DNA of 64,000 nt. Origin: an uncultured Candidatus Saccharibacteria bacterium. GTDB lineage: Bacteria; Patescibacteriota; JACPGU01. Location: the NCBI GenBank assembly GCA_964355795.1, contig CAYHEQ010000001.1, positions 9,849 to 73,848 of the forward strand. Direction: 5' to 3'. Numbering within the stretch: the first letter of the stretch is position 1; each line of letters starts with the position of its first letter. Under the pieces are notes generated by a model. That model did no database searches and was not told the DNA's origin. It saw nothing but the letters and a program-made list of their open reading frames with translations. The translations under genes were made by a program, and so were the position numbers. Positions 1-64,000 of the stretch are shown in pieces.

Positions 1-284
1 ATCGCCGTTCCCTATCCGCGTGAATTTGTGTCTTCCCGTCTGCGTCCATCTGCGTCAAGTCTGCGCTAGTCTGCACTAGAGATTCCCATTCCCCTACTTC
101 CTTTTGCAATTCCCCCAATTCCCGCATCAAAACTCCGGCCGTCTTGGAATCCTGCCAAAAATTAGGAGCCGAGGAGAGAGCTTTTATTTCCTCAATCCTC
201 TTGTAGACTCCCCTATCGATTAGATTTTGCTTGCCCTTCGTAGCTTCGGATAACAATTCCTCGGCCGTTAATACTTCATGCATA
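1..284 (-). CDS. Peptide chain release factor (RF2-like), N-terminal part only; the CDS runs off the window start
   Basis: The minus-strand frame from ATG at 284 stays open to position 1 and is not in the ORF track. Its translation MHEVLTAEELLSEATKGKQNLIDRGVYKRIEEIKALSSAPNFWQDSKTAGVLMRELGELQKEVGEW fits the RF2 N-domain pattern P.FW.D...A...EL..L. No in-frame UGA frameshift site is visible. Confidence 0.4.
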
Positions 285-286
285 TT

Positions 287-1159
287 CTACATTATTACAG
301 TAGCTTTTTCATATAACATCGGTAAGCAATCCTGCCTCATACGAAATTTTGTTCCATGATTGTGGCCAGTACGAGCATCAAAATCAACAAGAATTTTGCC
401 TTCTTCAAGCGCTTTCAAAAATCCTTCGAAACTGAATTTTTGTAGCATGGTTACTCTCGTGTAATGGTAAAATTCTTTTTTGCGTCTAATCTCTACCTCT
501 GCCTGTACATAAAAAGTGTTAAGCAATTTTGTTCCTGCTTTATGCTCCAGATCATCAAAACCCCAATAGGGCTGGGGGTTAAGTTCGCCCAACCCAACCT
601 GTTTTTCAACTTGTTTTAGCCACGCCTTATGTCTTTTATCTACACACTGTGAGTCAAATGAAATTAAAATTTTTCGCTCTTCGCGGTCGATTATAACCCT
701 AAATCCCCTATCACTCCTTGAGTTTCCATGAATAGTCTGACGAAAGCTCATTTCGCCTTTTGGATATTTCTTCCCATCTTCCTGATGGGCCCAACCATAT
801 AAAGGCAATAAAACTTGTGAGACAAAACGAATTGCGCGAGGAGATGGTTCGGTGTGAAAGAGTGTCGTGAGTGATGTTGAGTTTAGGCGTTGCGCTTTAA
901 GCTCCCATTCAGCAGCATTTGGAATCGGTAGATTGTTTTCTTCAATACCAAGCAGATCCTCCAATGTATTGCCGATTCCACCGTGGTTCCCCCTTCGCGC
1001 ATTTGGAATAAACCCCATTTCGGAGATCTCTTTGAGTTTTGTTACCAAAGCTGGTTTCGTGTAAATAGTTGGTTTTTTCATATTAAAATAGCTTAGTTTG
1101 TGCTTTATGATTTTTAATTCTTTTTTTTGCTGATTCGCAATACTCTGGCGAAATATCAA
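287..1159 (-). CDS. Type II restriction endonuclease, MutH/Sau3AI-like fold (MvaI/BcnI-type family)
   Basis: Motif GNHGGIGNTLEDLLGIEENNLPIPNAAEWELKAQR matches the MutH/Sau3AI/MvaI-BcnI signature (G..G..LE.LLG....N..PD....ElK). It lies directly downstream of the methyltransferase on the same strand. The true start is probably the MKKPTIY Met at 1081, which removes the 77-bp overlap. Confidence 0.55.
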   Translation of the reverse strand: MIFRQSIANQQKKELKIIKHKLSYFNMKKPTIYTKPALVTKLKEISEMGFIPNARRGNHGGIGNTLEDLLGIEENNLPIPNAAEWELKAQRLNSTSLTTLFHTEPSPRAIRFVSQVLLPLYGWAHQEDGKKYPKGEMSFRQTIHGNSRSDRGFRVIIDREERKILISFDSQCVDKRHKAWLKQVEKQVGLGELNPQPYWGFDDLEHKAGTKLLNTFYVQAEVEIRRKKEFYHYTRVTMLQKFSFEGFLKALEEGKILVDFDARTGHNHGTKFRMRQDCLPMLYEKATVIM

Positions 1160-1829
1160 TGCCGATATAATTACGCTTGAAGTTTATTGCAGAAATCGCC
1201 GTTGTGCCAGAACCCATAAATGGATCGAGAATAGTCTTGGCGTTTGTTGATGAGATAATCTTGTCTATAAGCTTTATAGGAAAGGGAGCGGGATGCCCAT
1301 TCTTCATTTCCTGGGACACCTCCCAAATATCACCGAGAGCATTTGCTTTTTTTACTAGTTCAAATTTTGGCTTTGCAATAAGATAAATTACCTCATAAGT
1401 TGGCAAGAAATAGCCTGCGTTAAAATTTAAACCACCAGCGCGCTTCCAAATAATAACTTGCCGAACTGGAAATCCATCAACTATATCTTGGCGGTCTTGC
1501 AATAATCCTCCTTGAACACGCCATTTATGATTATAGAAGATTGCCCCGTTATCTGGAATAATTCGCATCATTTCAGTTAGACAATCTCTTTGCCACTTTA
1601 CATATTTTTCATGTGGCATATTGTCGTCATAATGTGAGTACCCATTTTGCAGGGCGGCATTCGCCCATTTTCCGCCCCTTCCATCTTTCATGCCATTACC
1701 AGTAGAATTTTTAAGATTATATGGTGGCGAAGTCACAATTAAATCAACCGAGCCGTTCGGTATTTTTTTCATTATATCTATTGCGTCTCCGCATATAATC
1801 CTATCTATAAACTCATGCGTGTCTTGCAT
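1083..1829 (-). CDS. DNA methyltransferase, beta-class N4-cytosine/N6-adenine type (motif IV SPPY precedes motif I DPFMGSGTT)
   Basis: TSPPYNL catalytic motif followed C-terminally by the AdoMet motif FMGSGTT. This motif order is that of beta-group N4C/N6A MTases such as M.MvaI and M.PvuII. Confidence 0.8.
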   Translation of the reverse strand: MQDTHEFIDRIICGDAIDIMKKIPNGSVDLIVTSPPYNLKNSTGNGMKDGRGGKWANAALQNGYSHYDDNMPHEKYVKWQRDCLTEMMRIIPDNGAIFYNHKWRVQGGLLQDRQDIVDGFPVRQVIIWKRAGGLNFNAGYFLPTYEVIYLIAKPKFELVKKANALGDIWEVSQEMKNGHPAPFPIKLIDKIISSTNAKTILDPFMGSGTTAISAINFKRNYIGIDISPEYCESAKKRIKNHKAQTKLF

Positions 1830-1889
1830 AAATTAATTATAACCTGAATTTAATTTTTGATAAATAGCCATCGTATACATAATATCCCC

Positions 1890-1918
1890 CACTAAAAAAC
1901 CCGCCTTGCGACGGGTTC
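1890..1918 (-). terminator. Rho-independent terminator downstream of the LPXTG gene
   Basis: On the minus strand, hairpin AACCCGTCGCAAGGCGGGTT is followed by a TTTTTT run. Confidence 0.55.
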
Positions 1919-1975
1919 TTTAGTTTTCTACTATCTGTAATCAGTATGTCTGTACCATCCGTAATCCGTAGAAAA

Positions 1976-3979
1976 TTATCTCTTGATCAATTTGGCCGCT
2001 TTGCTCAAAGCGTTGCTTTCTTTCAAGTAAATGGAAGAAGCGATAGCGCCAAACAAGGCAAGCAAGATCAGAGCGGCAATACTACCGGGCGTACCCGTAT
2101 CAGGCAAAGTACCGCCATCAGCCATAAGGTTGAAAGTGGCCAAGCTTGATACTTGAGCGGCGCCATCAGCGTTACCGGTGCCGGTAAAGCTCAATTGCGT
2201 AATATTGCTTGGCGTGTCCTGTTTTACTTTGACGGTGAAGTCCAGATAGCCGGCAGCTCCTTTGGCTAAAGAGCCGATAGAAGCTCCGGAAGAAATCACG
2301 CTGTCAGAGGTAGAAACAGTAGAGCCATTTACTACCACCTTCATACTACCGGCAATGTATTGTAGATTGGCTGGCAGGCTGTTGGTGATGCGAACATTGG
2401 TCAAGTCGCTATCGCCGTTGTTGGCAAAAGCCACACGAATGACAGCTGATTGACCGCGCTTGATAGTCAGCGCGCGCACATAGTTTTTGTTCACCGCGTC
2501 GTAGATAGAAGAAGTGATAGACAAAGACTTGCCGACTGGGGTAATATCCCCCTCTACCGTCACCTTACCACCATTGTCGTTAAGATTAACGGCGCCACTA
2601 TTAGAATAATAGTAGTTTGAGGTTGAGTAAGGACCACCAGCAACAGCGTTGGAGGCAACACGAACTTTGTAGTTCACATAGCCCCAGCTACCTACTGGGA
2701 TGTCAGGCATAACAACACCATTGGCAGAAACAATCGCATCGTTTAGGCCAACCCAAGTGGCGTTAGCGAAATAGAAACGAGAGTAATTACCAACATATTC
2801 CAAACCTGCTGGGATTTGAGCCTTGAAGACTCCACCCGTTAGAGGCGTAGTGCCAGTGTTGCTTACTTGCACTCTGTAGAACAGCTCTTCGCCACGCTTG
2901 GCAGTAGCTGAACTGACATAGTACTGATCATGACGAGTTTCGTTCAAAACTGTCGAAATGATACGAGCAGAAGCAACGGGGGCAGGCGTAACTCCAGAGA
3001 CCTCTACCGTCACCTTACCACCATTGTCGTTAAGATTAACGGCGCCACTATTAGAATAATAGTAGTTTGAGGTTGAGTAAGGACCACCAGCAACAGCGTT
3101 GGAGGCAACACGAACTTTGTAGTTCACATAGCCCCAGCTACCTACTGGGATGTCAGGCATAACAACACCATTGGCAGAAACAATCGCATCGTTTAGGCCA
3201 ACCCAAGTGGCGTTAGCGAAATAGAAACGAGAGTAATTACCAACATATTCCAAACCTGCTGGGATTTGAGCCTTGAAGACCCCACCCGTTAGAGGTGTAG
3301 TGCCAGTGTTGCTTACTTGCACTCTGTAGAACAGCTCTTCGCCACGCTTAGCGGTAGCTGAACTGACATAGTATTGATCATGACGAGTTTCGTTCAAAAC
3401 TGTCGAAATGATACGAGCAGAAGCAACAGGGGCAGGCGCGGTATTGCCATCAGATGGAGTGCCAGCTATTACCGTTGTCTTAGCTCTACTGTCGCCAATA
3501 TTAACGCCACCACCATTAGCAAAAACTTGAGTGGTTGGGGCAACTACAGTACCGGCAGTAGCGCTAGAAGCTACTTGGGTCTTGAAAGAAACATACACAT
3601 GAGTCATTGGCGGAACATCCTGCAAATTAACGCCATTTTCCGCAATAAGAGCATCCGACAATTGGACGACACTATTAGCGGTAGCGCCAACAGGCTTCCA
3701 GTAAAACTTTCCGCTACCAGGAACAAAATTTAAGCCAGCAGGAACAACAACGCGAGAGACAACTCCCTTAAGAGTTGTGGCCGTAACATTGTCGATAATA
3801 ACACTATACATCAGCGTATCGCCAGGCTTGGCAGAAGTTTGAGTAGTCCACTTCTTGTCGCTAGAAACATTGGCTACTTCGGAAGCTACAGAAACTGAAC
3901 CAGCGATAGCCAAAGCAGGAGCGACAATAGCCGTAATCATAGCGAAGACGGCTACGGAATTGATAAGTTTTTTTAACAT
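1976..3979 (-). CDS. LPXTG-anchored cell-surface protein with internal 150-aa tandem repeats
   Basis: N-terminal signal peptide MLKKLINSVAVFAMITAIVAPALA. The C-terminus carries LPDTG, then a hydrophobic stretch and a KR tail, which is a sortase sorting signal. Two identical 150-aa modules lie in between. Confidence 0.75.
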   Translation of the reverse strand: MLKKLINSVAVFAMITAIVAPALAIAGSVSVASEVANVSSDKKWTTQTSAKPGDTLMYSVIIDNVTATTLKGVVSRVVVPAGLNFVPGSGKFYWKPVGATANSVVQLSDALIAENGVNLQDVPPMTHVYVSFKTQVASSATAGTVVAPTTQVFANGGGVNIGDSRAKTTVIAGTPSDGNTAPAPVASARIISTVLNETRHDQYYVSSATAKRGEELFYRVQVSNTGTTPLTGGVFKAQIPAGLEYVGNYSRFYFANATWVGLNDAIVSANGVVMPDIPVGSWGYVNYKVRVASNAVAGGPYSTSNYYYSNSGAVNLNDNGGKVTVEVSGVTPAPVASARIISTVLNETRHDQYYVSSATAKRGEELFYRVQVSNTGTTPLTGGVFKAQIPAGLEYVGNYSRFYFANATWVGLNDAIVSANGVVMPDIPVGSWGYVNYKVRVASNAVAGGPYSTSNYYYSNSGAVNLNDNGGKVTVEGDITPVGKSLSITSSIYDAVNKNYVRALTIKRGQSAVIRVAFANNGDSDLTNVRITNSLPANLQYIAGSMKVVVNGSTVSTSDSVISSGASIGSLAKGAAGYLDFTVKVKQDTPSNITQLSFTGTGNADGAAQVSSLATFNLMADGGTLPDTGTPGSIAALILLALFGAIASSIYLKESNALSKAAKLIKR
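2551..3440. repeat. Near-perfect tandem duplication (2 x 450 bp) inside the LPXTG gene
   Basis: Landmarks recur at an exact 450-bp offset (cctctaccgtcaccttaccacc at 2551 and 3001; tgtcaggcat at 2701 and 3151). Only about 3 mismatches separate the copies. Confidence 0.9.
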
Positions 3980-4115
3980 AATTTTTCTCCATTTTCAAAT
4001 CGCTTGTTTTTTTGCTTTTTTGCGCCTATCGACCAGGATTTCTCCCAGTAAGACGTTTTGGCTTATGGCCAGAAAAGCGAAGCGATTAATGATTAATAAT
4101 TAATTTTTAATTTCT

Positions 4116-4196
4116 TATTTTTCCCGACGCGTTATATTTTTTAATATAATGAAGTCGGGATCCCGATTTCGCGATAGCGAACATCGGGACTTATTT
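4116..4196. repeat. About 82-bp conserved intergenic element, copy 1 of 2 (copy 2 at 30785..30866), containing palindrome TCGGGATCCCGA
   Basis: tatttttcccgacgcRYtatattttttaatataatgaagtcgggatcccgatttcgcgatagcgaacatcgggacttatttt is shared between the two loci. Both copies sit upstream of minus-strand surface-protein genes. Confidence 0.8.
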
Positions 4197-4245
4197 TTTT
4201 AATTTAATGCTCAATATCCAGTTGAGGAAAACAAAAAGAGAGAAT

Positions 4246-4281
4246 GTGGCCCCGACGATACCTTCGGTATGTCGGGGCCAC
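4246..4281 (-). terminator. Strong GC-rich hairpin with UUCG tetraloop, followed by a U-run on the minus strand; likely terminator of the 4398..5825 gene
   Basis: gtggccccgacgataccttcggtatgtcggggccac is a perfect 11-bp outer stem with an inner ATACC-TTC-GGTAT hairpin. On the minus strand it is followed by AUUCUCUCUUUUUGUUUUCC. Confidence 0.6.
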
Positions 4282-4397
4282 AAAGAAAATACAAAGGAAA
4301 CCTTACGGCAGTTGGGGATCTCCCGGGAAGGAGAAACCGCCACTAAGGCTAAAATTGAACAACATGGCGGTTCACCTCCTTCCTTAGAGGAGAACCC

Positions 4398-5825
4398 TCA
4401 GTCAGACTCCGGGTGATCGGCGCCTTGGCTGAAAAAGTCGGTGGCGCCGCTTCCGGCCTGGTTGAAAATGTTGGCCGTGTCGGTAAGCGCGGCGGTCGTT
4501 GCCGCGTTGTTCATCTGGGTCTCCGCCGGCGCAGTTGTCGCCCACGAAATTGTCGCCTGATTGGCCGAGCCCACCCCTGTCTGGGGCTGACTGGACAGTT
4601 GCGCCGAATTCTCCGGCGTGGTGTGGTCCCGATCGGGATCACCTTCCGGTATTTCCGGATGATCGGCTCCGCCGGTCTGGCCTCCGGATGTCTGCCCGCA
4701 ATTTCCGCATCCGCGGTCCTTGCCGAACCAGTCGTCCTTGGCCCAATCGGGCAGAATTAAATCGCCCAGCTGGTAAGTGGTCGCCACTCCGCCAATTACG
4801 CGGAAAACGTTGCCCTCTTTCCAGCCCTGACGTATTGCGTCGGTGGTCATGGAGCGCAGACCTCGTTGAGATCCATTCCAGATCTTTTTGAAGCCTTTCT
4901 CCTTCTTGGCCGCCGGAGCGTTGCAAACACCGCTCCACTTCCTCACCCAGTCCCAGTCTTCCTTCTTATAGCCGGGTGAGCCGATGTAGGGCACCAGCGC
5001 TGCGATGGCCTTGCAGAAACGGGTTTGGTCTTCCAATTTGAAAGCGGTAGAGGCTTCCGACCAAAGCGGCCCCAAGTCTTTCCCGCTCTTCCCGCCCGGA
5101 GAACCGAAATCCTTCTTGGGCTCCTGTTTTCCGGCGGTCTGCTCGCCCGTATCCTTCGGCCCCGTCTTGACGCCCGCGCCCGCGTTCTGCGACGCTGGCT
5201 TCTTGCCCGCGCCCGTTTCAGGCTTCCAGCCGACCAGAGCCTTGTTCAGATTCGTCTGGCCGTCAATTAAGGCCGGCATTTGATTGTCGGCCATCTTGTC
5301 GACCTTGACCTTGATTCCTTTCACATTCTCGGCCATTCCCGGGAGATGAGAAGCGTGCCCTTCGATCTTCTTGACATTCTTGTCGACTCGATCGAGAGCA
5401 TTGGACATGTGAGGCAAAACTTTCGTGTTCTCCTTGATGTCCCTGATGTCCTTGACCGCTCCCGGAAGACCATCCGTATTGCTCTTGATGCCCTTCACGT
5501 CATCGGCCATTCCCGGAAGCACGGACAGCTTGTCCAGCATCTTCTCTTCCGTGGTTGGCTCGCCCGCCTCCACTTCCGGCGCCAGAATGTTTTCCGCCAC
5601 TGAAGCGGGACTCTGCGCCGTTTTCATCTCCCGATTGTTCTTAAGCCAGAAAAAACTCGAGGTGAGAATCACCCCGACGAGAAGCGCCAACCCGATGGTC
5701 AACCAATGCTTTCTGTTCACTTGAACACCTCCGAAATTTTCTAGCGGTGGCGATGAGCCACAGCCGTCCTGCTCCGTTTTTGAAAAAACGGTTCGGCTTT
5801 CTTCCAAATTCAAACCGTTCCCCAA
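4398..5825 (-). CDS. Hypothetical membrane-anchored protein with degenerate about 17-aa repeats (LPGMADDVKGIK-like), encoded in a GC-rich segment
   Basis: One N-terminal TM segment, repeated LPG[MA]..VKGIK motifs, and a Gly/Cys-rich C-terminal region. Local GC is about 60% against about 40% for the window. A GTG at 5721 with a GGAGGTG RBS is an alternative start. Confidence 0.55.
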   Translation of the reverse strand: MGNGLNLEESRTVFSKTEQDGCGSSPPLENFGGVQVNRKHWLTIGLALLVGVILTSSFFWLKNNREMKTAQSPASVAENILAPEVEAGEPTTEEKMLDKLSVLPGMADDVKGIKSNTDGLPGAVKDIRDIKENTKVLPHMSNALDRVDKNVKKIEGHASHLPGMAENVKGIKVKVDKMADNQMPALIDGQTNLNKALVGWKPETGAGKKPASQNAGAGVKTGPKDTGEQTAGKQEPKKDFGSPGGKSGKDLGPLWSEASTAFKLEDQTRFCKAIAALVPYIGSPGYKKEDWDWVRKWSGVCNAPAAKKEKGFKKIWNGSQRGLRSMTTDAIRQGWKEGNVFRVIGGVATTYQLGDLILPDWAKDDWFGKDRGCGNCGQTSGGQTGGADHPEIPEGDPDRDHTTPENSAQLSSQPQTGVGSANQATISWATTAPAETQMNNAATTAALTDTANIFNQAGSGATDFFSQGADHPESD

Positions 5826-6389
5826 CGGTTTTGAACTCTTCCGAAAGCGCTCATCCCTTCACCTCGCCTCCCTTAGTAATATTGCGAAGCGAAAAGAAAT
5901 TTTTCACACTGTTGAGAGAAACAAAAAAACCAAAAAATAAACAACTTTGTAATTACATAGTAATTAGCTCATCCCGAATGCTCGGGATTCGCGTAACTAA
6001 TAGTAACTTGTTGCTTTTTTGGTTTTTATTTTTTCCGCACCTATCCGTATGAATCCGTTTAGAATCCGTGGATATCCGTGCTTTTCGTTCCCCTCAACTG
6101 GATATTTGAGTTTTGCTTGCCTTGTTATTAAAGAACTGACGTGGCATTTATTTCAACCACAAAAAACCCGGGGTAGTCTGGACAGATTACCTCTGGTTTT
6201 TTATGTTCGCAATAAAAATGCTTTTCGCCATGTTCATCTGGTGAAAATTAGTCTTTTCAATTTCTTGGCCATTTTAACACACTTCTCGGGAACCTGTCAA
6301 GGCTTTTTCTCTTGGGCTAGCCAAAAACAAAAGAGAGCCCACGCCCTCCTTGGAAACTACTACTAATTTAACTCAAAAAAACTACCCCG

Positions 6390-7523
6390 TCAAGAGGCTT
6401 CCTCTTCCGGCCTCTCTACCTGAACTTCGTCCAGTAGCTCCCTCTCCACTCCGCTGATTTTCACCACATCTTTGTCAATTTTCTTGAATTCCTTGTGCGC
6501 GACGTTATAGGCGTTAACGGTCGTGGACAAATTACCGCCCAATTTTTTCATATACTCGTCATATTTTCTGATATGCGTATCCAAATCCCCCACTCTTTTA
6601 ATGATTTCCTGCGTAGATTTCTGGATTTGCATCTGCTTCAAGCCCTGCAGAATAGTCTGGAGAAAAGCGTAAAAAGAATTAGGACTGACGATATTGACCC
6701 GTTTTTTGCCCGCGTATTCTATGAGATCGGCAGCATTCACTCCCGCGTCGCCCACTTTATTGATCAAAAGATCGTAATAAATCGCTTCCGACGGGATGAA
6801 CATCAGAGCAAAATCCATCGTCCCATTTTTCGGTTGAATATACTTGGCCGTCTCATCTATTCTATTTTTCAGATCCTGCTTGAAGGCTTTTTCTAGCTTT
6901 TCACGCACATCTTTTTCTTTACACTCTATTATTCTCGTATAATTTTCCAACGAAAATTTGGAATCAATAGGAATTATTTTGTCTTGGAGGAATATCGCCG
7001 CGTCCACGACTAAATCCGCGCCTTTGTCATCTTTACCAACCTTATACTGCATCTCATAAACACTGGGCGGCAAAACGTTTTTTAACACTGTTTCCAAATA
7101 ATATTCGCCGAGCACTCCCCGTCTTTTCGGATTTTGCAAAATATCCTGGAGAGATTGCAATTGGTCTGCGAATCCTACCACCTGTTTGTTCGTTTCGGAG
7201 AGTTTCGTCAGCTGTTCCGTCACATCAGAAATGATTTTCGCTGACTGGCCAAATTGTATTTGCATGGACTTCTGCGACTCCCCCAATTTGGTGTCCATCG
7301 TCTCCGTCAGTTTTTGCAACTGATTTTGGAGCAGTAATAATTGTCCATCGTTTTTCTCCTCCGGCTTTTTCTTGAGCGCAAAAAACATCGCGACTACCGA
7401 AATCGCCAATAACCCGACAAGACCAACCAAAATAAATAAAAGCGTATTCATTAAACAATCATACAAAAAATAGCCATATTTTGCAATAAATAAAACTACC
7501 CCCTTTCGGGGGATAAGTTCCAT
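6390..7523 (-). CDS. rmuC: DNA recombination protein RmuC
   Basis: N-terminal TM segment, long coiled coil, and the C-terminal RmuC domain (IPIDSKFSLENYTR ... MFIPSEAIYYDLL ... NIVSPNSFYAFLQTI). The likely true start is MNTLLFIL at about 7451. Confidence 0.8.
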   Translation of the reverse strand: MELIPRKGVVLFIAKYGYFLYDCLMNTLLFILVGLVGLLAISVVAMFFALKKKPEEKNDGQLLLLQNQLQKLTETMDTKLGESQKSMQIQFGQSAKIISDVTEQLTKLSETNKQVVGFADQLQSLQDILQNPKRRGVLGEYYLETVLKNVLPPSVYEMQYKVGKDDKGADLVVDAAIFLQDKIIPIDSKFSLENYTRIIECKEKDVREKLEKAFKQDLKNRIDETAKYIQPKNGTMDFALMFIPSEAIYYDLLINKVGDAGVNAADLIEYAGKKRVNIVSPNSFYAFLQTILQGLKQMQIQKSTQEIIKRVGDLDTHIRKYDEYMKKLGGNLSTTVNAYNVAHKEFKKIDKDVVKISGVERELLDEVQVERPEEEAS

Positions 7524-7818
7524 AGAGGGTGTTGCTTTTTCATCGCTATCTTCATTAATCTCTTGCTGAGAAAAGAATCAAGCTCTATTACTAAAACAAC
7601 TTCTCCAATGACCCAAGAAATGAGATTTCTCCCAACAAAGGCGGTGGGTTGCGTAAAGCAACACTGCCTAGCCTCTTCAAGAGTAGGCTCTGGGACACGC
7701 ACGGTAAGCTGTGCCTTCTCAACATCATTATTAACAATTTGATATTAAAAGCAATACCACTTTACTACCAGAACAAGATAGGTATAGGTATGGACGCCAC
7801 CATAGCCATTGGTGTTGT

Positions 7819-8361
7819 CTATTGATTTATCTCTGGATGTTCTTCTAAATATCTATCTCTAATGTATACTCCCAACGTTGGTGCTGTATTCTCCATATTG
7901 CGATCGGGATTATTGTAGAAAAATACTTTCAAAAAATCCATGGATTGAGTATCCGATAAAGTATACACCGATCTTATAGATAAAATCTCTACATCATGTT
8001 TCAACCTTGGCTTCTCATTATCTATAATACTGAAAAAGTTAGTCTTATTATCGGCAAATACCTTAGGAAAACTTAAATCTTCTAGTAATTTATTACCTGC
8101 CTCTGTAAGCCTTAGAGGGCTATAACTTTCCAGTTCTCGGTGATCAAACATAATGCTGGTATTGCCTATCAGGGCATCCGCCACTACCTTTATATTGACT
8201 TTTACCTTTTCCATAGTTTTTTCAAGAGAAGACAGTATTTGGAGTTTCCTTCCAATATAGATACACCCACCAATGATAGCTGGTATACCTATAATGATTA
8301 TTGCCTTGTTCGTAAGGTTTAGCCAATCCATATATTTTTTTACCGATATCAGCCTAAACAT
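7819..8361 (-). CDS. Hypothetical membrane protein
   Basis: ORF with one TM segment (IIIIGIPAIIGGCIYI). No recognizable domain. Confidence 0.45.
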   Translation of the reverse strand: MFRLISVKKYMDWLNLTNKAIIIIGIPAIIGGCIYIGRKLQILSSLEKTMEKVKVNIKVVADALIGNTSIMFDHRELESYSPLRLTEAGNKLLEDLSFPKVFADNKTNFFSIIDNEKPRLKHDVEILSIRSVYTLSDTQSMDFLKVFFYNNPDRNMENTAPTLGVYIRDRYLEEHPEINQ

Positions 8362-8425
8362 ATCAGTAGCACGACACTATTTCAATAGCATTTATCTGCA
8401 CTATATCATCTCTTGCAAATATCTA

Positions 8426-9250
8426 TTATTTCTTTGATAAAATTTTTATAGTCGTATCCGATTGAAGCCTTAGCTTATCATATGTGTAAACAGAATCTCC
8501 CCTCTTTATGAAAGCTTTGCCATTAAGCAAAAAGTTTTCGTTTCTAGAGAATGTATCAGCTAAATCGAAAATCTCTTTGTCATATATTGTTTCCTCTTGA
8601 ATCATCGGCTCTAGAGATATACCCTTGAGCGACCCAGTACGCACCACCATTGTCCTTGATAATTTATCGTGCCAAGCACTACCGCTAAAAAGAAAGGACA
8701 ATGGCTCAAATGGTATAAACCTAGAAATTGTTCTCACGAGAGCTTGATCCACTGTCTGGCTCGTACCGCCTAAATCCACAACACTCGTGCGAGTGATGAA
8801 TTTACCTGGAGTCTTACCGATAGATACCTCAAATAGGAAATAGTAGAGAAAATATAATAGTAGACCAAAAACAGAGTTGCCATGGGATGCCGAAGGCGTG
8901 ATAATATAAAAAATTGCTTCAAGCACGCCTATGCACAAAGTGTCTATAATGAAACCGTAAAATCTAGTGCTAAATGGCACCAGCCTAAGAGCATAAGGAT
9001 GTGTATTTTGTTTTAGCTTAAATATGCGTCGTTCTCTGAATAATTCTTCTTTTATCTTTTTTCCCAAAGCTTTCTTATTATCATTCTTTGTGCTACCTAA
9101 AACACCTCCACATTTAGAGCAGAATCTTGCCTTATCCCCAACCTTATTCCCGCACTTCACACAGTGCATATCGTCAGAAATTATATTCTTATAAACCATT
9201 TTCATGCAGGCATTTCTGGTACTCTTCGCCATAAAACTTATACCTAACAT
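8426..9250 (-). CDS. Zinc-ribbon plus RDD-family membrane protein
   Basis: N-terminal CVKCGNK..CSKCG zinc ribbon. RDD-type membrane domain with IGKTPGKFITRTSVVDL. Confidence 0.65.
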   Translation of the reverse strand: MLGISFMAKSTRNACMKMVYKNIISDDMHCVKCGNKVGDKARFCSKCGGVLGSTKNDNKKALGKKIKEELFRERRIFKLKQNTHPYALRLVPFSTRFYGFIIDTLCIGVLEAIFYIITPSASHGNSVFGLLLYFLYYFLFEVSIGKTPGKFITRTSVVDLGGTSQTVDQALVRTISRFIPFEPLSFLFSGSAWHDKLSRTMVVRTGSLKGISLEPMIQEETIYDKEIFDLADTFSRNENFLLNGKAFIKRGDSVYTYDKLRLQSDTTIKILSKK

Positions 9251-9536
9251 CTCCAGCTTGTCTAACGCAATTCTTTTTTATATTCACTGGCCTCAGTTCA
9301 AACCAATAAAATAAAAATCCAACGACAAGTAGTATCAAAATAAACCAAGCATATTTCATATTATTGCGCATTCTGTTCTTTTTTGTACCGCCAGCAATAC
9401 TTATTGCTGACAAACCACAAAATTCACAAAAGGTGGCTTCTTTCTCTATTTTTTTACCACAATTTTCACAGAACATAGCAAATTGATTACTTATGATATT
9501 CGCGATGTTATTATACCACACATGGTGTTCTTGCAT
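9189..9536 (-). CDS. Small zinc-ribbon membrane protein
   Basis: CENCGKK..CEFCG zinc ribbon followed by one TM helix. The true start is probably MFCENCG, which removes the overlap with the upstream ORF. Confidence 0.45.
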   Translation of the reverse strand: MQEHHVWYNNIANIISNQFAMFCENCGKKIEKEATFCEFCGLSAISIAGGTKKNRMRNNMKYAWFILILLVVGFLFYWFELRPVNIKKNCVRQAGDVRYKFYGEEYQKCLHENGL

Positions 9537-9543
9537 TAAAATT

Positions 9544-12500
9544 CTACACCGCGCTATCGTCGCAATACCGACTATACGGGCATTGCTCGCAGGTCATCTG
9601 GTCGGGTGTGGCGGTAAAAGCTTGGGCTCTAATTCCCTCGGCCGCTTTTTTGATATTTTCTTTGGTTTTGGCAATAGTCTTCTCGTCCGGTGTGGCCTTG
9701 CCCAAAATCCCTGATTCTAGGAAAAATAGGCCCACTTCATCTGGCATCTTACCATCATTTTCTTCCACCGCCAGCGCGTAAATAGCCAACTGAATGCTTT
9801 CTTTGGCTCTCCTCTCCGCCTTTTCTTCGCTGTCGATACTGGAAGTTTTGAAGTCGATGATGCGAATTTTCCCCTCCTCCGGCTCTTCCAAGATGTCAAT
9901 CCGTCCCTCAATAATAATATCGTCCAGTGTGAAAGTAAATTTTTTCTCCACTTCCTTGACATTAAAAATCTTGGAATAAGAGTGGACAAATTTCTTAATC
10001 ACCTCAATTCCTTGGTCAAATCTCTGCTTCTCATGCTCGGCGGAAAGAAATCCTTCCGAGCTCCAATTGTCGCGGTAAATATTCAACAATTCTTCCAGTG
10101 TCAAATCGCCTGAAAGTTCCCGAGGTCGCACCTCCGTCCGCTTCGCTCCCCGAGGAACGACCTCTTGAGCTATTTGGTCATTATAATTTGTTTGTAATTT
10201 GTAATTTGTAATTTGTAATTTTCTTTTATAATATTCTTCAATCACCTTGTGCACAGCTCGCCCAAAAATCACCCTTGGGTCGGTCATCAGCCGAATCGGC
10301 GTGATGTGGATATATTTGTATTTCCGCGGACAAGTCAGATAATCATCCACTTCCGCTCTTGACAGACGTAGCTTCCCTTCGCACATCTTGAGGCGAGTGG
10401 AATAAAGTGGCTCGGCTTGAGGCTGGTGTTGCTGGATGCGCTCAATCGGGGAAAAAGTAATCATCTCGGGCGCCACCTTACCCTGCCCCACCGCTTCCGC
10501 TACAAAACGCGAGACTTTTGTGGTTCTTTTGCCACCGTAATCTCGTCCAGCGGAGAGATACAATTTTTTCTTGGCGCGCGTCATTCCAACATAAAAAAGT
10601 CGGCGCTCTTCTTGAACATGGACATCACCCTCGGGTAATTTTTCTTTAATCAATTCTACTGGCACCTCAAAAGTATTACTGCGGTTCGCCCCCGGAAAAC
10701 GCGAGTCAATCAATCCCGCCATAAAAACATAATCAAATTCCAGCCCCTTGGCGGCGTGAAAAGTCAGCACTCGTACCGCGTCAAAATTGGGGTCGTCAGA
10801 GGACTCTTTCGCATCCTCCCCTACTTCCAATAGAACATCAAGGTATTCCATAAATTTCTGCAATCCCGTGTCCAAATTAGCGTCTTGAAAGCCCCGAATA
10901 CGGTCAAAAAATGAGGCAATAGAAATAATCTTTTCGGCATCAGCGATACTCCCCTCTTTTTCCCGTGAAGAAAGCATTTTCAGGTAATCACTCTCTTGCA
11001 AGAATTCGTAAAGAATCTCGCCTGTATTCTTACCGACACTCTCGCGCCGAAACTTCGTCAAAAGATCTAATGCTTTTTCTATTTTTCCGCGTTCTTCTGC
11101 GTTAATTTCCGCGACTTTTCCGCGCAAATACTCTTCAAGTGGAATGTTGGTAGAGCGCACTTTGTGGAGGATTACGCTCAAACCATCATAACCCACCCCC
11201 ACTACTTCACTGGTCAGCAAATTAAACAGAGCCAAATTGTCGGTCGGATTGGAGAGAATAGAGAGAAAAGAAATGAGTATCTTAATAACCTGTTTACGGA
11301 AAAGCCCCTCCGCGCCAGAAAAGGTGAAGGGAATTTTGTGCGCCGAAAGAGCATTGGTGAAAGCTAAAGCATTCTTGTTGCCTCGCACGAGAATGGCAAA
11401 ATCAGAATAATTATTTTCTTGTTTTTTTAATTTTTTAATTTCTTCGGCGACAGAGGCTGCTTCTTCTTGTTCTGAATCCTTGTAAATAAATTCCGGCTCA
11501 CTCCCCTGCTCGGTGGCAGAAATTAATTTTTTATCAATCTTGTATTTCGTCTCCAGCCGTTCTTCATTATTTTTTATGAGGCGGTAACTCGCATCCAAAA
11601 TTGCCTGGGTCGAGCGATAATTTTCCTTTAAGACAATTTGCTTCACATTGGGGTACTGCTCCGTAAAGGCCATAATGTTGGACACCGACGCCCCGCGAAA
11701 TTTGTAAATAGACTGATCGTCATCACCAACGACGGTAACCACTGGGCATGGCAGATTGCAGATTTCAGATTGCAGATTGTTTTGAATTTCGGATTTTGGA
11801 TTTTTGATTTGTTTGGGATTTTGGATTTGAGATTTGAGATTTGCTATAGTCAAAATCTTTAGAAGTTCGTTTTGACTATAGTTGGTGTCTTGGAATTCGT
11901 CAACTAAAATATATTTGTAGGTTTGGCGTAATCTGGCGAGAAGAGAAGGTTTTTCCTGCAAAGCCTTCAACATGTATAATAAGGTATCGCCAAAATCCAG
12001 TCGATCAGAGGCAATCATCATTTTTTGATAAGTCGCATACGCTCGCGCCAGCTCCAAATGCTTTTCTGCTTCCTCTTTTTCCGCCTCGATTTGCGCTTTG
12101 TCTGCGCTGGTCTGCGCGAAGTCAGTGTAGGTCTGCGGTTCTATCACCTCGTCTTTGAGGCGTGAAAAATATTTGAGCATATCGGCAATAAATTTCGTCG
12201 GGTCAGAAAGAGGGCGGAAAATTTTCAAATCAAAATCAAAAATCCTTTCGCGAACGAAAAGAATTTGTTGGATATCAGAGAGCACTTTGAAATTGGTGGA
12301 AAAGCCGAGATAGTAAGCGTTTTCTTGCAAAAATTCTTCAGCAAACGAGTGGAAAGTTTTGATTTTCACATCATTGTAACCATAAGGCGCGATGATATCC
12401 ACGCGCTCCTCCATTTCGTAAGCGGCTTTTTTGGTAAAGGTGAGAGCGAGAATTTCCGAGGGCTTTGCTAATTTTTCCGCAATCAAATAGGCTATTTTTT

Positions 12501-12621
12501 TCGTAATGACCGCGGTCTTTCCAGTCCCCGCGCCGGCCACGATTAAAAGAGGTCCGTCATTATATTTGACGGCCTCTCTTTGCTCGGAATTGAGCCCCTC
12601 CAATATTTCATCAGCTTGCAT
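9544..12621 (-). CDS. UvrD/PcrA-family helicase fused to a C-terminal PD-(D/E)XK (Cas4/AddB-like, Fe-S) nuclease domain
   Basis: Helicase motif I at GAGTGKT (the first G is the start of the quoted string, aa 29). The 1025-aa protein has a C-terminal IDFKTS nuclease motif and the cysteine cluster CEQCPYSRYC. Two low-complexity insertions are encoded by simple-sequence DNA. Confidence 0.85.
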   Translation of the reverse strand: MQADEILEGLNSEQREAVKYNDGPLLIVAGAGTGKTAVITKKIAYLIAEKLAKPSEILALTFTKKAAYEMEERVDIIAPYGYNDVKIKTFHSFAEEFLQENAYYLGFSTNFKVLSDIQQILFVRERIFDFDLKIFRPLSDPTKFIADMLKYFSRLKDEVIEPQTYTDFAQTSADKAQIEAEKEEAEKHLELARAYATYQKMMIASDRLDFGDTLLYMLKALQEKPSLLARLRQTYKYILVDEFQDTNYSQNELLKILTIANLKSQIQNPKQIKNPKSEIQNNLQSEICNLPCPVVTVVGDDDQSIYKFRGASVSNIMAFTEQYPNVKQIVLKENYRSTQAILDASYRLIKNNEERLETKYKIDKKLISATEQGSEPEFIYKDSEQEEAASVAEEIKKLKKQENNYSDFAILVRGNKNALAFTNALSAHKIPFTFSGAEGLFRKQVIKILISFLSILSNPTDNLALFNLLTSEVVGVGYDGLSVILHKVRSTNIPLEEYLRGKVAEINAEERGKIEKALDLLTKFRRESVGKNTGEILYEFLQESDYLKMLSSREKEGSIADAEKIISIASFFDRIRGFQDANLDTGLQKFMEYLDVLLEVGEDAKESSDDPNFDAVRVLTFHAAKGLEFDYVFMAGLIDSRFPGANRSNTFEVPVELIKEKLPEGDVHVQEERRLFYVGMTRAKKKLYLSAGRDYGGKRTTKVSRFVAEAVGQGKVAPEMITFSPIERIQQHQPQAEPLYSTRLKMCEGKLRLSRAEVDDYLTCPRKYKYIHITPIRLMTDPRVIFGRAVHKVIEEYYKRKLQITNYKLQTNYNDQIAQEVVPRGAKRTEVRPRELSGDLTLEELLNIYRDNWSSEGFLSAEHEKQRFDQGIEVIKKFVHSYSKIFNVKEVEKKFTFTLDDIIIEGRIDILEEPEEGKIRIIDFKTSSIDSEEKAERRAKESIQLAIYALAVEENDGKMPDEVGLFFLESGILGKATPDEKTIAKTKENIKKAAEGIRAQAFTATPDQMTCEQCPYSRYCDDSAV
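10191..10218. repeat. (TTTGTAA)x4 heptanucleotide tandem repeat inside the helicase-nuclease coding sequence
   Basis: tttgtaatttgtaatttgtaatttgtaa encodes LQITNYKLQTNY in frame. The unit length is not a multiple of 3. Confidence 0.85.
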
Positions 12622-12692
12622 AGGATCATTTTACCACAAAACAAAGAGGCGCGATACTCGCACTTCCGCACAAAACACTCTAACGAGTCTCC

Positions 12693-13142
12693 CTATTCCG
12701 CTAGTTCAATTTTGGTCACATCCATCAAAGCTCCGTCCCCTTCTACCGTTGGCTGGCTGACACCATAGACCTTCACATTCTTCCCAATATATTTGTCCAA
12801 ATTAACCGCTTTTGATTCCAAAATGACTAACGTAATCCCACCCGCTTCCAGATAATGCGTTCCTTGCTGGTAAATAGATGCCTCCAATTTCCTCACCACT
12901 CCCTCCAAATTACCAGTTTTGCTACCAAAGATATTATCCAGTTGGTTCTGGGCGCTAGATGATTGCCCACCCAAAAGCTCATTATTCAAGTCTCTTTTGG
13001 CCTTGACCTCATCGGCGATGTTATCTCCGGTGCTTTCATCGCGCGGTATTGTTACCAAGGTGCTAACCGAAATGCCCAAAGAAATCACAAAAATTGCGAT
13101 AATTGCGATGAAGATCCATTTTTTGCCAGAGTCATTTCCCAT
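12693..13142 (-). CDS. Hypothetical membrane-anchored secreted protein
   Basis: N-terminal TM/signal anchor IFIAIIAIFVISLGISV. No recognizable domain. Confidence 0.5.
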   Translation of the reverse strand: MGNDSGKKWIFIAIIAIFVISLGISVSTLVTIPRDESTGDNIADEVKAKRDLNNELLGGQSSSAQNQLDNIFGSKTGNLEGVVRKLEASIYQQGTHYLEAGGITLVILESKAVNLDKYIGKNVKVYGVSQPTVEGDGALMDVTKIELAE

Positions 13143-13177
13143 AACAATAAATTACTTTTTCTAATTCGAGTCTAATC

Positions 13178-13219
13178 CGAGGTTCGACCTTAAACAGCTA
13201 ATTCTCAAGGTCGAACCTC
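13178..13219. repeat. Hairpin repeat family copy (GAGGTTCGACC ... GGTCGAACCTC)
   Basis: ccgaggttcgaccttaaacagctaattctcaaggtcgaacctc; 13-bp inverted arms. Confidence 0.8.
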
Positions 13220-13233
13220 TAGGGGTCTGTTAT

Positions 13234-13279
13234 CCGAGGTTCGACCTTAGCTTCTGAACTTCCCCAAGGTCGAACCTCG
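13234..13279. repeat. Hairpin repeat family copy
   Basis: ccgaggttcgaccttagcttctgaacttccccaaggtcgaacctcgg. Confidence 0.8.
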
Positions 13280-13325
13280 GATTTAGGACATGTTCCGTTG
13301 TTCAATAGTAAATTACTTTTTCTAA

Positions 13326-13721
13326 TCAATACTTGTCCAATTCCTGATTTACCAAAGCGTCCGCTTCTTTATTTTTTTCTCGCCGAATATGCGTGAAGGT
13401 GATTTTTTCAAAATGGCCTTTCAATACGCAAACCTTGGCAAAAAGTGGCTTCAAACCCTCATCTTTGACCCGATATTGGCCATTTAACTGTTTGACCACC
13501 AATTCGCTGTCAAGAAAACATTTCACTTCCCCTTTCGTTATGGTCAAAAGTTTTTTCAACCCCAAAACTAACCCCTCGTATTCCGCCTGATTGTTGGTAG
13601 TTTTTCCTAAAAAAACTGCTCCATTGGCCACTATCTTTTCGCCCTTTTTTATCACAAAAGCTCCCGCTGCCGGTCCCGGATTCCCTCTTGCCCCTCCGTC
13701 CGTGAATAATTCGTAAATCAT
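13326..13721 (-). CDS. rnhA: Ribonuclease HI
   Basis: TDGGARGNPGPAAGAFV ... NNQAEYEGLVLGL ... reKNKEADALVN, the RNase H type 1 catalytic D-E-D-D arrangement, in 131 aa. Confidence 0.85.
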   Translation of the reverse strand: MIYELFTDGGARGNPGPAAGAFVIKKGEKIVANGAVFLGKTTNNQAEYEGLVLGLKKLLTITKGEVKCFLDSELVVKQLNGQYRVKDEGLKPLFAKVCVLKGHFEKITFTHIRREKNKEADALVNQELDKY

Positions 13722-13744
13722 AAATCGTGAATCTTAAATCTTTC

Positions 13745-14380
13745 TTAATAGCTTCTACTCGTCGCTGACGATGTGAGGTTGGTTTCTCCGCGCACCATCT
13801 GATTGCCAGAATCTAGATTAGCTCCGCTAGTAGCCTTGATGGCCACTTGAAGCTTTGGTGGCATTGACAAATTAGGGCTACTGGTTACTGAAAAGGAAAA
13901 ATTTTTGATCACCACTTTTTTATTATCATTGAGATCTACGGGGGTTGATGAAGTAAAGCTAGCGCTACCGATAGTTTTGGTTTCCTTGGTCTGTTTTAGT
14001 AGGCCGTCATCGCAAACAGCGGGGTTGGCGCAAACGAGACTAAAGATGTTACGAGAGACTTGACTCGTTTTGAAATCCGTAGAATAAATAACCAGCGCGT
14101 TCCCTTCCTTCTGATAGGCATGGATAGTTCTCGCCCCGCCCTTGGTCGGTAGATTATCGTATTCGCCGTTAGCCGCCTTGGCTTCACGGATTATTGATTC
14201 CAAAACATAACGAGTATCTTGTTGTGTTTTACGCAAAATACTAGCGCGCCTCTCCAAATTGACGGTGCTCACTAGCGCGTCAGTTGAGAGCGTTACAAAA
14301 ATAGCGAAGATGGATATCGCCACCAAAAGCTCGATCAAAGTAAAGCCTTTTTCTTTAGGTTTTAGGTTTTTGTTTTTCAT
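13745..14380 (-). CDS. Type IV pilin-like protein (pseudopilin/minor pilin) with prepilin N-terminal methylation motif
   Basis: KGFTLIELLVAISIFAIFV prepilin cleavage/methylation signature. Confidence 0.75.
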   Translation of the reverse strand: MKNKNLKPKEKGFTLIELLVAISIFAIFVTLSTDALVSTVNLERRASILRKTQQDTRYVLESIIREAKAANGEYDNLPTKGGARTIHAYQKEGNALVIYSTDFKTSQVSRNIFSLVCANPAVCDDGLLKQTKETKTIGSASFTSSTPVDLNDNKKVVIKNFSFSVTSSPNLSMPPKLQVAIKATSGANLDSGNQMVRGETNLTSSATSRSY

Positions 14381-14389
14381 AATATGTAA

Positions 14390-14590
14390 GCGATGCGAAT
14401 GATGCGAATTATCATGCCTGCCCGCAATGCTCTCGCCCGAAGCTTTTCATATCTGTTTATAATTATCGTACGTAATATTTAGGGAGCAAACAATATGGGT
14501 GGGGCGCATAGCGAGGCGGGCGGGCGAATCTACGAATCTTGTGCGAATTTATTCGCGATAATTCGCGTTAATTAGAGAAAATTAGCGACT
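14390..14590. repeat. GCGAAT-rich intergenic repeat locus containing a 117-bp MITE-like element (14413..14529)
   Basis: gatgcgaatgatgcgaatt ... ctacgaatcttgtgcgaatttattcgcg flanks a 117-bp segment. That segment is about 97% identical to 36201..36315. Confidence 0.8.
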
Positions 14591-15053
14591 AGTATTTGCC
14601 CTTCCAGTCAGTGAAATAAGTCGTTTCAGAAAGTGTCTTCTTCCCTATTTTGTCTGTCCAGCTAACTGTTACTATCACTTTTTTCTTAAAAATAGTCGCG
14701 CCATCATAAATTATTCCGGAGGAAATATCTGTAATGACAATGTCCCTCGTAAAACCGGCCGGCAAAGGCTTCATCAATACGCCATTGAGACTAGCATTAT
14801 CCGTTCCCGCAAACCATTCGGAAGCCGTAGCCACATTATTATCGCGAATATTGCGAATACTTTCCACCGCGTCTTGGATGATATTGTAAGCTACACTCCT
14901 TTTCTGGGCTGTATCCCAACTGCGCACCGCCATTTGCGCCACAAAATGAAGCGACAGCATCACCGTCGTCAGAATAGCAAGACTAACGACGACCTCTATG
15001 AGCGTAAAGCCGTTTTTAGGTTTCAGATTGTAGGTTTTGGGTTGTAGGCTCAT
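14589..15053 (-). CDS. Type IV pilin-like protein (pseudopilin)
   Basis: NGFTLIEVVVSLAILTTVM prepilin motif. Confidence 0.75.
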   Translation of the reverse strand: MSLQPKTYNLKPKNGFTLIEVVVSLAILTTVMLSLHFVAQMAVRSWDTAQKRSVAYNIIQDAVESIRNIRDNNVATASEWFAGTDNASLNGVLMKPLPAGFTRDIVITDISSGIIYDGATIFKKKVIVTVSWTDKIGKKTLSETTYFTDWKGKY

Positions 15054-15055
15054 TT

Positions 15056-15667
15056 TTAGGCTCTGACCACATCCATAGTAATAATATGGGTAGCCGCGTT
15101 AATCGTAATTTTGTAACGAATTTTTGTGTCTGGAGAGCTGATGATAATCTCCGCCTTGTCTCCCGTAATAAGGGAGTTTGTGGCGTCCGACAAAGAGATA
15201 TTCCCCCCCGTCCTATTGCCCACCGCAAAAGAAATCCTTAGGGAATTATAGGAGGTGGAAACCCCATTTTTGTATAATTTAATATCGGCGATAGAAAGTT
15301 TTTTATCCGAAACGAATCTGTCCAAAACTGGGAGCCCTTCGGTCGCTTCAGAGCCTACCATAACTGTTGGGTTACCCAACGAATCGGTGGTGATAGACTC
15401 GTCCTGCACAGAAGAAGTTACGCATGACGCTGGACACAGGCTGATATTGAAAAAATAGGCAGTAGTTTTGGCGCTCCTTGGCGATAAAGATAGCGCTTGT
15501 GCTCCCCAAAGAACGCTTTGGAGATCTTTGGCGGCGTTGCGAACAACAATATGGCTCCTATAAGAGCGCATATTGGGGATAGCGATAGCGGTCAACGAGA
15601 CGATAATGGAAATCACCACTATCGCCTCTATCAAGGTGAAGCCTTTTTGTTTTTTGTTTGTTTGCAT
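15056..15667 (-). CDS. Type IV pilin-like protein (pseudopilin, GspH/FimT-like)
   Basis: KGFTLIEAIVVISIIVSLTAIAIP prepilin motif. Confidence 0.75.
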   Translation of the reverse strand: MQTNKKQKGFTLIEAIVVISIIVSLTAIAIPNMRSYRSHIVVRNAAKDLQSVLWGAQALSLSPRSAKTTAYFFNISLCPASCVTSSVQDESITTDSLGNPTVMVGSEATEGLPVLDRFVSDKKLSIADIKLYKNGVSTSYNSLRISFAVGNRTGGNISLSDATNSLITGDKAEIIISSPDTKIRYKITINAATHIITMDVVRA

Positions 15668-15675
15668 ACTTTTGC

Positions 15676-15800
15676 GCTTATTTTTTAGCGATGCTAATCT
15701 ACGAATAATATGCGCCTATAGCGAATGTCTATGCAAATAGATTCGCATTCCATTCGTAGATTCGCGCGCATTCGCATTTCATTAGCATCGCGCTATCATT
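15676..15800. repeat. GCGAAT-rich intergenic repeat locus with inverted termini AGCGATGCTAAT / ATTAGCATCGCGCT
   Basis: Multiple ATTCGCAT / TCGTAGATTCGC motifs. The termini are reverse complements of each other. Confidence 0.75.
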
Positions 15801-16632
15801 ATACACCCAAATACCATTGAATAATATATTTTCCGAAGAACAAAGCGACGAGAAATCCACAGACCAGAAAAGGCGCAAAAGGGATGATGTCTTGACGCGT
15901 TTTTTTCTTCAGCGCTATCAGAACGAGGCTAAAGACCGAGCCCAAAATAAAGGCCGAAAAAAGCGCGACTAAAATAAGCGGCCATCCTAACAGCAAACCA
16001 ATGAATGTCCCCAATTTCACATCACCCCAACCCATCCATTTTTCTTTTGAAATCAAAACGAGAAGCAGAAAAAATCCCCCGCCAATGATCGGTCCCAAAA
16101 TGAATTGCCCAATATCTGGACTATAGATGAAGAAATTGGCGCCAAAGTCATTATGCAAAACTAGATTTAATAGCCCCAGCAAAAGCAAAAGTAAAATCCC
16201 GGGCAAAACTATTTTGTCCGGGACTAAATAAGTCCTCGCGTCAATGAAAAATATCGCTACCAGCGCCGCCAATCCTAAACCGTAAATGAGAAGAAATATC
16301 GTTAAATTATAGCCGAGGAAAGCTCCGGCGAAACGAAAATAAAGTCCAGCGAAAAGAAGTCCCATGAGCAATTCTAGCGCCGGATAAAGTAGCCCAATTT
16401 TGTTTCGGCAGTGGCGACAACGACCACGAAACGCCAAAAACGCCAAAATCGGCACTAATTCCAGCGCCGTGAGAGTTTGCTTGCATTGGGGACAACGACT
16501 GCGACCGAAAATAATCCCCTCGTCGGTATTAAATCTGGTGATAACCACCGAAAGGAAACTACCGATGATCGTGCCCACCACAAAGTATAAAGCTAGATTG
16601 AAATAGAAGCTGGTCATAAGATTATTATACAA
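15799..16632 (-). CDS. pilD: Prepilin peptidase (A24 family)
   Basis: CPQCKQ..CRHCRNKI zinc-binding tetracysteine. Multi-TM protein with a conserved GWGDVKLG Asp motif. Confidence 0.85.
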   Translation of the reverse strand: MYNNLMTSFYFNLALYFVVGTIIGSFLSVVITRFNTDEGIIFGRSRCPQCKQTLTALELVPILAFLAFRGRCRHCRNKIGLLYPALELLMGLLFAGLYFRFAGAFLGYNLTIFLLIYGLGLAALVAIFFIDARTYLVPDKIVLPGILLLLLLGLLNLVLHNDFGANFFIYSPDIGQFILGPIIGGGFFLLLVLISKEKWMGWGDVKLGTFIGLLLGWPLILVALFSAFILGSVFSLVLIALKKKTRQDIIPFAPFLVCGFLVALFFGKYIIQWYLGV

Positions 16633-16737
16633 CCAAAAACGTTAGATGTTAATCTTTTATTATTAGGGCTTACGCGTTTGATCTTATCTTTTTTTACCGT
16701 TCAATGTCAGGCGTTCTCTATTGGTTGCTGCGTCTTT

Positions 16738-16776
16738 TGAGGTTCGACCTCTGGGCATCCTTTGAGGTCGAACCTC
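16738..16776. repeat. Hairpin repeat family copy (loop variant B) located immediately downstream of the major pilin gene
   Basis: gaggttcgacctctgggcatcctttgaggtcgaacctc. The loop is the reverse complement of the loop in the copy at 29004..29043. Confidence 0.8.
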
Positions 16777-16881
16777 TTGGCGGGGAAGGTTAGGCGCGTA
16801 AGTCCTAATTATGCCATAATTTTCAACCGAATACGGCATCCAGAAGGATGCCGTATTCGTTGCGCGCTTTTGAATTTCCTA

Positions 16882-17325
16882 TCAACTGCTGGTGCAAGCG
16901 GCCGCAATAGCAACGTCTTTCCCCCCGCTACCGACAGAATAAGTGGCCGTACCCCCTGTCGGGATATTCTCAAGTGTGGCTACTAAAGCAAAATCTGTGG
17001 CGTTAGCGCAATATTTATAAAACTCTGTGGCGTTTGGCGCTACAATATCTTTCTCCACATATCCAAGCTTTCTTAGAGAAGTCGCTACAGCTGGATCCCA
17101 AATAATAGCCTTGAAAGAACCCGATGCCGCTGGATAAGTCCCCATATCCAAAGAATACTGCAATACTGCCTTAGAAACATAATCCAAATCCGCCTTTCTC
17201 TTCCCGTCTCTGGCCCTAGACCGAGCCGACGAGAAAGAAGCCAAACCAATAGTCGCCAAGATAGCGATAATGGCAATAACTATCAAAAGTTCAATTAAGG
17301 TAAAACCCTTTTCTTTTTTTTGCAT
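16882..17325 (-). CDS. pilA: Major type IV pilin (PilA-like)
   Basis: KGFTLIELLIVIAIIAILATIGL class III signal, small 147-aa protein, C-terminal Cys pair (YCANATDF...AAACTSS). Strong RBS AAGGAG 5 nt before the ATG. Confidence 0.8.
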   Translation of the reverse strand: MQKKEKGFTLIELLIVIAIIAILATIGLASFSSARSRARDGKRKADLDYVSKAVLQYSLDMGTYPAASGSFKAIIWDPAVATSLRKLGYVEKDIVAPNATEFYKYCANATDFALVATLENIPTGGTATYSVGSGGKDVAIAAACTSS

Positions 17326-17341
17326 AATTTCTCCTTTACTA

Positions 17342-17393
17342 TTAATTTCTTAATTTCTTAATTTCTTAATTTCTTAATTTCTTAATTTCTTAA
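17342..17393. repeat. (TTAATTTC)x6.5 octanucleotide tandem repeat in the 5' leader/promoter of the major pilin gene
   Basis: Six perfect 8-bp units plus a partial unit. They end 16 bp upstream of the pilin start codon, just upstream of the RBS. Confidence 0.9.
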
Positions 17394-17446
17394 CCCTATC
17401 GTAATACAATAACCTCTCTATGTTAAGGGCCACTTTTCAACAGGCT

Positions 17447-18664
17447 CTAAGTAATAACATTGGAAAGCTGGAATATCGGCATCAATATCGCCAAGACCAA
17501 AAACATTACTCCTAGACCAATAATCAACATAATCATTGGCTCAAGCAATGCCGTTAATCCTTTGATGGCCGTATTCGTTTCATCTTCATAAATGCTAGCT
17601 AATTTCAGCAAAATCTTGTCTAGTTGCCCGGTTTGTTCGCCAACAGCAATCATGGAAGCGACCAGTGGCGGGAAATAATGACTACGAGAGATAGGGACAG
17701 ATAAAGGAACTCCTCTCTCTACCTCGGCGATAGAACCCTTGATCTCTTGCTCTATCAAGATATTGCCAACGGATTCCGAGATCATGCTCAAAGATTTGAT
17801 GATAGGCACCCCGCCCCCCATCAAAAGACCGAGATTTTTGGCGAAGTGAGCCGTATAAATACCGAGATTGATCTTGCCAAAAACAGGAAATTTCAGCGCT
17901 ATCCACCCTATGGTATGTTTGCCCGTGGTAGTCAACATGAAATATCTAATCAACAAAACTGTAACAATGATAATGACAATAGTCAAATACCAATAGCTAA
18001 CGAGGAAGTGGCTCAAAGCGACCATCAGTCGCGTCAATACTGGCAGTTGCGCTCCAGAAGATTTGAAAACATCTTCTAGTTGAGGAATAACATAAACGAT
18101 AGCCACCAGGCCCACAGCGCCGATGGCGCCAATGATGAAGATTGGGTAAATCATCGCCGCCTTGATCTTGGACCGCATCGCGTAATCACCCTCCATCTGG
18201 TCGGCGACATCATTCAACGCTCCGTCCAGCTTGCCAGAGGCCTCTCCGCTCCTAATCATACTAATGAAAACTGGGGAAAAAACATAGGGGAACTGGCCAA
18301 TGGCAAAAGAAAAACTTTTGCCTTGTTCTATCAAAGATATTATTTTGATAATAACCTTAACCAAATTTTTATTAGTTGTTTGCCGAACCAGAGATCTCAA
18401 AGCCTCCATCAGGGGCAGACCAGCGTTAATCATCGTGGCTAACTGTCTGGAGAAAATAGCCTTATCTTTGGCTCTGATACCCGCAAAAATGCTACTAAAA
18501 AAATTGCGCACTCGGTCTTCCGTGGCCAAAAATGGTTTAACGGCCAGCACCGTCAGCTTGTTATAACGCAAAATATCATCCACCGCGTCAATGCTGTCGG
18601 CTTCTACCAAACCTTTGATGACCCTCCCCGATTTGTCTTGCGCTTCGTATTGATATTGATCCAT
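17447..18664 (-). CDS. pilC: Type IV pilus assembly platform protein PilC (GspF family)
   Basis: 405 aa with two GspF-like repeats and three TM segments, conserved across its length. Confidence 0.9.
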   Translation of the reverse strand: MDQYQYEAQDKSGRVIKGLVEADSIDAVDDILRYNKLTVLAVKPFLATEDRVRNFFSSIFAGIRAKDKAIFSRQLATMINAGLPLMEALRSLVRQTTNKNLVKVIIKIISLIEQGKSFSFAIGQFPYVFSPVFISMIRSGEASGKLDGALNDVADQMEGDYAMRSKIKAAMIYPIFIIGAIGAVGLVAIVYVIPQLEDVFKSSGAQLPVLTRLMVALSHFLVSYWYLTIVIIIVTVLLIRYFMLTTTGKHTIGWIALKFPVFGKINLGIYTAHFAKNLGLLMGGGVPIIKSLSMISESVGNILIEQEIKGSIAEVERGVPLSVPISRSHYFPPLVASMIAVGEQTGQLDKILLKLASIYEDETNTAIKGLTALLEPMIMLIIGLGVMFLVLAILMPIFQLSNVIT

Positions 18665-18791
18665 ATATTAGGTAAATCACAAACTACAAACTCCAAATCA
18701 CAAACCAATAATTAACGGCCTAGATTTTTGTTGTTTGAGATTTTTAACTTGAGATTTGTTTGCAATTTGTTATTTGTAATTTGTTATTTTA

Positions 18792-19871
18792 TCAAAGTAA
18801 TGCCTTAATCGTCTCCTTCGTCACCTTGCCTTGAGCCAGTAGTTCCGTCAGCGATTGCTCAAAGGTAGTCATCCCCTCGCTCTTCCCTGTTTCTATAATT
18901 GACTTCAACTGATTAGTTTTGCCTTCTTTAATGGAGCTGATGATCGCTGTATTCGCCACCATCACTTCCGTGGCCGGAATCCGTCCACCATGCACTTTTG
19001 GCAATAATCTTTGAGCGATCACCCCCAGTAAGACATTGGCCAGCTGGGTTCTCACTTGATTTTGGTAATGTGGCGGGAAAGCGTCAATAATCCTATCGGC
19101 TGTGGTCGCCGCTGAACCAGCGTGGACGGAAGCGAAAACCAGATGACCAGTTTCCGCGATAGTGAGAGCCGCCTCCATTGATTCGCTGTCTCGCAACTCC
19201 CCTATGAGAATAACATCAAAATCTTCTCGCAAAGCCGACCGTAGGGCTTCCTTGAAGCTTTTGGTGTCTCGCCCCACCTCTCTTTGATTTATAATACACT
19301 GTCGGGGACGAAAAACATACTCTATTGGATCTTCAATGGTCAAAATATGCGCCGCTCTGGTTCTATTAATTTCTTCCAAGATAGCCGCGATAGTCGTTGA
19401 TTTGCCCGAACCGGTAGGCCCTGTGACTAGAACCAATCCCTGATGACGGTGAGCAAAACTCTGCACAGAATCTGGCAAACCCAATTCATTAAAACTACGA
19501 ATCTCACTGGGGATCAAACGAATGGCGCAAGCCACGCTCCCTTTTTGTAAAAATATATTGGCGCGAATGAAAGCGCGATCTTTGAAGATATAGGAAAAAT
19601 CCAATTCTTTTTGTTCTCGGAAAGTCTCCTTCTGCTCGGGAGTCAAAAGCAAGTGCACCAATTTCTCTATGTATCCCGGTGTTAATCTAGGCCTATCAAC
19701 CAAAGGCAACAATTTGTTATCCACCCGCAGGACAGGGTAATAGCCGGCCGAAAGATGAATATCGGAAGCCCCTTTCTCCAATCCCTCATTGAGCAAAGAA
19801 AATATCTCTGATTTATTATCAGCCAGCGCTGGAATGTCTAAGAAATCATTGTATTCATTTTTCTGTACCAC
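18792..19871 (-). CDS. pilT: Twitching motility/retraction ATPase PilT
   Basis: 359 aa with Walker A GPTGSGKSTT, Asp box, Walker B and His box. Confidence 0.85.
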   Translation of the reverse strand: MVQKNEYNDFLDIPALADNKSEIFSLLNEGLEKGASDIHLSAGYYPVLRVDNKLLPLVDRPRLTPGYIEKLVHLLLTPEQKETFREQKELDFSYIFKDRAFIRANIFLQKGSVACAIRLIPSEIRSFNELGLPDSVQSFAHRHQGLVLVTGPTGSGKSTTIAAILEEINRTRAAHILTIEDPIEYVFRPRQCIINQREVGRDTKSFKEALRSALREDFDVILIGELRDSESMEAALTIAETGHLVFASVHAGSAATTADRIIDAFPPHYQNQVRTQLANVLLGVIAQRLLPKVHGGRIPATEVMVANTAIISSIKEGKTNQLKSIIETGKSEGMTTFEQSLTELLAQGKVTKETIKALL

Positions 19872-19970
19872 GGTAATAGTTTATAGGTTTTAGTTTGTAG
19901 TGATTAGTGGAATAAAATTACTTAATTTAACCTAAAAACTATAAACTAAAAACTGATATTTTTATTTTTT

Positions 19971-21815
19971 CTACAAGCTCGTTACTCTATACACTTCTTC
20001 CATCGTCGTAATCCCTTGCAATACTTTCAAAACCCCGTCTTGCTTCATAGTAATCATCCCCTCTTTCAAGGCTTGATTTAAGATGTCGGTGGAAGACGAC
20101 CTCTGGATAGTCAATTTCTGCACTTCTTCGGAGATAGGGAGTAATTCATACACGCCCAATCGCCCCTTGTAACCAGAGTTATTGCATTTCTTGCAACCCT
20201 TGCCTTGCAAAATATTTTTCTTTTCAAAAGGGATTTCTTTCTTGTATTCTTCGGGGATAGCTTCATACTCTTTTTTCATATCAGCGATGATGGCTTCGGA
20301 AACTTCCGCTTTTTCCTTACATTCATCACAAACTTTCCTCACCAATCTTTGCGCGATAATAGTATGCAGGGAGGAAGCGATGAGAAATGGTTCCACGCCC
20401 ATATCCACCAAGCGCGGGATAGCGCCGGCAGCGTCATTGGTGTGCAGGGTGGACAAGACTAGATGCCCCGTCAGAGCCGACTGCACCGCCATTTCGGCTG
20501 TTTCTTTGTCGCGAATCTCCCCCACCATAATGATATTGGGGTCTTGGCGCAAAATAGAACGGAGTCCTTGGGCGAAAGAATAACCGATATAGGGTTTCAC
20601 CTGCGATTGGCTAACGCCATTCATCTGGTATTCCACGGGATCTTCTAGAGTGACGATATTAACTCCTTCGGTATTGAGCCGAGCGATGGCCGCGTAAAGA
20701 GTGGTTGATTTACCAGAACCAGTAGGCCCCGTCACGAGCAAGATGCCGTGCGGGATTTGGATAGCTTTGAGCAGGTAATCAAAAGATTTGCCTTGCACGC
20801 CCAGTTGCTCCAATTGAATCACTCCCCCACCTTTGTCCAAGATTCTCATCACCACTTTCTCGCCGTTAGTGGTGGGAAAAGTGGAGATACGCAGGTCAAT
20901 CTCGCGATCAGCGAAGACCACATCAATTCTGCCGTCTTGTGGCACTCTTTGTTCATCAATTTTCAATTTTGCCAAGATTTTGATGCGAGAAACAAAAGCC
21001 GGATGGTCCTTGAGGGGGATACTGGCCACTTGATGCAAGACACCATCAATACGACAACGGATTCTAGTGTCCGCTTTGTCGTTGGGCTCCACGTGAATAT
21101 CGGAAGCGCGAGAAAAAACGGCAAATTTGATAATCGCCGCCACAATTCTTGGGATAGCGGAATTTTTGATTAATTCTTGGAGCTGTTCTGCGGTTTCTAC
21201 CTCTTCCTGCACCAAAGTCGCCAGCGCTGTGTCCGATCGGGGCGCTTCTTCCTTTTTTTCTTCCTGACGAGAGGTCTCTTTTTTTTCTCCAACAGGAGGC
21301 ACTGTCTGCTGGACGATTGGTTGCGCTTCTTCCGTAGCGCCAGTGTCTTTTTCCATTAAGACTGGGTTTTTGTACTGCTCTAAAACTTTTTCTAGTCCCG
21401 CTTGGCTAGCCACATAAGGATCAACGTTGATATTGTTTTTACTCTTAATGAAATCAAAAGCTTTGCGCGTGACAGGATCCCATGGCTTGGAAACAGCTAC
21501 CTTGATCATTTGATCGGAAATTGTCTCAAAAACCACCATATTGTATTTGCGTGCTATCTCTTCCGGAAATTTGGACAAAACAACGAAAGGGATCTTGACC
21601 GCGGAAAGATCAATATAGGGCATCCCATAAATCTCTCCGGCAAATCTGGCGATATCTTCCACATTAACCTTTTCTGACCCAATTAAAGCATCTTCTAAAA
21701 AGGCCCCAGATTGCGCGGCCGTTTCCTTAATCTTTTTGGCGCTTTCTTCATCTAGGAGCTTTTTTCCCAGCGCCAATTCTAAAATGTTTTTTGCATTAAC
21801 TGTCATTGAATGCAT
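19971..21815 (-). CDS. pilB: Type IV pilus assembly ATPase PilB (GspE family)
   Basis: N-terminal T2SSE_N domain, Walker A GPTGSGKSTT, C-terminal tetracysteine CDECK...CKKC. A low-complexity insert makes it 614 aa. Confidence 0.9.
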   Translation of the reverse strand: MHSMTVNAKNILELALGKKLLDEESAKKIKETAAQSGAFLEDALIGSEKVNVEDIARFAGEIYGMPYIDLSAVKIPFVVLSKFPEEIARKYNMVVFETISDQMIKVAVSKPWDPVTRKAFDFIKSKNNINVDPYVASQAGLEKVLEQYKNPVLMEKDTGATEEAQPIVQQTVPPVGEKKETSRQEEKKEEAPRSDTALATLVQEEVETAEQLQELIKNSAIPRIVAAIIKFAVFSRASDIHVEPNDKADTRIRCRIDGVLHQVASIPLKDHPAFVSRIKILAKLKIDEQRVPQDGRIDVVFADREIDLRISTFPTTNGEKVVMRILDKGGGVIQLEQLGVQGKSFDYLLKAIQIPHGILLVTGPTGSGKSTTLYAAIARLNTEGVNIVTLEDPVEYQMNGVSQSQVKPYIGYSFAQGLRSILRQDPNIIMVGEIRDKETAEMAVQSALTGHLVLSTLHTNDAAGAIPRLVDMGVEPFLIASSLHTIIAQRLVRKVCDECKEKAEVSEAIIADMKKEYEAIPEEYKKEIPFEKKNILQGKGCKKCNNSGYKGRLGVYELLPISEEVQKLTIQRSSSTDILNQALKEGMITMKQDGVLKVLQGITTMEEVYRVTSL

Positions 21816-21896
21816 ACTGAATTATGATTCAGGATTTAGGATTTAGGATTTAAAAGATTATTCATGAATCATAAATCATAAATCTTGAATCCCTTC

Positions 21897-22175
21897 CTAA
21901 AGATATGGATTCTCCTTCCCCACATCGGCTGGATCAACCACGACTGGCGTATCAGCAATCTTTTTCAGATCTTTCAGTTCGTTATCCAGAACTTCACTAT
22001 AAGCTTGAGGCACGACTACGGGAGGAAAACTGGTTAATTGTTCTGACTTTGGCGCTGTTTTGATGATAGCGATGACAACGAAAAGCACCATCAAAAAAGC
22101 GGCCACTATACCGATCGTATTGATAGCAGAAAATTCCCCTTTCATTTTTTTCAACCAAAAATTAATCTTTTTCAT
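21897..22175 (-). CDS. Small single-pass membrane protein (pilus-locus associated)
   Basis: 92 aa with one TM segment, located between pilB and pilO-like genes. Confidence 0.4.
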   Translation of the reverse strand: MKKINFWLKKMKGEFSAINTIGIVAAFLMVLFVVIAIIKTAPKSEQLTSFPPVVVPQAYSEVLDNELKDLKKIADTPVVVDPADVGKENPYL

Positions 22176-22195
22176 AAAGCCCCCTCACCTTGACG

Positions 22196-22885
22196 TTACT
22201 TCTCCATTTCAAACGTAGAAATAATAGTTTTCATCAATACATCAGCGCCAGTGTTTCCAGAACTTATATTAAAAATGTAAGAAGCGCCGGCTTTATCCAT
22301 TCTGTAATATACGAAGCCCCCATCGGTGCCGTAACGAGGTATTGTATATTTTTCCCATTGCTGATTGCCTGATTTAATGATTTTTTTATCTATTTTTAGT
22401 GAACTGCCCCCATCAGAAAAGAGTTTTTCTTGTTTTTTTATTATATCGTCGTAATCTGACGGTTTCCCACTTTCAAAATAGAAATTATCAGGGCTAAATG
22501 CCCATCCATAGACGAAAGAGGACCTGTACATAGATGTAAACCCTATCACACTGGAAGGAGCATCTGGATTTTTGGGCTTCTCCCAAACAAAATCAGCAGG
22601 ATACCTAAATCTAACGCCAAGATCTTCGTCTTGATATTTTTTCCATGCATATTTCTCGCCATCACGATACATTTCCTCGGTAGGCCTCGTAAGCTCCTCT
22701 GCGATATTGGACTGCGCATCATTGGATATCGCTTTGTTTGTATCTTTTTTATTTAAAAAATCATTTTGCCATAAATAAACCCCTCCACCAGAAACTATGG
22801 CAACCATTACTAAGATAAAAATGCTTGATATTGCTTTCATACCCCTACTCCCTTCTTTTTGTTCTATTTGTATTGCTCCCCTCAT
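22196..22885 (-). CDS. Hypothetical membrane-anchored protein (pilus locus)
   Basis: Probable start at MKAISSIFILVMVAIV (signal anchor). No known domain. Confidence 0.45.
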   Translation of the reverse strand: MRGAIQIEQKEGSRGMKAISSIFILVMVAIVSGGGVYLWQNDFLNKKDTNKAISNDAQSNIAEELTRPTEEMYRDGEKYAWKKYQDEDLGVRFRYPADFVWEKPKNPDAPSSVIGFTSMYRSSFVYGWAFSPDNFYFESGKPSDYDDIIKKQEKLFSDGGSSLKIDKKIIKSGNQQWEKYTIPRYGTDGGFVYYRMDKAGASYIFNISSGNTGADVLMKTIISTFEMEK

Positions 22886-22930
22886 TATTAAATTTAAATT
22901 AGCCTACTATTACCTGTTTGCTTTGCTATT

Positions 22931-23626
22931 TTATTCTTTACTTCCTCCCACTCCTTCTTGATAAAAAATATTCGCCGTTACAGAGAATCGCAACAAAGGC
23001 TGTCCAATACGGACATCGCCGGAGCCATTAACGCTAATGACTTTGATGTGAAATGGCCTGATATTATCTTCCAGCTCTTTGACGAAATTATAAACGGCAG
23101 AATAATTGCCCGTGATATCAAAGACGATTTCTTGCGTTTTCCAAGTATTGGGAGCCGAAGGCTTGACGCCAACAGCGCCAGCGTTAACCCCCGCTTCTCC
23201 ACTGACAACCGTCCTGTCCGCGCTACTGGCTTCCTTGGGAGTAAAATTGGTGATGAAAAGCGAATTGTCCGAAGCGGCTTTTTCCAGAGTGACCAAAATT
23301 TCAGGAATTTCAATACCTTTCGGCAAAGACTGCTCCACCTCTTCAATGAAATCTTTTTGCTCATCAATACTTTTGGCGAGATTTTCTAATTTAGTTTTCT
23401 TTTCCTCAAGCTTGGCTTTCTCATTAGTATTATTGACAATATTCACCCTGTTTTGCTTGTAGGCGCTGTACAAAGGACCAAAAACTAGATAGCCAAAAAT
23501 ACCCACGATGAGGATGACTAAGAAAATGATCGTGCCGGTTTGATTTTCCCCCGTCCTGAAAAATTCCTCCACTTTTTTGGTGTTGAGAATTTTCTTTTTG
23601 GGCTTTGGTGGTAAAAGATTGTCCAT
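22931..23626 (-). CDS. PilO-like pilus assembly protein
   Basis: Short cytoplasmic N-terminus, one TM segment, a coiled-coil (EKAKLEEKKTKLENLAKSIDEQKDFIEEVEQ), then a C-terminal beta domain. This matches PilO architecture. Confidence 0.55.
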   Translation of the reverse strand: MDNLLPPKPKKKILNTKKVEEFFRTGENQTGTIIFLVILIVGIFGYLVFGPLYSAYKQNRVNIVNNTNEKAKLEEKKTKLENLAKSIDEQKDFIEEVEQSLPKGIEIPEILVTLEKAASDNSLFITNFTPKEASSADRTVVSGEAGVNAGAVGVKPSAPNTWKTQEIVFDITGNYSAVYNFVKELEDNIRPFHIKVISVNGSGDVRIGQPLLRFSVTANIFYQEGVGGSKE

Positions 23627-23711
23627 AAAATTCTGTAATTCGTAGTAACTTATTGTAATTTATCGTAATTAATTGCAACCAGACAACCAATTACCACGAG
23701 TTGCCTAATTA

Positions 23712-24359
23712 CTATAAATTACTGTCATCCAATATCCCCTGCTCCTGCGCTTTTTTGGCTTCCTCCTCTTTAATAACTGTTCTAGTAATATCCTTCTTTA
23801 AGCGCAAAGAAATGGAAAATTCTACCTTTGATTTACCGATGTCATTGACCGTTAATGAGGAGCTGATCAAGGAAGCCCCTTCAAAGAAAGAGGAATTATT
23901 GAAAGACACCAGCAGCTTGGCCACGCCCTGATAAGTTTCGGCCGAACCATTGATTCTGACAATCCCCGCCTTGTCTATCTCAAATCGAGAAAAAGACACT
24001 GTTTTCGGTTCAACGCTCTCCACTTCTTTGAAAACAACTGACCAGAAAGGCGTTTGTTGCAGAAGAGTCAGAGCGTTCCGATTTCTTTGCGCGATAGACA
24101 GCCCTTGTTGCTCTACGCTCAAAAGGGCGGCGTTGGCCGTCTTCAGCCCAGTAATAGCGTCTTTCAACACTTCATTTTTGTTCTTGGCGGAAACTTCTAG
24201 TCCCGCGAAAAGTAGCGTCCCCAAAACGAAAATACCCACAAAAATAGCGGAAAAGACCAGCGCCATCTTGCGATTTTGCTTATCTTTTTCGCTCTCCACG
24301 AAACGAGCCGTCGGCTCTCCTACTTCATTGGTGATTTTGGAAATATCAATATCTAACAT
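23712..24359 (-). CDS. PilN-like pilus assembly protein
   Basis: Cytoplasmic N-terminal segment, one TM segment, coiled-coil, and a periplasmic domain, as in PilN. It lies adjacent to the PilO-like gene. Confidence 0.55.
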   Translation of the reverse strand: MLDIDISKITNEVGEPTARFVESEKDKQNRKMALVFSAIFVGIFVLGTLLFAGLEVSAKNKNEVLKDAITGLKTANAALLSVEQQGLSIAQRNRNALTLLQQTPFWSVVFKEVESVEPKTVSFSRFEIDKAGIVRINGSAETYQGVAKLLVSFNNSSFFEGASLISSSLTVNDIGKSKVEFSISLRLKKDITRTVIKEEEAKKAQEQGILDDSNL

Positions 24360-24414
24360 TTTGTTTTTGTTTTCCTCTTACGACTTGCTCTTACTATAAA
24401 TGAAAGATTTTTAT

Positions 24415-24487
24415 TTTGCAACTATGTAATTGCTTAAGCGATGCGAATCTACAAATAACATGCGAATATAGCGAATGTCTATGCGAA
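24415..24487. repeat. GCGAAT-rich repeat, left flank of the GxxExxY gene
   Basis: taagcgatgcgaatctacaaataacatgcgaatatagcgaatgtctatgcgaatc. Confidence 0.7.
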
Positions 24488-24844
24488 TCAAATTTTTGTA
24501 TTTAATATCCTATTGGGCTTAAGATGGCTATTTCTAAAATTAACTATCATCCCCAACTTCAAATTATTAATTTCTAGGTATCTTTTTACTTGAAAATAAT
24601 CTTCTTTGTCCGCAAAATTTTTTGCTTTGCATTCTACTACTATTTTATCTTCTATGAGAAAATCCATTCTATTCCCACTGCCATCATTTAATTCTCTTTT
24701 ATAAGCAACACCTTTATTCTGCAGTTCCTTCTCTATTTCATCACAATATTGTTTTTCTTTACAGAATCGCCCTAGTCTATTTTGAACTGCAAAAAATATC
24801 CCATTTATTTTGTAAGACAATTCCGGATAAATTACATCCTTCAT
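24488..24844 (-). CDS. GxxExxY-family protein (PD-(D/E)XK superfamily)
   Basis: INGIFFAVQNRLGRFCKEKQYCDEIEKEL ... IVVECKAKNF ... LKLGMIVNF fits the GxxExxY family profile. Confidence 0.65.
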   Translation of the reverse strand: MKDVIYPELSYKINGIFFAVQNRLGRFCKEKQYCDEIEKELQNKGVAYKRELNDGSGNRMDFLIEDKIVVECKAKNFADKEDYFQVKRYLEINNLKLGMIVNFRNSHLKPNRILNTKI

Positions 24845-24849
24845 TTATT

Positions 24850-24910
24850 ACTTATTATTCGCATTATATTCGTAGATTCGCATGAGAATTCGCATTATTC
24901 GCATCGCTTA
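24850..24910. repeat. GCGAAT-rich repeat, right flank of the GxxExxY gene
   Basis: ttattcgcattatattcgtagattcgcatgagaattcgcattattcgcatcgcttattac. Confidence 0.7.
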
Positions 24911-27076
24911 TTACTGCCTGGCTTTGAATACTTCTTTGGCAAATCCCGGTGGCGGGGACAAGACTACTCGCGGATCGTATTGGAAATCTTCGGCTGGTTG
25001 CCAATCCAGATATTTAGGATCGTTAGGCTTTATTGAACCCTTGCAAATTGGTGGCAAGGCGTTATCGCAAGACCAGAGTAGCTCTTTCGGACCAATGTAA
25101 TTGCGATAAAGTTGGAAAGCTTCTGATCGCGAAGAAACATTCCACCACCCGCTAGCGATGACCACTCCATGAATGACTAATTGTTTGTCATAAGTCTCTC
25201 CGCCACAAGCAGCGGGGGTAATAGCGCAAGAACCGCTAATAAAGCTCCCCTTTTGACCGGTATTGGCTTTGTCAGAATAGATGAAGAATACGCCCTCCAG
25301 CCTTCCTACCCTCGGACTGACATTGACATTGCCATTTTTGACAATGAAGCCCACCATATCTTTGTTTTTGTTCTCGTATTGCAGACTGTCGTTAATAGAA
25401 AGATCGCCATCAACAACAACCGTTCCTCTGCCACGCAGGGTCATCGGCGAACCGCTATTGTTACCTATCGTCAAACCGTCACTATAATAAAGAGCGCCTC
25501 CTTCAGGGATATTGGTGGGATTGAGGTCTATTGTCGCGCTAGTGAGACTACCTTTGCCATAACTAGTTTTGGCTATTTTGGCGCCATTAATTAGTTTCGT
25601 CCGACTTTTTTCTATAATTCCGCAAGCCGAATTTTCTTGACAGACTTTGTCTTCATCTAGACCAAAACTGGAAGGACTATTAGAGCTGATGCCGTATGCG
25701 CCCACCGTCCAATCGCTCGCTGATTTTGATTGAGACGCTATATTGCCACCAGAACCGATGATGTAGAGAACGCTAGAAGGATTTCTCAAGTTCACTCCCT
25801 TGCGACCAAAAACGCTACCCCCGGTGGATTCTTTGAGGAAAGAATAAGTAACGATGTCTATGTCTGTTTTGGTAGTTTGCTCTGTCCCCGTCGTAAAGGT
25901 CGCGGTATTGGTAATTACTGAATTGGCTGTCACCTCTTTGGCAATAGTTACTTCTACTTCAAAATGATAATTGGTGGCGTGGACCAAAGAATTGATCGTT
26001 ATGGACAAAGAATTAGTCCCCGCAGTAGCGACGCTATAACTAGCGGAAATGATGTTAGCGCTTTTTACCCTGATACCCTTGATGGCAGACGCTGGCGTAA
26101 CCGTATCGTTGATGGTCAAAGTTCCTCCATCGGTAATATTATCCACCGCTACATCAAGATCGTAAGTGGTGGTGAAATCAATGCCCGGATTAATGAGGAG
26201 AGAAGTATCGTCGCTTTTACTCGCTGTTATCAGAGCCGACATCGGACTGATGAGCAAGACTTCCGCCGCCGAGTATTGCCAATGAATCTTGTCTTCAGAA
26301 ATAGCGGCTACTCCTTTGACTAAATACATGGCGGGATCAACCAAGGAGTTGCCCTTGTTGTCAAAAACTAGCGCTTCCGCCGTAGAACGATCAATATTTT
26401 TGAGATCGGACATTTTGTAAAAAGTGAGCGCGAGATTAGTCGTAGAATTGGCAAAAACAGTAAATCTCCTTCCCTCTTTCGGTTGCGGAACATAATATTG
26501 AACGCCTCCGATGGTTATCGTATCAGATCCGCCACTATCCACGGAGATGAAGTGTGTGCCGACTTTCAGATTAGAAATATTAAAATTCCCACTAGTAGGC
26601 GTGGCCGTTACCCCATCTATCAAAAGAGGGGCGATGATCGGACCGCTGTCGCTATTTTTCATCTCAATGCTGGCCGATCCCAAACCGATTGCTTCCGTAG
26701 CTGTCAACATTACTGTCTTGGAAATTTCCGCGCTAGCACCATTGATGCAAAGTAATTTGTAGATGGCCGAACCTTGCGGAACAAAAGTTTTCACTACTCC
26801 AAGAGGAGCGCCCCAACTACTGACGATAGTGGCGCCTAAGTCATCTATAATCCTGCATGAAGTAGCGCTGGAAACAGTGTAATAGAGAGTTATTGGGTCC
26901 ATCGGGTTTTTGATAGTGACATTTTTGAATGGCAGACCGCTAATACCATCAAAAACAAATTTCGTGATCGTCGGCTCGCCGACCGCCCGCGCGGAAGTGG
27001 CGCCAAAAATAATCCCCGCTACCAACGCTGGGAGAAAAACTAGCCCGAAAATAATGGATGAATATCTTTTGTTCAT
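24911..27076 (-). CDS. Large secreted protein (721 aa), possible adhesin
   Basis: N-terminal signal peptide (IIFGLVFLPALVAGIIFGATSARA). Ser/Thr/Gly/Asn-rich beta-type composition. No catalytic motifs. Confidence 0.65.
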   Translation of the reverse strand: MNKRYSSIIFGLVFLPALVAGIIFGATSARAVGEPTITKFVFDGISGLPFKNVTIKNPMDPITLYYTVSSATSCRIIDDLGATIVSSWGAPLGVVKTFVPQGSAIYKLLCINGASAEISKTVMLTATEAIGLGSASIEMKNSDSGPIIAPLLIDGVTATPTSGNFNISNLKVGTHFISVDSGGSDTITIGGVQYYVPQPKEGRRFTVFANSTTNLALTFYKMSDLKNIDRSTAEALVFDNKGNSLVDPAMYLVKGVAAISEDKIHWQYSAAEVLLISPMSALITASKSDDTSLLINPGIDFTTTYDLDVAVDNITDGGTLTINDTVTPASAIKGIRVKSANIISASYSVATAGTNSLSITINSLVHATNYHFEVEVTIAKEVTANSVITNTATFTTGTEQTTKTDIDIVTYSFLKESTGGSVFGRKGVNLRNPSSVLYIIGSGGNIASQSKSASDWTVGAYGISSNSPSSFGLDEDKVCQENSACGIIEKSRTKLINGAKIAKTSYGKGSLTSATIDLNPTNIPEGGALYYSDGLTIGNNSGSPMTLRGRGTVVVDGDLSINDSLQYENKNKDMVGFIVKNGNVNVSPRVGRLEGVFFIYSDKANTGQKGSFISGSCAITPAACGGETYDKQLVIHGVVIASGWWNVSSRSEAFQLYRNYIGPKELLWSCDNALPPICKGSIKPNDPKYLDWQPAEDFQYDPRVVLSPPPGFAKEVFKARQ

Positions 27077-27103
27077 TTGAATTTTGACTTTATGGTTCCT
27101 CGT

Positions 27104-27140
27104 CCGAGGTTCGACCTTAGCTTCTAAATTTCTCCGAAGT
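27104..27140. repeat. Hairpin repeat family, half copy
   Basis: ccgaggttcgaccttagcttctaaatttctccgaagtctc; the right arm is absent. Confidence 0.6.
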
Positions 27141-27146
27141 CTCCGT

Positions 27147-27191
27147 CCGAGGTTCGACCTTAACTTCTAAACTTCTCCAAGGTCGAACCTC
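27147..27191. repeat. Hairpin repeat family copy
   Basis: ccgaggttcgaccttaacttctaaacttctccaaggtcgaacctc. Confidence 0.8.
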
Positions 27192-27261
27192 TTTACCCCT
27201 GTTTTTCTGTTTTTTTTAATTTTATTCAATCTGCAATCTGAAATCTAGAATCTGCAATTCT

Positions 27262-28017
27262 CTATGGCGCCTTTACCTTGAATTTAACCGAACTCTCCCC
27301 CGGTGTGGCGGTATATGAATTCCAAAGCAATTCGTTGCTGGTAGACGAAAGGGTAAAACCTGTTCCATCGACTATCGTAGCCTTAGTTTTATCAAACATG
27401 CTTGGCAGGACGTATCTCAAATTAACAATCTTGTCCACCGACCCCTGATTGGTAACGCGCAAAGTATAGGTGATGAATCCACCCTTGAAAGATGTCGCAT
27501 TACCGCCTCCCGCGTCTCCCTCCGCTTCCACATAAACCAAGACGCCTTTGGGATAATTGTAAGAGTCGGTATAAGTATATTCTACAGGTTCAATGACGCC
27601 TCCTTGAGGGATAAGATTGACGCTAAAATTGGCCGTTAAAGTAGTACTGCCTTGACCAAAAGTGAAGGTCGCAGAACTAGCAAGGGTATTAGAGAGATTG
27701 CCATAAATAGGGCTAGAAGTAAAAGTCCAACCAGAAAAAACATAACCAGAATTAGCAGTAGCCTTAATTTCTTTGGTAGAACCACCCACTCCTGTTGTTG
27801 CTCCGCCAGTTATAGCTACCGTCCCGCCAGCCACTGGATTGACGACAAGAGTCAACGTGTAATTAGCCACACAAAGATTGGGCATTATGGCGCAGAGACT
27901 CGTCGCCACTGGTGGCACCATGGCCGATACCCCACCGGTCAAAAGCAAAATCAACCCTGCCGCCATACCAGCAAAAATTGTCTTCCTCCGCAAATTATTT
28001 ATGCTCTTTTTAATCAT
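27262..28017 (-). CDS. Secreted protein with InlB B-repeat (Listeria-Bacteroides repeat) domain
   Basis: Signal peptide, then GYVFSGWTFTSSPIYGNLS ... ATFTFGQGSTTLTANF. The same module, with similar DNA, occurs in the 860-aa protein. Confidence 0.65.
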   Translation of the reverse strand: MIKKSINNLRRKTIFAGMAAGLILLLTGGVSAMVPPVATSLCAIMPNLCVANYTLTLVVNPVAGGTVAITGGATTGVGGSTKEIKATANSGYVFSGWTFTSSPIYGNLSNTLASSATFTFGQGSTTLTANFSVNLIPQGGVIEPVEYTYTDSYNYPKGVLVYVEAEGDAGGGNATSFKGGFITYTLRVTNQGSVDKIVNLRYVLPSMFDKTKATIVDGTGFTLSSTSNELLWNSYTATPGESSVKFKVKAP

Positions 28018-28037
28018 TTTAATTGTTAGTTTCGCGT

Positions 28038-28101
28038 CCGAGGTTCAACCTTAGCTCCTAAACTTCTCCACTTGTCCGCCTCTGGAGGAAGGTTGAACCT
28101 C
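28038..28101. repeat. Hairpin repeat family copy (T-to-A variant, long loop)
   Basis: ccgaggttcaaccttagctcctaaacttctccacttgtccgcctctggaggaaggttgaacctc. Confidence 0.7.
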
Positions 28102-28123
28102 TTAATTCTTGTTTGCGCTTTCC

Positions 28124-28654
28124 TTACGGCGCTATCGTCCCGGTAACTGTCCATTGATTTGGTATTTGAACATAAGCAGTTGCGTTTGCCTTCTCATTAC
28201 ATCCCGAACCTGATACTATTTGGCCACCAACTGCTGAATATAGCCCCTGAACAGCTGCGCAATTTTGACCAGCAGCGACAAAAGTGGCAGGAGTATTAAA
28301 GCTAGTAAATGCGCCATTTGTTGCCCCGGCAATAACATTGCCACTCCAACTCCCACTAGGCACTGTCCATGTTTCAGTTATGGTAGTTGTCGAGCCAGTA
28401 ACTCCCCCTGTAACTGTCCATTCGGCTGGCCCTAACGATATCGTCGCCGCTGTATTACCTGGGCCCGAATTGGGTATAGGAATATTCCTCCACGTCTTCA
28501 CAATCCAAGTGAAAGAATACCCCGTTGCCGCTTGGGCTCTCTGATTTTGTGTTCCCCAAGCCACTACCGCGACGACGATAAGAACGATGCCAATGATAAA
28601 AAGCGCTAGGCTTTTTTTGTCCAAAGTTTTTGTCATATTTTCCTCCTCGCACAC
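28124..28654 (-). CDS. Secreted protein sharing a conserved N-terminal leader with the 860-aa protein
   Basis: MTKTLDKKSLALFIIGIVLIVVAVVAWGTQNQRAQAA against MIKTLDKKKLAIFVIGIALIIAAVMAWGTQNQKAQAA. The leader is about 80% identical and is also conserved at the DNA level. Confidence 0.6.
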   Translation of the reverse strand: MCEEENMTKTLDKKSLALFIIGIVLIVVAVVAWGTQNQRAQAATGYSFTWIVKTWRNIPIPNSGPGNTAATISLGPAEWTVTGGVTGSTTTITETWTVPSGSWSGNVIAGATNGAFTSFNTPATFVAAGQNCAAVQGLYSAVGGQIVSGSGCNEKANATAYVQIPNQWTVTGTIAP

Positions 28655-28741
28655 TTTAATTTTAATATAAATTCCTTATCCGACTTCTAATTTTTTATTT
28701 TTTTAATTTTCTTGTCCCGCGAAACCTTTGGCGAAGTGGGA

Positions 28742-29020
28742 TTACTTTTTTAGCCCTTCCCCCGCTATAGGTCCCGGCATTTGACTCGTTTCAAAGCCAT
28801 AAGTCGTTTCCCCCTTCTTCTTCGCCTCCTCTATCGCCAGATTTCTTTTAATCATATCCGGCGTGCCGGCTATCGGTGACTTACTTCGTAACCGTATCTC
28901 GTTATACGCCACCACTCCCAGCAAAACGACTCCGACCGCAAGAGTGATGATAGCAATATGGCGAAAAGTTATTTCTTTCATACTAAATTTTAATTTCTCC
29001 AATCCGAGGCTCAACCTCAA
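28742..29020 (-). CDS. Small membrane protein
   Basis: The N-terminal 13 codons lie inside a hairpin repeat. The likely real start is MKEITFRHIAIITLAVGVVLLGVVA at about 28981. Confidence 0.4.
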   Translation of the reverse strand: MRLSLGLEKLKFSMKEITFRHIAIITLAVGVVLLGVVAYNEIRLRSKSPIAGTPDMIKRNLAIEEAKKKGETTYGFETSQMPGPIAGEGLKK

Positions 29021-29043
29021 AGGATGCCCAGAGGTTGAACCTC
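29004..29043. repeat. Hairpin repeat family copy (loop variant B, opposite orientation)
   Basis: ccgaggctcaacctcaaaggatgcccagaggttgaacctc. Confidence 0.75.
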
Positions 29044-29065
29044 TTTACCCTAGATGGTTTCCTGT

Positions 29066-29110
29066 CCGAGGTTCAACCTTAGCTTCCAAACTTCCCCAAG
29101 GTTGAACCTC
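29066..29110. repeat. Hairpin repeat family copy
   Basis: ccgaggttcaaccttagcttccaaacttccccaaggttgaacctc. Confidence 0.8.
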
Positions 29111-29173
29111 TGACCAATAATTTTTGTCTTCCGCGTAAGTCTGCGTTAAGTCTGCGTCCGTCCGCGGTCGGCG

Positions 29174-29830
29174 CTACTGCGCGACTCCCTGTCCCAATCC
29201 ATCATACAATTTATAATCGTCACTACAAGTGGTCAAGATTTCTGCCGTGGATTTGTGAGCGTAATTGGTTTGCGTTTTGTCAATCACCGTCCCGATGCCG
29301 TAAAGCAATTTAGCCGATAGTGGGTCGCAAACGGACTTAATTATGAATTCGGCAATCGCTGTATTGCCACCATATGTCGCCGTAACTATTATTTTCTTGC
29401 CAGGCACAGAATCGGGACCCAATTTGATGAAAGCTCTAGAATAAGAATCAATAGAAGATACTTCAGGGTTAGCCGTCAAAGAAGTCGTGCTCCCACCAGG
29501 TGATTTATAAAAATTAGCATCGAACTCAACATCTGTTTTCGGCAAAAAAGAAGCTCCTGTAACCTGCGAAATATCCCATTCATACGTGACTGTTGGCCCT
29601 TTAATTGGCAGTCCGGCACCAAGGTTGTCTGTCGTCTGCACTACTAGCTGTAATACTTGCCCCGGCTGAACATCACAACTACTAGGATCATTACACCCGA
29701 CGACAGTCGCGCTAACACTTTCGATGGCAAAGGGAGTCCTCCCATTATTTTTGAAAGCAAAAACTCCTGCGACCATAATGACAATGACCACAACAAACAC
29801 TCCTATTTTTTTTATTCTGTTTTTTATCAT
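29174..29830 (-). CDS. Membrane-anchored secreted protein
   Basis: Signal anchor IGVFVVVIVIMVAGVFAF. Contains Cys pairs. No known domain. Confidence 0.5.
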   Translation of the reverse strand: MIKNRIKKIGVFVVVIVIMVAGVFAFKNNGRTPFAIESVSATVVGCNDPSSCDVQPGQVLQLVVQTTDNLGAGLPIKGPTVTYEWDISQVTGASFLPKTDVEFDANFYKSPGGSTTSLTANPEVSSIDSYSRAFIKLGPDSVPGKKIIVTATYGGNTAIAEFIIKSVCDPLSAKLLYGIGTVIDKTQTNYAHKSTAEILTTCSDDYKLYDGLGQGVAQ

Positions 29831-29868
29831 AATATTCTCTGCCTTTATCTAAAAATCTAAAACCTAAT

Positions 29869-30768
29869 TTATTTTACTGGCACCAATTTTATCGGATTAT
29901 TATACTGATCCAACAAACTTTGCAAAAATGGATCTTGAGGATTTTGCGCCAAACCATCTTTTAAGACCAGCTTCGCTCCCGCAATATCTTTCTGACTATG
30001 CAACATAGTGGCCAAACCATAATAAGCGGCCACTAATTTCGCGTCCAGCCTGATAGCTTCTCGATATTGTTTCTCGGCCGCCTCGTATTTTTCCTGACTA
30101 CTCAAGACATTAGCAAAATTGTTGTGGTAAATAGCGACAGAAGGCTCTTTGGCCACTACTTGCCCCCAAGTTTCTACAGCCTTGGTGAGATTACCAACAT
30201 TTTGGTAAAGTGAAGCTAATGTCGCCAAATCCTCCGCGCTGACAGCTGATTTTTCCAAAATCGTCGTCGCCTCCACATACCTCTTCAGTCTTTCTTCTGG
30301 TGTCAGGGTTCGGCCACTATCTGCGTCCACACCCATCCCCGCTTCTTGGATAGTCTGTTGAAGAGTTTTTTGCGTATCAGAACCAATGATATTTTCCCTG
30401 ATAGTCGTGAGGTAGAAAGAGCCCGCAATGCCAGCTATGATGATAACCAGTAAAGTTGCCCCCAAGAAAATCCCTATTCTCCTGCGGTATCGCGGTATCT
30501 GCAAACGCGAGATATCCACCACCCGCACCGTCCCGGGCTCGGCAAAATTATGCACCAAAATCTCCCCTTGCCGAAGCTTACCAACAACCACTTTTTTGTT
30601 TTTTCGCGCACCTTGATTTTTTCTAATAATCTTGCGCGACCCTCCGAAACTTGCTACTCGCGAGACAGGAATAGTAGTTCCGTGAGCGAGTAAGCGTGAA
30701 GGACGGGTTGGTTTTACTACCTTTTTTGGCTTCAGTTTCTCTTTTTGTTTGCGTTTTTTGATTGACAT
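29869..30768 (-). CDS. TPR-repeat membrane protein
   Basis: Basic N-terminus, one TM segment (IGIFLGATLLVIIIAGIAGSF), then TPR-like repeats (AIYHNNFANVLSSQEKYEAAEKQYREAIRLD). It is paralogous to 34002..34730 and 38073..38759. Confidence 0.7.
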   Translation of the reverse strand: MSIKKRKQKEKLKPKKVVKPTRPSRLLAHGTTIPVSRVASFGGSRKIIRKNQGARKNKKVVVGKLRQGEILVHNFAEPGTVRVVDISRLQIPRYRRRIGIFLGATLLVIIIAGIAGSFYLTTIRENIIGSDTQKTLQQTIQEAGMGVDADSGRTLTPEERLKRYVEATTILEKSAVSAEDLATLASLYQNVGNLTKAVETWGQVVAKEPSVAIYHNNFANVLSSQEKYEAAEKQYREAIRLDAKLVAAYYGLATMLHSQKDIAGAKLVLKDGLAQNPQDPFLQSLLDQYNNPIKLVPVK

Positions 30769-30784
30769 ATATTTCTTTATTTTT

Positions 30785-30866
30785 TATTTTTCCCGACGCA
30801 CTATATTTTTTAATATAATGAAGTCGGGATCCCGATTTCGCGATAGCGAACATCGGGACTTATTTT
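30785..30866. repeat. About 82-bp conserved intergenic element, copy 2 of 2, abutting the TPR gene start
   Basis: About 95% identical to 4116..4196. Contains the TCGGGATCCCGA palindrome and the AT-rich TATATTAAAAAATATA box. It ends about 20 bp before the ATG at 30768. Confidence 0.8.
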
Positions 30867-30872
30867 CTTGAC

Positions 30873-31265
30873 TTATCGTAAAACTGGAGAAGCTTCCATC
30901 GATTTTATTTCTTTAATGTCTTTAGAATTAAAAATTTTCTTCTCTCCAAGCTTATCCACTACTTTTTCTAATTTTTCGTCCCTTTTCCTCATCATAACAA
31001 TCAAATCGCTCTTCAAATTAATCATTTTGTCTGTCATGAAACTCTTGGTGACCATTTGATTCCTTACGCTATCTATATCGGCTTGCAGATCAGTTTTGAC
31101 GGCTTGCAGATCAGTTTTGACACTCTGCAGGTCAGTTTTTACACCCTGAAGATCGGTTTTTATTTCCTTAATATCCCCATGAATACCGCCAAATTGATCA
31201 GTAAGGAAATCCATGAATTTCTCATCATTCATGATGCTAGATTGTTTGGTATTTTCTCCTGTCAT
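30873..31265 (-). CDS. Small coiled-coil protein with 7-aa tandem repeats (KTDLQxV x4)
   Basis: IKTDLQGVKTDLQSVKTDLQAVKTDLQA is encoded by a 4 x 21-bp tandem repeat. Confidence 0.5.
   Translation of the reverse strand: MTGENTKQSSIMNDEKFMDFLTDQFGGIHGDIKEIKTDLQGVKTDLQSVKTDLQAVKTDLQADIDSVRNQMVTKSFMTDKMINLKSDLIVMMRKRDEKLEKVVDKLGEKKIFNSKDIKEIKSMEASPVLR
31080..31163. repeat. 4 x 21-bp tandem repeat (coding)
   Basis: ggcttgcagatcagttttgac x2, followed by two diverged units. Confidence 0.85.
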
Positions 31266-31406
31266 TTTATTTTCTTAATTTTCGCACACCATAATATTTT
31301 TACAATAGTCTGTGCGACCCTCCGAAACGCAACCTATTTGCAAATTTCTGATATTCAGAATATTGCAAGAGGTTAAGTGAAGGATGGGTTTATTTTTTTA
31401 GCCCCA

Positions 31407-33989
31407 CTATTTCACCGGATTCAATATGTGCTTCGGCACAGTGATTGTTACGGCCTTAGTGTTATCGGTAATAATGACTGCGGTAGCGCCACTAGTGGCC
31501 GTGGCCACCAGATTCACTGCGTAAGTGCTGTTGGATTTTAATATACTGAAACTGCAATTGGTCGTAACCGAAGAACAATTGGGAAGACTGGTTGGCAAAA
31601 TGACAGTCCCATTTTCTTTAACTTGCCAATTATAGCCAGAGGTCACCGTCCCTCCCACTGCTACCATCTCTGGCTTCACCGTTACCGTATCCCCTACTCG
31701 GAGAGAGCCGGAAATAGTCCAGTCGCCAGTAGTTTCTTGAGTGGGAGTCACCGAAGCGCCAGCGTTGACGATAGCGCCATCGGTAATGATGTTCGCTCCC
31801 GCTCTGCCCACATCCGGCTTGATGCTCAAAGAGGCCGAAGAGGGAGCGGGAGGATTAAGCCCTGCTGTTTTAGTCACTGTTCCCATCGCCCCGCGACTGT
31901 CTGTTACGGTCAAAGTAAAGGAATAAAGTCCTCCTCCATTAGTATACTCGGGATATGTATAAGCGAGGTCTTTTTTGGTAAAAAGAAGGAATGGAGAAGG
32001 ATCGTCAGAGATTTTTTGGGAATCAGAGGAAGTGTAAGTATAGATATAAGCGGGGTCCCAAGACTTTGTTACCTTCCATGCCCAACTCGTAATTGTATCC
32101 CCATCGGGATCGGTTGATTGATCGTAATATTTGAAATCCATCGTCGTCCCGAGCTGCGTGCCATCAAACTTCGCCACAGGAGGGCTATTCACAGATGTAT
32201 AACTACACACAAAACCAATTGTTCCGCCAGCAGTAAGTGTTCTTATTGATGGAGGAATAAATGTGTATCCCGTCTTAGCCGGACAGGTGGCGGTATAAGA
32301 GCCAATTGGAGCAGTTGTTGAAACAGCAACGGCTACATTCGGCGTAACCACCGTCCCCGTATAGGTTGTCGTAGCAGGACTGGGACCCTTAACTGTGATA
32401 GTTGTATCAGGAAGAGTGGAGTTGATGTTGATGGTGCCAGGTAATACTTTGTCCACCGTAATTGTTTTCGTCGCTGTGTCACTAAACGCCCCTCGACTAT
32501 CCTGAACCATAAGAGACGCTGTATATGTCCCTACGGACGAATACTTATGGAGAGGTTTTTTTTCAACACTATCAATTATCCCGTCATTATTAAAATCCCA
32601 AAACCAACCAGTAATACCGTCGCCATCAGGATCGGTGGAGGTATCTGTAAATTGCACTGAAAGTGGTACAGAGCCAGAAATGGGGCTGGCAACAAACCTG
32701 ACTAAAGGAGATTTATTGGGAAAGGACAATCCTCCGCAACCATCCGTTCTAGATATAACAACAGTACCGTCACCAGCGACTTCTCTAGCGCCTCCTGTGC
32801 CAATGCCACTTCCACCAATACCGCCGTTAGCAGTAACTGTCTTAAATCTCACATCTCTTCCGGCTTCAAAAACTTGCTCGCCACTCCATGTCCCGTCTTC
32901 TTTCTTCGATAATATCTTTATTCTCCCACCACCACCAGCATAAGGTGGAAAATAGCTACCAGCTACCCCGTCGCCACCATTAGCGCTAATCATACCTTCG
33001 TGATTGAAGCTATTTGTAACAATACAAATAGATCCACCAGAGCCACCACCGCCTATTCGTCCACCATTACCTATCTCACCTATCTTGCCATTAGCAGAGA
33101 TACTACCATCTTTATCTATGATGATTTTGTTAGCAGATATTACTATGAGACCACCACCGCTACCGCCAGTATAATCACCATTATAGCCATAAGATCCTAC
33201 TCCCATGCCACCTCCACCTCCACTGCCCCACTGGTCTGGATTATTCTTATCGCCATAAGTATATGACCCAACATCCGCTCCTAAACCTCCATAGCCTCCG
33301 CCCGAACCGGCATATACATAAATAGAGTTAGTAAATGACCAACCTCCACCTCCAGGACCATAGCCATACTGCTTACCAGTGCCACCACTATACCCAAATC
33401 CATCTGCGGTTATTTTACCGCCAGAGTTAATTATCAGTTCTTTATTGATGATGAGTTGCATACTACCAACATCGCCGGGAGATCTTGTCTTTTGGGTTAA
33501 AACACCGTCGTTTATTATAGTTAAGCTATTGAAATAATGCTCTCCATCAATTTGTACCGTTGAACCATTAATAACAACATCTTTCTTGTCGTACTGAACA
33601 TTAGTTGATGAGATAACTCCCGATGGAAATACGGCGCTAATAGGCACAAAATTAGCCATCAAAGCAGTGTTGCCTTGACCAAAAGTGAAGGTCGCAGTAC
33701 TAGTGACCTTGCTAGAAATATTGCCATAAATAGGGTTAGAAGTAAAAGTCCAACCATAAAATTTATATCCCAGATTCGCAGTGGCGGTAATGGTCCTGGT
33801 GGAATTTTCATTCGTCCCTCCGCCAATCACCACGCCATACTCGCTCGGACCAGCCGTCAATGTGAGAGTATAAGTCGTTGCGGCTTGGGCTTTTTGGTTT
33901 TGCGTACCCCAAGCCATTACTGCGGCAATAATTAGCGCAATTCCGATGACGAAAATAGCTAACTTCTTTTTGTCTAAAGTTTTTATCAT
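31407..33989 (-). CDS. Large secreted adhesin-like protein (860 aa) with InlB B-repeat, Gly-rich region and two PKD domains
   Basis: Conserved leader MIKTLDKKKLAIF...AQAA, B-repeat GYKFYGWTFTSNPIYG, and long GGSGGG tracts. PKD motifs WFWDFNNDG and STDPDGDTITSWAW are present. Confidence 0.75.
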   Translation of the reverse strand: MIKTLDKKKLAIFVIGIALIIAAVMAWGTQNQKAQAATTYTLTLTAGPSEYGVVIGGGTNENSTRTITATANLGYKFYGWTFTSNPIYGNISSKVTSTATFTFGQGNTALMANFVPISAVFPSGVISSTNVQYDKKDVVINGSTVQIDGEHYFNSLTIINDGVLTQKTRSPGDVGSMQLIINKELIINSGGKITADGFGYSGGTGKQYGYGPGGGGWSFTNSIYVYAGSGGGYGGLGADVGSYTYGDKNNPDQWGSGGGGGMGVGSYGYNGDYTGGSGGGLIVISANKIIIDKDGSISANGKIGEIGNGGRIGGGGSGGSICIVTNSFNHEGMISANGGDGVAGSYFPPYAGGGGRIKILSKKEDGTWSGEQVFEAGRDVRFKTVTANGGIGGSGIGTGGAREVAGDGTVVISRTDGCGGLSFPNKSPLVRFVASPISGSVPLSVQFTDTSTDPDGDGITGWFWDFNNDGIIDSVEKKPLHKYSSVGTYTASLMVQDSRGAFSDTATKTITVDKVLPGTININSTLPDTTITVKGPSPATTTYTGTVVTPNVAVAVSTTAPIGSYTATCPAKTGYTFIPPSIRTLTAGGTIGFVCSYTSVNSPPVAKFDGTQLGTTMDFKYYDQSTDPDGDTITSWAWKVTKSWDPAYIYTYTSSDSQKISDDPSPFLLFTKKDLAYTYPEYTNGGGLYSFTLTVTDSRGAMGTVTKTAGLNPPAPSSASLSIKPDVGRAGANIITDGAIVNAGASVTPTQETTGDWTISGSLRVGDTVTVKPEMVAVGGTVTSGYNWQVKENGTVILPTSLPNCSSVTTNCSFSILKSNSTYAVNLVATATSGATAVIITDNTKAVTITVPKHILNPVK

Positions 33990-34001
33990 TTTTTTCTTGT
34001 T

Positions 34002-34730
34002 TTATCCTCTTCTGTATGTCATCAATATCTGCTTCAACATCTCATCTTTTGGAATTTGAGCTGTTCCCTCTTCTAAAACTTTTATCGCTTCTGCTCTATT
34101 ATTTTCGAAATCTCTCAAAAGTACCGCTAGATTAACATAGGTGGCAGAAAAATGTGGGTCAATGGTGATGGCTTCGCGATAATGCTTTTTTGCTTCTTCG
34201 TATTTTTTTTCACTACGCAAAACATTGCCCAGATTATTATGCAAAATAGCGTCTTGAGGAGTTACTTTTACGGCTTGTGAGAAAAACTCCTCGGCTTTAC
34301 CCAAATCTCCAAGATTATAATAAGAAACGGCAAGTTTCTGTAAAACATCCTTGTTGTTAGGCTGTGTATTGATAACTTTTTCTAATTCTTCCACGGTTTC
34401 TTTGTATTTTTTTGTTTGCATTTCTGCGCTTATTGCCTGATCGCCACTTTTACCCATCGTTGCCTCCCTGTACGCATCCAGCCCATTCGCTAACCATTCC
34501 TGCGCTTTCACATCGCGCCAAATACGATATTTATTCAACAGAACATTCGCCAACAAAGATCCCCCATAAACCACAACTATAAGAATAATTATACTAATTA
34601 TAATTTTTGCTTTTTTATTAAAAATCTTCCTCTTTCTCTCCTCCCAATTTTTGTTTTTCTTTTTCATAAGTGAAATTTCTGTATCTGTAGTATATATTTC
34701 CTCATTTAGAGGTTCGACCTTAGTTTCCAA
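34002..34730 (-). CDS. TPR-repeat membrane protein (paralog)
   Basis: The first about 11 codons of the ORF are a hairpin repeat, so the start is likely MKKKNKNW at about 34667. One TM segment then TPR repeats (ILHNNLGNVLRSEKKYEEAKKHYREAITID). Confidence 0.65.
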   Translation of the reverse strand: METKVEPLNEEIYTTDTEISLMKKKNKNWEERKRKIFNKKAKIIISIIILIVVVYGGSLLANVLLNKYRIWRDVKAQEWLANGLDAYREATMGKSGDQAISAEMQTKKYKETVEELEKVINTQPNNKDVLQKLAVSYYNLGDLGKAEEFFSQAVKVTPQDAILHNNLGNVLRSEKKYEEAKKHYREAITIDPHFSATYVNLAVLLRDFENNRAEAIKVLEEGTAQIPKDEMLKQILMTYRRG

Positions 34731-34752
34731 ACTTCTCCGAGGCCAAATCTCT
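34708..34752. repeat. Hairpin repeat family copy (degenerate right arm)
   Basis: agaggttcgaccttagtttccaaacttctccgaggccaaatctc. Confidence 0.65.
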
Positions 34753-34781
34753 TATCCCTAATAATTTTTCTCAATCTCCGA

Positions 34782-35168
34782 CTATCCTATTGCTCCTACT
34801 TTGTGCATACTGCTTGCTTCTTCTTCACTCAAAATCCTTTTTCTTGCCAGAATACTTGTCAAAGTGTGTAGTTTTTGCGCTATTCTCCCCTCACTTTGCC
34901 TCACTCTTTTATCCGTCCAATCTTTGTTATTTCCTTCTGATTGCCTAATTTCTTGTTTTAATTCTTTTTCCATCGGTTCCAAAAAATTAACATTGAATTT
35001 AGCTAATTGATCCTTTACTACATCTTCAACTGAATCCTTGAATCTTTGACCCTCAAATATATTCTCTACGGCGTTCTTGAATTTCTCGCCAGCAAAAGAA
35101 TTCTCAATAACCCCCGTTACGATTTCCTTAATTTCCTCTCTGGTTGTGGTAATCTTTTTTTCTGACAT
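34782..35168 (-). CDS. Hypothetical protein
   Basis: 128-aa acidic/basic ORF with no known motif. Confidence 0.45.
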   Translation of the reverse strand: MSEKKITTTREEIKEIVTGVIENSFAGEKFKNAVENIFEGQRFKDSVEDVVKDQLAKFNVNFLEPMEKELKQEIRQSEGNNKDWTDKRVRQSEGRIAQKLHTLTSILARKRILSEEEASSMHKVGAIG

Positions 35169-35179
35169 TTTTGCTAAAA

Positions 35180-35383
35180 TTAAACATTCACCGCGCGCTT
35201 GGCTATAATTTTCGTTGCTTTTCCGCAGTTACCGCAATATTGCTCGTTATCGTCTAGTATACATTTACAATTCAAACATCTTTTGGCGGTTTTCTTTGGC
35301 AACCTTAAGCCACACCCAGTACAAAATTGGTCACTATATCCTTTCCAGTATTGTTTTTTGCACTGCGGACATTTCTTGAACAT
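35180..35383 (-). CDS. Double zinc-ribbon small protein
   Basis: CPQCKK...CTGCG and CLNCKC...CGNCG. Confidence 0.5.
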   Translation of the reverse strand: MFKKCPQCKKQYWKGYSDQFCTGCGLRLPKKTAKRCLNCKCILDDNEQYCGNCGKATKIIAKRAVNV

Positions 35384-35543
35384 ATGTCTTCTCTAAAATC
35401 TTTTTTCTAATATCCATTTTTTTACAAATTACGGTAATATCTTTTGCCATAGACTTTCCTCTACTTTTCCTTTTTGTTTTTTTTGATTCACTATATTGTG
35501 TACTTTGATCCCTTATTTTCTTAATTTCTTATTTTCTTAGCCC

Positions 35544-36095
35544 CTACGGCGCCAAAGTGTCCAAGACGATGAACGAATCGCCAGATTTGGCGGAATAGTT
35601 GCACCAGATCATATCCCCGGAATAGCCCGTTACTATGGCAGTGGCGCAACCCCCCGTTGTTGGCGCAGAAGCGGTAGTGCCATCAGAGCCAGCCTTCATA
35701 CCGCTATATTTGAATCCTGTCGGTGTGGAGAATTTGACATCTGTGGACTTGGCTAAACTTTCAGGATTGTTGACGGTTAAAGTGAATTTGACTGTATCGC
35801 CCGCTTTCGCCGTCGCCGTGTTGTTTCGCGCAGATACTGGCGCGATGTTTTCTGCCTTCGTATGCACCGAAACACCTTGATAATTGAAATTGTAGCCGAC
35901 ATCAATAGGTTGTCTATCGGCCGCGAATGTTCCCAGTTTGAATCCTCCCAAGGCCACGCCAGCCAAAAGCAAAAGGCCTACTACATATATAGTAGCCTTT
36001 CTGTTGGAAAGTTTTTTGGAAAAACCCTTGAGAGTGGAGGCTCTTTTGATGCGATTGCTCCTGCGCACGATTTTTTCAAAATTGAAAGATAACAT
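35544..36095 (-). CDS. Secreted/membrane-anchored protein with Thr/Ala-rich beta domain
   Basis: Signal anchor IYVVGLLLLAGVALGGF. DUF11-like composition. Confidence 0.5.
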   Translation of the reverse strand: MLSFNFEKIVRRSNRIKRASTLKGFSKKLSNRKATIYVVGLLLLAGVALGGFKLGTFAADRQPIDVGYNFNYQGVSVHTKAENIAPVSARNNTATAKAGDTVKFTLTVNNPESLAKSTDVKFSTPTGFKYSGMKAGSDGTTASAPTTGGCATAIVTGYSGDMIWCNYSAKSGDSFIVLDTLAP

Positions 36096-36180
36096 CTTTT
36101 TTGTATTACTGTTATGAAAATTTTGTTTTGAAATATCTATTGCTAACTGACATTAAGCCTGACTTAAAATCTTGCTGAAC

Positions 36181-36430
36181 CGATGCTAATCTGCGAATGG
36201 ATGCCTGCCCGCAATGCTCTCGCCCGAAGCTTTCATATCTGTTTACAATTATCGTACGCAATATTTAGGGAGCAAACAATATGGGTGGGGCGCATAGCGA
36301 GGCGGGCGGGCGAATATGGCGAATATTTATGCGAATTAATTCGCATGGGATTCGTAAATTCGCATCGCGTTCGTAGATTCGCATGGCATTTCAAATTCGC
36401 ATCGCATTATTCGTGTCGCTTAACTCAAAA
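36181..36430. repeat. GCGAAT-rich repeat locus containing the second 115-bp MITE-like element copy (36201..36315)
   Basis: atgcctgcccgcaatgctctcgcccgaagctttcatatctgtttacaattatcgtacgcaatatttagggagcaaacaatatgggtggggcgcatagcgaggcgggcgggcgaat, followed by four ATTCGCAT octamers. Confidence 0.8.
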
Positions 36431-36608
36431 CCAAGACAGAAATATCTCCCTTTTGCGTCTTCTCGACTGAAAATCACACTCCTTAACCCATTCCTTTATT
36501 ATCTAGCGTTGTCTCTATTATAGACGATAAGTCCACCCCTACAAGAGCCGATTTATCCCCAAGCTCGTAACAGAAATGGCCTCAAAACTTGAAGCCATTT
36601 CTGCGCAA

Positions 36609-36790
36609 ACAGGGGCGGAAGTCGCAACTTTACATCGGGAGAAACTGATCAGTTTGCGTTTTTGGCAGGGGCTGAGGGAATCGAACCCCCGACCTCGGTT
36701 TTGTCCCGACGATTGCAGGGCAATGTCGGGATCCCGATCCTCCGATGCAAAATCGGAGCGTCGGGAGAGACCGATAAGTTTGCGTTTTTA
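36609..36790 (-). other. Two tRNA 3'-end-like fragments with no 5' halves (pseudo-tRNA or att-site remnants) downstream of tRNA-Trp, with an internal TCGGGATCCCGA palindrome
   Basis: 36663..36700 encodes GGGGGUUCGAUUCCCUCAGCCCCUGCCA, which is a T-arm, acceptor 3' strand and CCA. No matching 5' acceptor strand exists. 36609..36629 is a degenerate copy of the tRNA-Trp 3' end. Direct repeat GATMAGTTTGCGTTTTT at 36645 and 36773. Confidence 0.5.
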
Positions 36791-36791
36791 A

Positions 36792-36862
36792 CAGGGGCGG
36801 TAGGAGTCGAACCCACACTATTGGTTTTGGAGACCAACGTTCTACCGCTAAACTACGCCCCT
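36792..36862 (-). tRNA. tRNA-Trp (anticodon CCA)
   Basis: The cloverleaf folds by hand: acceptor AGGGGCG/CGCCCCU, anticodon stem UUGGU/ACCAA, loop CUCCAAA, T-loop UUCGACU. Confidence 0.85.
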
Positions 36863-36927
36863 ATTCTAAGAACGGTTTTGCCTTAATATTCGAGCGATTA
36901 GCGTTAATTCGAGAAAATTAGCGATTC

Positions 36928-37101
36928 CTATTTCCCCTCTTTGTGCTTCGTCACCTTCCTGCATCGCTTGCACTTTTTATTCAATTCCAATCTCTCCGTC
37001 GTATTGCGTTTGTTTTTGGAAGTGAAATAATTTTTTTCTTTGCAAACGGTGCATTCCATTGTCACCATCCCTCTTGGTCCTCTTTTCTTTTTTCCTGGCA
37101 T
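36928..37101 (-). CDS. rpmG: 50S ribosomal protein L33
   Basis: [40 protein letters not shown] matches the L33 consensus (C..C...NY.T.KNKRN..ERLEL.K.C..C...T.H.E.K). The ORF-track N-terminal extension to 37203 runs through tRNA-derived sequence and is artefactual. The true start may be further downstream at 37059 or 37068. Confidence 0.6.
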
Positions 37102-37136
37102 AAAATTTGTATTAAGTATTAAGATTTCTATCAAAA

Positions 37137-37184
37137 TGACGGGAGTAGGATTTGCACCTACGAAGGCCGAAGCCAGCAGATTTA
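37137..37184 (-). other. Exact 44-nt duplicate of the 3' part of tRNA-Tyr (3' part of anticodon loop through acceptor 3' strand) with no 5' half
   Basis: gggagtaggatttgcacctacgaaggccgaagccagcagattta is identical to 37248..37291 of the intact tRNA-Tyr. It is joined directly to a double-hairpin element. Confidence 0.75.
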
Positions 37185-37214
37185 TCACCCTGCGGGTGAC
37201 CACCCGTAGGGTGG
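37185..37214. repeat. 30-nt double-hairpin element, copy 1 (TCACCC-tgc-GGGTGA / CCACCC-gta-GGGTGG)
   Basis: tcaccctgcgggtgaccacccgtagggtgg. It sits exactly at an anticodon-loop position (GACU | element | UAAAUCU). Confidence 0.75.
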
Positions 37215-37243
37215 CAGTCTTCTTTAACCAATGATTTTCAAAA

Positions 37244-37326
37244 TGGCGGGAGTAGGATTTGCACCTACGAAGGCCGAAGCCAGCAGATTTACAGTCTGCC
37301 CTCGTTGACTACTTGAGTATCCCGCC
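37244..37326 (-). tRNA. tRNA-Tyr (anticodon GTA), class II with long variable arm
   Basis: Acceptor GGCGGGA/UCCCGCC, anticodon stem GCAGA/UCUGC with loop CUGUAAA, variable arm GGC-UUCG-GCC. The T-loop UGCAAAU is atypical. Confidence 0.75.
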
Positions 37327-37342
37327 ACCATTTTGAAAATCA

Positions 37343-37606
37343 TTAAATTCCCAATCTTTTAAAAAGCATCTCCTTTTGCTGGTTGTTATTTTTAAGCTCA
37401 TTTTCTCTTTTTCTAGCCAGAGTATATGTTTCGTAAGCTTCATAGTATACGAGCCTTAATGGCGCATACATTTTGGTCGAAATAACTTTTTTGTTATTAT
37501 GTTGCAATAATCTCGTTTTCAAATCACGCGTCGAACCTATATAGCGCCATTTTTTTATGGTACTTTTCAATAAGTATACATATCCATTCATATTGTTTTC
37601 TTGCAA
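37343..37606 (-). CDS. Small GIY-YIG nuclease-domain protein (YhbQ/UPF0213-like)
   Basis: GYVYLLKS...YIGSTRDLKTRLLQHNN...YYEAYET...ARKRENELK is the GIY-YIG signature. ATG at 37591 is the likely start; 37606 is a TTG. Confidence 0.7.
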   Translation of the reverse strand: MQENNMNGYVYLLKSTIKKWRYIGSTRDLKTRLLQHNNKKVISTKMYAPLRLVYYEAYETYTLARKRENELKNNNQQKEMLFKRLGI

Positions 37607-37618
37607 ATAAGAGATTTA

Positions 37619-37648
37619 TCACCCTGCGGGTGACCACCCGTAGGGTGG
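37619..37648. repeat. 30-nt double-hairpin element, copy 2 (identical to copy 1)
   Basis: tcaccctgcgggtgaccacccgtagggtgg, directly 3' of a tRNA-Tyr-like 5' half. Confidence 0.75.
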
Positions 37649-37683
37649 CAGTCTGCCCCGTTTGACCGCTTCGGTACCCCACC
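37649..37683 (-). other. Orphan tRNA-Tyr-like 5' half (acceptor through anticodon nt 33), truncated by the double-hairpin element
   Basis: GGUGGGGUACCGAAGCGGUCAAACGGGGCAGACU closely resembles the canonical bacterial tRNA-Tyr 5' half. No partner 3' half with a CCCCACC acceptor strand is present. Confidence 0.65.
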
Positions 37684-37728
37684 ATTTTGGTAATTATCAA
37701 ATTCCTAATCCTTGCCTAAAGCCCACGA

Positions 37729-37768
37729 GCAGGGTTGAACTGCTGACCTTTTCCTTACCATGCTTGCC
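37729..37768 (-). other. Degenerate partial copy of tRNA-Thr(GGT) (T-arm to anticodon loop)
   Basis: agggttgaactgctgaccttttccttaccatg compared with agggttgaactcgagaccttcaccttaccatg in the intact gene. Confidence 0.6.
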
Positions 37769-37779
37769 CGCCTATGCAA

Positions 37780-37852
37780 AGCCGTTGTCGAGGGTTGAAC
37801 TCGAGACCTTCACCTTACCATGGTGACGCTCTACCAACTGAGCTACAACGGC
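37780..37852 (-). tRNA. tRNA-Thr (anticodon GGT)
   Basis: GCCGUUG acceptor, D-loop AGUUGGUA, anticodon stem UCACC/GGUGA with loop AUGGUAA, T-loop UUCAACC. Confidence 0.85.
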
Positions 37853-37889
37853 ATAGGCTTTGGCGGGCGGGGAAATGCTCTACCAACTG

Positions 37890-37920
37890 CCACCCCTGCG
37901 GGTGGTCACCCGAAGGGTGA
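37890..37920. repeat. Double-hairpin element, copy 3 (inverted, loop variants), next to a duplicated tRNA-Thr D-arm fragment
   Basis: ccacccctgcgggtgg tcacccgaagggtga. The stems are conserved and the loop nucleotides changed. It is preceded by tgctctaccaactg, a partial copy of the tRNA-Thr D-arm. Confidence 0.7.
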
Positions 37921-37937
37921 AGCTACTCCTTGCCAAA

Positions 37938-38009
37938 AGCCACCTGTCGGGCTCGAACCGACGACCTACCGCTTACAAGGCGGTTGCTCTACCACTGAGC
38001 TAAGGTGGC
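37938..38009 (-). tRNA. tRNA-Thr (anticodon TGT)
   Basis: GCCACCU acceptor, anticodon stem ACCGC/GCGGU with loop CUUGUAA, T-loop UUCGAGC. Confidence 0.85.
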
Positions 38010-38072
38010 CCGAAAACCACTGCCTGCCCCGACCATGGCGTCGGGGAGCTAAGGTGGCAAATCTACAAAAAA

Positions 38073-38759
38073 TTATTCCACCCGCAATTCCGCCATTTTT
38101 TCCGTCGCTTCTTTAATCAATTGCTGATAATCCTCATTATCTTTTTCCAAAACTAAAGCTTTCTTGTAGCTATCCAAAGCCTTGTCATACTGCCGTAAAG
38201 CCGCGTAAGATAACCCCAGATTGATATAGCGATGAGGCACCAAACCATTGAGCTGAATAGATCTCTGATACGCCTCTATCGCTTCCACGTATCGCCCTTG
38301 ATTGAAAAGCGCCAAGCCAAGATTGTTGTGAATCAGATCATTGTTTTTGTCATACTTCAAAGCCGTCCTGAAAGCTTCTTTGGCGTCAGCGAAATTTTCC
38401 TGTTCTATATATATAACGCCCAATTTGTTGTAAAGCTTAGGATTTTTCGGATCTTTCTCAATAGTAGAAATTAAAATCTTTTCCGCCTCTGTATGATTTT
38501 TCTGATCGATCAATTCTCCCACTTTTTCCAACACTTCGTCGGCAGAATTGCTTTTCTGTTTGACAAATCTCGGGATGGACTTGCTGGTTTTTTTACTCTT
38601 TTTACCGTTGGTTTCTTCGGAAGCTTCGTATCTATTGAGCTTCGCCTCGCCATTACTATTGCCCCGCCTTTTCAAAAGCTCCTCGGAAACTTCTGGCATT
38701 TTGCGAGCCACAACAAAAACCAACGCCGCCAATGCTACAACTAGAATGATGATTTCCAT
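38073..38759 (-). CDS. TPR-repeat membrane protein (paralog)
   Basis: N-terminal TM segment (IIILVVALAALVFVV), then three or four TPR repeats (LYNKLGVIYIEQENFADAKEAFRTALKYD ...). Confidence 0.65.
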   Translation of the reverse strand: MEIIILVVALAALVFVVARKMPEVSEELLKRRGNSNGEAKLNRYEASEETNGKKSKKTSKSIPRFVKQKSNSADEVLEKVGELIDQKNHTEAEKILISTIEKDPKNPKLYNKLGVIYIEQENFADAKEAFRTALKYDKNNDLIHNNLGLALFNQGRYVEAIEAYQRSIQLNGLVPHRYINLGLSYAALRQYDKALDSYKKALVLEKDNEDYQQLIKEATEKMAELRVE

Positions 38760-38884
38760 ATACTTTTAGTTAATAGCGATGCGAATGATACGAATTTTTC
38801 ATGCGAATATGGCGAATCCCTATGCGAATCCAATTTGCATGAATATTCGTAGATTCGCATGTCATTCGTAGATTAGCATCGCGT
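38760..38884. repeat. GCGAAT-rich repeat locus with inverted termini
   Basis: agcgatgcgaatgatacgaat ... ttcgtagattcgcatgtcattcgtagattagcatcgcg. Confidence 0.75.
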
Positions 38885-39727
38885 TTATGAAATGAACAGA
38901 TTCTCAAAAAAAATCCTCTTGGAGGCATTACTCTCCAAGGCGCTTTCCACTTTCAACAGCTTTTCCAAAACCTTGGCTATTCTACCATAAGGCAATGATT
39001 TTTCCAAGTCTCCCCAAGAATCTTTTTCAAAATCCCCCAATTCCCCTATCCCTTGCGTATTCAAAGCCAAATTTCTCAAAACCCAAATCATCATATCAAT
39101 GTCTTTTTGCGGTTCTTCTTTCTCCGCCAGCTCCTTGGCTCTGATTAATTTCAAGAAATCTTTTTCGGATAACAAATCACGGCAAATAGCGATGGCGTTT
39201 CCCCCTTCTTCTCCGTCTGTTGCGGAAAAATCTTCGTAAAAATAGACTGATTGCGCTCGAGACAAAATAGTCTTGGGCATACCGCTCTTATCCCCAGCGG
39301 TTAAGATGATGATAGACTTCGCCGGTGGTTCCTCCAGGGTTTTGAGGAGCGCCTCACAAGCTTCATTGGTCAGCTTCTCCGCATTGTTTATTATCAGAAA
39401 TTTCCACTCGCCCTTGGAGCGAGAAAGATTGATGCCCCTTTGCGCCTCCCGAATATCGTCTATCAAAATATGCTCGTCGCCTTTGTCTATCATATGAGTA
39501 TCAACAAAGGTGCCCGACGAAGCTAGGCGACAATGATGACATTTTCCACAAGGGCTATCCCCCTTCCTTTCTTGACATTGAAAATATTGGGAAAGATATT
39601 TGGCAAAATCTTTCTTCTTTTCGCCCTTTGGACCGTAAAAAATATAGGCGTGAGAAAGCCTCTCTGACTCCAAAGCTTTTTGAAAAAATCCCAATTGTCT
39701 CGGGTATTCTTCTTTAATATCCACCAT
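38885..39727 (-). CDS. holB: DNA polymerase III delta-prime subunit
   Basis: HAYIFYGPKG Walker A-like, zinc module C..C..C..C, EACEALLKTLEEPP box. Confidence 0.8.
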   Translation of the reverse strand: MVDIKEEYPRQLGFFQKALESERLSHAYIFYGPKGEKKKDFAKYLSQYFQCQERKGDSPCGKCHHCRLASSGTFVDTHMIDKGDEHILIDDIREAQRGINLSRSKGEWKFLIINNAEKLTNEACEALLKTLEEPPAKSIIILTAGDKSGMPKTILSRAQSVYFYEDFSATDGEEGGNAIAICRDLLSEKDFLKLIRAKELAEKEEPQKDIDMMIWVLRNLALNTQGIGELGDFEKDSWGDLEKSLPYGRIAKVLEKLLKVESALESNASKRIFFENLFIS

Positions 39728-39860
39728 AGAAGATTATTATACCATTTCTCCAAATATGGTATACTAGGTTCTACGGATTACAGATAGTACAGATGTACGG
39801 ATAATGCAAACATATCCTATCTGTAATCTGTAAATCCGTATTATCCGTAATCCGTAGAGT

Positions 39861-40178
39861 ATGAAATTTGAAGACAAAGAATTAGAATGCCAAGATTGCG
39901 GAGCCAAATTCACTTGGGATGCTTCCGAACAAGCTTATTTTGCCAAAAAAGGCTTCAAAGAAGTTCCTCGCCGTTGTCGCGCCTGTCGAGCGAAAAAGAA
40001 AATTGAAAAGGAAGCCGAAGAGGCTAAGGAAAAAGAAATCACCTGCGCTATTTGCGGAGTCAAATCAGTATCAACGCACGAGATAGCTCCGGATGAAGAA
40101 ACGATATGTATGGACTGCGTTCTGAAAGAACAAATGGAGCCAACTGTTGCCCCTCCGCTAGAAACCCCAGCAACCTAG
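39861..40178 (+). CDS. Zinc-ribbon protein (two CxxC pairs twice)
   Basis: CQDCGAK...CRACRAK and CAICG...CMDC. Confidence 0.5.
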   Translation: MKFEDKELECQDCGAKFTWDASEQAYFAKKGFKEVPRRCRACRAKKKIEKEAEEAKEKEITCAICGVKSVSTHEIAPDEETICMDCVLKEQMEPTVAPPLETPAT

Positions 40179-40195
40179 AACCGACCTAGAACAAA

Positions 40196-40226
40196 AAAGA
40201 GATTCCTAACGGAATTTCTTTTTTCA
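40196..40226. terminator. Bidirectional terminator hairpin between the zinc-ribbon gene and rpmB
   Basis: aaaaagagattcctaacggaatttctttttt is a stem-loop flanked by A-runs and T-runs. Confidence 0.5.
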
Positions 40227-40271
40227 TACTATCATTTTTCTCACCAGAGATTAGAAGCTAAAAACTGAAAA

Positions 40272-40460
40272 CTATAAACTAATTTTCCCCTTGCTTTTCA
40301 TACACTTCGTACACAGCTTCACGCGAATCTTCTTCCCGCGGATTATTAGGCTGGTTGGCTGAATATTGGCGTTGAAAACTCTTCTCGTATGACGATTGGA
40401 GTGACTAACGTTATTGCCGGTCGTTCTCGTTTTTCCGCATGCTTGACACATCTTTGACAT
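40272..40460 (-). CDS. rpmB: 50S ribosomal protein L28
   Basis: MSKMCQACGKTRTTGNNVSHSNRHTRRVF matches L28 (M.K.C...GK....GN.VSHS). GAGG RBS 7 nt upstream of the ATG at 40460. The ORF-track extension to 40535 is probably not translated. Confidence 0.7.
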   Translation of the reverse strand: MSKMCQACGKTRTTGNNVSHSNRHTRRVFNANIQPTSLIIRGKKIRVKLCTKCMKSKGKISL

Positions 40461-40559
40461 TGTTGTTTCCCTCAAGTAATATGGATAATAGAAATGTAAC
40501 TTAGTTATTTTATCAAAAAGATTTGCTTTTGGCAAGAAGGAAAGGCAAAGGAAAGATAT

Positions 40560-41246
40560 ATGTTGCTCCTCAATCTATTCTCCCAGCCTCTTGACCTCGC
40601 GGCGGTTTTGATCGCCATCGTCATCGGTCTGACTGTCCACGAATTTGCTCACGCTTGGATGGCGGCTCGCCTCGGCGACTTGACCGCCAAATACGCGGGA
40701 AGATTATCTTTGAATCCTTCGCGTCATTTTGATTTCACCGGCACATTATTTTTGCTTTTGGTCGGCTTTGGTTGGGGCAAGCCAGTGCCGATCAATCCCA
40801 ACGCTCTGCACGGTCGCTACGCTGAACTCAAAGTTTCCTTGGCTGGACCTTTTTCTAATATTTTAATGGCGCTCATTTGCTCCATCCCTATCGCTATCGC
40901 CTTGGGACTCGGCCTCTCTTACGAAGCTAATATCTATCTGCATTTCATTAGGGTTATCGCGGAGATCAATGTTTTCTTTGCCGCCTTCAATCTCTTACCT
41001 ATCTTTCCGCTGGATGGATCGGCCATCATCAAAGCTCTCGCGCCTCGCTCTTGGCATTATAAATTAGCCGATTGGGAGAGATCCGGTATCATCATTCTTT
41101 TTGGCATCCTTTTTGTGGAAATGGTCTTTCGCATCAATATCCTTTTTCCTTTTATTTATGCAATCAGCAGATTTTTTCTTTTCATTATCGCTTTTGTTTT
41201 GCAACCATTTTCGTATCTCTCCGCATATCTCTCTTCCCTATTTTAA
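40560..41246 (+). CDS. Membrane zinc metalloprotease (HExxH; site-2 protease/M50-like)
   Basis: HEFAHAWMAARLGD in the first TM region, multiple TM segments, and LPIFPLDGS, which is similar to the M50 LDG motif. Confidence 0.6.
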   Translation: MLLLNLFSQPLDLAAVLIAIVIGLTVHEFAHAWMAARLGDLTAKYAGRLSLNPSRHFDFTGTLFLLLVGFGWGKPVPINPNALHGRYAELKVSLAGPFSNILMALICSIPIAIALGLGLSYEANIYLHFIRVIAEINVFFAAFNLLPIFPLDGSAIIKALAPRSWHYKLADWERSGIIILFGILFVEMVFRINILFPFIYAISRFFLFIIAFVLQPFSYLSAYLSSLF

Positions 41247-41360
41247 TCGCGATGCGAATAGCGCAAATTTGAAATGCCGTGCGAATATAACGAATTTTTA
41301 TACTAATAATCTCGTTCGCATAAGATTCGTAGATTCGCATACCATTCGTAGATTAGCATC
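41240..41360. repeat. GCGAAT-rich repeat locus with inverted termini
   Basis: cgcgatgcgaatagcgcaaat ... ttcgtagattcgcataccattcgtagattagcatcgc. Confidence 0.75.
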
Positions 41361-41394
41361 GCTTGTGTTGTTAAGTCGTTGCACGCGCAAAAAA

Positions 41395-41600
41395 ATTTCA
41401 GTATAATCATAATATCCACAGTATCAGACGAAACCTGTTCTGTGGATGGGATGAGCTAAGATCGACCTACACTATAATCGAGGGAGTCCAACATAGATAC
41501 TTGCCCGCGATTCGTTCGTAGCATTTATTTGCGGACACCCACCTAGATTTCCTAGGTCATCGATCTTTCTTTCGTCCCATCCATAGAGTAGGTTTTTTTA
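41395..41600 (+). ncRNA. Candidate structured non-coding region (unassigned) ending in a T-run, upstream of tRNA-Pro
   Basis: No ORF. Local stem CCACAG...CUGUGG. Long-range pairing GGAUGGGAUGAG (41444..) with CGUCCCAUCCAU (41576..). Hairpin CCUAGAUUUCCUAGG. Ends with GGUUUUUUUAUUUG. Confidence 0.25.
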
Positions 41601-41638
41601 TTTGAAAAAATCAGGTATAATATTTTTGCTTCTTTTCT

Positions 41639-41709
41639 CGGAGCGTAGCATAATGGTAGTGTGCACGCATGGGGTGCGTGTGGCCCGGGTTCGATTCCCG
41701 GCGTTCCGA
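41639..41709 (+). tRNA. tRNA-Pro (anticodon GGG)
   Basis: Acceptor CGGAGCG/CGUUCCG, anticodon stem CACGC/GCGUG with loop AUGGGGU (G37), T-arm CCGGG-UUCGAUU-CCCGG. TATAAT box about 20 nt upstream. Confidence 0.8.
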
Positions 41710-41738
41710 TTCAATTCGCATATAACTAAATCCATATT

Positions 41739-42332
41739 ATGAAAAGTTACAACAAGGTTAAAGAGCTACCTTTCCAAGAGCTCAAGGGAATTTCTGCCAA
41801 AACGATGGAGGTTCATTTTGGCAAACTTTATCAGGGCTATGTGAAAAAATGGCAAGAGATTCAGGACAAGGTGGCTAACGCCGACCAAGCTTCGGCCAAC
41901 GCCAGCTTCAGCGATTTGCGAGAGCTGAAATTGGAAGAAACCTTCACTGCTGACGCTATTCTCCTCCACGAAGCGTATTTTGACATCTTAGGTGGAGACG
42001 GTAAGCCAAGTGGAAGCATTATGGAGGCGATCGCCAAAGATTTTGGTTCTTTTGAGCAATGGGTAGAAGAATTCAAAGCCCTCGGTCTTTGCGCTCGCGG
42101 TTGGGTTATTCTAGCCTACGACTTCAATGACGGTCGGCTACGAAATTATACCGCCGACGCGCACAATCAAGGCGGTATCTGGGGTTCAGCGCCCATTGTC
42201 GTCCTCGATGTCTATGAACACGCCTACTTCATTGATTTCGGCTCCGACCGCAAAGCCTATATTGAAGCCTATTTTGAAAATCTCAATTGGGAAGCAGTAG
42301 AAAAAAAATGCACTAAGGTTAAAATAAACTAG
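41739..42332 (+). CDS. Fe/Mn superoxide dismutase
   Basis: HFGKLYQGYV N-terminal metal ligand region and DVYEHAYFIDFG C-terminal signature. Confidence 0.85.
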   Translation: MKSYNKVKELPFQELKGISAKTMEVHFGKLYQGYVKKWQEIQDKVANADQASANASFSDLRELKLEETFTADAILLHEAYFDILGGDGKPSGSIMEAIAKDFGSFEQWVEEFKALGLCARGWVILAYDFNDGRLRNYTADAHNQGGIWGSAPIVVLDVYEHAYFIDFGSDRKAYIEAYFENLNWEAVEKKCTKVKIN

Positions 42333-42380
42333 GTCTTGATGTTTCGTTAGAAATTAGTAATTAGAAATTAGAAATTTATT

Positions 42381-42914
42381 CTATTTGGCATTCATTCTCT
42401 CCGCCAAATAGAATATGGCTATCCCAAAGGCCACTGAAACATTGAGAGATTTGCGCGCCCCTAGCATCGGAATTTCAATAACGACATCGGCCAACCGTTG
42501 CAAGGATTTAGACACTCCCCTAACTTCATTGCCGATGATCAAAGCGATCTTGCCACTCGGTTTGTATTTTTTGTAACCAATCGCATCTTTTGCCTGTTCT
42601 AGGCAAACTATTTGATAACCCTCCCCCTTCAAGCATTTAATGAGCTCCCCTATCGTCTTCACTGGATGAATGTTCTCTTGTGATATTTTTTCTGCGTACT
42701 TCCGCGTAAATTTCCGCGTAGATCCGCGCAAAGTAACCCACGGAACCATATTTTCGGAGCCCAAAGCCACCTTGGCTATCTCTTTCTTCGGCGGACAGCC
42801 TGTATAGCCAGTCAAAAAAATCTTGTCCACCCCCGCCCCCTCCGCGGTACGAAAAATAGACCCCACATTGTGGAGCGAACGAATATTGTGAGCGATAATA
42901 ACGATATTTTTCAT
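42381..42914 (-). CDS. SpoU-family RNA 2'-O-methyltransferase (TrmH/TrmL-like)
   Basis: HNVGSIFRTAEGAGV motif I, IIGNEVRGVS motif II, IPMLGARKSLNVSVAFGI motif III. Confidence 0.8.
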   Translation of the reverse strand: MKNIVIIAHNIRSLHNVGSIFRTAEGAGVDKIFLTGYTGCPPKKEIAKVALGSENMVPWVTLRGSTRKFTRKYAEKISQENIHPVKTIGELIKCLKGEGYQIVCLEQAKDAIGYKKYKPSGKIALIIGNEVRGVSKSLQRLADVVIEIPMLGARKSLNVSVAFGIAIFYLAERMNAK

Positions 42915-42964
42915 ATAACTTCACATAGCATACTCAATAAAACATCCCACCACAACACCACGAC

Positions 42965-42992
42965 ATTCTCACATTCGCAAGAATGTGAGAAT
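42965..42992. promoter_or_regulatory. Palindromic operator ATTCTCACATTC-gcaa-GAATGTGAGAAT (copy 1), upstream of the SpoU methyltransferase gene
   Basis: Perfect 12-bp inverted arms. Identical arms recur at 43280 and 45305. Confidence 0.7.
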
Positions 42993-42993
42993 G

Positions 42994-43266
42994 TTAAAAT
43001 TGCTTAGTGAAGTTGATAACTTTCTTCCCATAGGGTGAGAGAGAATGAGCCACTGCTCTACCCTGATACTTTTTGTTCAAAAGACCAGCCTGAACTAATC
43101 GCCTTGTGTGTTCGGAGATTGTTTTCATATTACAATTGAGAGCCTCTGCAATCTCATCTAGCGTCATGCCACTTTTCTTATCTATCAGAAAAAGAATGTC
43201 CAGACGCCGATGGTTAGCCGCCCCTTTAAAATATCTCTCTAACTGTTTGGCTGTTTTCATATTCAA
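42994..43266 (-). CDS. ArsR/SmtB-family transcriptional regulator
   Basis: ANHRRLDILFLI...MTLDEIAEALNCNMKTISEHTRRLVQAGLL is the ArsR wHTH signature, in 90 aa. Confidence 0.8.
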   Translation of the reverse strand: MNMKTAKQLERYFKGAANHRRLDILFLIDKKSGMTLDEIAEALNCNMKTISEHTRRLVQAGLLNKKYQGRAVAHSLSPYGKKVINFTKQF

Positions 43267-43279
43267 ATGATATCACAAT

Positions 43280-43307
43280 ATTCTCACATTCTCAAGAATG
43301 TGAGAAT
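43280..43307. promoter_or_regulatory. Palindromic operator (copy 2), immediately upstream of the ArsR gene
   Basis: attctcacattctcaagaatgtgagaat. Confidence 0.7.
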
Positions 43308-43309
43308 AT

Positions 43310-45253
43310 CTAATTTCTGTATATTTTATCTACTAGCCCCAATTTAACAAGACGCGACCTGATAGATCCTTTTGTTCTTTCAAACATGGTTGCAAGATTG
43401 ACGGTAGATTTACCTTCTCTAAAAAGCTTTGTTAATTTTTCATCCTGCGCTTCATCCCATGGCAAGTAAGCGCTTGGATGCTTTTCTCGCATTTCATCAA
43501 GATCAACTTTCTTGTCAGTAATTGCTTTTCGTTCTTCTCCTATCAACATTCTCGCAATTCGTAATTCTTCATATGAATATTTCCCATTAAATTTTTCAAA
43601 AACCGGCGAGAGCCTCATCGTATCAAGCTCTCTAAATGTTGCTTGTATTTGCGAAATATTTTTGGCTAGAGAATCCGAAACCAAACGAGCAAAGACATCA
43701 GCAAGGAGTATTTTCTCCCCTTCTACTAAATGTTCTATGTGATCTAATATCGTTCGCTCGTGGAGAGAACGCACTTTGGCTATTTCAATAATATTTTTGC
43801 CCTCCAACCATAGTTTCAGGGTTTCTTGGTATGTATCTGTTTTCTTTTTCTTGACCTTCAGAGAGTGCTGGTTGTTTTCTGCCAATGGCGTAATATGTCC
43901 GCCACAAGCAATGATAAAGTTTTCATGCGTTTTAACCAATTCTGTCTGATTGACCAAAGAATATCTCCTTTCTACTTCAAAAGATGCCTGGCGAAATGAA
44001 TTATCTTGAGTCAAAACATCCGGACTCACTCGAAAAGCCATTTCATTCCAGCCGAGAAGATGGACACCAGAAAGTCGTCGCACGCGAGAAAGCGCCACAT
44101 ACCCCTGTCCAAATTCAAAAACACCCGAGAGATCCATCACCGCTTCGTCCAAACTCATGCCCTGACTTTTGTGCACAGTAATGGCCCATGCGAGACGCAA
44201 TGGCAGTTGAGTGAGACGCGCGCGCGCTTCACCGCCTACCTCTATCGTCCAATCCATCGGCTTAACGAGAATATGCCTGCCATTTTTTGTTTTAACTACC
44301 GGATGCCCGTTCTCCTCATTAAATGATGCAACTACTCCCAGAGTACCATTGGCAAATCCTTCGCGAGGATTATTTTTTGTGAACATCACCACCGCGCCTT
44401 TTTTCAAATGTAATATCTCCGGCGAAAGACAACCCTTTTTCATTGATGCGACCAATGATTTATGCCCCCTTGAACCCATCGTAAAGGTATGATTGTTGTC
44501 AGTAAGATTCCCCAACATCATATCGTTAATTCGATCCACATCGGCATTATGTGAAAAAAGTTTCGTCATACCATCCGACAACATATCGCGCGTCACTTTT
44601 CTTTCTTTAATATGCTTGAAATGATTTTCGTCAAAATTATTTCGCCTGATAGCCGATAGTAAAGAAAGAAATACAGGATCATCCTGACGATACTGCTCGT
44701 CCAAATAACAAGTAGTTAGCTCCGCTTTTTCCCAAGCAGGCGAAGCGTAAGCAAAAGGACTTTCCTCCTCATCGCCCAAAAATGTCGTTTGCCTATTCAT
44801 ACTTTCATCTTTTCTAACAATAGGCGGGAGCTGAAAAAAATCACCTACCAAAACTATCTGCATACCACCAAATGGTTTTTCTTTGTTTTTGATAGCTCGG
44901 CATACCATATCCACCATAGTAAGCGTTGTCGCCGACAACATAGATACTTCGTCAATGACGAGAACTCGCGCATCCTCAATACGATCGGTAATATATTTGC
45001 TTGAGACAATATCGTTAATATCGCTTTTGCTTAGTTTATCTTTGATGCCAATCCCCGACCACGAATGGATGGTCATCCCGCCAAGATGCGTCGCTGCGAT
45101 ACCTGTTGAAGCTGTAATTGCTGGCTCTATTTTATAAGAACGCAAATACCGCACATATTCATTAACAGTATGTGTCTTGCCACTCCCAGGTTCTCCAGTC
45201 AAAAAAACATTGGCCCCAGATTTCAATATATTCAGAGCTTGATCTTGTGTCAT
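43310..45253 (-). CDS. Pif1/RecD-like superfamily 1 helicase with C-terminal HTH region
   Basis: GEPGSGKTH Walker A, VLVIDEVSM Walker B, FFQLPPI Pif1 motif, GDFFQL. 647 aa. Confidence 0.75.
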   Translation of the reverse strand: MTQDQALNILKSGANVFLTGEPGSGKTHTVNEYVRYLRSYKIEPAITASTGIAATHLGGMTIHSWSGIGIKDKLSKSDINDIVSSKYITDRIEDARVLVIDEVSMLSATTLTMVDMVCRAIKNKEKPFGGMQIVLVGDFFQLPPIVRKDESMNRQTTFLGDEEESPFAYASPAWEKAELTTCYLDEQYRQDDPVFLSLLSAIRRNNFDENHFKHIKERKVTRDMLSDGMTKLFSHNADVDRINDMMLGNLTDNNHTFTMGSRGHKSLVASMKKGCLSPEILHLKKGAVVMFTKNNPREGFANGTLGVVASFNEENGHPVVKTKNGRHILVKPMDWTIEVGGEARARLTQLPLRLAWAITVHKSQGMSLDEAVMDLSGVFEFGQGYVALSRVRRLSGVHLLGWNEMAFRVSPDVLTQDNSFRQASFEVERRYSLVNQTELVKTHENFIIACGGHITPLAENNQHSLKVKKKKTDTYQETLKLWLEGKNIIEIAKVRSLHERTILDHIEHLVEGEKILLADVFARLVSDSLAKNISQIQATFRELDTMRLSPVFEKFNGKYSYEELRIARMLIGEERKAITDKKVDLDEMREKHPSAYLPWDEAQDEKLTKLFREGKSTVNLATMFERTKGSIRSRLVKLGLVDKIYRN

Positions 45254-45304
45254 ACGCCACCATTATACACACAACCCCCTCGCAGATAAAGATAAGCAAC
45301 TATC

Positions 45305-45332
45305 ATTCTCACATTCTTGAGAATGTGAGAAT
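45305..45332. promoter_or_regulatory. Palindromic operator (copy 3), about 50 bp upstream of the Pif1-like helicase gene
   Basis: attctcacattcttgagaatgtgagaat. Confidence 0.7.
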
Positions 45333-45418
45333 GAGTTGTAAAATAACAAAAACGAAAAGATACGCGTGGGCGAGTGAGCAATGTGATATAATTATTACAA
45401 CTAAAACTAAGAGGCTCT

Positions 45419-45883
45419 ATGAACAAAAAAACATTTTGGATTTTGGTTTTTTTCATCCTCCTCTCCCTCATCGGATTGGCAGACTCTATTTACTTAACTT
45501 ACGAACATTATACGGGAGCGCCTCTGGTTTGTATTATAACCCAAGGTTGCGATACCGTCACCACCTCCCCCCAAGCCTATATTTTTGGCGTCTATATCGC
45601 CATTTATGGCGTTATCTATTATTCTCTGATTTTCTTTTTGAGCTTGATGGCAATTACCACCAATTACGCGCGAAGCGCAAATTTCTATAAATTTCTTATC
45701 TTTCTAACCCCCCTCGGTTTCCTCGCCTCTCTCTATTTCCTCTACCTCCAAGCCTTCGTTATTGGCACTTTCTGTACCTGGTGCCTCATCTCGGCTATTG
45801 ATTCAACCCTGCTCTTCATATTGGGACTATATTTAGCAAACGATAACCACCGTAGCCATATTTTCGTGGAAGATAAGCTCTAA
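45419..45883 (+). CDS. Vitamin K epoxide reductase (VKOR) family membrane protein
   Basis: Loop Cys pair (CIITQGCD) and active-site CTWC in a TM helix. Four or five TM segments. Confidence 0.7.
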   Translation: MNKKTFWILVFFILLSLIGLADSIYLTYEHYTGAPLVCIITQGCDTVTTSPQAYIFGVYIAIYGVIYYSLIFFLSLMAITTNYARSANFYKFLIFLTPLGFLASLYFLYLQAFVIGTFCTWCLISAIDSTLLFILGLYLANDNHRSHIFVEDKL

Positions 45884-46074
45884 TTTCTTATTTTCTTAAT
45901 TTTTTATTTTCTTAGCCCTACCGTTTTCCACAAGAAAACTCCCCTTGCGTAAAATCCTTATCGGGTTAAAATGAGAGAGAACACCAGCAATTTGGTAATT
46001 TGTTGTAATTGAGTAACTGATTGCAATTAATTACTATAAATTAGCATCAGTTACCACCAATTACCCGAATCCCC

Positions 46075-48348
46075 ATGCCCAATTTCGTCACCAAAGTCGG
46101 CAAGATCCTCTCCCGTCAGAAATCTCCTGACCGCTACACCCTAGTCTCTATCTTCAAGCCCAAAGATATTGAAGAAAGAAATCATGGCGTGCTTTATTTC
46201 ATCTTGGAAATTCTTTCTCCCGATCCGGCTATGAGCAGGGTCGCCAAGATGATTGAAGATACCGTGATAGAAGAATACTATCAAAATACTTCTAACGGAT
46301 TGACCTCCTTGGAACACGCTCTGAAAAAGGTTAACGACGCTCTAGCCAATTTTGCCGAAGAGGGCGAAGTCGGCTGGGTCGGCAAAATCAATGGCATCAT
46401 CGCCACTTTGGAAGGCAATACCTTGCATCTCACCCAGGCCGGAACAGTTGAGGCCTATATGGTGAGGGGAGGTAAAATGATTCATGTTTCCGAAGGCCTC
46501 TCGTCCGCCGCTGACCGTCCCAATCCTTTGAAAACTTTTGTCAATATCACTTCCGGAGAGCTAGAACTCGGCGATCGCTTGATATTTTCCACCTCCGAAC
46601 TCTTCTACCATTTTTCTCTGGACGACTTGAAGAGAATTGTGGCCAAATTCCCTCCCGCGCAAGCTGCCACCTATGTCGTCAAGGCTTTGCAAAAAGAAGA
46701 GATTGAATGCATCAACACCCTCGTTTTGGAACTCACTACCGAAGAGGCTTTGCATGAGGAAGGTGGTGAAGCGGAAGAGAGGAACGCTATGGCCGAATGG
46801 ATTGGCGAGGAAACTCCAGCGCTACAAAAATATGTCGCCAAGGCTCTGCCGATATTTAATTTCTTGTTGAGAAATTCCAAGAAAGGCTTGACCGAAGGTT
46901 TCAAGAAGTCCAGAGATATTTACAAAGAAAGAATCTCGCCCAATATCAGCAAAATGCATCAGGAGGCCAGTCGCAAGGTGAACGAAAAAGTTTCTGAAAT
47001 CGCGCAGAAAAAAGGCCTCAAGACTCCCGGCCAAGATTTCTGGGATGAGAACGAAAAGTTTTTCAAAAAAGGCGCGAAGGTAGGAGAAAAAGGTCCGCAA
47101 CAAGAGCTTTTTGAAGCGCCCCGTCGCAGTATTTTCGCGCCCGTCACCAAGGTCTTGGTGATTATCAAAATCACTATCTTGAAAGTGAAAGACAGGGGAA
47201 AGGAGCAAAGCCAGCTTTACGCTATTATCGGTATCTTGCTCATTACGGTGATCGTCGTCTCTAGCATTTTTTCCTATCAAAATCGTAAAGCTATCGCCAA
47301 AAGGAATGAGATTGCCCAGAAATATGAACAGATTGCTATCAAAACTGACGCCTCCATCAAGGCTAAAGAATTGGGCGACGAGAAAAAATCTCGCGAGCTT
47401 TTGACCCAAGCTCAAGAAGAAATCAAGGCCATCATTGATTCCAAATATATGGGGAGCGAGATCTCCGTTCTGATTGAGAAAATAGATGCCGAATCAGAAA
47501 AGCTTTTTCTCGTCAAAAGACTAAACGACATCTCCCCCATCGCTAGTTTCACCGCTATTGATCCCACGATCAAAATTGAAGGACTCTACAAAAGTAAAAA
47601 TAAACTCTTCTCCTTTGATAAGGAGAGGAATACCGTCCTCTCTTATTCTCTGGACACAAAAAACGCGACTAAAATCGCTGGCGCTTATTTTGAGGGTAAT
47701 TTGGTTCACCTAACCACGCCTGACAACAAAGATATTGCTCTGATTGCCACCACCAATCCCAATAGCATTTACTCTTACAACGCCGGTTCGGACAAAGTGG
47801 ATAAAAAAGCGCAAATCACTGGAGAGGCTTGGTCAGAAGCCACTGGTATCGGCACTTTCTTCAATAATATTTATCTCCTAGTCCCCAAAGAAAACCAGAT
47901 TTATAAATATGTGGCTCTGACTAATAATTACGGCTCCAAAACGGCCTACCTGAAAAGTAATGAAAATCTCGCTGACGCGGTAGATATGGCTATTGACAGC
48001 AGTATCTACGTCCTAATGAAAGACGGCGCAGTTAATCAATATCTGACTGGTGAGAGAACAGCTTTCAAACTTTCCGCCCTGCCCACCCAGATGAAGAGCA
48101 ATGACCCCGCCAAGATCACGGCGGAGAAATTGCTAGACCCTATTCGCATTATCACTACGAAAGATTTGGGCAGTATTTTCATCGCCGACCGTGGCGCGAA
48201 AAGAGTGGTTGTTTATGACAAAGAGGGCAATTACAAGGCGCAATATATTTCTGACAAATTTAACGACCTGAAAGACATCTGGGTCTCCAAAGAAGATAAC
48301 AAGGTCTATGTTCTCTCTGGCGCGGATGTGTATGAGGTAGGATTATAG
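46075..48348 (+). CDS. Hypothetical membrane protein (cytoplasmic N-domain, one TM segment, extracytoplasmic beta-propeller-like C-domain)
   Basis: 757 aa with TM segment LYAIIGILLITVIVVSSIF near aa 390 and repeated beta-strand-rich C-terminal segments. Confidence 0.5.
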   Translation: MPNFVTKVGKILSRQKSPDRYTLVSIFKPKDIEERNHGVLYFILEILSPDPAMSRVAKMIEDTVIEEYYQNTSNGLTSLEHALKKVNDALANFAEEGEVGWVGKINGIIATLEGNTLHLTQAGTVEAYMVRGGKMIHVSEGLSSAADRPNPLKTFVNITSGELELGDRLIFSTSELFYHFSLDDLKRIVAKFPPAQAATYVVKALQKEEIECINTLVLELTTEEALHEEGGEAEERNAMAEWIGEETPALQKYVAKALPIFNFLLRNSKKGLTEGFKKSRDIYKERISPNISKMHQEASRKVNEKVSEIAQKKGLKTPGQDFWDENEKFFKKGAKVGEKGPQQELFEAPRRSIFAPVTKVLVIIKITILKVKDRGKEQSQLYAIIGILLITVIVVSSIFSYQNRKAIAKRNEIAQKYEQIAIKTDASIKAKELGDEKKSRELLTQAQEEIKAIIDSKYMGSEISVLIEKIDAESEKLFLVKRLNDISPIASFTAIDPTIKIEGLYKSKNKLFSFDKERNTVLSYSLDTKNATKIAGAYFEGNLVHLTTPDNKDIALIATTNPNSIYSYNAGSDKVDKKAQITGEAWSEATGIGTFFNNIYLLVPKENQIYKYVALTNNYGSKTAYLKSNENLADAVDMAIDSSIYVLMKDGAVNQYLTGERTAFKLSALPTQMKSNDPAKITAEKLLDPIRIITTKDLGSIFIADRGAKRVVVYDKEGNYKAQYISDKFNDLKDIWVSKEDNKVYVLSGADVYEVGL

Positions 48349-48369
48349 GGTGATAGTGACTAGCAAATT

Positions 48370-48606
48370 CTATCTTTTTGTAAACCATCCTTCCTGCAAA
48401 ATCCCCGATTGCTTAATAATGCCCTTCATAGTTCTGGGCTTAAAAATCTTAGCTCCATGAAAAGGAACACAAACCTGGCGATACTGACCGCCATATTGGC
48501 CACCATAAAAATAATGGCTTCCCTCTGTATTAATAAGAGAGAAGCCATTTTCTTTTAATTTTCTCACGACATCATTAAATGTCCAATTGAAAATTTTGTT
48601 GGGCAT
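48370..48606 (-). CDS. hicA: HicA-family mRNA interferase toxin
   Basis: LKENGFSLINTEGSHYFY ... VPFHGAKIFKPRTMKGIIKQSGI matches the YcfA/HicA profile. Confidence 0.7.
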   Translation of the reverse strand: MPNKIFNWTFNDVVRKLKENGFSLINTEGSHYFYGGQYGGQYRQVCVPFHGAKIFKPRTMKGIIKQSGILQEGWFTKR

Positions 48607-48612
48607 AATATA

Positions 48613-48948
48613 TCAAGCAGAAGCCAATGACATCCGGCCAAAACTATGCACTGTGGGTGCATTTTCTTTCTCTTTTTTGCTCATTAATTGGTCTTTTTGA
48701 GCCAACGCCCACAGATTTTCATATTCGGTATCTGATTTCTGATTCAGGATATTCGGACGCGCTTTTATCAATTGGGCAGATTTAACATACCCCCTGAGAG
48801 CTTCCATAAGCAATGAATACACTTCCGTGGGGTCGTCTCCTGACTCCACAATATTAAATTCCAAACCAACACCATACCAAGTATTATCTTCCTTGAAAAT
48901 GATATAGCGAACTGAGCCTCTTTCTAAAGTATTCTTATTTTTTGCCAT
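48613..48948 (-). CDS. hicB: HicB-family antitoxin (UPF0150)
   Basis: YIIFKEDNTWYGVGLEFNIVESGDDPTEVYSLLMEALRGYV is the HicB N-domain. Adjacent to hicA. Confidence 0.6.
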   Translation of the reverse strand: MAKNKNTLERGSVRYIIFKEDNTWYGVGLEFNIVESGDDPTEVYSLLMEALRGYVKSAQLIKARPNILNQKSDTEYENLWALAQKDQLMSKKEKENAPTVHSFGRMSLASA

Positions 48949-49004
48949 ATTATGTCCTTTTTATTTACAAAAACATTATACCACGAACATGAGGGGAGAG
49001 CCAA

Positions 49005-50702
49005 TCACATCTTTTTCTTTGGCACGATCCCCAAAAGCCCCAGAGTATTCTCGAGTACTATTTTGGTCGCACGAATCAGCTTCAGCCTCTCGGCTTCTTT
49101 TTCGTCCCCTATTATCCGACAATTGTCGTAAAATTTATGGAAGACTCCCGCCAGTTCATAGGCGTAAGCAGTGATTCTGTGCACTTGAAAGCTCTCTGCA
49201 ATTTCTTGCACTAGTTCCGGCAATTGAATCATCTTTTTGATCAAATCCAATTCGTATTCTGAATTTTGCTCATTGATATTTGTAATTTGTTTGTGTTTTG
49301 CCTGCCTGCGCGGGCGAGCGTTTTGTGTTTTGTGTTTTCTCGCCTTAGCGATTACACTATTTATCCTCGCGCTCGCGTATTGGATATAATGAATCGGGTT
49401 CCTATTGCTTTTTTCCTTAGCCAGCTTCAGGTCAATATCAACATGGGTATTGAAGTCGCGCGAGATGAAAAAATATCGCGCCGCGTCCAAACCAATGTCT
49501 TCCACCACCTCGTCAAGCGTGACGAATGTCCCCTTTCTCTTGCTCATACGAATTTCTTCGCCATCTTTTATGACCCTGACTATTTGAAAAACAATAATTT
49601 TTAGTTGCCCTTTGAAACCCAATATCTCTGTCGCCGCCTGCCAGCGATTGATATATCCGTGGTGATCCGCGCCAACGAAAACTATGACTTCTTGGAATTT
49701 TCTCATCACAAATCTATCGTACAGCAGGGCGATGTCGGACATCAGATAAGTGAAATCTCCGTCTTTGGTGCGCACTACTCGATCTTTGTCATCGCCAAAT
49801 TTTGTGGTTTTCAGCCAATAGGCTTCGTCTTTTTCGTAGACCAAGTTTTTTTTCACGATCTTTTGCCAGACTTTTTCAATCAATTTTCTTTTGAAAAGAG
49901 ATTCTTCCGAGAACCACACATCGTACCTGATGCCAAATTTCCGGCAATCTTTTTTGATGAAGTCAGACAAAATAATATCCGCCGCCAATACGCCCACTTC
50001 ACTTTTGCCCTTTTCTACCCAGCCAATCCCCTTTTTCTTTTTGATCTTGCCCGCGACATATTCTATATATTCGCCCTGATAGATTTCTTCGCCTTCTTTT
50101 TCTTGAACCTCAACCCCCAGTTGTTTCTTGACCGATTTGGTTAGTATATTTTTCACCTGATTGCCGGCATCGTTAATATAATATTCTCGGTGCGTGTCAT
50201 ATCCGGCCATCTCAAGAATCTCCGCCAAAGTATCGCCGGAAAATCCCCCCCGACCGTTACCCAAGGTCATCGGCCCTGTCGGATTGGCGGAAAGGAATTC
50301 CACCATCACCTTTCGGTTTTTTGAAGAAAAACCGTCCTTCGTAGCCTTGCGCGAAGAAGGATTACCCTTTCCGTAGTTTTTCTTGGCTTTCAGTATTTCC
50401 TCCACCGATTTTTCCAAAATCTTCGGCTCTACAAAGAAATTGACAAATCCTCCGCCGGCCACTTCCACTCGAGAAAAATCTCTGATTTTTATCAATTCTG
50501 AAACTAGCGTCTCCGCGATCTCTTTTGGATTTTTGCCTAACTTTTTCCCCAAAGAAAAGGCTACATTACTAGAATAATCTCCGAATTCACTTCTTTCCGG
50601 TATATCCAAAGAATATTCGAGATTTGTAACCTTGAATTTCTTTTTGACAATAGTGTCCAATTGTTTTTTTATCTCCGCTTTCATTATTCTCCTTTGTTCC
50701 AT
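49005..50702 (-). CDS. argS: Arginine--tRNA ligase
   Basis: Class I HIGH-region variant SANPTGPMTLGNGRGG, ArgRS anticodon-binding C-terminal domain. 565 aa. Confidence 0.9.
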   Translation of the reverse strand: MEQRRIMKAEIKKQLDTIVKKKFKVTNLEYSLDIPERSEFGDYSSNVAFSLGKKLGKNPKEIAETLVSELIKIRDFSRVEVAGGGFVNFFVEPKILEKSVEEILKAKKNYGKGNPSSRKATKDGFSSKNRKVMVEFLSANPTGPMTLGNGRGGFSGDTLAEILEMAGYDTHREYYINDAGNQVKNILTKSVKKQLGVEVQEKEGEEIYQGEYIEYVAGKIKKKKGIGWVEKGKSEVGVLAADIILSDFIKKDCRKFGIRYDVWFSEESLFKRKLIEKVWQKIVKKNLVYEKDEAYWLKTTKFGDDKDRVVRTKDGDFTYLMSDIALLYDRFVMRKFQEVIVFVGADHHGYINRWQAATEILGFKGQLKIIVFQIVRVIKDGEEIRMSKRKGTFVTLDEVVEDIGLDAARYFFISRDFNTHVDIDLKLAKEKSNRNPIHYIQYASARINSVIAKARKHKTQNARPRRQAKHKQITNINEQNSEYELDLIKKMIQLPELVQEIAESFQVHRITAYAYELAGVFHKFYDNCRIIGDEKEAERLKLIRATKIVLENTLGLLGIVPKKKM

Positions 50703-50728
50703 CCGCCCACTCTCTTTCCTTTTGAATG

Positions 50729-51910
50729 CTACTTTTTAACTTTCACCATCCGATGCTTGCCAATTTTGATAATTATACCAGCAACGACATCTATGGTTGC
50801 GGTCACGTCTGTTGCCTTCCGCTCGTCAATGCTAACCCCGCCTTGCTGAACCAATCTGCGAGCATCACTTTTGCTAGAAACCTGACCGGTCGCGAAAACT
50901 AGCTCAACAATATTCATTTTGCCACTTTTAACCTTCACCTCTGGCATTTTCACATCCGTTTTCTTCTCGCGAAAAATGGCGTTGAATCTCTCCCCCGCTT
51001 TCTTCGCTTCCTTGTCGCCATAAATAGCGCCCACTAATTTTCCCGCCAAAAGAAATTTCGCGTCACGAGGATTTTTTTGAATATCTTTTTTCGCCTGCGC
51101 CAAATCAATATCTGTCAAAAGCTCATATCCGGACAACATCATCTTATCAGGCCAGCTCATCACTTTGCCAAATATCTCATCAGCGCTGTCTTTGAAGGAG
51201 ACTATATTGCCTTCTGTTTTTCCCATTTTCTTCCCCTCTGCATCTTCCAACAATTTTGTGGTCAAAACATATTTTTCTTTATTCTTCATTTTCTTCATCA
51301 ATGTTCTGCCCGCCAACATATTAAACATCTGATCATTACCCCCTATTTCCATATCCACGTCCATAGTCACCGAATCATAAGCCTGAAATATCGGATAGAG
51401 GAATTCATGAAGCGCAATACTTTTATCTTCCCTAATCCTTTTTTGGAACATCTCTCTCTCAATTAACTGACCGACCGTAAAATGCGATGCCAATTCTAGC
51501 AAATCCACCGGTTTTAATTTGTTGGTCCATTTCTCATTGTAAAGAAAACGCACCTTGGCGCTTTTCAAATTCAAAACGCCACCAATTTGTTTCTTATAGG
51601 CCTTGGCGTTTTCCAGAACTTGCTTGTGGGTCAACGGCTTGCGAGTCGCTGCTTTGTCAGTCGGATCGCCAATCTGGGCAGTGAAATCGCCAATCAAAAT
51701 AATAATCTCATGTCCCATCTGCTGGAATTGTCGCAATTTTCGGAGCTGGATGAGATGCCCTAAATGCAACGAATCCCCCGTCGGATCAATCCCATAATAA
51801 ATCCGCAGTTTCTTGCCGGACTGCAAAGCTTTTTCCACCGCTCCCCTACTCGGATAAATGTTTTCTACTCCCCTTTCCAGAAGAGTTTTTATTTGCGCCT
51901 CTTTTGACAT
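50729..51910 (-). CDS. tyrS: Tyrosine--tRNA ligase
   Basis: YYGIDPTGDSLHLGHL (HIGH), KMGKT (KMSKS), C-terminal S4 domain. Confidence 0.85.
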   Translation of the reverse strand: MSKEAQIKTLLERGVENIYPSRGAVEKALQSGKKLRIYYGIDPTGDSLHLGHLIQLRKLRQFQQMGHEIIILIGDFTAQIGDPTDKAATRKPLTHKQVLENAKAYKKQIGGVLNLKSAKVRFLYNEKWTNKLKPVDLLELASHFTVGQLIEREMFQKRIREDKSIALHEFLYPIFQAYDSVTMDVDMEIGGNDQMFNMLAGRTLMKKMKNKEKYVLTTKLLEDAEGKKMGKTEGNIVSFKDSADEIFGKVMSWPDKMMLSGYELLTDIDLAQAKKDIQKNPRDAKFLLAGKLVGAIYGDKEAKKAGERFNAIFREKKTDVKMPEVKVKSGKMNIVELVFATGQVSSKSDARRLVQQGGVSIDERKATDVTATIDVVAGIIIKIGKHRMVKVKK

Positions 51911-52068
51911 AAAAAATAACTTATTTTTAGTTTCTTATTTTCTCAATTTCTTATTTTCTTATTTTACCATTTTGCTGTATAATAATAAAGAGGCGTAAAT
52001 TGCCTGTTTCGTTTTGATTTTTTATTTTCTTATTTTTTTTAATTTCTTAATTTTTTAGCCCCAAACCC

Positions 52069-54717
52069 ATGCGCAAAAAGCTCCACCACCTCCTTTCTCG
52101 CCACCACAAAAAACACCGTCGCCACTCTGTCGTCGGCACTCATTACACCTATTCCTCCGACGAAAATTCGGTAACTCAAAAGTTTTTGCAGAAAAAAACT
52201 CGTCTTTGGGGTGGTTTTTTGGGTGACTTGCTTCAAAATGTTAATTGGAAAAAAACTATCATTTATGGTTCTTTTGGCTTTATCCTGCTGGTGGCCACGC
52301 TCTTCCTTTGGTATGGCAAGGATTTGCCCAATCCTTACAGACTGAACGATCGCTCCGTTACTCAATCAACGAAAATCGTGGATAGAAATGGCCAATTGCT
52401 TTATCAAATCCATGGCGAAGAAAATAGGACGCTAGTGAAATTTGAGGATATCCCCAATGCCGTCAAACAAGCCACGGTCGCGCTGGAAGACAAAGATTTT
52501 TACCGCCACTCGGGATTCAATTTCAAAGGCATCGCCCGCGCTTTCCTCTACGACATCTTTCACCGTCAAGTCAAACAGGGAGGCTCCACCATCACCCAAC
52601 AATTCGTGAAAAACGCGGTGCTAACCAACGAAAAAAGCCTTTCGAGAAAAATCAAAGAGTTCATTATGTCTATAGAAATCGAGCAGATTTATTCGAAAAA
52701 CGAGATTCTTTCGATGTATTTGAATGAAATCCCCTACGGTAACAACGCCTACGGCATTCAACAAGCATCAAAAACTTATTTTGACAAAGATACTAAAGAG
52801 TTAAATCTGGCCGAGTCGGCTCTACTCGCCTCTCTGCCCCAAGCGCCGACCTATTACAATCCTTACGGCTCCAACACTGACGCGCTGATGGGCAGGAAAG
52901 ACTTTACTCTCGACCAGATGGCCGAGCTGAAAATGATTAATCGCGAGGAAGCCGAGAAAGCGAAGAAGGAGGTGATCAAATTCGCCGAACAGACTCAGGG
53001 CATTACCGCTCCGCATTTTGTGATGTACGTGAAAGAAAAGCTGGCTGAACAATTCGGCGAAGCGCGACTGGAAAACGAAGGGTTCGTCATCACTACCACG
53101 CTCGATCTCGACAAACAAAAAATAGCCGAGGAAGCGGTGGCCTCCAATGTCGCCGCCATCAAAGCTCGTGGCGCCTCCAATGCTTCACTGGTTTCTCTCG
53201 ATCCCAAAACCGGACAGATTTTGGCGATGGTGGGTTCGGTCGATTATTTCGACAAAGAAAATGACGGTAATGTTAATGTTTCAGTTCGCCTACGCCAGCC
53301 CGGTTCGTCGATTAAGCCCATCATCTACGCCTTGGCTTTCAAAAACGGCTACTCCCCCGCCACCATGCTGATGGATGTGTCTATTGATTTCGGCCAAGGC
53401 TACCGACCGACCAATTATGATAATAGATTTCGCGGACCGGTGACTATCAGGAAAGCGCTCGGCAATTCCCTGAATATCCCGGCGGTAGAAACTTTGGCGC
53501 TGGTGGGAGTGAAAAACGCCACTGATTTCGCGCAAAAAATGGGCGTCAAGTCGCTGACCGATCCCGACCGCTACGGCTTGTCTCTAGTTCTGGGCGGTGG
53601 CGAAGTGAAGCTCTTGGAACTGGCCTCCGGTTACGCAACACTGGCCAATCAAGGCGCGTACAACGAACCGCTGTCTATTTTGAAAATAGAAGACGGTCGG
53701 GGCGATGTCGTTTATGAATACAAATCCGAGGAACACAAAGGCGAGAAAGTGCTGGACGAAAATGTCGCCTATATGACCAGCAATGTCCTCTCCGATGATT
53801 CGGCTCGCGCCGAGATCTTCGGTATGGGCGGGACATTGACTCTGCCCGGCCGACCAGTGGCCGCCAAATCCGGCACCACCAACGAATATCGCGATGCTTG
53901 GACGATGGGCTACACGCCATCGCTAGTGACCGGTGTCTGGGTGGGCAATAATGACAACAAACCGATGGCTGGAGCTTCCGGCTCTATGGCCGCCGCGCCT
54001 ATTTGGAATCAATATATGAGGCGCGCGCTCGCCAATACTCCGGTAGAACAATTCGTCAACCCGGGCGGAGTGGAATCCGCTACCGTGGACGCCCTTACCG
54101 GCCAGTTGCCTTTGACTGATATTCCCGAAGAGCTGAAGGAAAAACTTCCCACTCGCCAAGAAATTTTCTTGAAAGGTCGGGCGCCGACAGAGGTAGATTC
54201 TACACATAAGATCGTAAAGATAATCAAACCGGCGACCCCTGATGAGAAAAATCTAAAACTGGCCGGCGATTCTTGTCCGGCAAGCCTCGTAGAAAACCGC
54301 GTTTTCTTTGATTTCCATTCCATTATGCCCGGCTGGAGTAATTGGGAGGAAGGCGTAGTGGCTTGGGCCAAAGCTTCCGGACACAACAGTATCCCGACCG
54401 AGAAGCAAGATTGTGATCAATTGGTGAAAGAAAATCAGCCGACAGTGACCATTACTTCGCCATCTGACAACTCTATGCTCTCCTCCCTCATCAGCGTCAC
54501 CATTTCTTACAAGGCGCCGAAAGAAATCGGCAAGATTGAGTATTTCTTGGACGAACAAAAAATCGGCGAAAAGATTAATGACGGCAAAACGAATAATTAC
54601 AATCTGGAGAGCGTGAAACTCTCACCGACCACTCTCGGCTACGCCACTATCAAGGTCGTCCTCACCGACAAACTCGGCCTTGTCGCCACTGATTCCGTGC
54701 CGGTGGTGATAAAATAA
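52069..54717 (+). CDS. Penicillin-binding protein 1A (bifunctional glycosyltransferase/transpeptidase)
   Basis: GT51 motifs (EDKDFYRHSGFNFKGIARA, GGSTITQQ), transpeptidase SSIKP (SxxK), SLN, KSGTT. Confidence 0.9.
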   Translation: MRKKLHHLLSRHHKKHRRHSVVGTHYTYSSDENSVTQKFLQKKTRLWGGFLGDLLQNVNWKKTIIYGSFGFILLVATLFLWYGKDLPNPYRLNDRSVTQSTKIVDRNGQLLYQIHGEENRTLVKFEDIPNAVKQATVALEDKDFYRHSGFNFKGIARAFLYDIFHRQVKQGGSTITQQFVKNAVLTNEKSLSRKIKEFIMSIEIEQIYSKNEILSMYLNEIPYGNNAYGIQQASKTYFDKDTKELNLAESALLASLPQAPTYYNPYGSNTDALMGRKDFTLDQMAELKMINREEAEKAKKEVIKFAEQTQGITAPHFVMYVKEKLAEQFGEARLENEGFVITTTLDLDKQKIAEEAVASNVAAIKARGASNASLVSLDPKTGQILAMVGSVDYFDKENDGNVNVSVRLRQPGSSIKPIIYALAFKNGYSPATMLMDVSIDFGQGYRPTNYDNRFRGPVTIRKALGNSLNIPAVETLALVGVKNATDFAQKMGVKSLTDPDRYGLSLVLGGGEVKLLELASGYATLANQGAYNEPLSILKIEDGRGDVVYEYKSEEHKGEKVLDENVAYMTSNVLSDDSARAEIFGMGGTLTLPGRPVAAKSGTTNEYRDAWTMGYTPSLVTGVWVGNNDNKPMAGASGSMAAAPIWNQYMRRALANTPVEQFVNPGGVESATVDALTGQLPLTDIPEELKEKLPTRQEIFLKGRAPTEVDSTHKIVKIIKPATPDEKNLKLAGDSCPASLVENRVFFDFHSIMPGWSNWEEGVVAWAKASGHNSIPTEKQDCDQLVKENQPTVTITSPSDNSMLSSLISVTISYKAPKEIGKIEYFLDEQKIGEKINDGKTNNYNLESVKLSPTTLGYATIKVVLTDKLGLVATDSVPVVIK

Positions 54718-54755
54718 GAATCGGGATTTTTGACAGCTTTCTTTGGTTTGGTATA

Positions 54756-55064
54756 ATGATGATAACAAAATTAATTCGCCTAATTATGAAATTATTTATC
54801 AATTCTTATATTGAAGAGGTCTTGAAAAAAGCAAAGTATGAATATGGGAAAACGACAGACAGCTGGTGCGCTAGTATCGATATTTTACCTGGTGCTTACG
54901 CGCAAGCAGACACGTTGGAAGAAGCAAGAAGTCAATTAGCCGAAGTTATTGAAGAATATGTTTTGGTGAGCTTGGTTAGCGGTGATAAATTACCGGCAAT
55001 AAACGATCTTGATTTTTCTTTTATATCAAAAAAACAAAAGGTAAAAACTTTGCAAAATGTCTAA
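54756..55064 (+). CDS. hicB: HicB-family antitoxin (second pair)
   Basis: WCASIDILPGAYAQADTLEEARSQLAEVIEEYV. Overlaps the downstream hicA-like gene by 8 bp. Confidence 0.6.
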   Translation: MMITKLIRLIMKLFINSYIEEVLKKAKYEYGKTTDSWCASIDILPGAYAQADTLEEARSQLAEVIEEYVLVSLVSGDKLPAINDLDFSFISKKQKVKTLQNV

Positions 55065-55275
55065 GATAAAGCCTCTTGCGAGAAAGGTTTTAATAAGAAA
55101 ATTAGCTAAGCTAGGATTTTCTGGACCCTATGTGGCATCAAGACATCAATTTATGATAAGCAACAGCAAAAAGATATTTGTTCCCAACCCTCACAAAAAA
55201 GATATTGATATTCCCATTCTAATGGCGATAATCAAACAAATCGGGATCGATAAAGACGCGTTTGTTGATTTGTAA
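55057..55275 (+). CDS. hicA: HicA-family toxin (second pair)
   Basis: ARKVLIRKLAKLGFSGPYVASRHQFM ... VPNPHKKDIDIPILMAIIKQIGI. Confidence 0.65.
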   Translation: MSKIKPLARKVLIRKLAKLGFSGPYVASRHQFMISNSKKIFVPNPHKKDIDIPILMAIIKQIGIDKDAFVDL

Positions 55276-55307
55276 AAACGACTCTTTGATATATTACTCT
55301 TTAATCA

Positions 55308-56051
55308 ATGACCAACAAAAAAACAAAAAAAAATCGTTTCTCTTTCCGCGGAAGTCAGCGCGCATTTCCTGTCTGCGTTCGTCCGCGTTCCTGTCCGCGT
55401 TCATCCGCATCTTCCCAGCGAGGCGTGGCTCTCATCATCACCATTTTTCTTTCCAGCATTATGCTGACTTCGGTGGGTGTTTTCGCCAAAGAAATGGCCG
55501 AAGAAGCTCGCAATTCCGCTCGGCTGGACAATTCTCTCATCGCCTACTACGCCGCCGAAGCGGGAATCGAAGACGCCCTGCTCGCTTGGCGGTACAATAA
55601 GGACGCGGAGATCTCTAGTGATAACGACAAGAATCCCTCTGTTGATGTGACAGAAAAATTAAATGTTACCCCTCGCTGTGTCAGTCTAGAGACCGACGCC
55701 TTCACAGACCCCACCGTCTGCTCCAGCCTGACCTCCAATTATACGAATTTCAACAATCGGTATTACGCTCTAAAAATGTGGTACAAGACCAATGAAATAA
55801 AAAATTACAAGCTGAACCGTGACGATGTGCTGGAGATAGAAGTGCCTAATTTGACGGGGAATGTGGATTTGAGTTGGGCGATACCAAAGGAGATAAAAGC
55901 ACAACTGCTCCTAAACAATAGTGGCTTCAGTATGGAAATCACCGCTTATGACGAGAACGGTAACATAATACCCAAAGAAGAGGGGGGGAAATTTTTACTG
56001 ATACTCAAAAAATGTCTGTGCCGATTTCAAATCCCATTGGTAATAAAATAA
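55308..56051 (+). CDS. PilX-like minor pilin / pilus-associated protein, probably truncated or phase-variable at a G7 tract
   Basis: QRGVALIITIFLSSIMLTSVGVFA resembles the PilX N-terminal domain. The true start is probably internal (GTG at VALIIT). The ORF ends 66 bp after a G7 run, and a second frame continues downstream. Confidence 0.4.
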   Translation: MTNKKTKKNRFSFRGSQRAFPVCVRPRSCPRSSASSQRGVALIITIFLSSIMLTSVGVFAKEMAEEARNSARLDNSLIAYYAAEAGIEDALLAWRYNKDAEISSDNDKNPSVDVTEKLNVTPRCVSLETDAFTDPTVCSSLTSNYTNFNNRYYALKMWYKTNEIKNYKLNRDDVLEIEVPNLTGNVDLSWAIPKEIKAQLLLNNSGFSMEITAYDENGNIIPKEEGGKFLLILKKCLCRFQIPLVIK

Positions 56052-56326
56052 AAATTATTCGTATCAAGCCTTGGTACACAAAAGTAGTGACTGATGGAAC
56101 GCAACCCAGAACTGAAGGCGCACCGATAGCCGGGGTCACCCCCTCTGTTCTCCTCAACGCTTCCTCTGGCTCTGACCTCATGACCACACCCATCACCCAC
56201 ATTGAATCCATCGGCTATTACGGCGGAGTAGCGCGCAAGATTTCCGTTGACCTCGACCGCGCCACCGGCAAAATCATCGGGATGCTGGATTATGCTATCT
56301 ATTCGGAATCAACATTAGTAAAGTAG
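56012..56326 (+). CDS. Possible C-terminal continuation of the PilX-like gene in the +2 frame
   Basis: This frame is open from 55964, upstream of the G7 tract. Adding one G at 55982..55988 would fuse it to the 55308 ORF. Confidence 0.3.
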   Translation: MSVPISNPIGNKIKIIRIKPWYTKVVTDGTQPRTEGAPIAGVTPSVLLNASSGSDLMTTPITHIESIGYYGGVARKISVDLDRATGKIIGMLDYAIYSESTLVK

Positions 56327-56402
56327 CTCGTCATTCGTTTCTTTGTCATTCCCAGCTTGACTGGAAATCCATTACAGCAAGAATAAATGTGGTAACACAA
56401 AG

Positions 56403-56436
56403 AAAAATCCCAGCGTACTGTATACTGGGATTTTAC
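56403..56436. terminator. Bidirectional terminator hairpin between the PilX-like region and rsgA
   Basis: aaaaatcccagcgtactgtatactgggatttt is a 9-bp stem flanked by A-runs and T-runs. Confidence 0.55.
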
Positions 56437-56468
56437 AATTTGTCGAAAATTAATCCGTGACAATAGAC

Positions 56469-57512
56469 CTACAGCTCCTCTAGTATTTTGATGTAGCTAC
56501 CATATCTTTCTTTAGATATGGCGCCATTATCAACAGCATTTCTTACGGCGCATGAAGGTTCAAAAAGATGCATACATCCATAATACTTACACTTACCCAA
56601 ATAGGGAGCAAACTCATCAAAGTAGTATTGAAGGCTCTTCTTATCGATTCCCCAGGCCTTTAATGAACGTATCCCAGGAGTATCTATAATATAAGAACCC
56701 TTTCCCCACTTATAAACCTTTGTGAAGGTAGTCGTGTGTGTCCCCTTTTTTGACTTTTGGCTCACGCCACCAACCTTTAGATTTAGCCCCGGAGCAATCT
56801 TGTTAATCAAAGAAGACTTACCGACACCACTGTGCCCTACAAAAACAACCATCTTGCCTGCAATACGACTCTTTAGGCCATCTATGCCAATGTCCTTGAT
56901 GGCAGAAGTCTCTATGATGTCAATGCCCAAAGAAGCATATTTAGCGATGACCGCCCTTTCCGCGTCACCCTCCAGCTCACACTTGTTCACGCAAACCAAT
57001 GGGTCTATGCCGGAGTTTTGCGCAATCACCAACCAACGATCAATGAATTTCGGATGCAAAGGTGGTTCTTTTGCTGACACAACGACGACCATGAGATCAA
57101 CGTTGGCGGCTATAATATGGCGATGTGCCTCTGCTGCCTTAGTGTGCCTCCTGGTCTCGTCCCTCCTCATACGCACCAAAACATTACTCCTAACCACCAC
57201 ACCCTTTATAGACAACCAGTTGTCGTTATCGTCCATAATAACATGGTCACCAACAACCATGTCCTTGTTGGCCTTGGAGGAATAACGGGGCCGACCCAGA
57301 TGAACTAGCTCATCGCCGACATAAATGTCCAGGGATTCTCCGCGAACATCCGCCACTAAGCCAACAACCGAACTCTTCTGTGGCTCCTTCAAAAAGAAAG
57401 TGCCATCGTCAATGCCAGAAAAAGAGCTCAAAGACTTTTTCTTTGCGCGCTCTTTTTTTGCAATCGCTTTTTTGCTTTCTCTCCACTGATATCCACGAAG
57501 ATGCTTGCTCAT
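56469..57512 (-). CDS. rsgA: Ribosome small-subunit-dependent GTPase A
   Basis: OB-fold N-domain, circularly permuted GTPase (NKCEL ... GHSGVGKSSLIN ... DTPG), C-terminal zinc finger CKYYGCMHLFEPSC. Confidence 0.85.
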   Translation of the reverse strand: MSKHLRGYQWRESKKAIAKKERAKKKSLSSFSGIDDGTFFLKEPQKSSVVGLVADVRGESLDIYVGDELVHLGRPRYSSKANKDMVVGDHVIMDDNDNWLSIKGVVVRSNVLVRMRRDETRRHTKAAEAHRHIIAANVDLMVVVVSAKEPPLHPKFIDRWLVIAQNSGIDPLVCVNKCELEGDAERAVIAKYASLGIDIIETSAIKDIGIDGLKSRIAGKMVVFVGHSGVGKSSLINKIAPGLNLKVGGVSQKSKKGTHTTTFTKVYKWGKGSYIIDTPGIRSLKAWGIDKKSLQYYFDEFAPYLGKCKYYGCMHLFEPSCAVRNAVDNGAISKERYGSYIKILEEL

Positions 57513-57839
57513 TTTATCCCTCCTTTCTTTTCTTATTTTGGATGTAAACGTGCTTTCCTCCTAGCAAAATAAGCCTTAGCCTTTTTGCATAATATTCCAG
57601 CGTCACATTTGATAGTCTTACTGTGTTCCCGTGAAAGTTAGTTATTAACCCTGGGTGCTTTGCAACTTTAGTGGTCATAAAAGTAAAATACTAAAACTTT
57701 TAAGAACTGTAAGACAATGACACATACAATGGAATATCAGTCAAGCAACAAGTTTTTTCCATCTGCAGTCAAGCTAGAACGATCTGCGCGAAAAAACACC
57801 TACGGCTAGCCTCTTGCATGCGACGAAACCGGACTAGCC

Positions 57840-58778
57840 CTAAAGCCCAGAGATTAGGCTTCTGGCATACCCAGATGCAAGTTTATTGAATTCCGATATC
57901 TTATTTATTAAAAATCTTTGTCTCTTGGGATCAGAAATAATACATTCTTTTTTGAGTAGCAACTGCGTCGCATGGATCAGCTCCATCATGGTAGCCAGTC
58001 TGCCCGTGGGGTATCCTTTTGTAAACCAATGTTTCTGACTCATCTGTTTCTCGTGAAGACGGTAATGAACGAGTATTTCTTTCAAGAAAAATATATCGAA
58101 TCTATTCGCAATCTTTATCCACATATTGAGATCAAAGGAATTGTAGCAAAGTTCATCGATGAACATTCCAACCTTGTCAAAAACAGATCTACGAAAGACT
58201 ACGGTTGGCGCTATGGTCACACAGCACCCATTCTGGATTATATACATAAGATAGTCACCGCCCCTTATCAACCCTTTGCGCAGATATAAATCTGACCATA
58301 TTGAGATATAATTTAGCTGAGAGTCTACCTTATTCGCCTGCGCATAGCTCATCATGGCACTCGGATTTGCCTCTAGCGCAGTCACCGATTTACTCAAAAA
58401 TCCAGTCAGCATGACATCATCGTCATGAAAAATAGAGAGATATTTCGTATCGCATATCTCAACTGCCCTGTTCCACCCACCGATTATTCCTGTGTCTTCA
58501 TCAAACTTAATATATTCGACCTGCCCACCACCAATTTCTTCTACAACCGTCTGCGCTACTATATCCGGAGCATTGTCTATAACTACAATTCTCTTGTTTT
58601 GAAAATCTTGACCCAAAACGCTCTGTAGGGCCTGCTTCAAATAATCAGGTCTGTTCCTGGTCGGGATAACAACTGTTATTATGGGGTTGTTTTTATTCAT
58701 GAGACAATAAAGGCAATAGATACTTATCGATATAGCTTTTGGCAGAATACTCCTCTGTCCACTGCACACTAAGCTCAT
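57840..58778 (-). CDS. Family 2 glycosyltransferase
   Basis: ITVVIPTRNRPDYLKQALQSVLGQ, DNAPD, HDDDV (DxD). Confidence 0.8.
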   Translation of the reverse strand: MSLVCSGQRSILPKAISISIYCLYCLMNKNNPIITVVIPTRNRPDYLKQALQSVLGQDFQNKRIVVIDNAPDIVAQTVVEEIGGGQVEYIKFDEDTGIIGGWNRAVEICDTKYLSIFHDDDVMLTGFLSKSVTALEANPSAMMSYAQANKVDSQLNYISIWSDLYLRKGLIRGGDYLMYIIQNGCCVTIAPTVVFRRSVFDKVGMFIDELCYNSFDLNMWIKIANRFDIFFLKEILVHYRLHEKQMSQKHWFTKGYPTGRLATMMELIHATQLLLKKECIISDPKRQRFLINKISEFNKLASGYARSLISGL

Positions 58779-59937
58779 TTAGTTTAGTTTTGTTTTTTGT
58801 GCTGTCTGTTGCTTTTCCCAATTCAGTAATCGCCCTGATGATATCTGAGCTCCTGTTCGAGCGCATGATTGCTCCAAAAAGCCTCCCCTCTTTCACCCAT
58901 TTAGCCATACTCGTACCTTTATGAACCAAGACTGGGACACCCATCATCCCACACTCTACCGCGATACCAGACAAGCGAATACTATAGTGCCTTGGGTGGT
59001 GCAATAATATGGCCAAACTGCATTTGTACAACTGATGGTGGTATTCATCTGTGTCAAGATGCCCCCATATTATTTCGATTGACCCGTCTTGTCCCATATC
59101 CTTCAGTAATTCTCCTATTTCAAAAGTTTCTTTCTTAGCAAAACCGCGTGGGTTTTGAACATTGACGATGAAATGGTAACGCTTCGCGTTATTGTATTTT
59201 TTTGTTATTATTTTTACCAAACGTAGAAAATCCAATAGGCCCTTCTCTTTCCTGCCATCTCCGAAGAAACCTATATTGGTAGCGAACAAGTTCTTTTTTT
59301 TATTTGAAAACGGCGTGTGTGCGCTAAATGGTACGGGAAACATTTTTGGTCTATGCCCAGTAATCTTAGCTATTTTTGTTGCCAAGAGAGCTACGGGCGT
59401 AACCACTATGCTAATTTTTTTCTGATTAATGCCACGCATAGCCTTTTGATATCTATTTTCCAGCTTTCCATTAATACTGGCATCAGAGATCATGCATGCG
59501 TCTGGCAAAGGCGGGTAATACTGGTGGAGTTGCAACACGAATTTTGGTATTTTGCTTTTTTTCGATATCTTCTTGACCGCTCTTATCTCTCGTAGATGGG
59601 CGGTAGTAAATACGATCGCATCATGCTCGGATAAATCAAATGTTGTAATTATTTTTCTTATATCATCCATGGCAATATCGGTTTTCCCTCGCTCAAAACA
59701 GGACATTCGATAAAGAGGCTTAATATAAGGAAAATATTCTAATATTTTTTCGTCTGCAGAATAATTACAGACGAAACCCACCTGTAGGTTTGTTTGTCTT
59801 TCGACACAGTATGCCACCAAAGACTTTGTTGTTTCGAAGAAATGCCCCGACATTATTTTCAAATTTGGCTCGACAAAAATAATTTTCATAATTGCTCTCC
59901 ATTTTTCAGAATGAGTTCTTTTACCTCGTCTGCGCAT
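58693..59937 (-). CDS. Putative glycosyltransferase (GT-B-like)
   Basis: C-terminal GMMGVPVLVHKG...KWVKEG resembles a GT1/GT4 nucleotide-binding region. Low certainty. Confidence 0.4.
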   Translation of the reverse strand: MRRRGKRTHSEKWRAIMKIIFVEPNLKIMSGHFFETTKSLVAYCVERQTNLQVGFVCNYSADEKILEYFPYIKPLYRMSCFERGKTDIAMDDIRKIITTFDLSEHDAIVFTTAHLREIRAVKKISKKSKIPKFVLQLHQYYPPLPDACMISDASINGKLENRYQKAMRGINQKKISIVVTPVALLATKIAKITGHRPKMFPVPFSAHTPFSNKKKNLFATNIGFFGDGRKEKGLLDFLRLVKIITKKYNNAKRYHFIVNVQNPRGFAKKETFEIGELLKDMGQDGSIEIIWGHLDTDEYHHQLYKCSLAILLHHPRHYSIRLSGIAVECGMMGVPVLVHKGTSMAKWVKEGRLFGAIMRSNRSSDIIRAITELGKATDSTKNKTKLNELSVQWTEEYSAKSYIDKYLLPLLSHE

Positions 59938-60704
59938 AACAATGCTGTCTTTTTGACGTTGTCATTGGCACTACCACTATATGCGAGCGCTAATAAATTC
60001 GCGTAAGCATGGTGGATGGGAGAATTTATGTTTACAAAATCTCCACTATCCCTTATTCGACTATTGTGATACTTACGATTACGATATTCGAATATATCTT
60101 CCAAGTTAAGGTTGACATGCTCTTTATCTCTTATTAGCTCCTCTATATCTTCAAAAAAGCCTTCTCCACACAAAGCCATCCCAGACCATATTGCTCCCCG
60201 TTTTATATCTGTCGTCGGATGTTTTGCCACCCTAATGACTGTGTCTAAACCTTGCGTTTCTATCACCCCGCCATTATGCATTTCGGAGATCTGCGATATC
60301 ATTTTCCCAACCAATATATCTCCTTCGACATTAATGTCAGACAGTCCGATGAACGGGTTACCAACATAATAAACGTCCCCCAACACCAGCAACGGGGTTT
60401 TGCCATCGGATAAGACTTTTCCGACACAAGCCAGAGAGTCTAGCAGTGATAACTCTCGAGAGGGCACAATCTGTATCTTTGATTTTTTTTCGCCTCCGAG
60501 ATGGTCAATCAACACGTCAATCCATTCGATATACTCCAACTGGACACAGATGATGATCTGACAAAAATTACTTTTAAATATTTGCCGCAAAGTTCTTAAT
60601 AACAAAATTTCTTCATGCACAGGAAGAAGAAATTTTGGGATTGCCGTACCGACCTCCTTCATTCTAGAGCCAACACCACCCGCCAATATTATTACTGAGA
60701 TCAT
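59886..60704 (-). CDS. Sugar-phosphate nucleotidyltransferase (NTP_transferase family)
   Basis: IILAGGVGSRM N-terminal signature of the nucleotidyltransferase family. Confidence 0.7.
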   Translation of the reverse strand: MISVIILAGGVGSRMKEVGTAIPKFLLPVHEEILLLRTLRQIFKSNFCQIIICVQLEYIEWIDVLIDHLGGEKKSKIQIVPSRELSLLDSLACVGKVLSDGKTPLLVLGDVYYVGNPFIGLSDINVEGDILVGKMISQISEMHNGGVIETQGLDTVIRVAKHPTTDIKRGAIWSGMALCGEGFFEDIEELIRDKEHVNLNLEDIFEYRNRKYHNSRIRDSGDFVNINSPIHHAYANLLALAYSGSANDNVKKTALLCADEVKELILKNGEQL

Positions 60705-62341
60705 AGGGGTTGTTCAGCTAGCAATTCTTGATAAAACCCCTCCTCTATTGGCAAATTTGCCATTTCTTTAATTTTGTTTTTGGTAATCATATACGCTTTA
60801 TCAATGTTTATCTTTTTCAGGAAGTCAATGTCATGCGATACCACTAGTATGGCCCCCTCAAACTGTTTTAATGTTTCGGCGATTATATCTACAGTTTCTA
60901 CATCTAGATTATTTGTTGGCTCGTCAAGTACCAGCAAGCTTACTGGGGACGCGCTCACTATTGCAAAGGCCAATCGAGCAGTTTCTCCTCCGCTAAGGCT
61001 CTTTGCTAGTTTGTCTACCTCGTGTTGTTTTTTGAATAGCAAATTACCCAAAATAGTTCTCGCCTCCTGCAAGCTTATTCTTGGATTTGCCAGGAAGATA
61101 TTGTCAATCAAAGATTTCTTTCGATCTATTTGGTCATATCTTTGACTGACATACATACTGGGAAGGTTTGGTGCCCTTTTCACTTCCTGTCCTCTTAGCT
61201 CTATGTCAGAAGCAGGACTCCCAAGCAACATCTTTATGAAAGATGTTTTGCCACTTCCGTTTTTGCCCGACAAGACTATTCTCTCTCCATATCCAACCGA
61301 AAAATTGATGTCCCCTATCAGCTCCCTCCCCCCGACAATCAATGAACAGTCTTTTATCCCCAATAGCATTTTGCCTTTAAACCCTTCGGTTTCAGATATA
61401 TCTAGTTTGGCCATTTTATTTTTGACTTTTCTGTTAATCACAGTTCTCTCTCTAGCTTCATTTATGTTGCTTTTGATTTTCTCGCTTTTTTTGCCGGCAC
61501 TCGCTGTAGCCCTGTTTTTAAAATATCCTCTTTCCATCGCCGACATGCTTCTGTCTCCGGCCATTCTCTTGCCCGTACCTACTGAGCGACTTGCCCTCTT
61601 CTGTTCTCTGACAAGCGTCTCTTTCGCCCGCGTAATTTCTTTCTCCGCGTCCATCAGTCTTCGCTGTCTAGCTTCATCATCTTGTTCCTTTATCTGTGTG
61701 ACTTTCTGATAATTCCCACCATACTTTTTTAACTTTTGCTCAGATAGTTCCCACACTTCTTTAGCAACTTGATCCACAAAATAAGTGTCATGGGAAACTA
61801 TCACCACCCCTCCTGCAAATTTTTCTATGAATTTACGGAGCACCTCCTTGGATGAAATGTCTAGATGATTCGTGGGCTCATCAAGAAGCAGTATCTTTGG
61901 CTCTTTGAAGGTGGCGATAGCCAGTTTCAGCCTCATATACTCACCACCGCTCAGTTGTTTTAGTTTCATAGATACATCTGGCAATTCTTGGCCAAACATT
62001 TTTTCATAATAGATTTGTATGCGCCACCATTCTTCGTTAGCTACGTTCATATAGTCCATGAGTGTTTGGTCTCCCCTATCATCTATGCCCTCATCTAGCT
62101 GATCTACATAAGACGTAGTGCTTAGGTCTATACTCCCAGATGTCGGCCGTATTGCTCCGGCTAGTACTTTCAGGAGGGTTGATTTGCCCACCCCGTTCCT
62201 GCCCATCAGCGCTATTCTGTCCCCTTTATTAACAGCCAAATCAACATTGTCAAACAATGTCTCTCCTGTTGGCAAAGTGAAACTCAAATGTCTCGCGACT
62301 AATGCGGACTTTTCATTCATATCTGGCATCTTTTCTTTCAT
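60701..62341 (-). CDS. ABC-F family ATPase (two ABC domains with charged linker)
   Basis: Two sets of Walker A (GRNGVGKST / GKNGSGKTS), ABC signature (LSGGEYMRL / LSGGETARL) and Walker B (LLLDEPTNHLD / LVLDEPTNNLD). The linker is Arg/Lys-rich. Confidence 0.85.
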   Translation of the reverse strand: MKEKMPDMNEKSALVARHLSFTLPTGETLFDNVDLAVNKGDRIALMGRNGVGKSTLLKVLAGAIRPTSGSIDLSTTSYVDQLDEGIDDRGDQTLMDYMNVANEEWWRIQIYYEKMFGQELPDVSMKLKQLSGGEYMRLKLAIATFKEPKILLLDEPTNHLDISSKEVLRKFIEKFAGGVVIVSHDTYFVDQVAKEVWELSEQKLKKYGGNYQKVTQIKEQDDEARQRRLMDAEKEITRAKETLVREQKRASRSVGTGKRMAGDRSMSAMERGYFKNRATASAGKKSEKIKSNINEARERTVINRKVKNKMAKLDISETEGFKGKMLLGIKDCSLIVGGRELIGDINFSVGYGERIVLSGKNGSGKTSFIKMLLGSPASDIELRGQEVKRAPNLPSMYVSQRYDQIDRKKSLIDNIFLANPRISLQEARTILGNLLFKKQHEVDKLAKSLSGGETARLAFAIVSASPVSLLVLDEPTNNLDVETVDIIAETLKQFEGAILVVSHDIDFLKKINIDKAYMITKNKIKEMANLPIEEGFYQELLAEQPL

Positions 62342-63147
62342 GTACTAGTAATTAATTTGTATAGATATTGGTTGGCTTCTTCAATTGGCTTCTCCCAATC
62401 AATTATGGGAGCCAAAAACGGCATATGCGCATGCGTTGCCAATGATGGCATAGGCCCTAACAACAATCTTCTTTCGCCAGCGTCAGGATATTTGCCAAGT
62501 CGTTGCAAGTGCCTGAACAGTTCTCTGTCATTTGGACATTTTTCATTATCTAGAGAATATTTCCGATGTAAATCAAAATCTTTTTTAATTATTTTCCCTG
62601 AAGTCATAAAGGTCATACACGTGGACTCCTGAGATCTATAATGCCTATTGCCTCTCAAAAATATCGTGTTCTCCCAATGCGGAAGATCTGCTCCTCCACG
62701 ATACTCTTCATCATATCTTACCGGATGATCATAGGGGGTTAGATAATCAGCGCCGTTGATATTGTCTATCGCATCAATCAGCTCGTAAACTGCTTCAGTA
62801 ACCCACATATAATCATCCTCAACAAACAACAACCTGTCGTTATCATCTGCCACCCTTGCTTCTTCCAATATATAGAGGTATGACTTCGCATTACTATTGG
62901 TAGACAGATAGTCCACCTTTGCCTTAAACGCGAGAGATATACTATAGATAATCTCCTTTTCCTGCACAGACAGCGCATCGGTTTTGTCTATAAAAATTCG
63001 CCATTCCACCTCATCACCATAACGATTACGGTCAAGATGGTTCCTTACACTTAATGCAAAACTAGCCAAGCACAACCGCTTGGAGAACCACGTCGGGCGT
63101 ATTCCTACTCTATCTTCTGGACAATAGCGATAGAATATCCTCAACAT
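62338..63147 (-). CDS. Hypothetical protein (glycosylation cluster)
   Basis: 269-aa ORF with no TM segment and no recognized motif. Confidence 0.45.
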   Translation of the reverse strand: MLRIFYRYCPEDRVGIRPTWFSKRLCLASFALSVRNHLDRNRYGDEVEWRIFIDKTDALSVQEKEIIYSISLAFKAKVDYLSTNSNAKSYLYILEEARVADDNDRLLFVEDDYMWVTEAVYELIDAIDNINGADYLTPYDHPVRYDEEYRGGADLPHWENTIFLRGNRHYRSQESTCMTFMTSGKIIKKDFDLHRKYSLDNEKCPNDRELFRHLQRLGKYPDAGERRLLLGPMPSLATHAHMPFLAPIIDWEKPIEEANQYLYKLITST

Positions 63148-63374
63148 ATGCTACACCACTAGCTTAATCTTCTTGCGAAACTGACTGTGCGACAGACGCC
63201 TTGCTTATTAGATAATGACGCTTCTGGTCAAAGGTGCGTTTCTGTAATTATTATGTAGTATATAGCCAATATTATGTTTCTTCAATATTGACAAAAAAAG
63301 AGAAGTGTTTTAATGCATAGAGTAGCCTGTAAGAATTAAGAGTGTTGTTCACACTTTACCATTCTTGGGATAAA

Positions 63375-64000
63375 GTAGGAACACTATGACAATACATAAA
63401 TCTACACGGCTCACCCCCGTCCAAAGGAAAGAGGTGGCTAATCAGTATTTTCGGCAAAATGTTCGGATAGCTACACTGGCTCGTGACTACCATGTTAGCA
63501 GGCACACTATCTACAATATCGTCCATCGCGCCAGAAGGAACGATTACAGCATCCACAAAAGCACCAACCAACGCTACCGGTGCCTAAAATACGGGATTAG
63601 GCGATTGGCAAAGGTCGAAGCGGCAATAGAGAAAAGACTGAAAGGCCAAGCCCTCCGCTACCACAAGAACTATCCGTGTGAAATGATGCATTCTGACAAC
63701 ACGGAACTACCTATGCTGGAAGGAGAAAAAGTTACCGATAAGCCTGAAACTCTATACGTGGCGATTGATGACTTTTCTAGGGAGCTGTATGCGGCCATTC
63801 TGCCTGACCGCACCCAATATTCCTCGGCCACGTTTCTCGATCAAGTCTTGGAAGAATGCCCCTATACCATGGAAGTCTGGTATACTGACAATGGCACCGA
63901 ATACAAGGGTAACCCTCGCAAACATGAACTGATGAAAATGTGCGAAGCAAACGGTATTAAGCAATACTTTACCAAACCGCATACCCCTCAAACTAATGGC
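63375..64000 (+). mobile_element. IS481-family (rve/DDE) transposase gene, 5' part; runs off the window end
   Basis: ATG at 63375, then an HTH (LTPVQRKEVANQYF...IATLARDYHVSRHTIYNIV). It is followed by DDE integrase-core motifs VAIDDFSR, YTDNGTEY and KPHTPQTNG. It is open to position 64000 and is not in the ORF track because no stop falls inside the window. Confidence 0.65.

Follow-up and report, generated by a model that had tools for sequence, protein, structure and literature searches.

Probable piled-up insertions of a small selfish cassette in a tRNA island of an uncultured Saccharibacteria bacterium

Phage T4 SegB is encoded by a free-standing GIY-YIG homing gene in a tRNA cluster, and it is thought to have spread with the flanking tRNA DNA by break-induced gene conversion (PMC2330249). 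The locus described here is similar in that a GIY-YIG nuclease gene lies among tRNA genes. However, SegB is a two-domain, site-specific phage enzyme with no split tRNA halves, hairpin element or replacement tRNA, whereas here the nuclease is a predicted bare Slx1-like domain of 82 aa in cellular CPR genomes, and the 30-nt double-hairpin element found with it (E) gave no match in viral contigs. Mobile endonuclease ORFs of fungal mitochondria (the Allomyces atp6 insert, the mobile ORFs of Glomus) carry a copy of the end of their host gene; their insertion is tolerated via replacement of the displaced gene part, which remains as a pseudo-fragment. A replacement supplied by the element and a pseudo-fragment left behind are thus shared with our locus, but the fungal targets are protein-coding genes of organelles, the enzymes are larger, and what is replaced there is the C-terminal end of a coding sequence and not an entire tRNA. 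Partial tRNA copies next to an intact gene are also left by integrative elements with att sites in tRNA genes: the incoming DNA restores the gene, and 3' copies come to lie at the far end of a kilobase-scale element. Here too an intact gene has neighbouring partial copies whose breaks fall in the anticodon or T loop, but many of these come from the 5' end, with lengths down to 12 nt, the 'element' is sometimes under 100 nt, and no linked integrase was seen.

Short dispersed hairpin repeats of bacteria include REP/BIME sequences with their RAYT transposases, IS200/IS605-derived palindromes and the Rickettsia palindromic elements. Elements of the IS200/IS605 type insert without target duplication beside a short specific sequence, and Rickettsia palindromic elements may sit inside RNA genes. 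E is likewise short, dispersed and hairpin-forming, but it consists of two 6-bp hairpins, lacks the GTAG head and is coupled to partial tRNA copies. Its sole recurrent neighbour gene in a systematic search, which was made for GIY-YIG genes, encodes the nuclease, and no Y1/HUH transposase gene was noticed beside it. The double-hairpin elements (DHEs) of fungal mitochondria (Paquin et al. 2000, as summarised in PMC10085805) are described there as GC-rich, ~30-35 nt long and made of two adjacent hairpins with conserved stems and variable loops; different species share identical copies, the sites are intergenic regions and RNA genes, one element may insert into another, and mobility is suspected. 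By analogy E has the same features (GC-rich, ~30 nt, variable loops, compensatory stems, dispersed and nested), a likeness of geometry only; DHEs have an organellar host, and that summary reports no link of this kind to GIY-YIG genes or partial tRNA duplications.

The sequence analysed, 64,000 nt of an uncultured Candidatus Saccharibacteria bacterium (GCA_964355795.1 CAYHEQ010000001.1:9849-73848), is here called the window as a whole. Its tRNA island, with tRNA fragments, three E copies and a GIY-YIG gene (Table 1), is real and far beyond chance: the E pattern has 3 matches in the 64 kb against 0.00 expected from 100 shuffles. Four intact minus-strand tRNAs named in the first-pass annotation (Thr-TGT, Thr-GGT, Tyr-GTA and Trp-CCA) were recovered by both ARAGORN and Rfam, and the fragments, the three element copies and the nuclease gene lie at the sites it gave, with several boundaries corrected. 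The exact copy of the tRNA-Tyr 3' part, given as 44 nt at 37141..37184, is longer (53/54 identical to 37238..37291, 45 nt exact, with a lone mismatch at 37139); the orphan tRNA-Tyr 5' half does not end at 37683; and the bounds proposed for the degenerate tRNA-Thr copy (37729..37768), the duplicated tRNA-Thr 5' end (38046..38059) and the 3'-end fragments downstream of tRNA-Trp (36663..36700 and 36609..36629) give way to those in the table.

Table 1. Features of the tRNA island, in window coordinates
Feature	Position	Strand	Basis
tRNA-Thr(TGT) positions 1-13, orphan 5' end, 13-nt duplicate	38046..38058	-	exact repeat of 37997..38009
GC-rich hairpin CCCGAC-6 nt-GTCGGG at D-loop break, directly past orphan Thr 5' end	38027..38045	-	sequence
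tRNA-Thr(TGT), intact	37937..38010	-	ARAGORN; Rfam 73.2 bits
E3, third E copy, 31 nt, opposite orientation	37890..37920	+	repeats, pattern search
tRNA-Thr(GGT), intact; leader and trailer pair (gcctatgc / gcataggc)	37780..37852	-	ARAGORN, Rfam, sequence
tRNA-Thr(GGT) 3' part, diverged, anticodon loop to 3' end	37718..37762	-	76% identity to 37778..37822
Older GIY-YIG gene, 3'-end remnant with its tRNA leader (aaggattaggaatttga..., cf. KRLGI-stop)	37685..37713	-	repeat comparison
Orphan tRNA-Tyr 5' half, to G34, older diverged tRNA-Tyr	37649..37684	-	repeat comparison
E1, CCACCC-tac-GGGTGG TCACCC-gca-GGGTGA, between G34 and U35	37619..37648	-	sequence, repeats, fold
Stand-alone GIY-YIG nuclease gene, 82 aa (UPF0213 / Slx1-like)	37343..37591	-	Pfam PF01541 E=1e-14
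tRNA-Tyr(GTA), intact replacement, 16 nt past GIY stop	37243..37327	-	ARAGORN, Rfam
E2, same sequence as E1; preceded by 28-nt spacer and agactg (37215..37220, anticodon arm)	37185..37214	-	repeats
tRNA-Tyr 3' part, U35 to 3' end, with 7 nt downstream	37131..37184	-	repeat comparison
rpmG (ribosomal protein L33), host gene inside island	36928..37098	-	Pfam PF00471
tRNA-Trp(CCA), intact	36791..36863	-	ARAGORN, Rfam
Double hairpin unlike E (7-bp and 12-bp hairpins), exactly before Trp 3' copy	36703..36758	-	DNA fold
tRNA-Trp 3' part copy, diverged, anticodon loop with ~32 nt downstream flank	36635..36703	-	78% over 69 nt
tRNA-Trp 3' end, third short copy, 14 nt	36608..36621	-	13/14 identical

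The best-preserved unit of the island is the tRNA-Tyr unit (37131..37713, minus strand). It runs from the remnant of an older cassette's nuclease gene and an older tRNA-Tyr 5' half to E and 7 nt of tRNA, followed by the 82-aa Slx1-like GIY-YIG gene, a complete replacement tRNA-Tyr, a 28-nt spacer and 6 nt of tRNA, and ends with a second, identical E and the tRNA-Tyr 3' part. The segment containing the remnant (37679..37713) is 83% identical to the end and leader of the live GIY-YIG gene (37325..37359). After E1 the tRNA resumes for 7 nt (taaatct, 37612..37618), and AGACTG-E-TAAATCT forms a 43-nt exact direct repeat (37178..37220 and 37612..37654), in agreement with the two identical element copies previously placed at the anticodon-loop junction; the position of the nuclease gene and the intact tRNA-Tyr between the two orphan parts was confirmed as well. 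A 20-nt inverted repeat (37325..37344 / 37230..37249) brackets the intact tRNA-Tyr and lengthens its acceptor stem. The orphan 5' half shares 75% identity with the intact gene, and its D stem has compensatory changes (CCG/CGG versus CTC/GAG); the orphan acceptor strands (GGTGGGG and TCCCGTC) are not a matched pair, needing three G-U wobble pairs. Judged by sequence, the two orphan parts derive from different tRNA-Tyr lineages. As the 3' part closely copies the cassette tRNA and is not the partner of the 5' half, the arrangement calls for two or more events or for a gene-conversion tract. Because the module brings a whole tRNA gene, tRNA-Tyr function is kept in the cell.

The GIY-YIG gene has a GC content of 31.7%, compared with 43.1% for the window. 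It had been annotated as 37343..37606; the gene stands, with a start most likely at the ATG at 37591, which gives 82 aa as in its homologues. The PF01541 match spans profile positions 1-74 of 78, and Y4, Y6, Y17, G19, R27, H31 and E63, with the catalytic Y, Y, G, R, H and E among them, are invariant in 14 homologues. An AlphaFold2 model (pLDDT 94.7) has a beta-beta-alpha-alpha-beta-alpha-alpha topology; its best Foldseek matches were UPF0213 and the Slx1 nuclease domain (for Slx1, TM 0.70-0.74, rmsd 1.7-2.3, 26-31% identity), compared with a TM of 0.44 to I-TevI, and phmmer matched the protein to BH0048 (PDB 1zg2, E=5e-4). Motifs and predicted fold place the protein in the GIY-YIG superfamily (PF01541) and, within it, in the stand-alone, single-domain Slx1-like / UPF0213 branch, closer in sequence and fold to Slx1/UPF0213 than to the UvrC or I-TevI lineage. 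This branch is the minimal prokaryotic GIY-YIG form, with no auxiliary DNA-binding domains (PMC1564403). In keeping with this, neither Pfam nor the AlphaFold2 model revealed a DNA-binding module beyond the catalytic core. The protein differs in this from known homing GIY-YIG enzymes, which have a DNA-binding domain, and it lacks the site-specific module with a long recognition site that defines a free-standing homing endonuclease.

A search for more copies of the element, as proposed earlier, was productive: the E pattern occurred at 92 places in GTDB species genomes, nearly all of them CPR with a few Bacteroidota (one on a 4.8-Mb contig), and at at least 120 places in JGI metagenomes, with tRNA fragments as a recurrent context. 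Stems are fixed across copies and loops vary as TNC/GNA; the element folds stably. In the window's anticodon loop and at locus L034, where filled and empty hairpins stand side by side, the insertion is exactly 30 nt with no target duplication, and the flank consensus is TTG, E, AAA, placing E in hairpin loops at a TTG^AAA-like site. It also occurs in D loops, T loops and non-tRNA hairpins, in both orientations. About 80% of the copies have no GIY-YIG gene nearby, and many lie outside tRNA-derived sequence. Hairpins also occur singly, nested or in triplets, and a search of 724 kb that required perfect pairing found about 19 more 30-nt double hairpins with the geometry of E and different stems.

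The third copy in the window is inverted with both stems, as described before, but it is 31 nt long with a 4-nt loop, not 30 nt. It splits a 19-nt D-arm fragment of tRNA-Thr(GGT) (37921..37926 and 37877..37889) between positions 12 and 13, the flanks being gtagct on one side and cagttggtagagc on the other. The diverged 3' copy of tRNA-Thr(GGT) preserves its T stem through compensatory changes. Two further breaks, missed in the first-pass annotation, also hold hairpins: 38027..38045 (DNA fold -5.6 kcal/mol), after position 13 of tRNA-Thr(TGT), and 36703..36758 (-17.2 kcal/mol, z = -5.0).

The module of tRNA fragment, GC-rich double hairpin, 5-7 nt, GIY-YIG gene and intact tRNA of the same kind is present at dozens of CPR loci and some Bacteroidota loci. 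At least 11 tRNA species are represented, the hairpin families are interchangeable, and some loci are tandem arrays. In metagenomes a GIY-YIG ORF lay within 250 nt of E at 22 of 122 E sites, and in genomes about 15 E loci had a GIY-YIG gene beside E. An intact same-strand tRNA starts within about 230 nt downstream, mostly within 25 nt, for 38 of the 54 GIY-YIG genes with downstream sequence available; these tRNAs comprise 11 anticodons, with Glu-TTC accounting for 20. E lies inside a partial copy of the adjacent intact tRNA in 48 cases: 35 copies are upstream of the live tRNA, broken at position 12, about 35 or 58, and 13 are downstream, broken at about 35 or at 53-56. Among 21 cassettes with a GIY-YIG gene, 20 have an inner flank of 5-7 nt, and this constant distance between hairpin and cassette suggests a fixed offset of cleavage or joining. 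Orphan and live copies are 100% identical in L042, L048 and L081 and 75% identical in the window, which fits events within a population as well as across lineages.

Hairpins upstream of GIY-YIG homologues chosen without reference to E provide the unbiased view of hairpin families. L106 has three tandem units (tRNA-Ser 5' half, TCCCCC/TCCCTC double hairpin, 6 nt, GIY-YIG) followed by an intact tRNA-Ser, and L108 (Tyr), L109 (Ser) and L113 (Trp), picked in this way, have the same layout with other hairpins. Close relatives of the nuclease accompany different hairpin families in the window, L106 and L109, which argues against strict sequence-specific recognition of E. Fragment-plus-hairpin units without a GIY-YIG gene (L065, the second unit of L187 and the window's Thr units) indicate that the nuclease is not needed in cis. 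Upstream of rpmG, the syntenic relative L098 has no tRNA-Tyr, GIY-YIG gene or E block, and its locus is rearranged. Among the relatives compared we found no sibling with an empty Tyr site and no empty and filled pair of otherwise identical alleles, so that insertion of the Tyr cassette is inferred from anatomy and recurrence.

Taken together, we consider it probable that the island represents piled-up insertions by a family of small selfish cassettes living in tRNA genes. The likely parts of such a cassette are the double hairpin of 30 bases, a very small GIY-YIG gene of the Slx1-like type and an extra tRNA, the whole sitting inside a tRNA gene. The first-pass annotation had suggested that the anticodon loop of tRNA-Tyr was disrupted by a mobile cassette with a GIY-YIG nuclease and a substitute tRNA-Tyr, and comparison supports this strongly: the layout recurs at many unrelated loci and for many tRNAs. 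We found no published description of such a cassette, which is apparently undescribed.

The strongest competitor, which we regard as rather unlikely, makes the hairpin itself the mobile element. Like a MITE (a small non-autonomous transposable element), it would enter TTG^AAA sites in the loops of hairpins and be mobilised in trans, with the GIY-YIG nuclease as a possible agent; insertions into essential tRNAs would survive only with a second copy of the tRNA part, pre-existing or made in repair, and fragments and cassette would be survivors or by-products and not a unit moving as a whole. The exact 30-nt insert without target duplication, the flank consensus, the solo state of about 80% of the copies, the many copies in non-tRNA hairpins, the nested, single and triple hairpins, the GIY-YIG-free units (L065, L187) and the tRNA sequence that flanks E on both sides in every case of the tRNA-partial-copy set all agree with this. 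However, the expected intermediate, an E-interrupted yet complete tRNA, was essentially never seen (one doubtful case in 96), and cassettes whose GIY-YIG genes are closely related carry different hairpin families at the same place. The regular inner flank and the tight spacing from GIY-YIG gene to tRNA favour a unit, and to our knowledge GIY-YIG enzymes hydrolyse DNA and perform no strand transfer. As for a classical MITE, terminal inverted repeats with a target-site duplication are not what E displays, being a 30-nt insert with no duplication.

Integrase scars, also proposed in the first-pass annotation, seem improbable as a general explanation. The fragments would be att leftovers of repeated insertion and deletion by tyrosine integrases at tRNA genes, the hairpins later colonists of redundant fragments, and the GIY-YIG gene merely a small gene common in tRNA operons. 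Anticodon and T loops, where breaks occur, are classical integrase crossover sublocations, the window's Thr and Trp fragments have no nuclease gene, and an integrase gene of L098 is 370 nt away from that relative's cluster of fragmented tRNA-Thr; as regards the fragments of tRNA-Thr and tRNA-Trp, the idea keeps some force. Yet no homologue of the L098 integrase was found in the 64-kb window. An integrase and an element between an intact tRNA and a 3' partial copy, the layout of an att scar, were not the pattern seen: most partial copies are 5' parts, many of the 35 upstream ones broken at D-loop position 12, which att duplication does not produce. Also left unexplained are the position of unlike hairpins in independent cassettes, at the break or no farther than 5-7 nt from it, the GIY-YIG linkage and the tandem arrays of 5' half, hairpin and GIY-YIG gene.

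An intron-like or split tRNA-Tyr, with orphan halves expressed and joined or E spliced out and the double hairpin as processing signal, is very improbable. It could draw on the stable fold of E, on the fact that excising exactly 30 nt regenerates GCAGACUGUAAAUCU, and on the group I introns known in tRNA anticodon loops of CPR bacteria (bioRxiv 10.1101/2025.07.03.662931). But deleting E regenerates a predicted tRNA only at the one doubtful site of the 96, an intact tRNA of the same kind adjoins E both in the window and in the 48 cases of partial copies, the wobble-paired halves come from different lineages, E is present in either orientation in D loops, T loops and hairpins outside tRNAs, and the group I intron model RF00028 had no match in 34000..42000 at E-values up to 1. 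A group I intron was rejected as a candidate on that missing match, the 30-nt size of E and the orphan halves not being one tRNA; a split tRNA or bulge-helix-bulge intron was rejected on flanks that are identical and not complementary, the intact tRNA-Tyr between the halves and the mismatched acceptor strands. Least credible of all is an assembly artefact, in which strain variants of a thinly covered metagenome would have been joined into chimeric repeats: the independent contigs have low coverage (about 3-5x) and several contig ends fall on repeats (37131, 37173, 37356, 37889-37892), but contigs from three replicate ENA assemblies and one Logan assembly agree with the window at 99.9-100% and reproduce the arrangement, contig L001 from a replicate assembly bridges 38691..37131, a span that takes in the two E copies and the 3' copy, with 99.9% identity, and the same architecture occurs in many unrelated assemblies, including 148-kb and 4.8-Mb contigs.

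Under the preferred cassette explanation, a structure-specific nuclease without a DNA-binding domain would cut the DNA of a tRNA gene where a loop or hairpin is extruded, or close by. Repair would then copy in cassette-bearing DNA, with the tRNA halves as homology arms, either through homing-like, synthesis-dependent repair or through single-crossover integration of an excised circle. A dead tRNA part would then be left outside and a live tRNA beside the nuclease gene, and further rounds would yield tandem or nested units. The double hairpin would tag the dead copy; it is probably a structure bound by the nuclease, a block, or both, and as a block it would protect the dead copy against cleavage or prevent it from converting its live counterpart. 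The cassette-bearing genome retains an intact, presumably cleavable tRNA, so that a simple homing model needs an unexplained immunity or tolerated self-cleavage; self-cleavage could be a source of the tandem arrays.

More tentatively, the hairpin and the 82-aa Slx1-like nuclease may form a new minimal mobile system that reads DNA shape and not a long sequence, its targets being the loops of extruded hairpins or cloverleaves. The hairpin would be the transposable or recognised unit, with solo copies as the non-autonomous form, and the nuclease would cut at a fixed 5-7 nt away. The spare tRNA copied in would make the invasion of essential tRNA genes survivable. If true, such a system would be a 'tRNA-gene replacement drive' that moves tRNA genes among CPR lineages and into Bacteroidota.

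The Tyr locus of the window is a nuclease and tRNA module that lies within an older tRNA-Tyr at G34|U35, with the 30-nt double hairpin E at both junctions. On the minus strand, the island that contains it extends from the end of a TPR gene (38073) as far as about 36608. Its intact tRNAs, on which ARAGORN and Rfam agreed, are Thr-TGT, Thr-GGT, Tyr-GTA and Trp-CCA, and each of the tRNA fragments described in the first-pass annotation was found (see the table). The E pattern, CCACCC-N3-GGGTGG-TCACCC-N3-GGGTGA, has three matches in the window, where 0.00 would be expected. E3, a copy of 31 nt, interrupts tRNA-Thr(GGT) sequence between positions 12 and 13, within a D-arm fragment of 19 nt. As the diverged Tyr half preserves its D stem via compensatory changes, and the Thr copy likewise its T stem, the diverged fragments come from other functional tRNAs and not from a decayed neighbouring gene. 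Directly upstream of the orphan Tyr half we found the remnant of an older GIY-YIG gene end and tRNA leader, which shows 83% identity to the end of the live GIY-YIG gene. The live gene is AT-rich with respect to its surroundings (31.7% vs 43.1% GC), and an inverted repeat of 20 nt around the live tRNA-Tyr lengthens the acceptor stem of this tRNA.

Features of the tRNA island and other intergenic features, in window coordinates
Feature	Position	Strand	Length	Identity	Remark
Best-preserved Tyr unit	37131..37713	-			Orphan 5' half, E1, GIY-YIG, intact tRNA-Tyr, E2, 3' part
GIY-YIG gene	37343..37591	-	82 aa
tRNA-Tyr(GTA), live	37243..37327	-
Older GIY-YIG gene end and tRNA leader	37685..37713				Remnant
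E1	37619..37648
E2	37185..37214
E3	37890..37920
AGACTG-E-TAAATCT			43 nt		Perfect direct repeat
tRNA-Tyr 3'-part copy			54 nt		Single mismatch at 37139
tRNA-Tyr 5' half				75%
tRNA-Thr-GGT 3' part				76%
tRNA-Thr-TGT 5' end			13 nt
tRNA-Trp 3' part and downstream flank, copy			69 nt	78%
Further tRNA-Trp end			14 nt
Separate hairpin element	38027..38045				Exactly at the Thr-TGT break
Separate hairpin element	36703..36758				Exactly at the Trp break
rpmG					Between tRNA-Tyr and tRNA-Trp
Pairing leader/trailer of tRNA-Tyr	37325..37344 / 37230..37249				Pairing also at comparison loci L096, L061 and L098
Pairing leader/trailer of tRNA-Thr-GGT	37853..37870 / 37765..37779
6S RNA-like match	41429..41598	+			35 bits vs 46.4-bit gathering score, E=2.5e-4
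tRNA-Pro(GGG)	41638..41710				Directly downstream of the 6S RNA-like match
ATTCGCAT-like repeats	36310..36420; about 41315..41362; 15688..15748; 24437..24495; 1931..1972

The window belongs to a CPR/Patescibacteria genome from Hainich groundwater well H52, and exact copies of its proteins were present in the ENA assemblies Hain_H52 R1-R3 and in one Logan assembly. Since the contigs of the replicate assemblies were 99.9-100% identical to the window, and one of them takes in both E copies and the 3' copy, the arrangement is not an artefact of the window record, and we rejected this explanation. Independent short-read assemblies broke exactly at the repeat boundaries (37131, 37173, 37356 and 37889..37892). 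In MAGs of CPR bacteria, GIY-YIG/tRNA/hairpin cassettes probably end contigs systematically and lead to tRNAs being overlooked or wrongly counted. Paired leaders and trailers lengthen the acceptor stem of the live tRNAs of cassettes by 8-20 bp, as in a tRNA placed atop a long hairpin; processing and an insertion footprint are both possibilities for this pairing. Elsewhere in the window we observed a weak 6S RNA-like match and, in several intergenic regions, a short repeat family built from ATTCGCAT-like units (e.g. AAATTCGCATCGCGTTCGTAGATTCGC), which may represent a promoter, an operator or another dispersed motif.

The E pattern was found at 92 places in the one-per-species reference genomes, nearly always in CPR bacteria and in multiple copies in several genomes, with a few matches in Bacteroidota, one of them on a 4.8-Mb contig. 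The JGI metagenomes contained at least 120 places, and the viral contigs of IMG/VR gave no match, so carriage of E by phages was rejected. The loops are nearly always TNC in hairpin 1 and GNA in hairpin 2, and E is approximately its own reverse complement, with a single long hairpin as alternative fold. The flanks have the consensus TTG|E|AA(A/C). Inspecting them, we found E within T loops (e.g. GGAATCG|E|AACCC), within anticodon loops and at the start of D loops (e.g. TCGTC|E|TAATGG), and also within the loops of hairpins unrelated to tRNA. BLAST matched about one third of the flanks to tRNAs, with junctions at positions 12-18, 35-39 and 53-58; this fraction and those that follow are enrichments and not genome-wide frequencies, since the locus sets were picked via E or GIY-YIG similarity (MAG taxon labels are as deposited). 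At comparison locus L034, an empty hairpin, gtaacgagg-aaaga-cctcgttac, adjoins its filled counterpart, gtaacgagg-E-aaaga-cctcgttac. Together with the anticodon loop of the window, this pair identifies E as an exact 30-nt insertion without target duplication.

The proposal that a mobile cassette carrying a replacement tRNA-Tyr and a GIY-YIG nuclease sits in a broken tRNA-Tyr was strongly supported by the recurrence of the same module for many tRNAs elsewhere: this type of module is widespread and occurs in tandem and nested arrays and across phylum boundaries. Using an HMM built from the window protein and its 13 homologues, we found a GIY-YIG ORF adjoining E at about 15 genome loci and, among the matches listed, within 250 nt of E at 22 of 122 metagenome sites. 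Read in the orientation of the nuclease, the layout is constant. A tRNA 5' part is followed by E and by 5-7 further nucleotides of the same tRNA (20 of 21 cassettes), and then, after 9-50 nt to the start codon, by the GIY-YIG gene, a few nucleotides and an intact tRNA of the same kind. A same-strand tRNA follows the nuclease in 38 of the 54 genes with enough downstream sequence, with 11 anticodons represented (Glu-TTC 20, Asp 4, Pro-GGG 3, Phe 3, Ser-GGA 2, Tyr 2 and others). We counted 48 cases of a partial tRNA copy with E beside an intact gene of the same tRNA; of these, 35 are 5' parts that lie upstream and stop at position 12, about 35 or 58, and 13 are 3' parts that lie downstream and begin at about 35 or 53-56. 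Mirror-image junctions (GIY-YIG, tRNA, spacer, 6-19 nt, E, tRNA 3' end) were seen at L085, L096 and L123; only in the window do E junctions border the GIY-YIG-tRNA pair at each end. The orphan part is identical to the live tRNA in L042, L048 and L081 (100%), and diverged in the window and L052.

Homologues picked by protein similarity alone show the same cassette layout with different hairpins. L106, with a GIY-YIG protein of 70% identity, has three tandem units, each composed of a tRNA-Ser(GGA) 5' half, TCCCCCtacGGGGGA-TCCCTCgaaGAGGGA, gaaagc and GIY-YIG, followed by an intact tRNA-Ser. In L108 (72% identity), again a tRNA-Tyr locus, TCACCC hairpins occur singly and as a triple; L109 carries a TCGCCC/TCAACC double hairpin, GIY-YIG and tRNA-Ser, and L113 a tRNA-Trp half, an 11-bp hairpin, GIY-YIG and tRNA-Trp. 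GIY-YIG clades tend to go with one tRNA (Tyr in the window and L108, Ser in L106 and L109, Glu in L042, L056 and L028) and show no association with one hairpin family. The closest relatives of the window protein (69-72% identity) are accompanied by hairpins of the types TCCCCC/TCCCTC, TCGCCC/TCAACC or single TCACCC, and strict co-evolution of nuclease and hairpin sequence was therefore rejected. Because other hairpin families take the place of E, the start codon can be anywhere from 9 to 50 nt away from E, and both orientations occur (about 22 to 6), E is also unlikely to be a fixed regulatory signal of the GIY-YIG gene, such as a ribosome-binding site or leader. An identical 35-nt tRNA-Glu(TTC) 5' part is shared by L042 (MAG label Saccharibacteria) and L056 (Portnoybacteria), whose GIY-YIG proteins are 79% identical, suggesting either cassette exchange between distant CPR lineages or mis-binning.

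A blind scan of 724 kb of loci for perfect 6-bp/3-nt double hairpins returned, in addition to E, about 19 elements that are GC-rich and share its 30-nt geometry, most frequently TCCGCC/GGCGGA; as the scan required pairing, only the cases upstream of GIY-YIG genes are unbiased with regard to compensatory change. This second abundant family, TCCGCC-N3-GGCGGA twice, shares CPR genomes with E (L010, L011, L018, L055, L064, L066, L069, L084 and L089), and some of its copies likewise occupy tRNA loops or precede GIY-YIG genes (L064). Modularity of the hairpin units is seen in L108 (1300..1960), where single TCACCC-GNA-GGGTGA hairpins replace 7 nt of a tRNA-Tyr anticodon arm and a triple array is present, and in L187 (360..480), where one hairpin sits inside the loop of another, TCACCC-ggacGGCCttcgGGCCt-GGGTGA, twice. 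Double hairpins can also sit in or extend coding sequence, since a called NUDIX gene of L109 (1038..1499) runs through the TCGCCC/TCAACC element at its 3' end.

The window protein was assigned to GIY-YIG by Pfam, its catalytic residues are invariant, and the family comprises 2,743 clusters at 50% identity (E-value up to 1e-3). Slx1 is a structure-specific nuclease that acts on branched DNA. The nearest solved sequence is UPF0213 BH0048, and the predicted model (pLDDT 94.7) superposed best on UPF0213 and the Slx1 nuclease domain (TM 0.70-0.74, rmsd 1.7-2.3 Å) and far more poorly on I-TevI (TM 0.44). Stand-alone prokaryotic relatives of Slx1 have been described as a minimal form of the fold, of unknown function (PMC1564403).

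We propose, as the likeliest mechanism, that such a structure-specific nuclease would break the DNA of a tRNA gene, which would then be repaired from cassette-bearing DNA. The tRNA parts would serve as homology arms: the left end would pair with the orphan 5' part of the donor, synthesis would proceed across hairpin, nuclease gene and live tRNA, and the new strand would then anneal to the 3' part of the recipient, giving the observed layout. The orphan would equal the live copy in events within a population and differ from it in events across lineages, and a cut in the cassette's own live tRNA would produce tandem arrays as in L106 and the nested older unit of the window. An excised circle integrating by a single crossover via the 43-nt repeat would be an alternative route to the same product. 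The least certain part of this mechanism is the hairpin, whose occurrence at every break, fixed 5-7-nt offset and near-symmetry suggest that the nuclease binds it, or else that the dead copy is protected or blocked by it.

The many solo copies and the units without GIY-YIG suggest that the hairpin is also capable of independent movement or copying. A MITE-like model, in which the double hairpin itself is the mobile entity, fits the solo copies, but it leaves the interchangeable hairpin families unexplained and the intermediate that it leads one to expect is missing; we regard it as unlikely.

The reading of the tRNA fragments as leftovers of integrase insertion at tRNA genes may hold for the Thr and Trp fragments. 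It agrees with the loop positions of the breaks and with an integrase gene in L098, a syntenic relative, but accounts neither for 5' parts as short as 12 nt nor for the hairpins, the arrays and the nuclease linkage, and tblastn with the L098 integrase found no homologue in the 64-kb window; we give this reading little credence. L098 emerged from our search for a sibling with an empty Tyr site, in which no clean empty/filled pair came from scanning metagenomes with the protein of the adjacent holB gene, from looking up exact matches to the neighbouring TPR protein or from rpmG homologues. The holB scan returned no sibling locus and the TPR look-ups only the same locus; the rpmG homologues gave L098, which is rearranged and lacks the Tyr block, L105, a 395-nt contig whose 87 nt upstream of rpmG contain no Tyr fragment, and otherwise unrelated contexts. 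In L098 (2640..2925; Logan SRR12113420), a new tRNA-Thr(TGT), embedded in a hairpin, interrupts the anticodon loop of an old one, and the site has neither a nuclease gene nor E. The same locus has a hairpin, cctccggcccggaggg, in the D loop of a tRNA-Thr 5' fragment, and its tyrosine-integrase gene lies 370 nt upstream.

An intron or split tRNA, also suggested in the first-pass annotation, was rejected, as deleting E at 96 sites (29-31 nt removed, offsets up to 2 nt either way) and rerunning ARAGORN restored a single, doubtful tRNA. The orphan acceptor strands of the window (GGTGGGG / TCCCGTC) belong to different tRNA-Tyr lineages and pair only via three G-U wobble pairs, and Rfam detected no group I intron or other RNA family at E, returning tRNAs, the weak 6S-like match and noise over 34000..42000. 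The tRNA introns of Patescibacteria described in a recent preprint are group I introns, distinct from E (bioRxiv 10.1101/2025.07.03.662931).

We rate the cassette as a free-standing nuclease unit that compensates for the gene it disrupts, and we found no description of a GIY-YIG/tRNA/hairpin cassette in the open-access full-text literature. Among the closest known systems are mitochondrial mobile endonuclease ORFs, which bring a copy of the displaced gene end, fungal mitochondrial double-hairpin elements (DHEs) and bacterial palindromic repeats. Phage free-standing GIY-YIG homing genes in tRNA clusters are also among them (SegB; PMC2330249). None of these four combines a bare Slx1-like nuclease with a double hairpin and a whole replacement tRNA. 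If it moves as proposed, the cassette would be among the smallest self-contained bacterial mobile units, with a hairpin, an 82-aa nuclease and a tRNA in about 450 nt, and would represent a new way for selfish DNA to enter essential RNA genes without splicing. We know of no enzyme ever identified as mobilising fungal DHEs, and the bacterial system may offer a route to it; a nuclease that is guided by structure and cuts at a fixed offset could also become a laboratory tool. The cassette would account for the tRNA fragments and GC-rich hairpins strewn over CPR genomes and would allow tRNA genes to be replaced horizontally, which bears on tRNA phylogeny, tRNA counts in MAGs and assembly breaks. 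Finally, the UPF0213 / prokaryotic Slx1-like family would gain its first biological context.

Follow-up and report, generated by a model that had tools for sequence, protein, structure and literature searches.

The window, a 64-kb stretch of DNA considered here at its full length, raises the question of what a protein of only 88 residues does with three copies of a long palindrome placed around its own gene. The 12-mer arms ATTCTCACATTC and GAATGTGAGAAT form perfect inverted repeats at positions 42965-42992, 43280-43307 and 45305-45332, and the arm pattern has three matches in the window versus 0.00 expected from 100 dinucleotide shuffles. An earlier note on this DNA had described the three palindromes correctly as to their arms, but the spacer of two to three nucleotides that it assigned to them is absent; four bases separate the 12-mers in every copy (GCAA, TCAA and TTGA). 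Copies 2 and 3 have a 13-2-13 organization, and their cores are exact reverse complements of each other. Extended outward, the full element comprises 32 bp with four GAATRT hexamers (ACATTC-nn-ACATTCT-NN-AGAATGT-nn-GAATGT). The outer dinucleotides are symmetric within each copy and differ between copies (AC..GT, AT..AT and TC..GA). A 32-mer consensus scan of the whole 64-kb window, allowing up to 10 mismatches, returned only these three copies.

Copy 1 (ACATTCTCACATTCGCAAGAATGTGAGAATGT, 42963-42994) overlaps the last base of the stop codon of the winged-helix (wHTH) regulator gene, copy 2 (ATATTCTCACATTCTCAAGAATGTGAGAATAT, 43278-43309) directly follows the helicase stop codon (43310-43312), and copy 3 (TCATTCTCACATTCTTGAGAATGTGAGAATGA, 45303-45334) lies within the divergent intergenic region between the helicase and a VKOR-family gene. 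A feature absent from the earlier note is that only 0-2 nt separate the ends of the regulator and helicase genes from the beginnings of copies 1 and 2. Each copy also lies upstream of a minus-strand start codon, as had been claimed, at distances of 50, 19 and 51 nt from the SpoU, regulator and helicase genes, respectively; the regulator, however, starts at ATG 43260 rather than at TTG 43266. This start and the 88-residue length are common to all orthologues and to the public gene call.

The product of the regulator gene (42994-43260, minus strand) has a minimal ArsR/SmtB fold and is the putative binding partner of the palindromes. The Pfam models HTH_5 (33.2 bits, cutoff 22) and MarR (33.8 bits) match it equally well, both above cutoff, and for the NCBIfam ArsR model NF033788 it reaches 46 bits where 55 are required. 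The AF2 model (pLDDT 85.8) exhibits the order α1-α2-α3-αR-wing (β1-β2)-α5, with helices at residues 4-14, 17-29, 34-41 and 45-57, strands at 61-66 and 69-74, and a final helix at 76-86. Foldseek matches include CadC, HlyU, AntR, PagR, NolR and AspA, with CadC, AntR, HlyU and ArsR at the top, and by sequence HlyU is the solved structure that matches best (E = 3.6e-4). The structure search and the AF2 model agree with the ArsR-type fold implied by the earlier identification, and the protein is presumably a minimal ArsR-fold winged-helix repressor that functions as a homodimer. Membership of the MarR family was rejected: MarR proteins have about 140-150 residues and require N- and C-terminal dimer-interface helices, the Pfam MarR match is confined to residues 16-63, the wHTH core, and of the 137-153 residues in MarR structures only about 73-86 can be aligned. 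More than 1680 homologues were found, of which the best 120 are 73-100% identical to the window protein. Identity between CPR classes is 75-85%, and 31 diverse orthologues hardly vary in the recognition helix and the wing.

Among the nearest relatives of known structure are the metal sensors CadC, AntR, ArsR and SmtB, and the SpoU, regulator and helicase genes each have a copy at most 51 nt upstream. Both observations accord with the proposal of the earlier note, taken here in its metal-sensing form, that a metal- or metalloid-sensing ArsR protein controls a regulon consisting of the SpoU methyltransferase, itself and the Pif1-like helicase. Yet the inspection for metal-binding Cys and His positions that accompanied this proposal spoke against it, as neither the α3/α3N CXC motif nor the α5 Asp/His/His/Glu site was found in the orthologue alignment and the AF2 model. 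Helix α3 reads TLDEIAEAL, and the 11-residue α5 (PYGKKVINFTKQF) lacks His, Asp or Glu ligands; the metalloregulator model stays below its cutoff. Moreover, SpoU and the helicase are not conserved targets, and copy 3 is misplaced for the helicase promoter (see below). A metal regulon of this composition is very improbable. The only conserved candidate sensor is the single cysteine, Cys43, which is nearly invariant and precedes αR; redox sensing by a 1-Cys oxidation switch at this residue would be speculative.

HlyU, NolR and PagR are ArsR/SmtB repressors without a canonical metal site, and BigR/SqrR and RexT are redox members of the family. The 88-residue protein resembles the metal-site-free repressors in its small size, its α1-α2-α3-αR-β1-β2-α5 fold and a palindromic operator on its own promoter; it differs in being among the shortest and in its 11-residue α5. 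Unlike the redox members, it has one cysteine and no cysteine pair.

To assess the relationship between protein and palindrome, 74 distinct orthologue loci found via the protein alone were used, with site counts made on 70 or 66 of them. A site occupies a fixed place relative to the regulator promoter in 69 of 70 loci, a second site overlaps the regulator stop codon in 68 of 70, and both the 5' and 3' flanking sites are present in 63 of 66. The hexamer bases are invariant across 70-82 sites. A position matrix of the 70 orthologue promoters yields T-R-T-R-G-T-A-n-n-A-T at a fixed distance from the site, and the asymmetric centre of the upstream site has TTGA directed toward the gene in 47 cases versus 17. 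In the window, the predicted wHTH promoter (43267-43295, minus strand) is TTGAGA-17-TATCAT with a TG extension. Its -35 box TTGAGA (43295-43290) is in the centre of copy 2, the predicted promoter-operator, and the -10 box TATCAT is at 43272-43267. Between the -10 box and the ATG lie 6 nt, so that the mRNA would be leaderless or nearly so. The palindrome is almost certainly the binding site of the 88-residue protein and its own operator, judging from these conserved positions. The near-universal upstream site, the -35 box in its centre and the fixed extended -10 box together make the predicted autoregulation by promoter occlusion well supported, in keeping with the autoregulation suggested earlier.

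The mechanism that we consider probable is as follows. The repressor would bind the 32-bp palindrome, probably as two dimers, since the four GAATRT hexamers are arranged two per arm, 8 bp apart. At its own gene, the palindrome centre would serve as the -35 box and the right arm would fill the 17-bp spacer, with the TG-extended -10 box placed directly after it. Because the palindrome is built into the promoter, the bound protein would exclude RNA polymerase, giving negative autoregulation. The stop-codon copy may be a second operator, or a roadblock or hairpin gating read-through into the next gene, here SpoU. Copy 3 would provide a -35 box toward VKOR from within the divergent helicase/VKOR region, and further copies in other genomes cluster around the regulator gene before, behind and between very diverse accessory genes.

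SmtB and CzrA bind imperfect 12-2-12 inverted repeats over the promoter, reportedly as two dimers. The present element is likewise a long inverted repeat with a 2-bp centre positioned over the -35/-10 region, and its internal repeats are compatible with two dimers. It differs in its 15-2-15 geometry, in that each arm carries two GAATRT boxes in direct orientation, and in having a sequence unrelated to the TGAA..TTCA core. Compared with the ArsR/SmtB repressors named above, the system further stands out by a 32-bp four-hexamer operator conserved near base for base across a superphylum and beyond, an operator copy fused to the regulator's own stop codon, and many copies away from promoters.

The neighbouring genes offer little support for the regulon of a SpoU methyltransferase and a Pif1-like helicase envisaged earlier. 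The SpoU/TrmH-family RNA 2'-O-methyltransferase (42381-42914, minus strand, 177 residues; Pfam SpoU_methylase, 1.5e-30) lies downstream of the regulator only in this genome. Elsewhere SpoU occurs as a single fragment, in locus L015, without a site, and is never a recurrent target. Homologues of the Pif1-like SF1B helicase (43310-45253, minus strand, 647 residues; PIF1 6.6e-33, C-terminal HTH_40 3.4e-19, Pif1_2B) occur in seven further loci that have sites, but in each of these the 150 nt before the helicase start are free of a site. Nor does copy 3 suit the part of helicase operator that it had been given. The helicase has an extended -10 box, TGTGTATAAT (45262-45271, minus strand), 8 nt before its ATG, which was read directly from the sequence, having been missed by the promoter scan because the -35 box is weak (TTTATC). 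Relative to this promoter copy 3 lies at about -49 to -80, upstream of it and not over it. A promoter-like TTGAGA-16-TAAAAT (45317-45344, plus strand) begins at the middle of copy 3 and is directed toward the gene of a VKOR-family membrane protein (45419-45883, plus strand, 154 residues; Pfam VKOR, 2.7e-25). With this embedded -35 box, the likeliest occluded target of copy 3 would most plausibly be the VKOR gene.

Which genes adjoin the sites varies between genomes: the 150 site-adjacent genes represent 168 Pfam families, and neighbours are hardly ever conserved, the 675 neighbouring ORFs falling into 445 clusters. Accessory genes near sites include nucleases, NUDIX, GNAT, Fic/RhuM, Msr, DoxX and TspO. 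The most frequent site-adjacent families are GNAT (6), DUF559/MTES_1575 (5), PD-(D/E)XK (4) and NUDIX (4), and those of the control set are glycosyltransferases, tRNA synthetases and methyltransferases. Given such small counts among so many families, a theme of damage or stress genes is a lead only. By comparative genomics, a previous study reportedly defined LexA/SOS boxes and their regulon in Patescibacteria. The present system was likewise defined by comparative genomics in these organisms, and several of its site-adjacent genes encode repair enzymes (PD-(D/E)XK, DUF559, HhH-GPD, DNA_alkylation, NUDIX, Pol I and LigA). It differs in its regulator protein, and neither recA nor lexA is among the 150 site-adjacent genes. 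Identification of the palindrome as a LexA box was rejected; an apparent LexA cluster among the neighbours consists of DNA methyltransferases, and the only LexA-like gene, an N-terminal fusion in locus L179, has no palindrome upstream. PADLOC gave generic wHTH and RecD-like similarities only, and membership of a defence system was discarded. The regulator is also unrelated to CapS, a repressor described in a 2026 paper that is of the STAS-wHTH type and has TTAA half-sites. Neither motif nor regulator is described in the literature searched, whose reach did not extend to the comparative-genomic study itself, Sanchez-Osuna et al. 2017 (Environ Microbiol 19:3465), as cited in a passage of PMC8565304.

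The protein and palindrome occur together, almost unchanged, in hundreds of ultra-small CPR/Patescibacteria genomes, among them Parcubacteria, Saccharibacteria and other lineages. The association also appears in the reverse direction: about 18 of 119 8-kb stretches found via the DNA pattern alone carry the regulator gene, versus an expectation of less than 1% per stretch for a genome of ~1 Mb. Up to seven sites lie within 12 kb around the regulator gene. The pair appears to be very widespread and, as a variant among ArsR-type repressor/operator pairs, new. To our knowledge, CPR/Patescibacteria are mostly uncultivated and their gene regulation is almost unstudied. A near-invariant pair with a site readable by eye would constitute a transcription factor testable with one small protein and one oligonucleotide, offers a partial regulatory map from metagenomes, and might supply a repressible promoter to the few Saccharibacteria in which genetic work can be done.

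Copies away from the regulator are organized differently from the upstream copy. Among those not adjoining the regulator, co-directional, convergent and divergent gaps number 48:13:7, equal to the background of 73:13:14%; these copies exhibit no orientation bias of TTGA (14 vs 21) and no fixed -10 box. Many of them, therefore, cannot be classical operators. Copies lacking a promoter association, which the earlier note had regarded as evidence against its proposal, do occur in other genomes, where perfect copies occupy convergent gaps as often as the background would predict. The central dinucleotide is limited to TG/CA, TA, GC and CG. A hairpin loop free to vary would explain this restriction less well than two-fold recognition of duplex DNA. 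At arm positions 8-12, pairing with the copy's own arm is 0.73-0.96, versus 0.04-0.17 with the arm of another copy in the same locus. Such co-variation would not be demanded by independent half-site recognition.

A rival reading makes the palindromes primarily transcript-level or structural elements, in which they would be bidirectional hairpin terminators, RNA-stabilizing stem-loops or protein-assisted roadblocks insulating one gene from the next, and the wHTH protein would control read-through and not initiation. The predicted hairpins are stable (-21 to -24.5 kcal/mol; z-scores -5.4 to -6.8), the arms co-vary to about 18 nt from the centre, copies begin a median 17-24 nt past the upstream stop codon, and A/T runs beside them are 4-8 times commoner than background. 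Perfect copies separate real convergent gene pairs, for example in loci L014, L029, L046 and L112. The stop-codon copy of the regulator gene is followed by no fixed -10 box in the orthologue loci, and copy 1 in the window has a poor one. However, a downstream T-run on the transcript side accompanies only 19% of copies and none of the three in the window. Rho-independent termination was rejected there, the stems being A+U-rich without a U-tract (next minus-strand bases GUCGUGG, AUUGUGA and GAUAGUU). The arms have no excess of G.U over A.C: mismatches of upstream sites lack a G.U bias (49 vs 54), and the downstream ratio of 45:28 is not convincing. A hairpin does not need near-invariant sequence across phyla, and since a locus has only about 1-7 copies, grouped around one gene, the palindromes cannot be the general terminators of the genome. 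As the upstream copy carries the promoter, it is not transcribed as a hairpin from that promoter. Rfam has no match for the palindromes; in the region (E ≤ 10) only chance-level matches with E ≥ 0.6 overlap them, and across the whole window tRNAs alone reach the gathering score. A primarily transcript-level role is unlikely.

A role in chromosome organization was also considered, in which the pair would form a centromere-like (AspA/ParB-type) or replication-fork-barrier (RTP/Ter-type) system and merely autoregulate. AspA of the Sulfolobus plasmid pNOB8, a small ArsR-like centromere-binding protein that binds a palindrome beside its own gene, is among the structural matches as another small winged-helix protein (Foldseek E about 7e-4, TM 0.72). 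The winged-helix dimer RTP of B. subtilis is encoded beside Ter sites, through which it autoregulates. Clustering of sites around the regulator gene whatever the gene orientation is consistent with both precedents. Unlike AspA, though, the 88-residue protein has neither plasmid context nor ParA/ParB partners, no parA/parB-like gene being found nearby in the window or in four annotated loci. The palindromes are symmetric, whereas known fork barriers are polar. The GC skew is flat and negative throughout the window, with no switch near 43-45 kb, and a replication origin or terminus was rejected. This role appears highly improbable, and the repressor and operator arrangement remains preferred.

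The distribution of the sites could also reflect mobility. In REP/RAYT REPtrons, intergenic palindromes are often found at 3' ends or in convergent gaps, and the gene of the protein is flanked by two copies. The dispersed intergenic palindromes and the cognate gene between two copies are shared features. In contrast to REPtrons, the flanked gene encodes a wHTH DNA binder without a catalytic domain and not a Y1 (IS200/IS605-like) transposase, copies are few per genome and cluster near the gene, and the upstream copy is a functional-looking promoter. Palindrome and wHTH gene could nevertheless form a REPtron- or cassette-like recombinogenic module, with the 32-40-bp palindromes as junctions for single-gene exchange, even between phyla, and the 88-residue protein as the element's own DNA-binding factor. 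The two flanking copies, the poorly conserved neighbours, the background-like gap types of dispersed copies and the inserted or moved site-bounded modules described below favour such a module. Identical sites are present in the Planctomycetota genome JBGLNR01, of 69% GC, and in Verrucomicrobiota contigs of 52-53% GC, and the protein identity between CPR classes is more easily explained with lateral spread. Free ends of HSPs with 80-97% identity lie within 10 nt of a site edge in 28 of 92 cases, versus 1.7% of positions, although such end points are to some extent trivially expected, the module simply being better conserved than the sequence on either side. Against mobility, Pfam detected no transposase or integrase within 10 kb on each side in four annotated loci, and no direct-repeat target duplications were seen. 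An integron cassette array was rejected, as these four loci have no integrase nearby and the sites are conserved in sequence, not in attC-like structure. IMG/VR viral contigs, phages and plasmids contain no palindrome copies; the protein has no phage match, and plasmids have only ArsR genes at about 30% identity, so a phage or plasmid origin was dismissed. A module of this kind in place of a repressor system is distinctly unlikely.

Unlikely, but deserving consideration, is a reading in which the palindrome is promoter, operator, hairpin and breakpoint in one and, together with the 88-residue protein, makes a laterally spreading module that delimits and co-controls single-gene cassettes in CPR, Planctomycetota and Verrucomicrobiota. 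If true, this multifunctional junction would represent a cassette system without its own recombinase, with a boundary site conserved in sequence. Three traits are unusual for the ArsR type, namely the operator fused to the regulator's own stop codon, the arm co-variation within a site and the site-bounded gene modules, and they could show how a single element is made to serve several functions in a compact genome. With regard to the last trait, copies often appear to bound swappable gene modules. In two locus pairs, whole site-bounded modules are inserted or moved, with identities in the flanking gene of 96% (L135/L148) and 94% (L169/L193).

Three perfect inverted repeats with arms ATTCTCACATTC and GAATGTGAGAAT lie at 42965-42992, 43280-43307 and 45305-45332 (copies 1, 2 and 3); the arm pattern matches three times in the window and never in dinucleotide-preserving shuffles. 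The copies and arms described in the earlier note are thus borne out, but not its spacer of two or three bases: the 12-mer arms are set four bases apart (GCAA, TCAA and TTGA in the three copies), and the true geometry of copies 2 and 3 is 13-2-13. Copies 2 and 3 are exact reverse complements of each other. Lengthened to the cross-genome consensus, the elements measure 32 bp (42963-42994, 43278-43309 and 45303-45334), with outer dinucleotides that are symmetric within each copy, and scanning the entire 64-kb window with this consensus, at up to 10 mismatches, revealed no fourth copy. Each copy does precede a minus-strand start as proposed, with a 50-nt gap from copy 1 to the SpoU methyltransferase start (42914), 19 nt from copy 2 to the regulator ATG (43260) and 51 nt from copy 3 to the helicase start (45253). 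The ATG replaces the TTG at 43266 proposed earlier, which is used by no orthologue and no public gene call. Copy 1 abuts the stop codon of the regulator gene and copy 2 that of the helicase gene.

The DNA derives from a groundwater metagenome contig. Pfam assigns the minus-strand genes to a SpoU methyltransferase (42381-42914), an 88-residue winged-helix protein, the regulator (42994-43260), and a Pif1-like helicase with 2B and HTH_40 domains (43310-45253); a VKOR protein is encoded on the opposite strand (45419-45883). The HTH_5 (ArsR) and MarR models match the small protein about equally; with 46 bits, it falls short of the cutoff of 55 set for the NCBIfam ArsR metalloregulator model. The nearest solved structures by sequence are HlyU, ArsR and SmtB (E 1e-4 to 1e-2). 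An AlphaFold model built with 31 orthologues (pLDDT 86) exhibits the canonical ArsR order α1-α2-α3-αR-hairpin-α5 with a short α5, and its Foldseek matches comprise CadC, AntR, HlyU, PagR, NolR, SqrR, MarR proteins and the centromere-binding AspA. Model and matches uphold the ArsR fold of the original assignment. The metal sensing claimed with it does not hold, as inspection of the sequence and its homologues revealed neither an α3 CXC motif nor an α5 His/Asp/Glu cluster. Among the best 120 of more than 1680 homologues, 113 have Cys43, which immediately precedes the recognition helix, and 102 contain exactly one cysteine. Because the metal site is lacking and the scores are borderline against curated thresholds, we file the protein as a divergent, non-metal ArsR/SmtB member rather than a metalloregulator. 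It appears to work like the autoregulated ArsR/SmtB repressors whose fold it shares, and is not of MarR size.

The best 120 homologues are 73-100% identical, nearly all 88 residues long, and distributed over many CPR (Patescibacteria) lineages, including Uhr-, Kaiser-, Brenner-, Doudna- and Azambacteria and the Parcubacteria group. Orthologues hardly vary in the recognition helix and wing (KTISEHTRRLVQAGLLNKKYQGR.V.HSLSPYG). A search independent of the protein found the DNA core TCTCACATTC-N2-6-GAATGTGAGA in at least 119 genome stretches, and the matches listed are nearly all from CPR (Parcubacteria, Saccharibacteria), with some in a 69% GC Planctomycetota genome and in Verrucomicrobiota and Chthoniobacterales contigs. 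The site consensus, ACATTC-yn-ACATTCT-NN-AGAATGT-nr-GAATGT, has a pair of GAATRT boxes, spaced by 8 bp, in each arm and thus four in all; the two central bases in 128 sites are only TG/CA (66), TA (26), GC (21) or CG (14). The A+T-rich 32-mer is perfect or near-perfect both in Planctomycetota JBGLNR010000001.1 (loci L023, L024, L039 and L058) and in the Verrucomicrobiota/Chthoniobacterales loci of 52-53% GC (L002, L026, L030 and L077), and the order site-wHTH-site-RhuM/Fic-site in L002 is that of CPR loci.

Comparison of loci links protein and site. Eighty loci were fetched through the protein alone, of which 74 are distinct, and counts were taken from those with enough flank. The palindrome lies just upstream of the winged-helix (wHTH) gene in 69 of 70 loci, a second lies at its 3' end in 68 of 70, and both are present in 63 of 66. 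In the reverse direction, about 18 of 119 stretches among the matches listed from the DNA pattern alone contain the wHTH gene, far above the less than 1% per stretch that chance would give for a single gene in a ~1-Mb genome. The window contains one locus of a protein-palindrome pair that is very widespread and nearly invariant. This pair is neither a REP/RAYT nor an integron system, and the palindrome belongs to no Rfam family and is not a canonical terminator. No description of the motif or regulator turned up in the literature searched, which did not include the only paper on Patescibacteria regulons, one concerning LexA. The sole LexA-like gene seen, at locus L179 (6587-8251, minus strand), has no palindrome upstream. 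This 554-residue ORF combines a LexA-like N-terminal part (HTH and S24 peptidase motif) with a C-terminal part similar to DNA methyltransferases, and could be a true fusion or an ORF-calling artefact.

The upstream copy carries TTGAGA at its center, and exactly 17 nt further on the orthologue promoters show T-R-T-R-G-T-A-n-n-A-T, a TG-extended -10 box followed after 6-15 nt by the ATG. The asymmetric center directs TTGA toward the wHTH gene in 47 cases versus 17. A promoter scan of the window matches this arrangement, with TTGAGA-17-TATCAT and a TG extension from 43295 to 43267 on the minus strand. Binding at the palindrome would mask both the -35 box and the spacer, the classical geometry of a repressor. 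From the upstream sites and this geometry we infer, with good support, that the wHTH protein negatively controls its own gene, as the earlier note had suggested, and the role of the upstream copy appears clear. Pairing and autoregulation taken together are likely, and we judge that the observation is real apart from the spacer and its autoregulated ArsR-fold reading probably right. Only 6-8 nt separate the -10 box from the ATG of the regulator (43261-43266) and helicase (45254-45261), and no Shine-Dalgarno sequence precedes either ATG in the window, which suggests leaderless mRNAs for both.

The proposed regulon of methyltransferase and helicase does not recur. SpoU is not a repeated neighbor of sites in the other loci compared, and Pif1-like helicase homologues in seven other loci all lack a site in front. 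Relative to the helicase's own TGTGTATAAT promoter, copy 3 of the window occupies -49 to -80, and the TTGAGA-16-TAAAAT that starts at its center faces VKOR. The neighbors of the wHTH gene are almost never alike (445 clusters among 675 ORFs), and the genes that have a site no more than 150 nt upstream span 168 Pfam families among 150 proteins. The commonest are GNAT (6), DUF559/MTES_1575 (5), PD-(D/E)XK (4), NUDIX (4), Fic (3) and DUF3795 (3), with TspO, YgjP, DNA_alkylation and HhH-GPD also frequent; control genes from the same loci are led by glycosyltransferases, tRNA synthetases and methyltransferases. These small counts hint at a damage-repair and stress theme, into which the additional finds MsrA/B, DoxX, Pol I and LigA also fall.

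At the 3' copy, the last codons and stop of the wHTH gene form part of the palindrome in most orthologues. One form spells K-T-F-stop as AAA ACA TTC TAA; in the other the frame crosses the left arm as T-F-S-H-S and ends at a TGA in the center. In six loci (L155, L158, L185, L191, L192 and L195) the frame reads ..TFSHS or ..TFQHS through the left arm to a central TGA or TAA, such that the operator center is a stop codon as well. In the window, copy 1 shares one base with the wHTH TAA. The TTGA of the 3' copy tends toward the next gene (41 versus 19), and no fixed -10 box follows it in the orthologue loci compared. The 3' copy may serve as a second operator, perhaps in a loop with the upstream copy at a spacing of 307-390 bp, or may act as a roadblock or hairpin.

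Three features are not accounted for by a simple operator: the placement of copies distant from the wHTH gene, the co-variation of arms and the bounding of gene modules. Copies away from the wHTH gene show no orientation bias, and their co-directional, convergent and divergent gaps (48:13:7) are indistinguishable from background (73:13:14%). The earlier note had counted copies away from promoters against its scheme, and perfect copies do separate genuine convergent gene pairs in other genomes. The arms of one copy co-vary, as the outer dinucleotides in the window exemplify: beyond the fixed core, flank pairing is 0.59 versus 0.30 in shuffles (distance 6), and in multi-copy loci pairing is 0.73-0.96 between the two arms of one copy versus 0.04-0.17 between a left arm and the right arm of another copy. 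At locus L203 the linker bases CCAA/TTGG, CTCA/TGAG and CTAA/TTAG are symmetric within each copy (9500-9531, 9932-9963 and 10259-10290). Since arm mismatches show no G.U excess, DNA, not RNA, seems to be the level at which the symmetry acts. Cruciform or hairpin DNA and template-switch "perfection" of quasi-palindromes are candidate causes.

Copies often bound modules. The flanking gene of loci L135 and L148 is 96% identical, yet whole site-to-site units differ, and ~1.3 kb of site-bounded genes in L193 is missing from L169, the loci being 94% identical. Between these pairs (94-96% identical in shared parts) whole genes are inserted or relocated between palindromes; the moved units encode DUF3795, XseA, DNA-alkylation repair, CysRS and GNAT proteins. 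Free ends of 80-97% identical HSPs lie within 10 nt of a site edge in 30% of cases versus 1.7% of positions, an excess that is in part trivial, as a module is better conserved than its flanks. No recombinase was present within 10 kb in four annotated loci, and the viral, phage and plasmid records searched gave no match. Candidate roles for copies other than the upstream one are operator, roadblock or hairpin, and module junction.

The window contains further repeats. Arrays of an 8-base unit TTTCTTAA / TTTCTTAT ending in TAGCCC or TAACCC (families D1, D2 and D4) occupy several intergenic regions (17330-17400, 35501-35545, 45876-45920, 51923-51980, 52012-52062 and 11407-11450), one directly 3' of the VKOR gene. 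Units ATTCGCAT / ATTCGTAGATTCGC, ~19 bases apart and in both orientations (D7, D9, D11, D12, I5, I7 and I11-I14), form intergenic repeats at 14387-14556, 15687-15780, 24438-24915, 36307-36419, 38768-38892 and 41263-41372; one of these clusters, flanked by the M50 peptidase gene and the tRNA-Pro/SOD region, is next to the wHTH locus. A second palindromic family, GAGGTTCGACCT...AGGTCGAACCTC with a conserved loop (D6 and I3), occurs in at least six intergenic places (13224-13281, 16739-16776, 27094-27194, 28028-28085, 29006-29113 and 34697-34754). The stretch 37718-37762 (45 nt) resembles the 3' half of the neighboring tRNA-Thr genes; neither ARAGORN nor Rfam calls a tRNA there, and the stretch may represent a tRNA that is degenerate or has escaped detection. 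An exact 43-nt repeat beside tRNA-Tyr has its second copy 434 nt away (37178-37220 and 37612-37654). Direct repeats comprise 300 nt at 99% identity, 450 nt apart (2551-2850 and 3001-3300; D3), 85 nt at 98%, 21.8 kb apart (14445-14529 and 36231-36315; D16), and 125 nt at 87% (4082-4206 and 30751-30875; D14).

Follow-up and report, generated by a model that had tools for sequence, protein, structure and literature searches.

Reading frames at the locus

We analyzed a 64-kb stretch of DNA (the window). The gene of interest is on the forward strand, where it is read in two frames as assembled. Its features are:

55308..56326, + strand: disrupted gene for a PilX/GspK-like minor pilin; 339 aa with one T restored, and the restored protein aligns full-length to its homologs
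55308..56051, + strand: upstream ORF as present, with an ATG start; 247 aa, comprising 229 native residues and an off-frame 18-aa tail, LLILKKCLCRFQIPLVIK
55366..55408, + strand: imperfect tandem repeat (period 10-12 / 22) in the long leader-coding part; the ortholog P0002 has an 8-aa gap there
55425..55490, + strand: hydrophobic N-terminal pilin helix segment, after a prepilin-type junction (G39|V40); position +5 is Ile, not Glu
55982..55988, + strand: G7 run, formed by the last base of GAG (Glu) and GGG GGG (Gly-Gly), in the same frame as the orthologs
55992..55996, + strand: T5 run, the inferred site of a 1-nt deletion; the ancestral sequence would be TTT TTT (Phe-Phe), and L001, L005, and L007 read AAG TTT TTT ACT
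55997..56326, + strand: downstream part, in the +2 frame, encoding the conserved C-terminal ~110 aa, IIRIKPWY ... IESIGYYGGVARKI ... DYAIYSE, now off-frame

From 55974, the window reads AAA GAA GAG GGG GGG AAA TTT TTA CTG. In the +2 frame, a stop at 55961..55963 is followed by an open stretch that continues up to the stop at 56324..56326, and there is no additional stop or indel in this frame within 55997..56326. The preliminary description of this locus, which was made from the letters and a list of ORFs, reported seven Gs at 55982..55988, a frame from 55308, and a +2 frame open from 55964 to 56326. The seven Gs are present, and our reading of the ORFs recovers both frames. It also proposed that a single added base would fuse the frames into a protein of about 340 aa; by our computation, one base inserted anywhere within the overlap of the frames gives a product of 339 aa. 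One detail was off: the first frame was said to end 66 bp after the G run, but its stop codon ends 63 nt past it. The 247-aa product of the upstream ORF is identical to a database protein (P0001).

Gene neighborhood and pilus machinery

The neighbors of the pilin-like gene in the window are a class A penicillin-binding protein (PBP), a hicBA pair, and RsgA. The machinery for type IV pili is encoded elsewhere in the window:

52069..54717, + strand: class A PBP (transglycosylase and transpeptidase); the Pfam matches are on the identical gene in L003
54756..55275, + strand: hicB/hicA toxin-antitoxin pair (UPF0150/HicB-like and HicA_toxin), between the PBP and the pilin-like gene
12693..24359, - strand: type IV pilus machinery cluster, 31 kb from the pilin-like gene
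15799..16632, - strand: prepilin peptidase A24, within the pilus machinery cluster

The pilus cluster encodes three N_methyl pilins, the peptidase (PilD, A24), PilC (T2SSF), two T2SSE ATPases (PilB and PilT-like), PilO, and PilN. This cluster would process and assemble the pilin-like product. We found no tip minor pilins (H, I, or J) beside the gene, either in the window or in the orthologous loci that have gene calls.

Of the four orthologous loci with gene calls, three (L005, L006, and L008) have a class A PBP directly upstream. The arrangement is ArgRS-TyrRS-PBP1A in L005 and L006 and TyrRS-PBP1A in L008. L007 has no upstream PBP, and the upstream gene in L001 carries no call. NHL-repeat proteins are neighbors of the gene in L001, L005, L006, and L008. 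The hicBA insertion is in this lineage only, and it is missing at that place in L005.

A pilin-like protein without Glu5

Residues 37-52, near the N terminus, are QRGVALIITIFLSSIM. Within this segment, G39, A41, L42, and T45 are invariant in the family alignment, and all members of the family have a basic leader, an invariant Gly, and then [IVF]AL[ILV] and a hydrophobic helix. Glu5 is absent from all 26 members that we found by motif; position +5 is I, T, or V instead. The capping K subunit (GspK/PilX) and PilA, which are both placed at the tips of filaments, are marked by the lack of Glu5 (PMC9934059).

The restored window protein matches no Pfam family even at E<=10, so we argue for its family membership via its homologs and via structure. 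PF14341 (the PilX N-terminal domain) matches 9 of 33 family members, with a best E value of 5.7e-9. Three homologs have been named as PilX-type (in NCBI, JGI, and UniRef), and one of these, which is 47% identical, is "PilX N-terminal domain-containing protein" in NCBI. This label is already present in public annotation. The AlphaFold (AF2) model of P0002 (pLDDT 82, pTM 0.72) has an N-terminal helix at residues 30-88 (59 residues), followed by beta-sheets. This predicted fold is pilin-like, and its best structural matches are GspK-type and minor pilins. The PilX-like minor pilin of the preliminary description is supported by the PF14341 matches among the homologs, the pilin-like fold, and the missing Glu5.

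The obvious comparison is with the K-type minor pilins: PilX from Pseudomonas aeruginosa (PF14341, PilX_N), GspK from ETEC (PDB 3CI0), and XcpX from P. aeruginosa (PDB 5VTM). Like these, the family has a basic N-terminal leader, a Gly, and a hydrophobic helix without Glu5, and the model of P0002 has a long alpha1 helix and then a beta-rich globular part. PF14341 matches some of the members, and a prepilin peptidase and a full set of pilus machinery are encoded in the same window. There are also differences. The window protein has no Pfam match and is just 9-14% identical to the solved structures, its conserved C-terminal block has no named domain, and the window gene is frameshifted. Also, the gene stands alone after the class A PBP, 31 kb from the pilus cluster, instead of in an operon of the fimU-pilVWXE or gspHIJK type.

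Glu5 is likewise missing from the minor pilin PilA of Streptococcus sanguinis (PDB 7O5Y), whose signal is degenerate and which belongs to a monoderm-type pilus, as would be expected for Patescibacteria. PilA is proposed to lie at the tip of the filament and to start its assembly (PMC9934059). However, PilA has 128 residues in the crystal, as compared to ~300 in the mature protein here; the two are 14% identical; and PilA is in an operon with PilB and PilC.

By its fold, its N-terminal signature, and its absent Glu5, the protein resembles the tip minor pilins of the PilX/GspK/PilA type. The best explanation is that it is a minor pilin of the PilX/GspK type, with a pilin fold, of the kind that caps or primes type IV filaments. 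Because the window copy falls below the Pfam thresholds, we file it by homology as putatively PilX_N-like, short of calling it a proven K subunit.

The two frames are halves of one gene

Using the fused protein as the query, we found 35 proteins, including P0001 (247 aa) from the window itself. The other 34 are 266-360 aa long, and most of them cover 85-100% of the fused query. A profile search against 1.84 billion representatives gave 716 clusters at E<=1e-10, of which 200 also passed E<=1e-30. In almost every one of the top 150 representatives, an uninterrupted match spans positions ~5-298 of the 301-position profile, but P0001 covers positions 5-188 only. The ~200 homologous clusters have a single chain of 260-380 aa, and they are from Patescibacteria wherever the source is named. 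The alignment is continuous across the junction and has two strongly conserved blocks: the region of the N-terminal helix, and a C-terminal block (IIRIKPWY ... IESVGYYGGVARKI ...). In the window, this C-terminal block is entirely in the +2 frame. As judged from these alignments, in which every homolog is a single chain, the two frames are evidently halves of one ancestral gene.

The closest intact ortholog is P0002 (71% identity), encoded on two contigs of the same well (L001 and L002). If P0002 is compared to the window with tblastn, then its residues 1-227 match 55308..55997 and its residues 219-332 match 55970..56323, in a different frame. The switch of frames thus falls between 55970 and 55997. 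In 11 of 12 related loci, P0002 gives a single-frame HSP; in the remaining one (L028, which is distant), there are two HSPs in the same frame. The two-frame pattern is found in the window only. L021 and L057 look odd in our table of loci, but they are single-frame and just distant.

The preliminary description had suggested a comparison with orthologs in related genomes. The orthologs are intact across the break, and none of them is split there. Scans of genomes and metagenome contigs, with analysis of tblastn frames, found no recurrent frameshifts in relatives. We found no compensating paralog within the 64-kb window.

The missing base is in the T run

The preliminary description attributed the split to the G7 run. 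Comparing codons with intact orthologs places the missing base in the T5 run instead. L001 and L002 read GAA GAA GGG GGG AAG TTT TTT ACT (E-E-G-G-K-F-F-T), and the more distant L005 (54% identity) and L007 (46% identity) read GGA GGG AAG TTT TTT ACT. At the same codons, the window can be written as GAA GAG GGG GGG AAA TTT TT- ACT. The window's Glu-Gly-Gly-Lys-Phe is in the frame of the orthologs, so the missing base should be a T of TTT TTT. A Lys or Arg just before F-T is found in 10 of the 13 intact homologs that we aligned. As for the seventh G, it arises from a synonymous change (GAA>GAG) beside GGG GGG. On this comparison the lesion is evidently T6>T5 at 55992..55996, 4 nt 3' of G7, and G7 appears to be an in-frame bystander, though a +1 slip of the G run would restore the frame as a suppressor.

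We also scored all 218 distinct repairs within the overlap (single-base changes or 2-nt deletions) against the family HMM. Restoring T6 ranked first (378.4 bits). Extending the G run to G8, which gives GGEIFT and changes K-F to E-I, ranked 50th (374.8 bits). The margin of T6 over G8 is only 3.6 bits, and parsimony at the DNA level carries the main weight. More generally, the most conspicuous homopolymer by a frame break need not be the lesion; the codons of orthologs decide.

The G run is not conserved. It is G6 in L001 and G2-G3 in the other orthologs, with G3 or a split GGAGGG in L004, L005, L007, and L008. It is not surprising in number either. On this strand of the window, the expected number of G runs with at least 7 bases is 0.46 (independent bases) to 0.59 (first-order Markov, analytic), and there is one. 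The two other G/C7 runs are C7 (at 15203..15209 and 50245..50251), both within intact ORFs, and G/C runs of this length or longer are no more numerous in the window than expected. The frequency of G7 is at the level of chance and is unremarkable. Homopolymers are common in the window, which has 231 runs of at least 6 bases and 346 T runs of at least 5. Long ORFs fill most of the window (a crude greedy count puts 86% of it in coding sequence), and it contains no other split-looking genes.

The same allele in three assemblies

G7 and T5 are identical in three assemblies: the window, L003, and L112. L003 (ENA ERZ1292617, Hain_H52_01um_R3) is a 6,019-nt contig with one SNP (at 53129) relative to the window over 3,937 nt. 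L112 (ENA ERZ1292616, Hain_H52_01um_R1) is a 7,262-nt contig that matches the window with 100% identity across 6,044 nt. The k-mer coverage of the contigs is low (3.6-4.2). The names of the contigs fit the H52 well and the 0.1 um filter replicates of a study of groundwater from Hainich (PMC8672522). In that study, each filter replicate was extracted, sequenced (NextSeq 500, 2x150), and assembled (metaSPAdes) on its own (PMC8672522). If L003 and L112 come from that study, then they appear to be separate libraries and assemblies of one population. The three assemblies are from one well and probably one sampling date, and they represent one population, not stability over time.

The preliminary description gave a homopolymer sequencing error as one of its two explanations. 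A random error is unlikely because T5 and G7 are the same in three separately assembled datasets, two of which are named ENA replicates (R1 and R3). A chimeric assembly of two co-occurring populations is out, as L001 and the window are only ~72% identical at the DNA level. A search of JGI metagenome contigs with exact flanks and a variable gap found no copies from the same strain with other tract lengths, and protein searches found no intact allele of the window's strain.

A probable recent loss-of-function deletion

We propose that, in this groundwater population of a Microgenomates-like Patescibacteria bacterium, the gene for the PilX-like minor pilin has genuinely and recently lost its function by mutation, which we consider the probable explanation for the two frames. 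A 1-nt deletion in a short coding T run would have changed TTT TTT to T5 (55992..55996). Translation would then leave the native frame past residue 229, add 18 unrelated residues, and stop at 56051. The product would lack the conserved C-terminal ~110 aa, or about five beta-strands of the globular domain. The 110 residues that are lost match strands 234-237, 244-253, 274-298, 301-310, and 316-324 in the model of P0002, mostly with pLDDT of 86-93, and they include the best-conserved block of the family. The truncated product is most likely non-functional, which we infer from what is lost.

The allele seems to be fixed in the population. The deletion appears to be recent on the scale of the divergence of the orthologs because the downstream frame is still clean. 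Relative to orthologs, dN/dS is 0.14-0.28 for the downstream part and 0.11-0.20 for the upstream part, with dS near saturation; these values make the break recent relative to speciation only, and they do not separate the hypotheses. We note that an intact downstream frame fits a very recent mutation, and that it would fit a reversible switch or a systematic artifact equally well.

The locus resembles ordinary frameshift pseudogenes, in which one nucleotide has been deleted from a coding mononucleotide run, the relatives are intact, and the downstream frame is clean. As to differences, nothing about the window locus is distinctive. The frameshift is an ordinary deletion in a short homopolymer and is nothing new in kind.

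Alternative explanations

The other explanation in the preliminary description was slipped-strand phase variation. If so, the minor pilin would be switched ON and OFF reversibly at G7 and/or T5, with OFF as the state that was sequenced. A +1 slip in either tract would give an ON state (G8 with GGEIFT, or T6 with GGKFFT). The two adjacent homopolymers are each one step from restoration of the frame, the downstream frame is wholly intact, and surface pilus components are classic targets of phase variation. As with the poly-G tracts of pilC in Neisseria and of surface genes in Campylobacter, an in-frame homopolymer is found in a pilus-related gene, and a change in its length by one base would toggle between a full-length and a truncated product. 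However, the break in the window is in T5/T6 and not in the G tract, and the tracts are short and unconserved. To our knowledge, phase variation by simple sequence repeats has not been documented in the Candidate Phyla Radiation.

Cut-offs for candidate phase-variable tracts are at least 7 nt for G/C (the lowest) and at least 10 nt for A/T (PMC6321876). G7 only just meets the lowest cut-off for G/C, and T5/T6, where the lesion lies, is far under the cut-off for A/T (PMC6321876). The G tract is not conserved among the orthologs, so nothing points to selection for a mutable tract. A split at this site is found in none of ~12 related loci and in almost none of the best 150 representatives, so repeated frameshifts in relatives are not seen. 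The state is the same in all three assemblies, with no variation in length among them, and the window has no excess of G/C runs of at least 7 nt. With the break outside the G tract, no relative frameshifted, and the three assemblies in agreement, we consider phase variation unlikely. If mixed tract lengths were found, then this would be phase variation of a pilus-tip component in an uncultured episymbiont lineage, which would be of moderate interest.

A systematic artifact of sequencing or assembly seems quite improbable. The true genome would have T6 and an intact gene, and a context-specific Illumina error would drop one T from each library. Such an error might, for example, follow seven dark G cycles in two-color chemistry. 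The break is in the homopolymer immediately 3' of G7, k-mer coverage is low (3.6-4.2), the downstream frame is pristine, and the database searches found no intact allele of this strain, all of which would fit an artifact. But T5 is in three assemblies, and the two from ENA are replicates that were prepared and assembled apart (PMC8672522). Also, there is no other split gene in 64 kb, despite the 346 T runs of at least 5 and the two further G/C7 runs, and GGGGGG AAG TTTTTT from the sister population was assembled correctly and unbroken from the same libraries. Illumina indel errors at runs of 5-6 nt are rare and strand-specific, and a consensus from both directions normally clears them, which counts against this explanation.

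In another form of switching, G7 and T5 would act jointly, as two tracts that reversibly switch a tip-type minor pilin of an ultra-small episymbiont at a low rate. The OFF state would arise by T6>T5; it could be undone by reversion at T5, or a G7>G8 change could suppress it and alter only two residues (KF>EI). If this were true, then the population would keep a reservoir of cells with and without the pilus-tip protein. We believe that this is very unlikely.

It is highly improbable that recoding makes some full-length protein (GGKFLTDTQK...) from the T5 allele, by a -1 ribosomal shift on A UUU UUA (55991..55997) or by stuttering of RNA polymerase. The shift that would be needed is -1, and a purine-rich stretch (GAGGGGGGG) is immediately upstream. 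The zero-frame A UUU UUA is one base off U UUU UUA, which is a well-known slippery heptamer, but we found only this imperfect site and no canonical X XXY YYZ heptamer in the zero frame. The purine-rich stretch is Shine-Dalgarno-like and lies only 3-6 nt upstream, a spacing that favors +1 shifts, not -1. There is no stable structure downstream (the fold of 55975..56100 has z = -0.6), and there is no Rfam match around the site. Efficient transcriptional slippage would require longer runs than these. Finally, the orthologs are all single-frame and need no shift, so nothing is conserved.

We reject as extremely improbable that these are two genuine genes, one for a shorter pilin-like protein and the other for a separate protein of 104 aa. 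A 104-aa ORF does open at an ATG at 56012 and was annotated by gene callers on L003 and L112, but two genes would contradict the architecture of the family: no homolog is split in this way, and the N-terminal part and the C-terminal block are always in one chain. In addition, the two ORFs share 40 nt, through which native homology continues, and the C-terminal strands are in the same globular domain in the model of the ortholog.

Implications for annotation

The ORFs at 55308..56051 and 56012..56326 should be annotated as one pseudogene, or as one 339-aa PilX-type minor pilin if T6 is restored. The significance of this is small: another frameshifted gene has been found in a metagenome-assembled genome. 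More broadly, there are at least 200 sequence clusters of pilin-like proteins without Glu5, from Patescibacteria where a source is named, and the gene is adjacent to the class A PBP gene and outside the pilus operon in three of the four close orthologous loci that have gene calls. The population in the window seems to have just lost this pilin-like gene.

Co-occurring populations and other G/C7 runs

The same groundwater samples (ENA assemblies, well H52, 0.1 um) hold two related populations, one with an intact PilX-like gene (contigs L001 and L002) and the other with the frameshifted gene (contigs L003 and L112). The PilX-like proteins of the two populations are about 71% identical.

Besides the reported G7 at 55982..55988, the window contains two further G/C7 runs. 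Both are C7 on the + strand, and hence G7 in the sense of minus-strand genes, and both lie inside intact ORFs:

15203..15209, within the pilin-like gene 15056..15667 (minus strand), ORF intact
50245..50251, within the arginyl-tRNA synthetase gene 49005..50702 (minus strand), ORF intact

As a formal candidate for a mutable tract, the run in the pilin gene (15203..15209) would be better than the reported G7.

That pilin gene is one of a complete, clustered set of type IV pilus genes (12693..24359, minus strand), which lies 31 kb from the PilX-like gene:

13745..14380, 14589..15053 and 15056..15667, minus, N_methyl pilins
12693..13142 and 13326..13721, minus, small ORFs listed with the N_methyl pilins
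15799..16632, minus, prepilin peptidase
17447..18664, minus, PilC
18792..19871, minus, PilT-like
19971..21815, minus, PilB
22931..23626, minus, PilO
23712..24359, minus, PilN

Sequence around the PilX-like gene

A hicB/hicA toxin-antitoxin pair (54756..55275) is inserted between the gene for a class A penicillin-binding protein (PBP) and the PilX-like gene. At the orthologous Microgenomates locus (L005, 5422..8948), the stop of the PBP gene abuts the start of the PilX-like gene at the same coordinate, which suggests that expression of the PBP and of the pilin-like protein is coupled. The PBP gene and hicB are 38 nt apart, and in this space we predict a sigma-70 promoter that matches the consensus perfectly (12/12; 54730..54757: TTGACA, 16 nt, TG, TATAAT). 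Because the -10 box runs into the first ATG of the hicB ORF, the start of hicB is probably at 54786, which matches the gene call in L003. Transcription of the PilX-like gene may depend on the predicted promoter as well.

The PilX-like protein has an unusually long leader, with 39 amino acids preceding the Gly. Leaders are 31-40 amino acids long in its subclade, versus 6-35 elsewhere in the family. The leader-coding part of the gene contains an imperfect tandem repeat at 55366..55408 (consensus GTCCGCGTTC; 22-nt unit, 2-3.6 copies), and the closest orthologue is 8 amino acids shorter exactly at this repeat.

Shortly 3' of the PilX-like gene is a 29-nt palindromic element, TTGTCATTCCCAGCTTGACTGG(G/A)AATCCA, whose stem is 8 bp (ATTCCCAG/CTGGGAAT). 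It recurs, nearly unchanged, at intergenic spots of a related genome, where the surrounding sequence either has only about 72% identity or is unrelated. The copies are:

window, 56343..56371
L001, 3192..3221 and 3570..3598
L002, 1368..1397

The element has no match in Rfam and lacks a T-tail. It may represent a small intergenic repeat or a site bound by a protein.

Restriction-modification pair

The window also carries a restriction-modification pair (287..1829, minus strand):

287..1159, minus, MvaI/BcnI-family endonuclease
1083..1829, minus, N4/N6 DNA methylase
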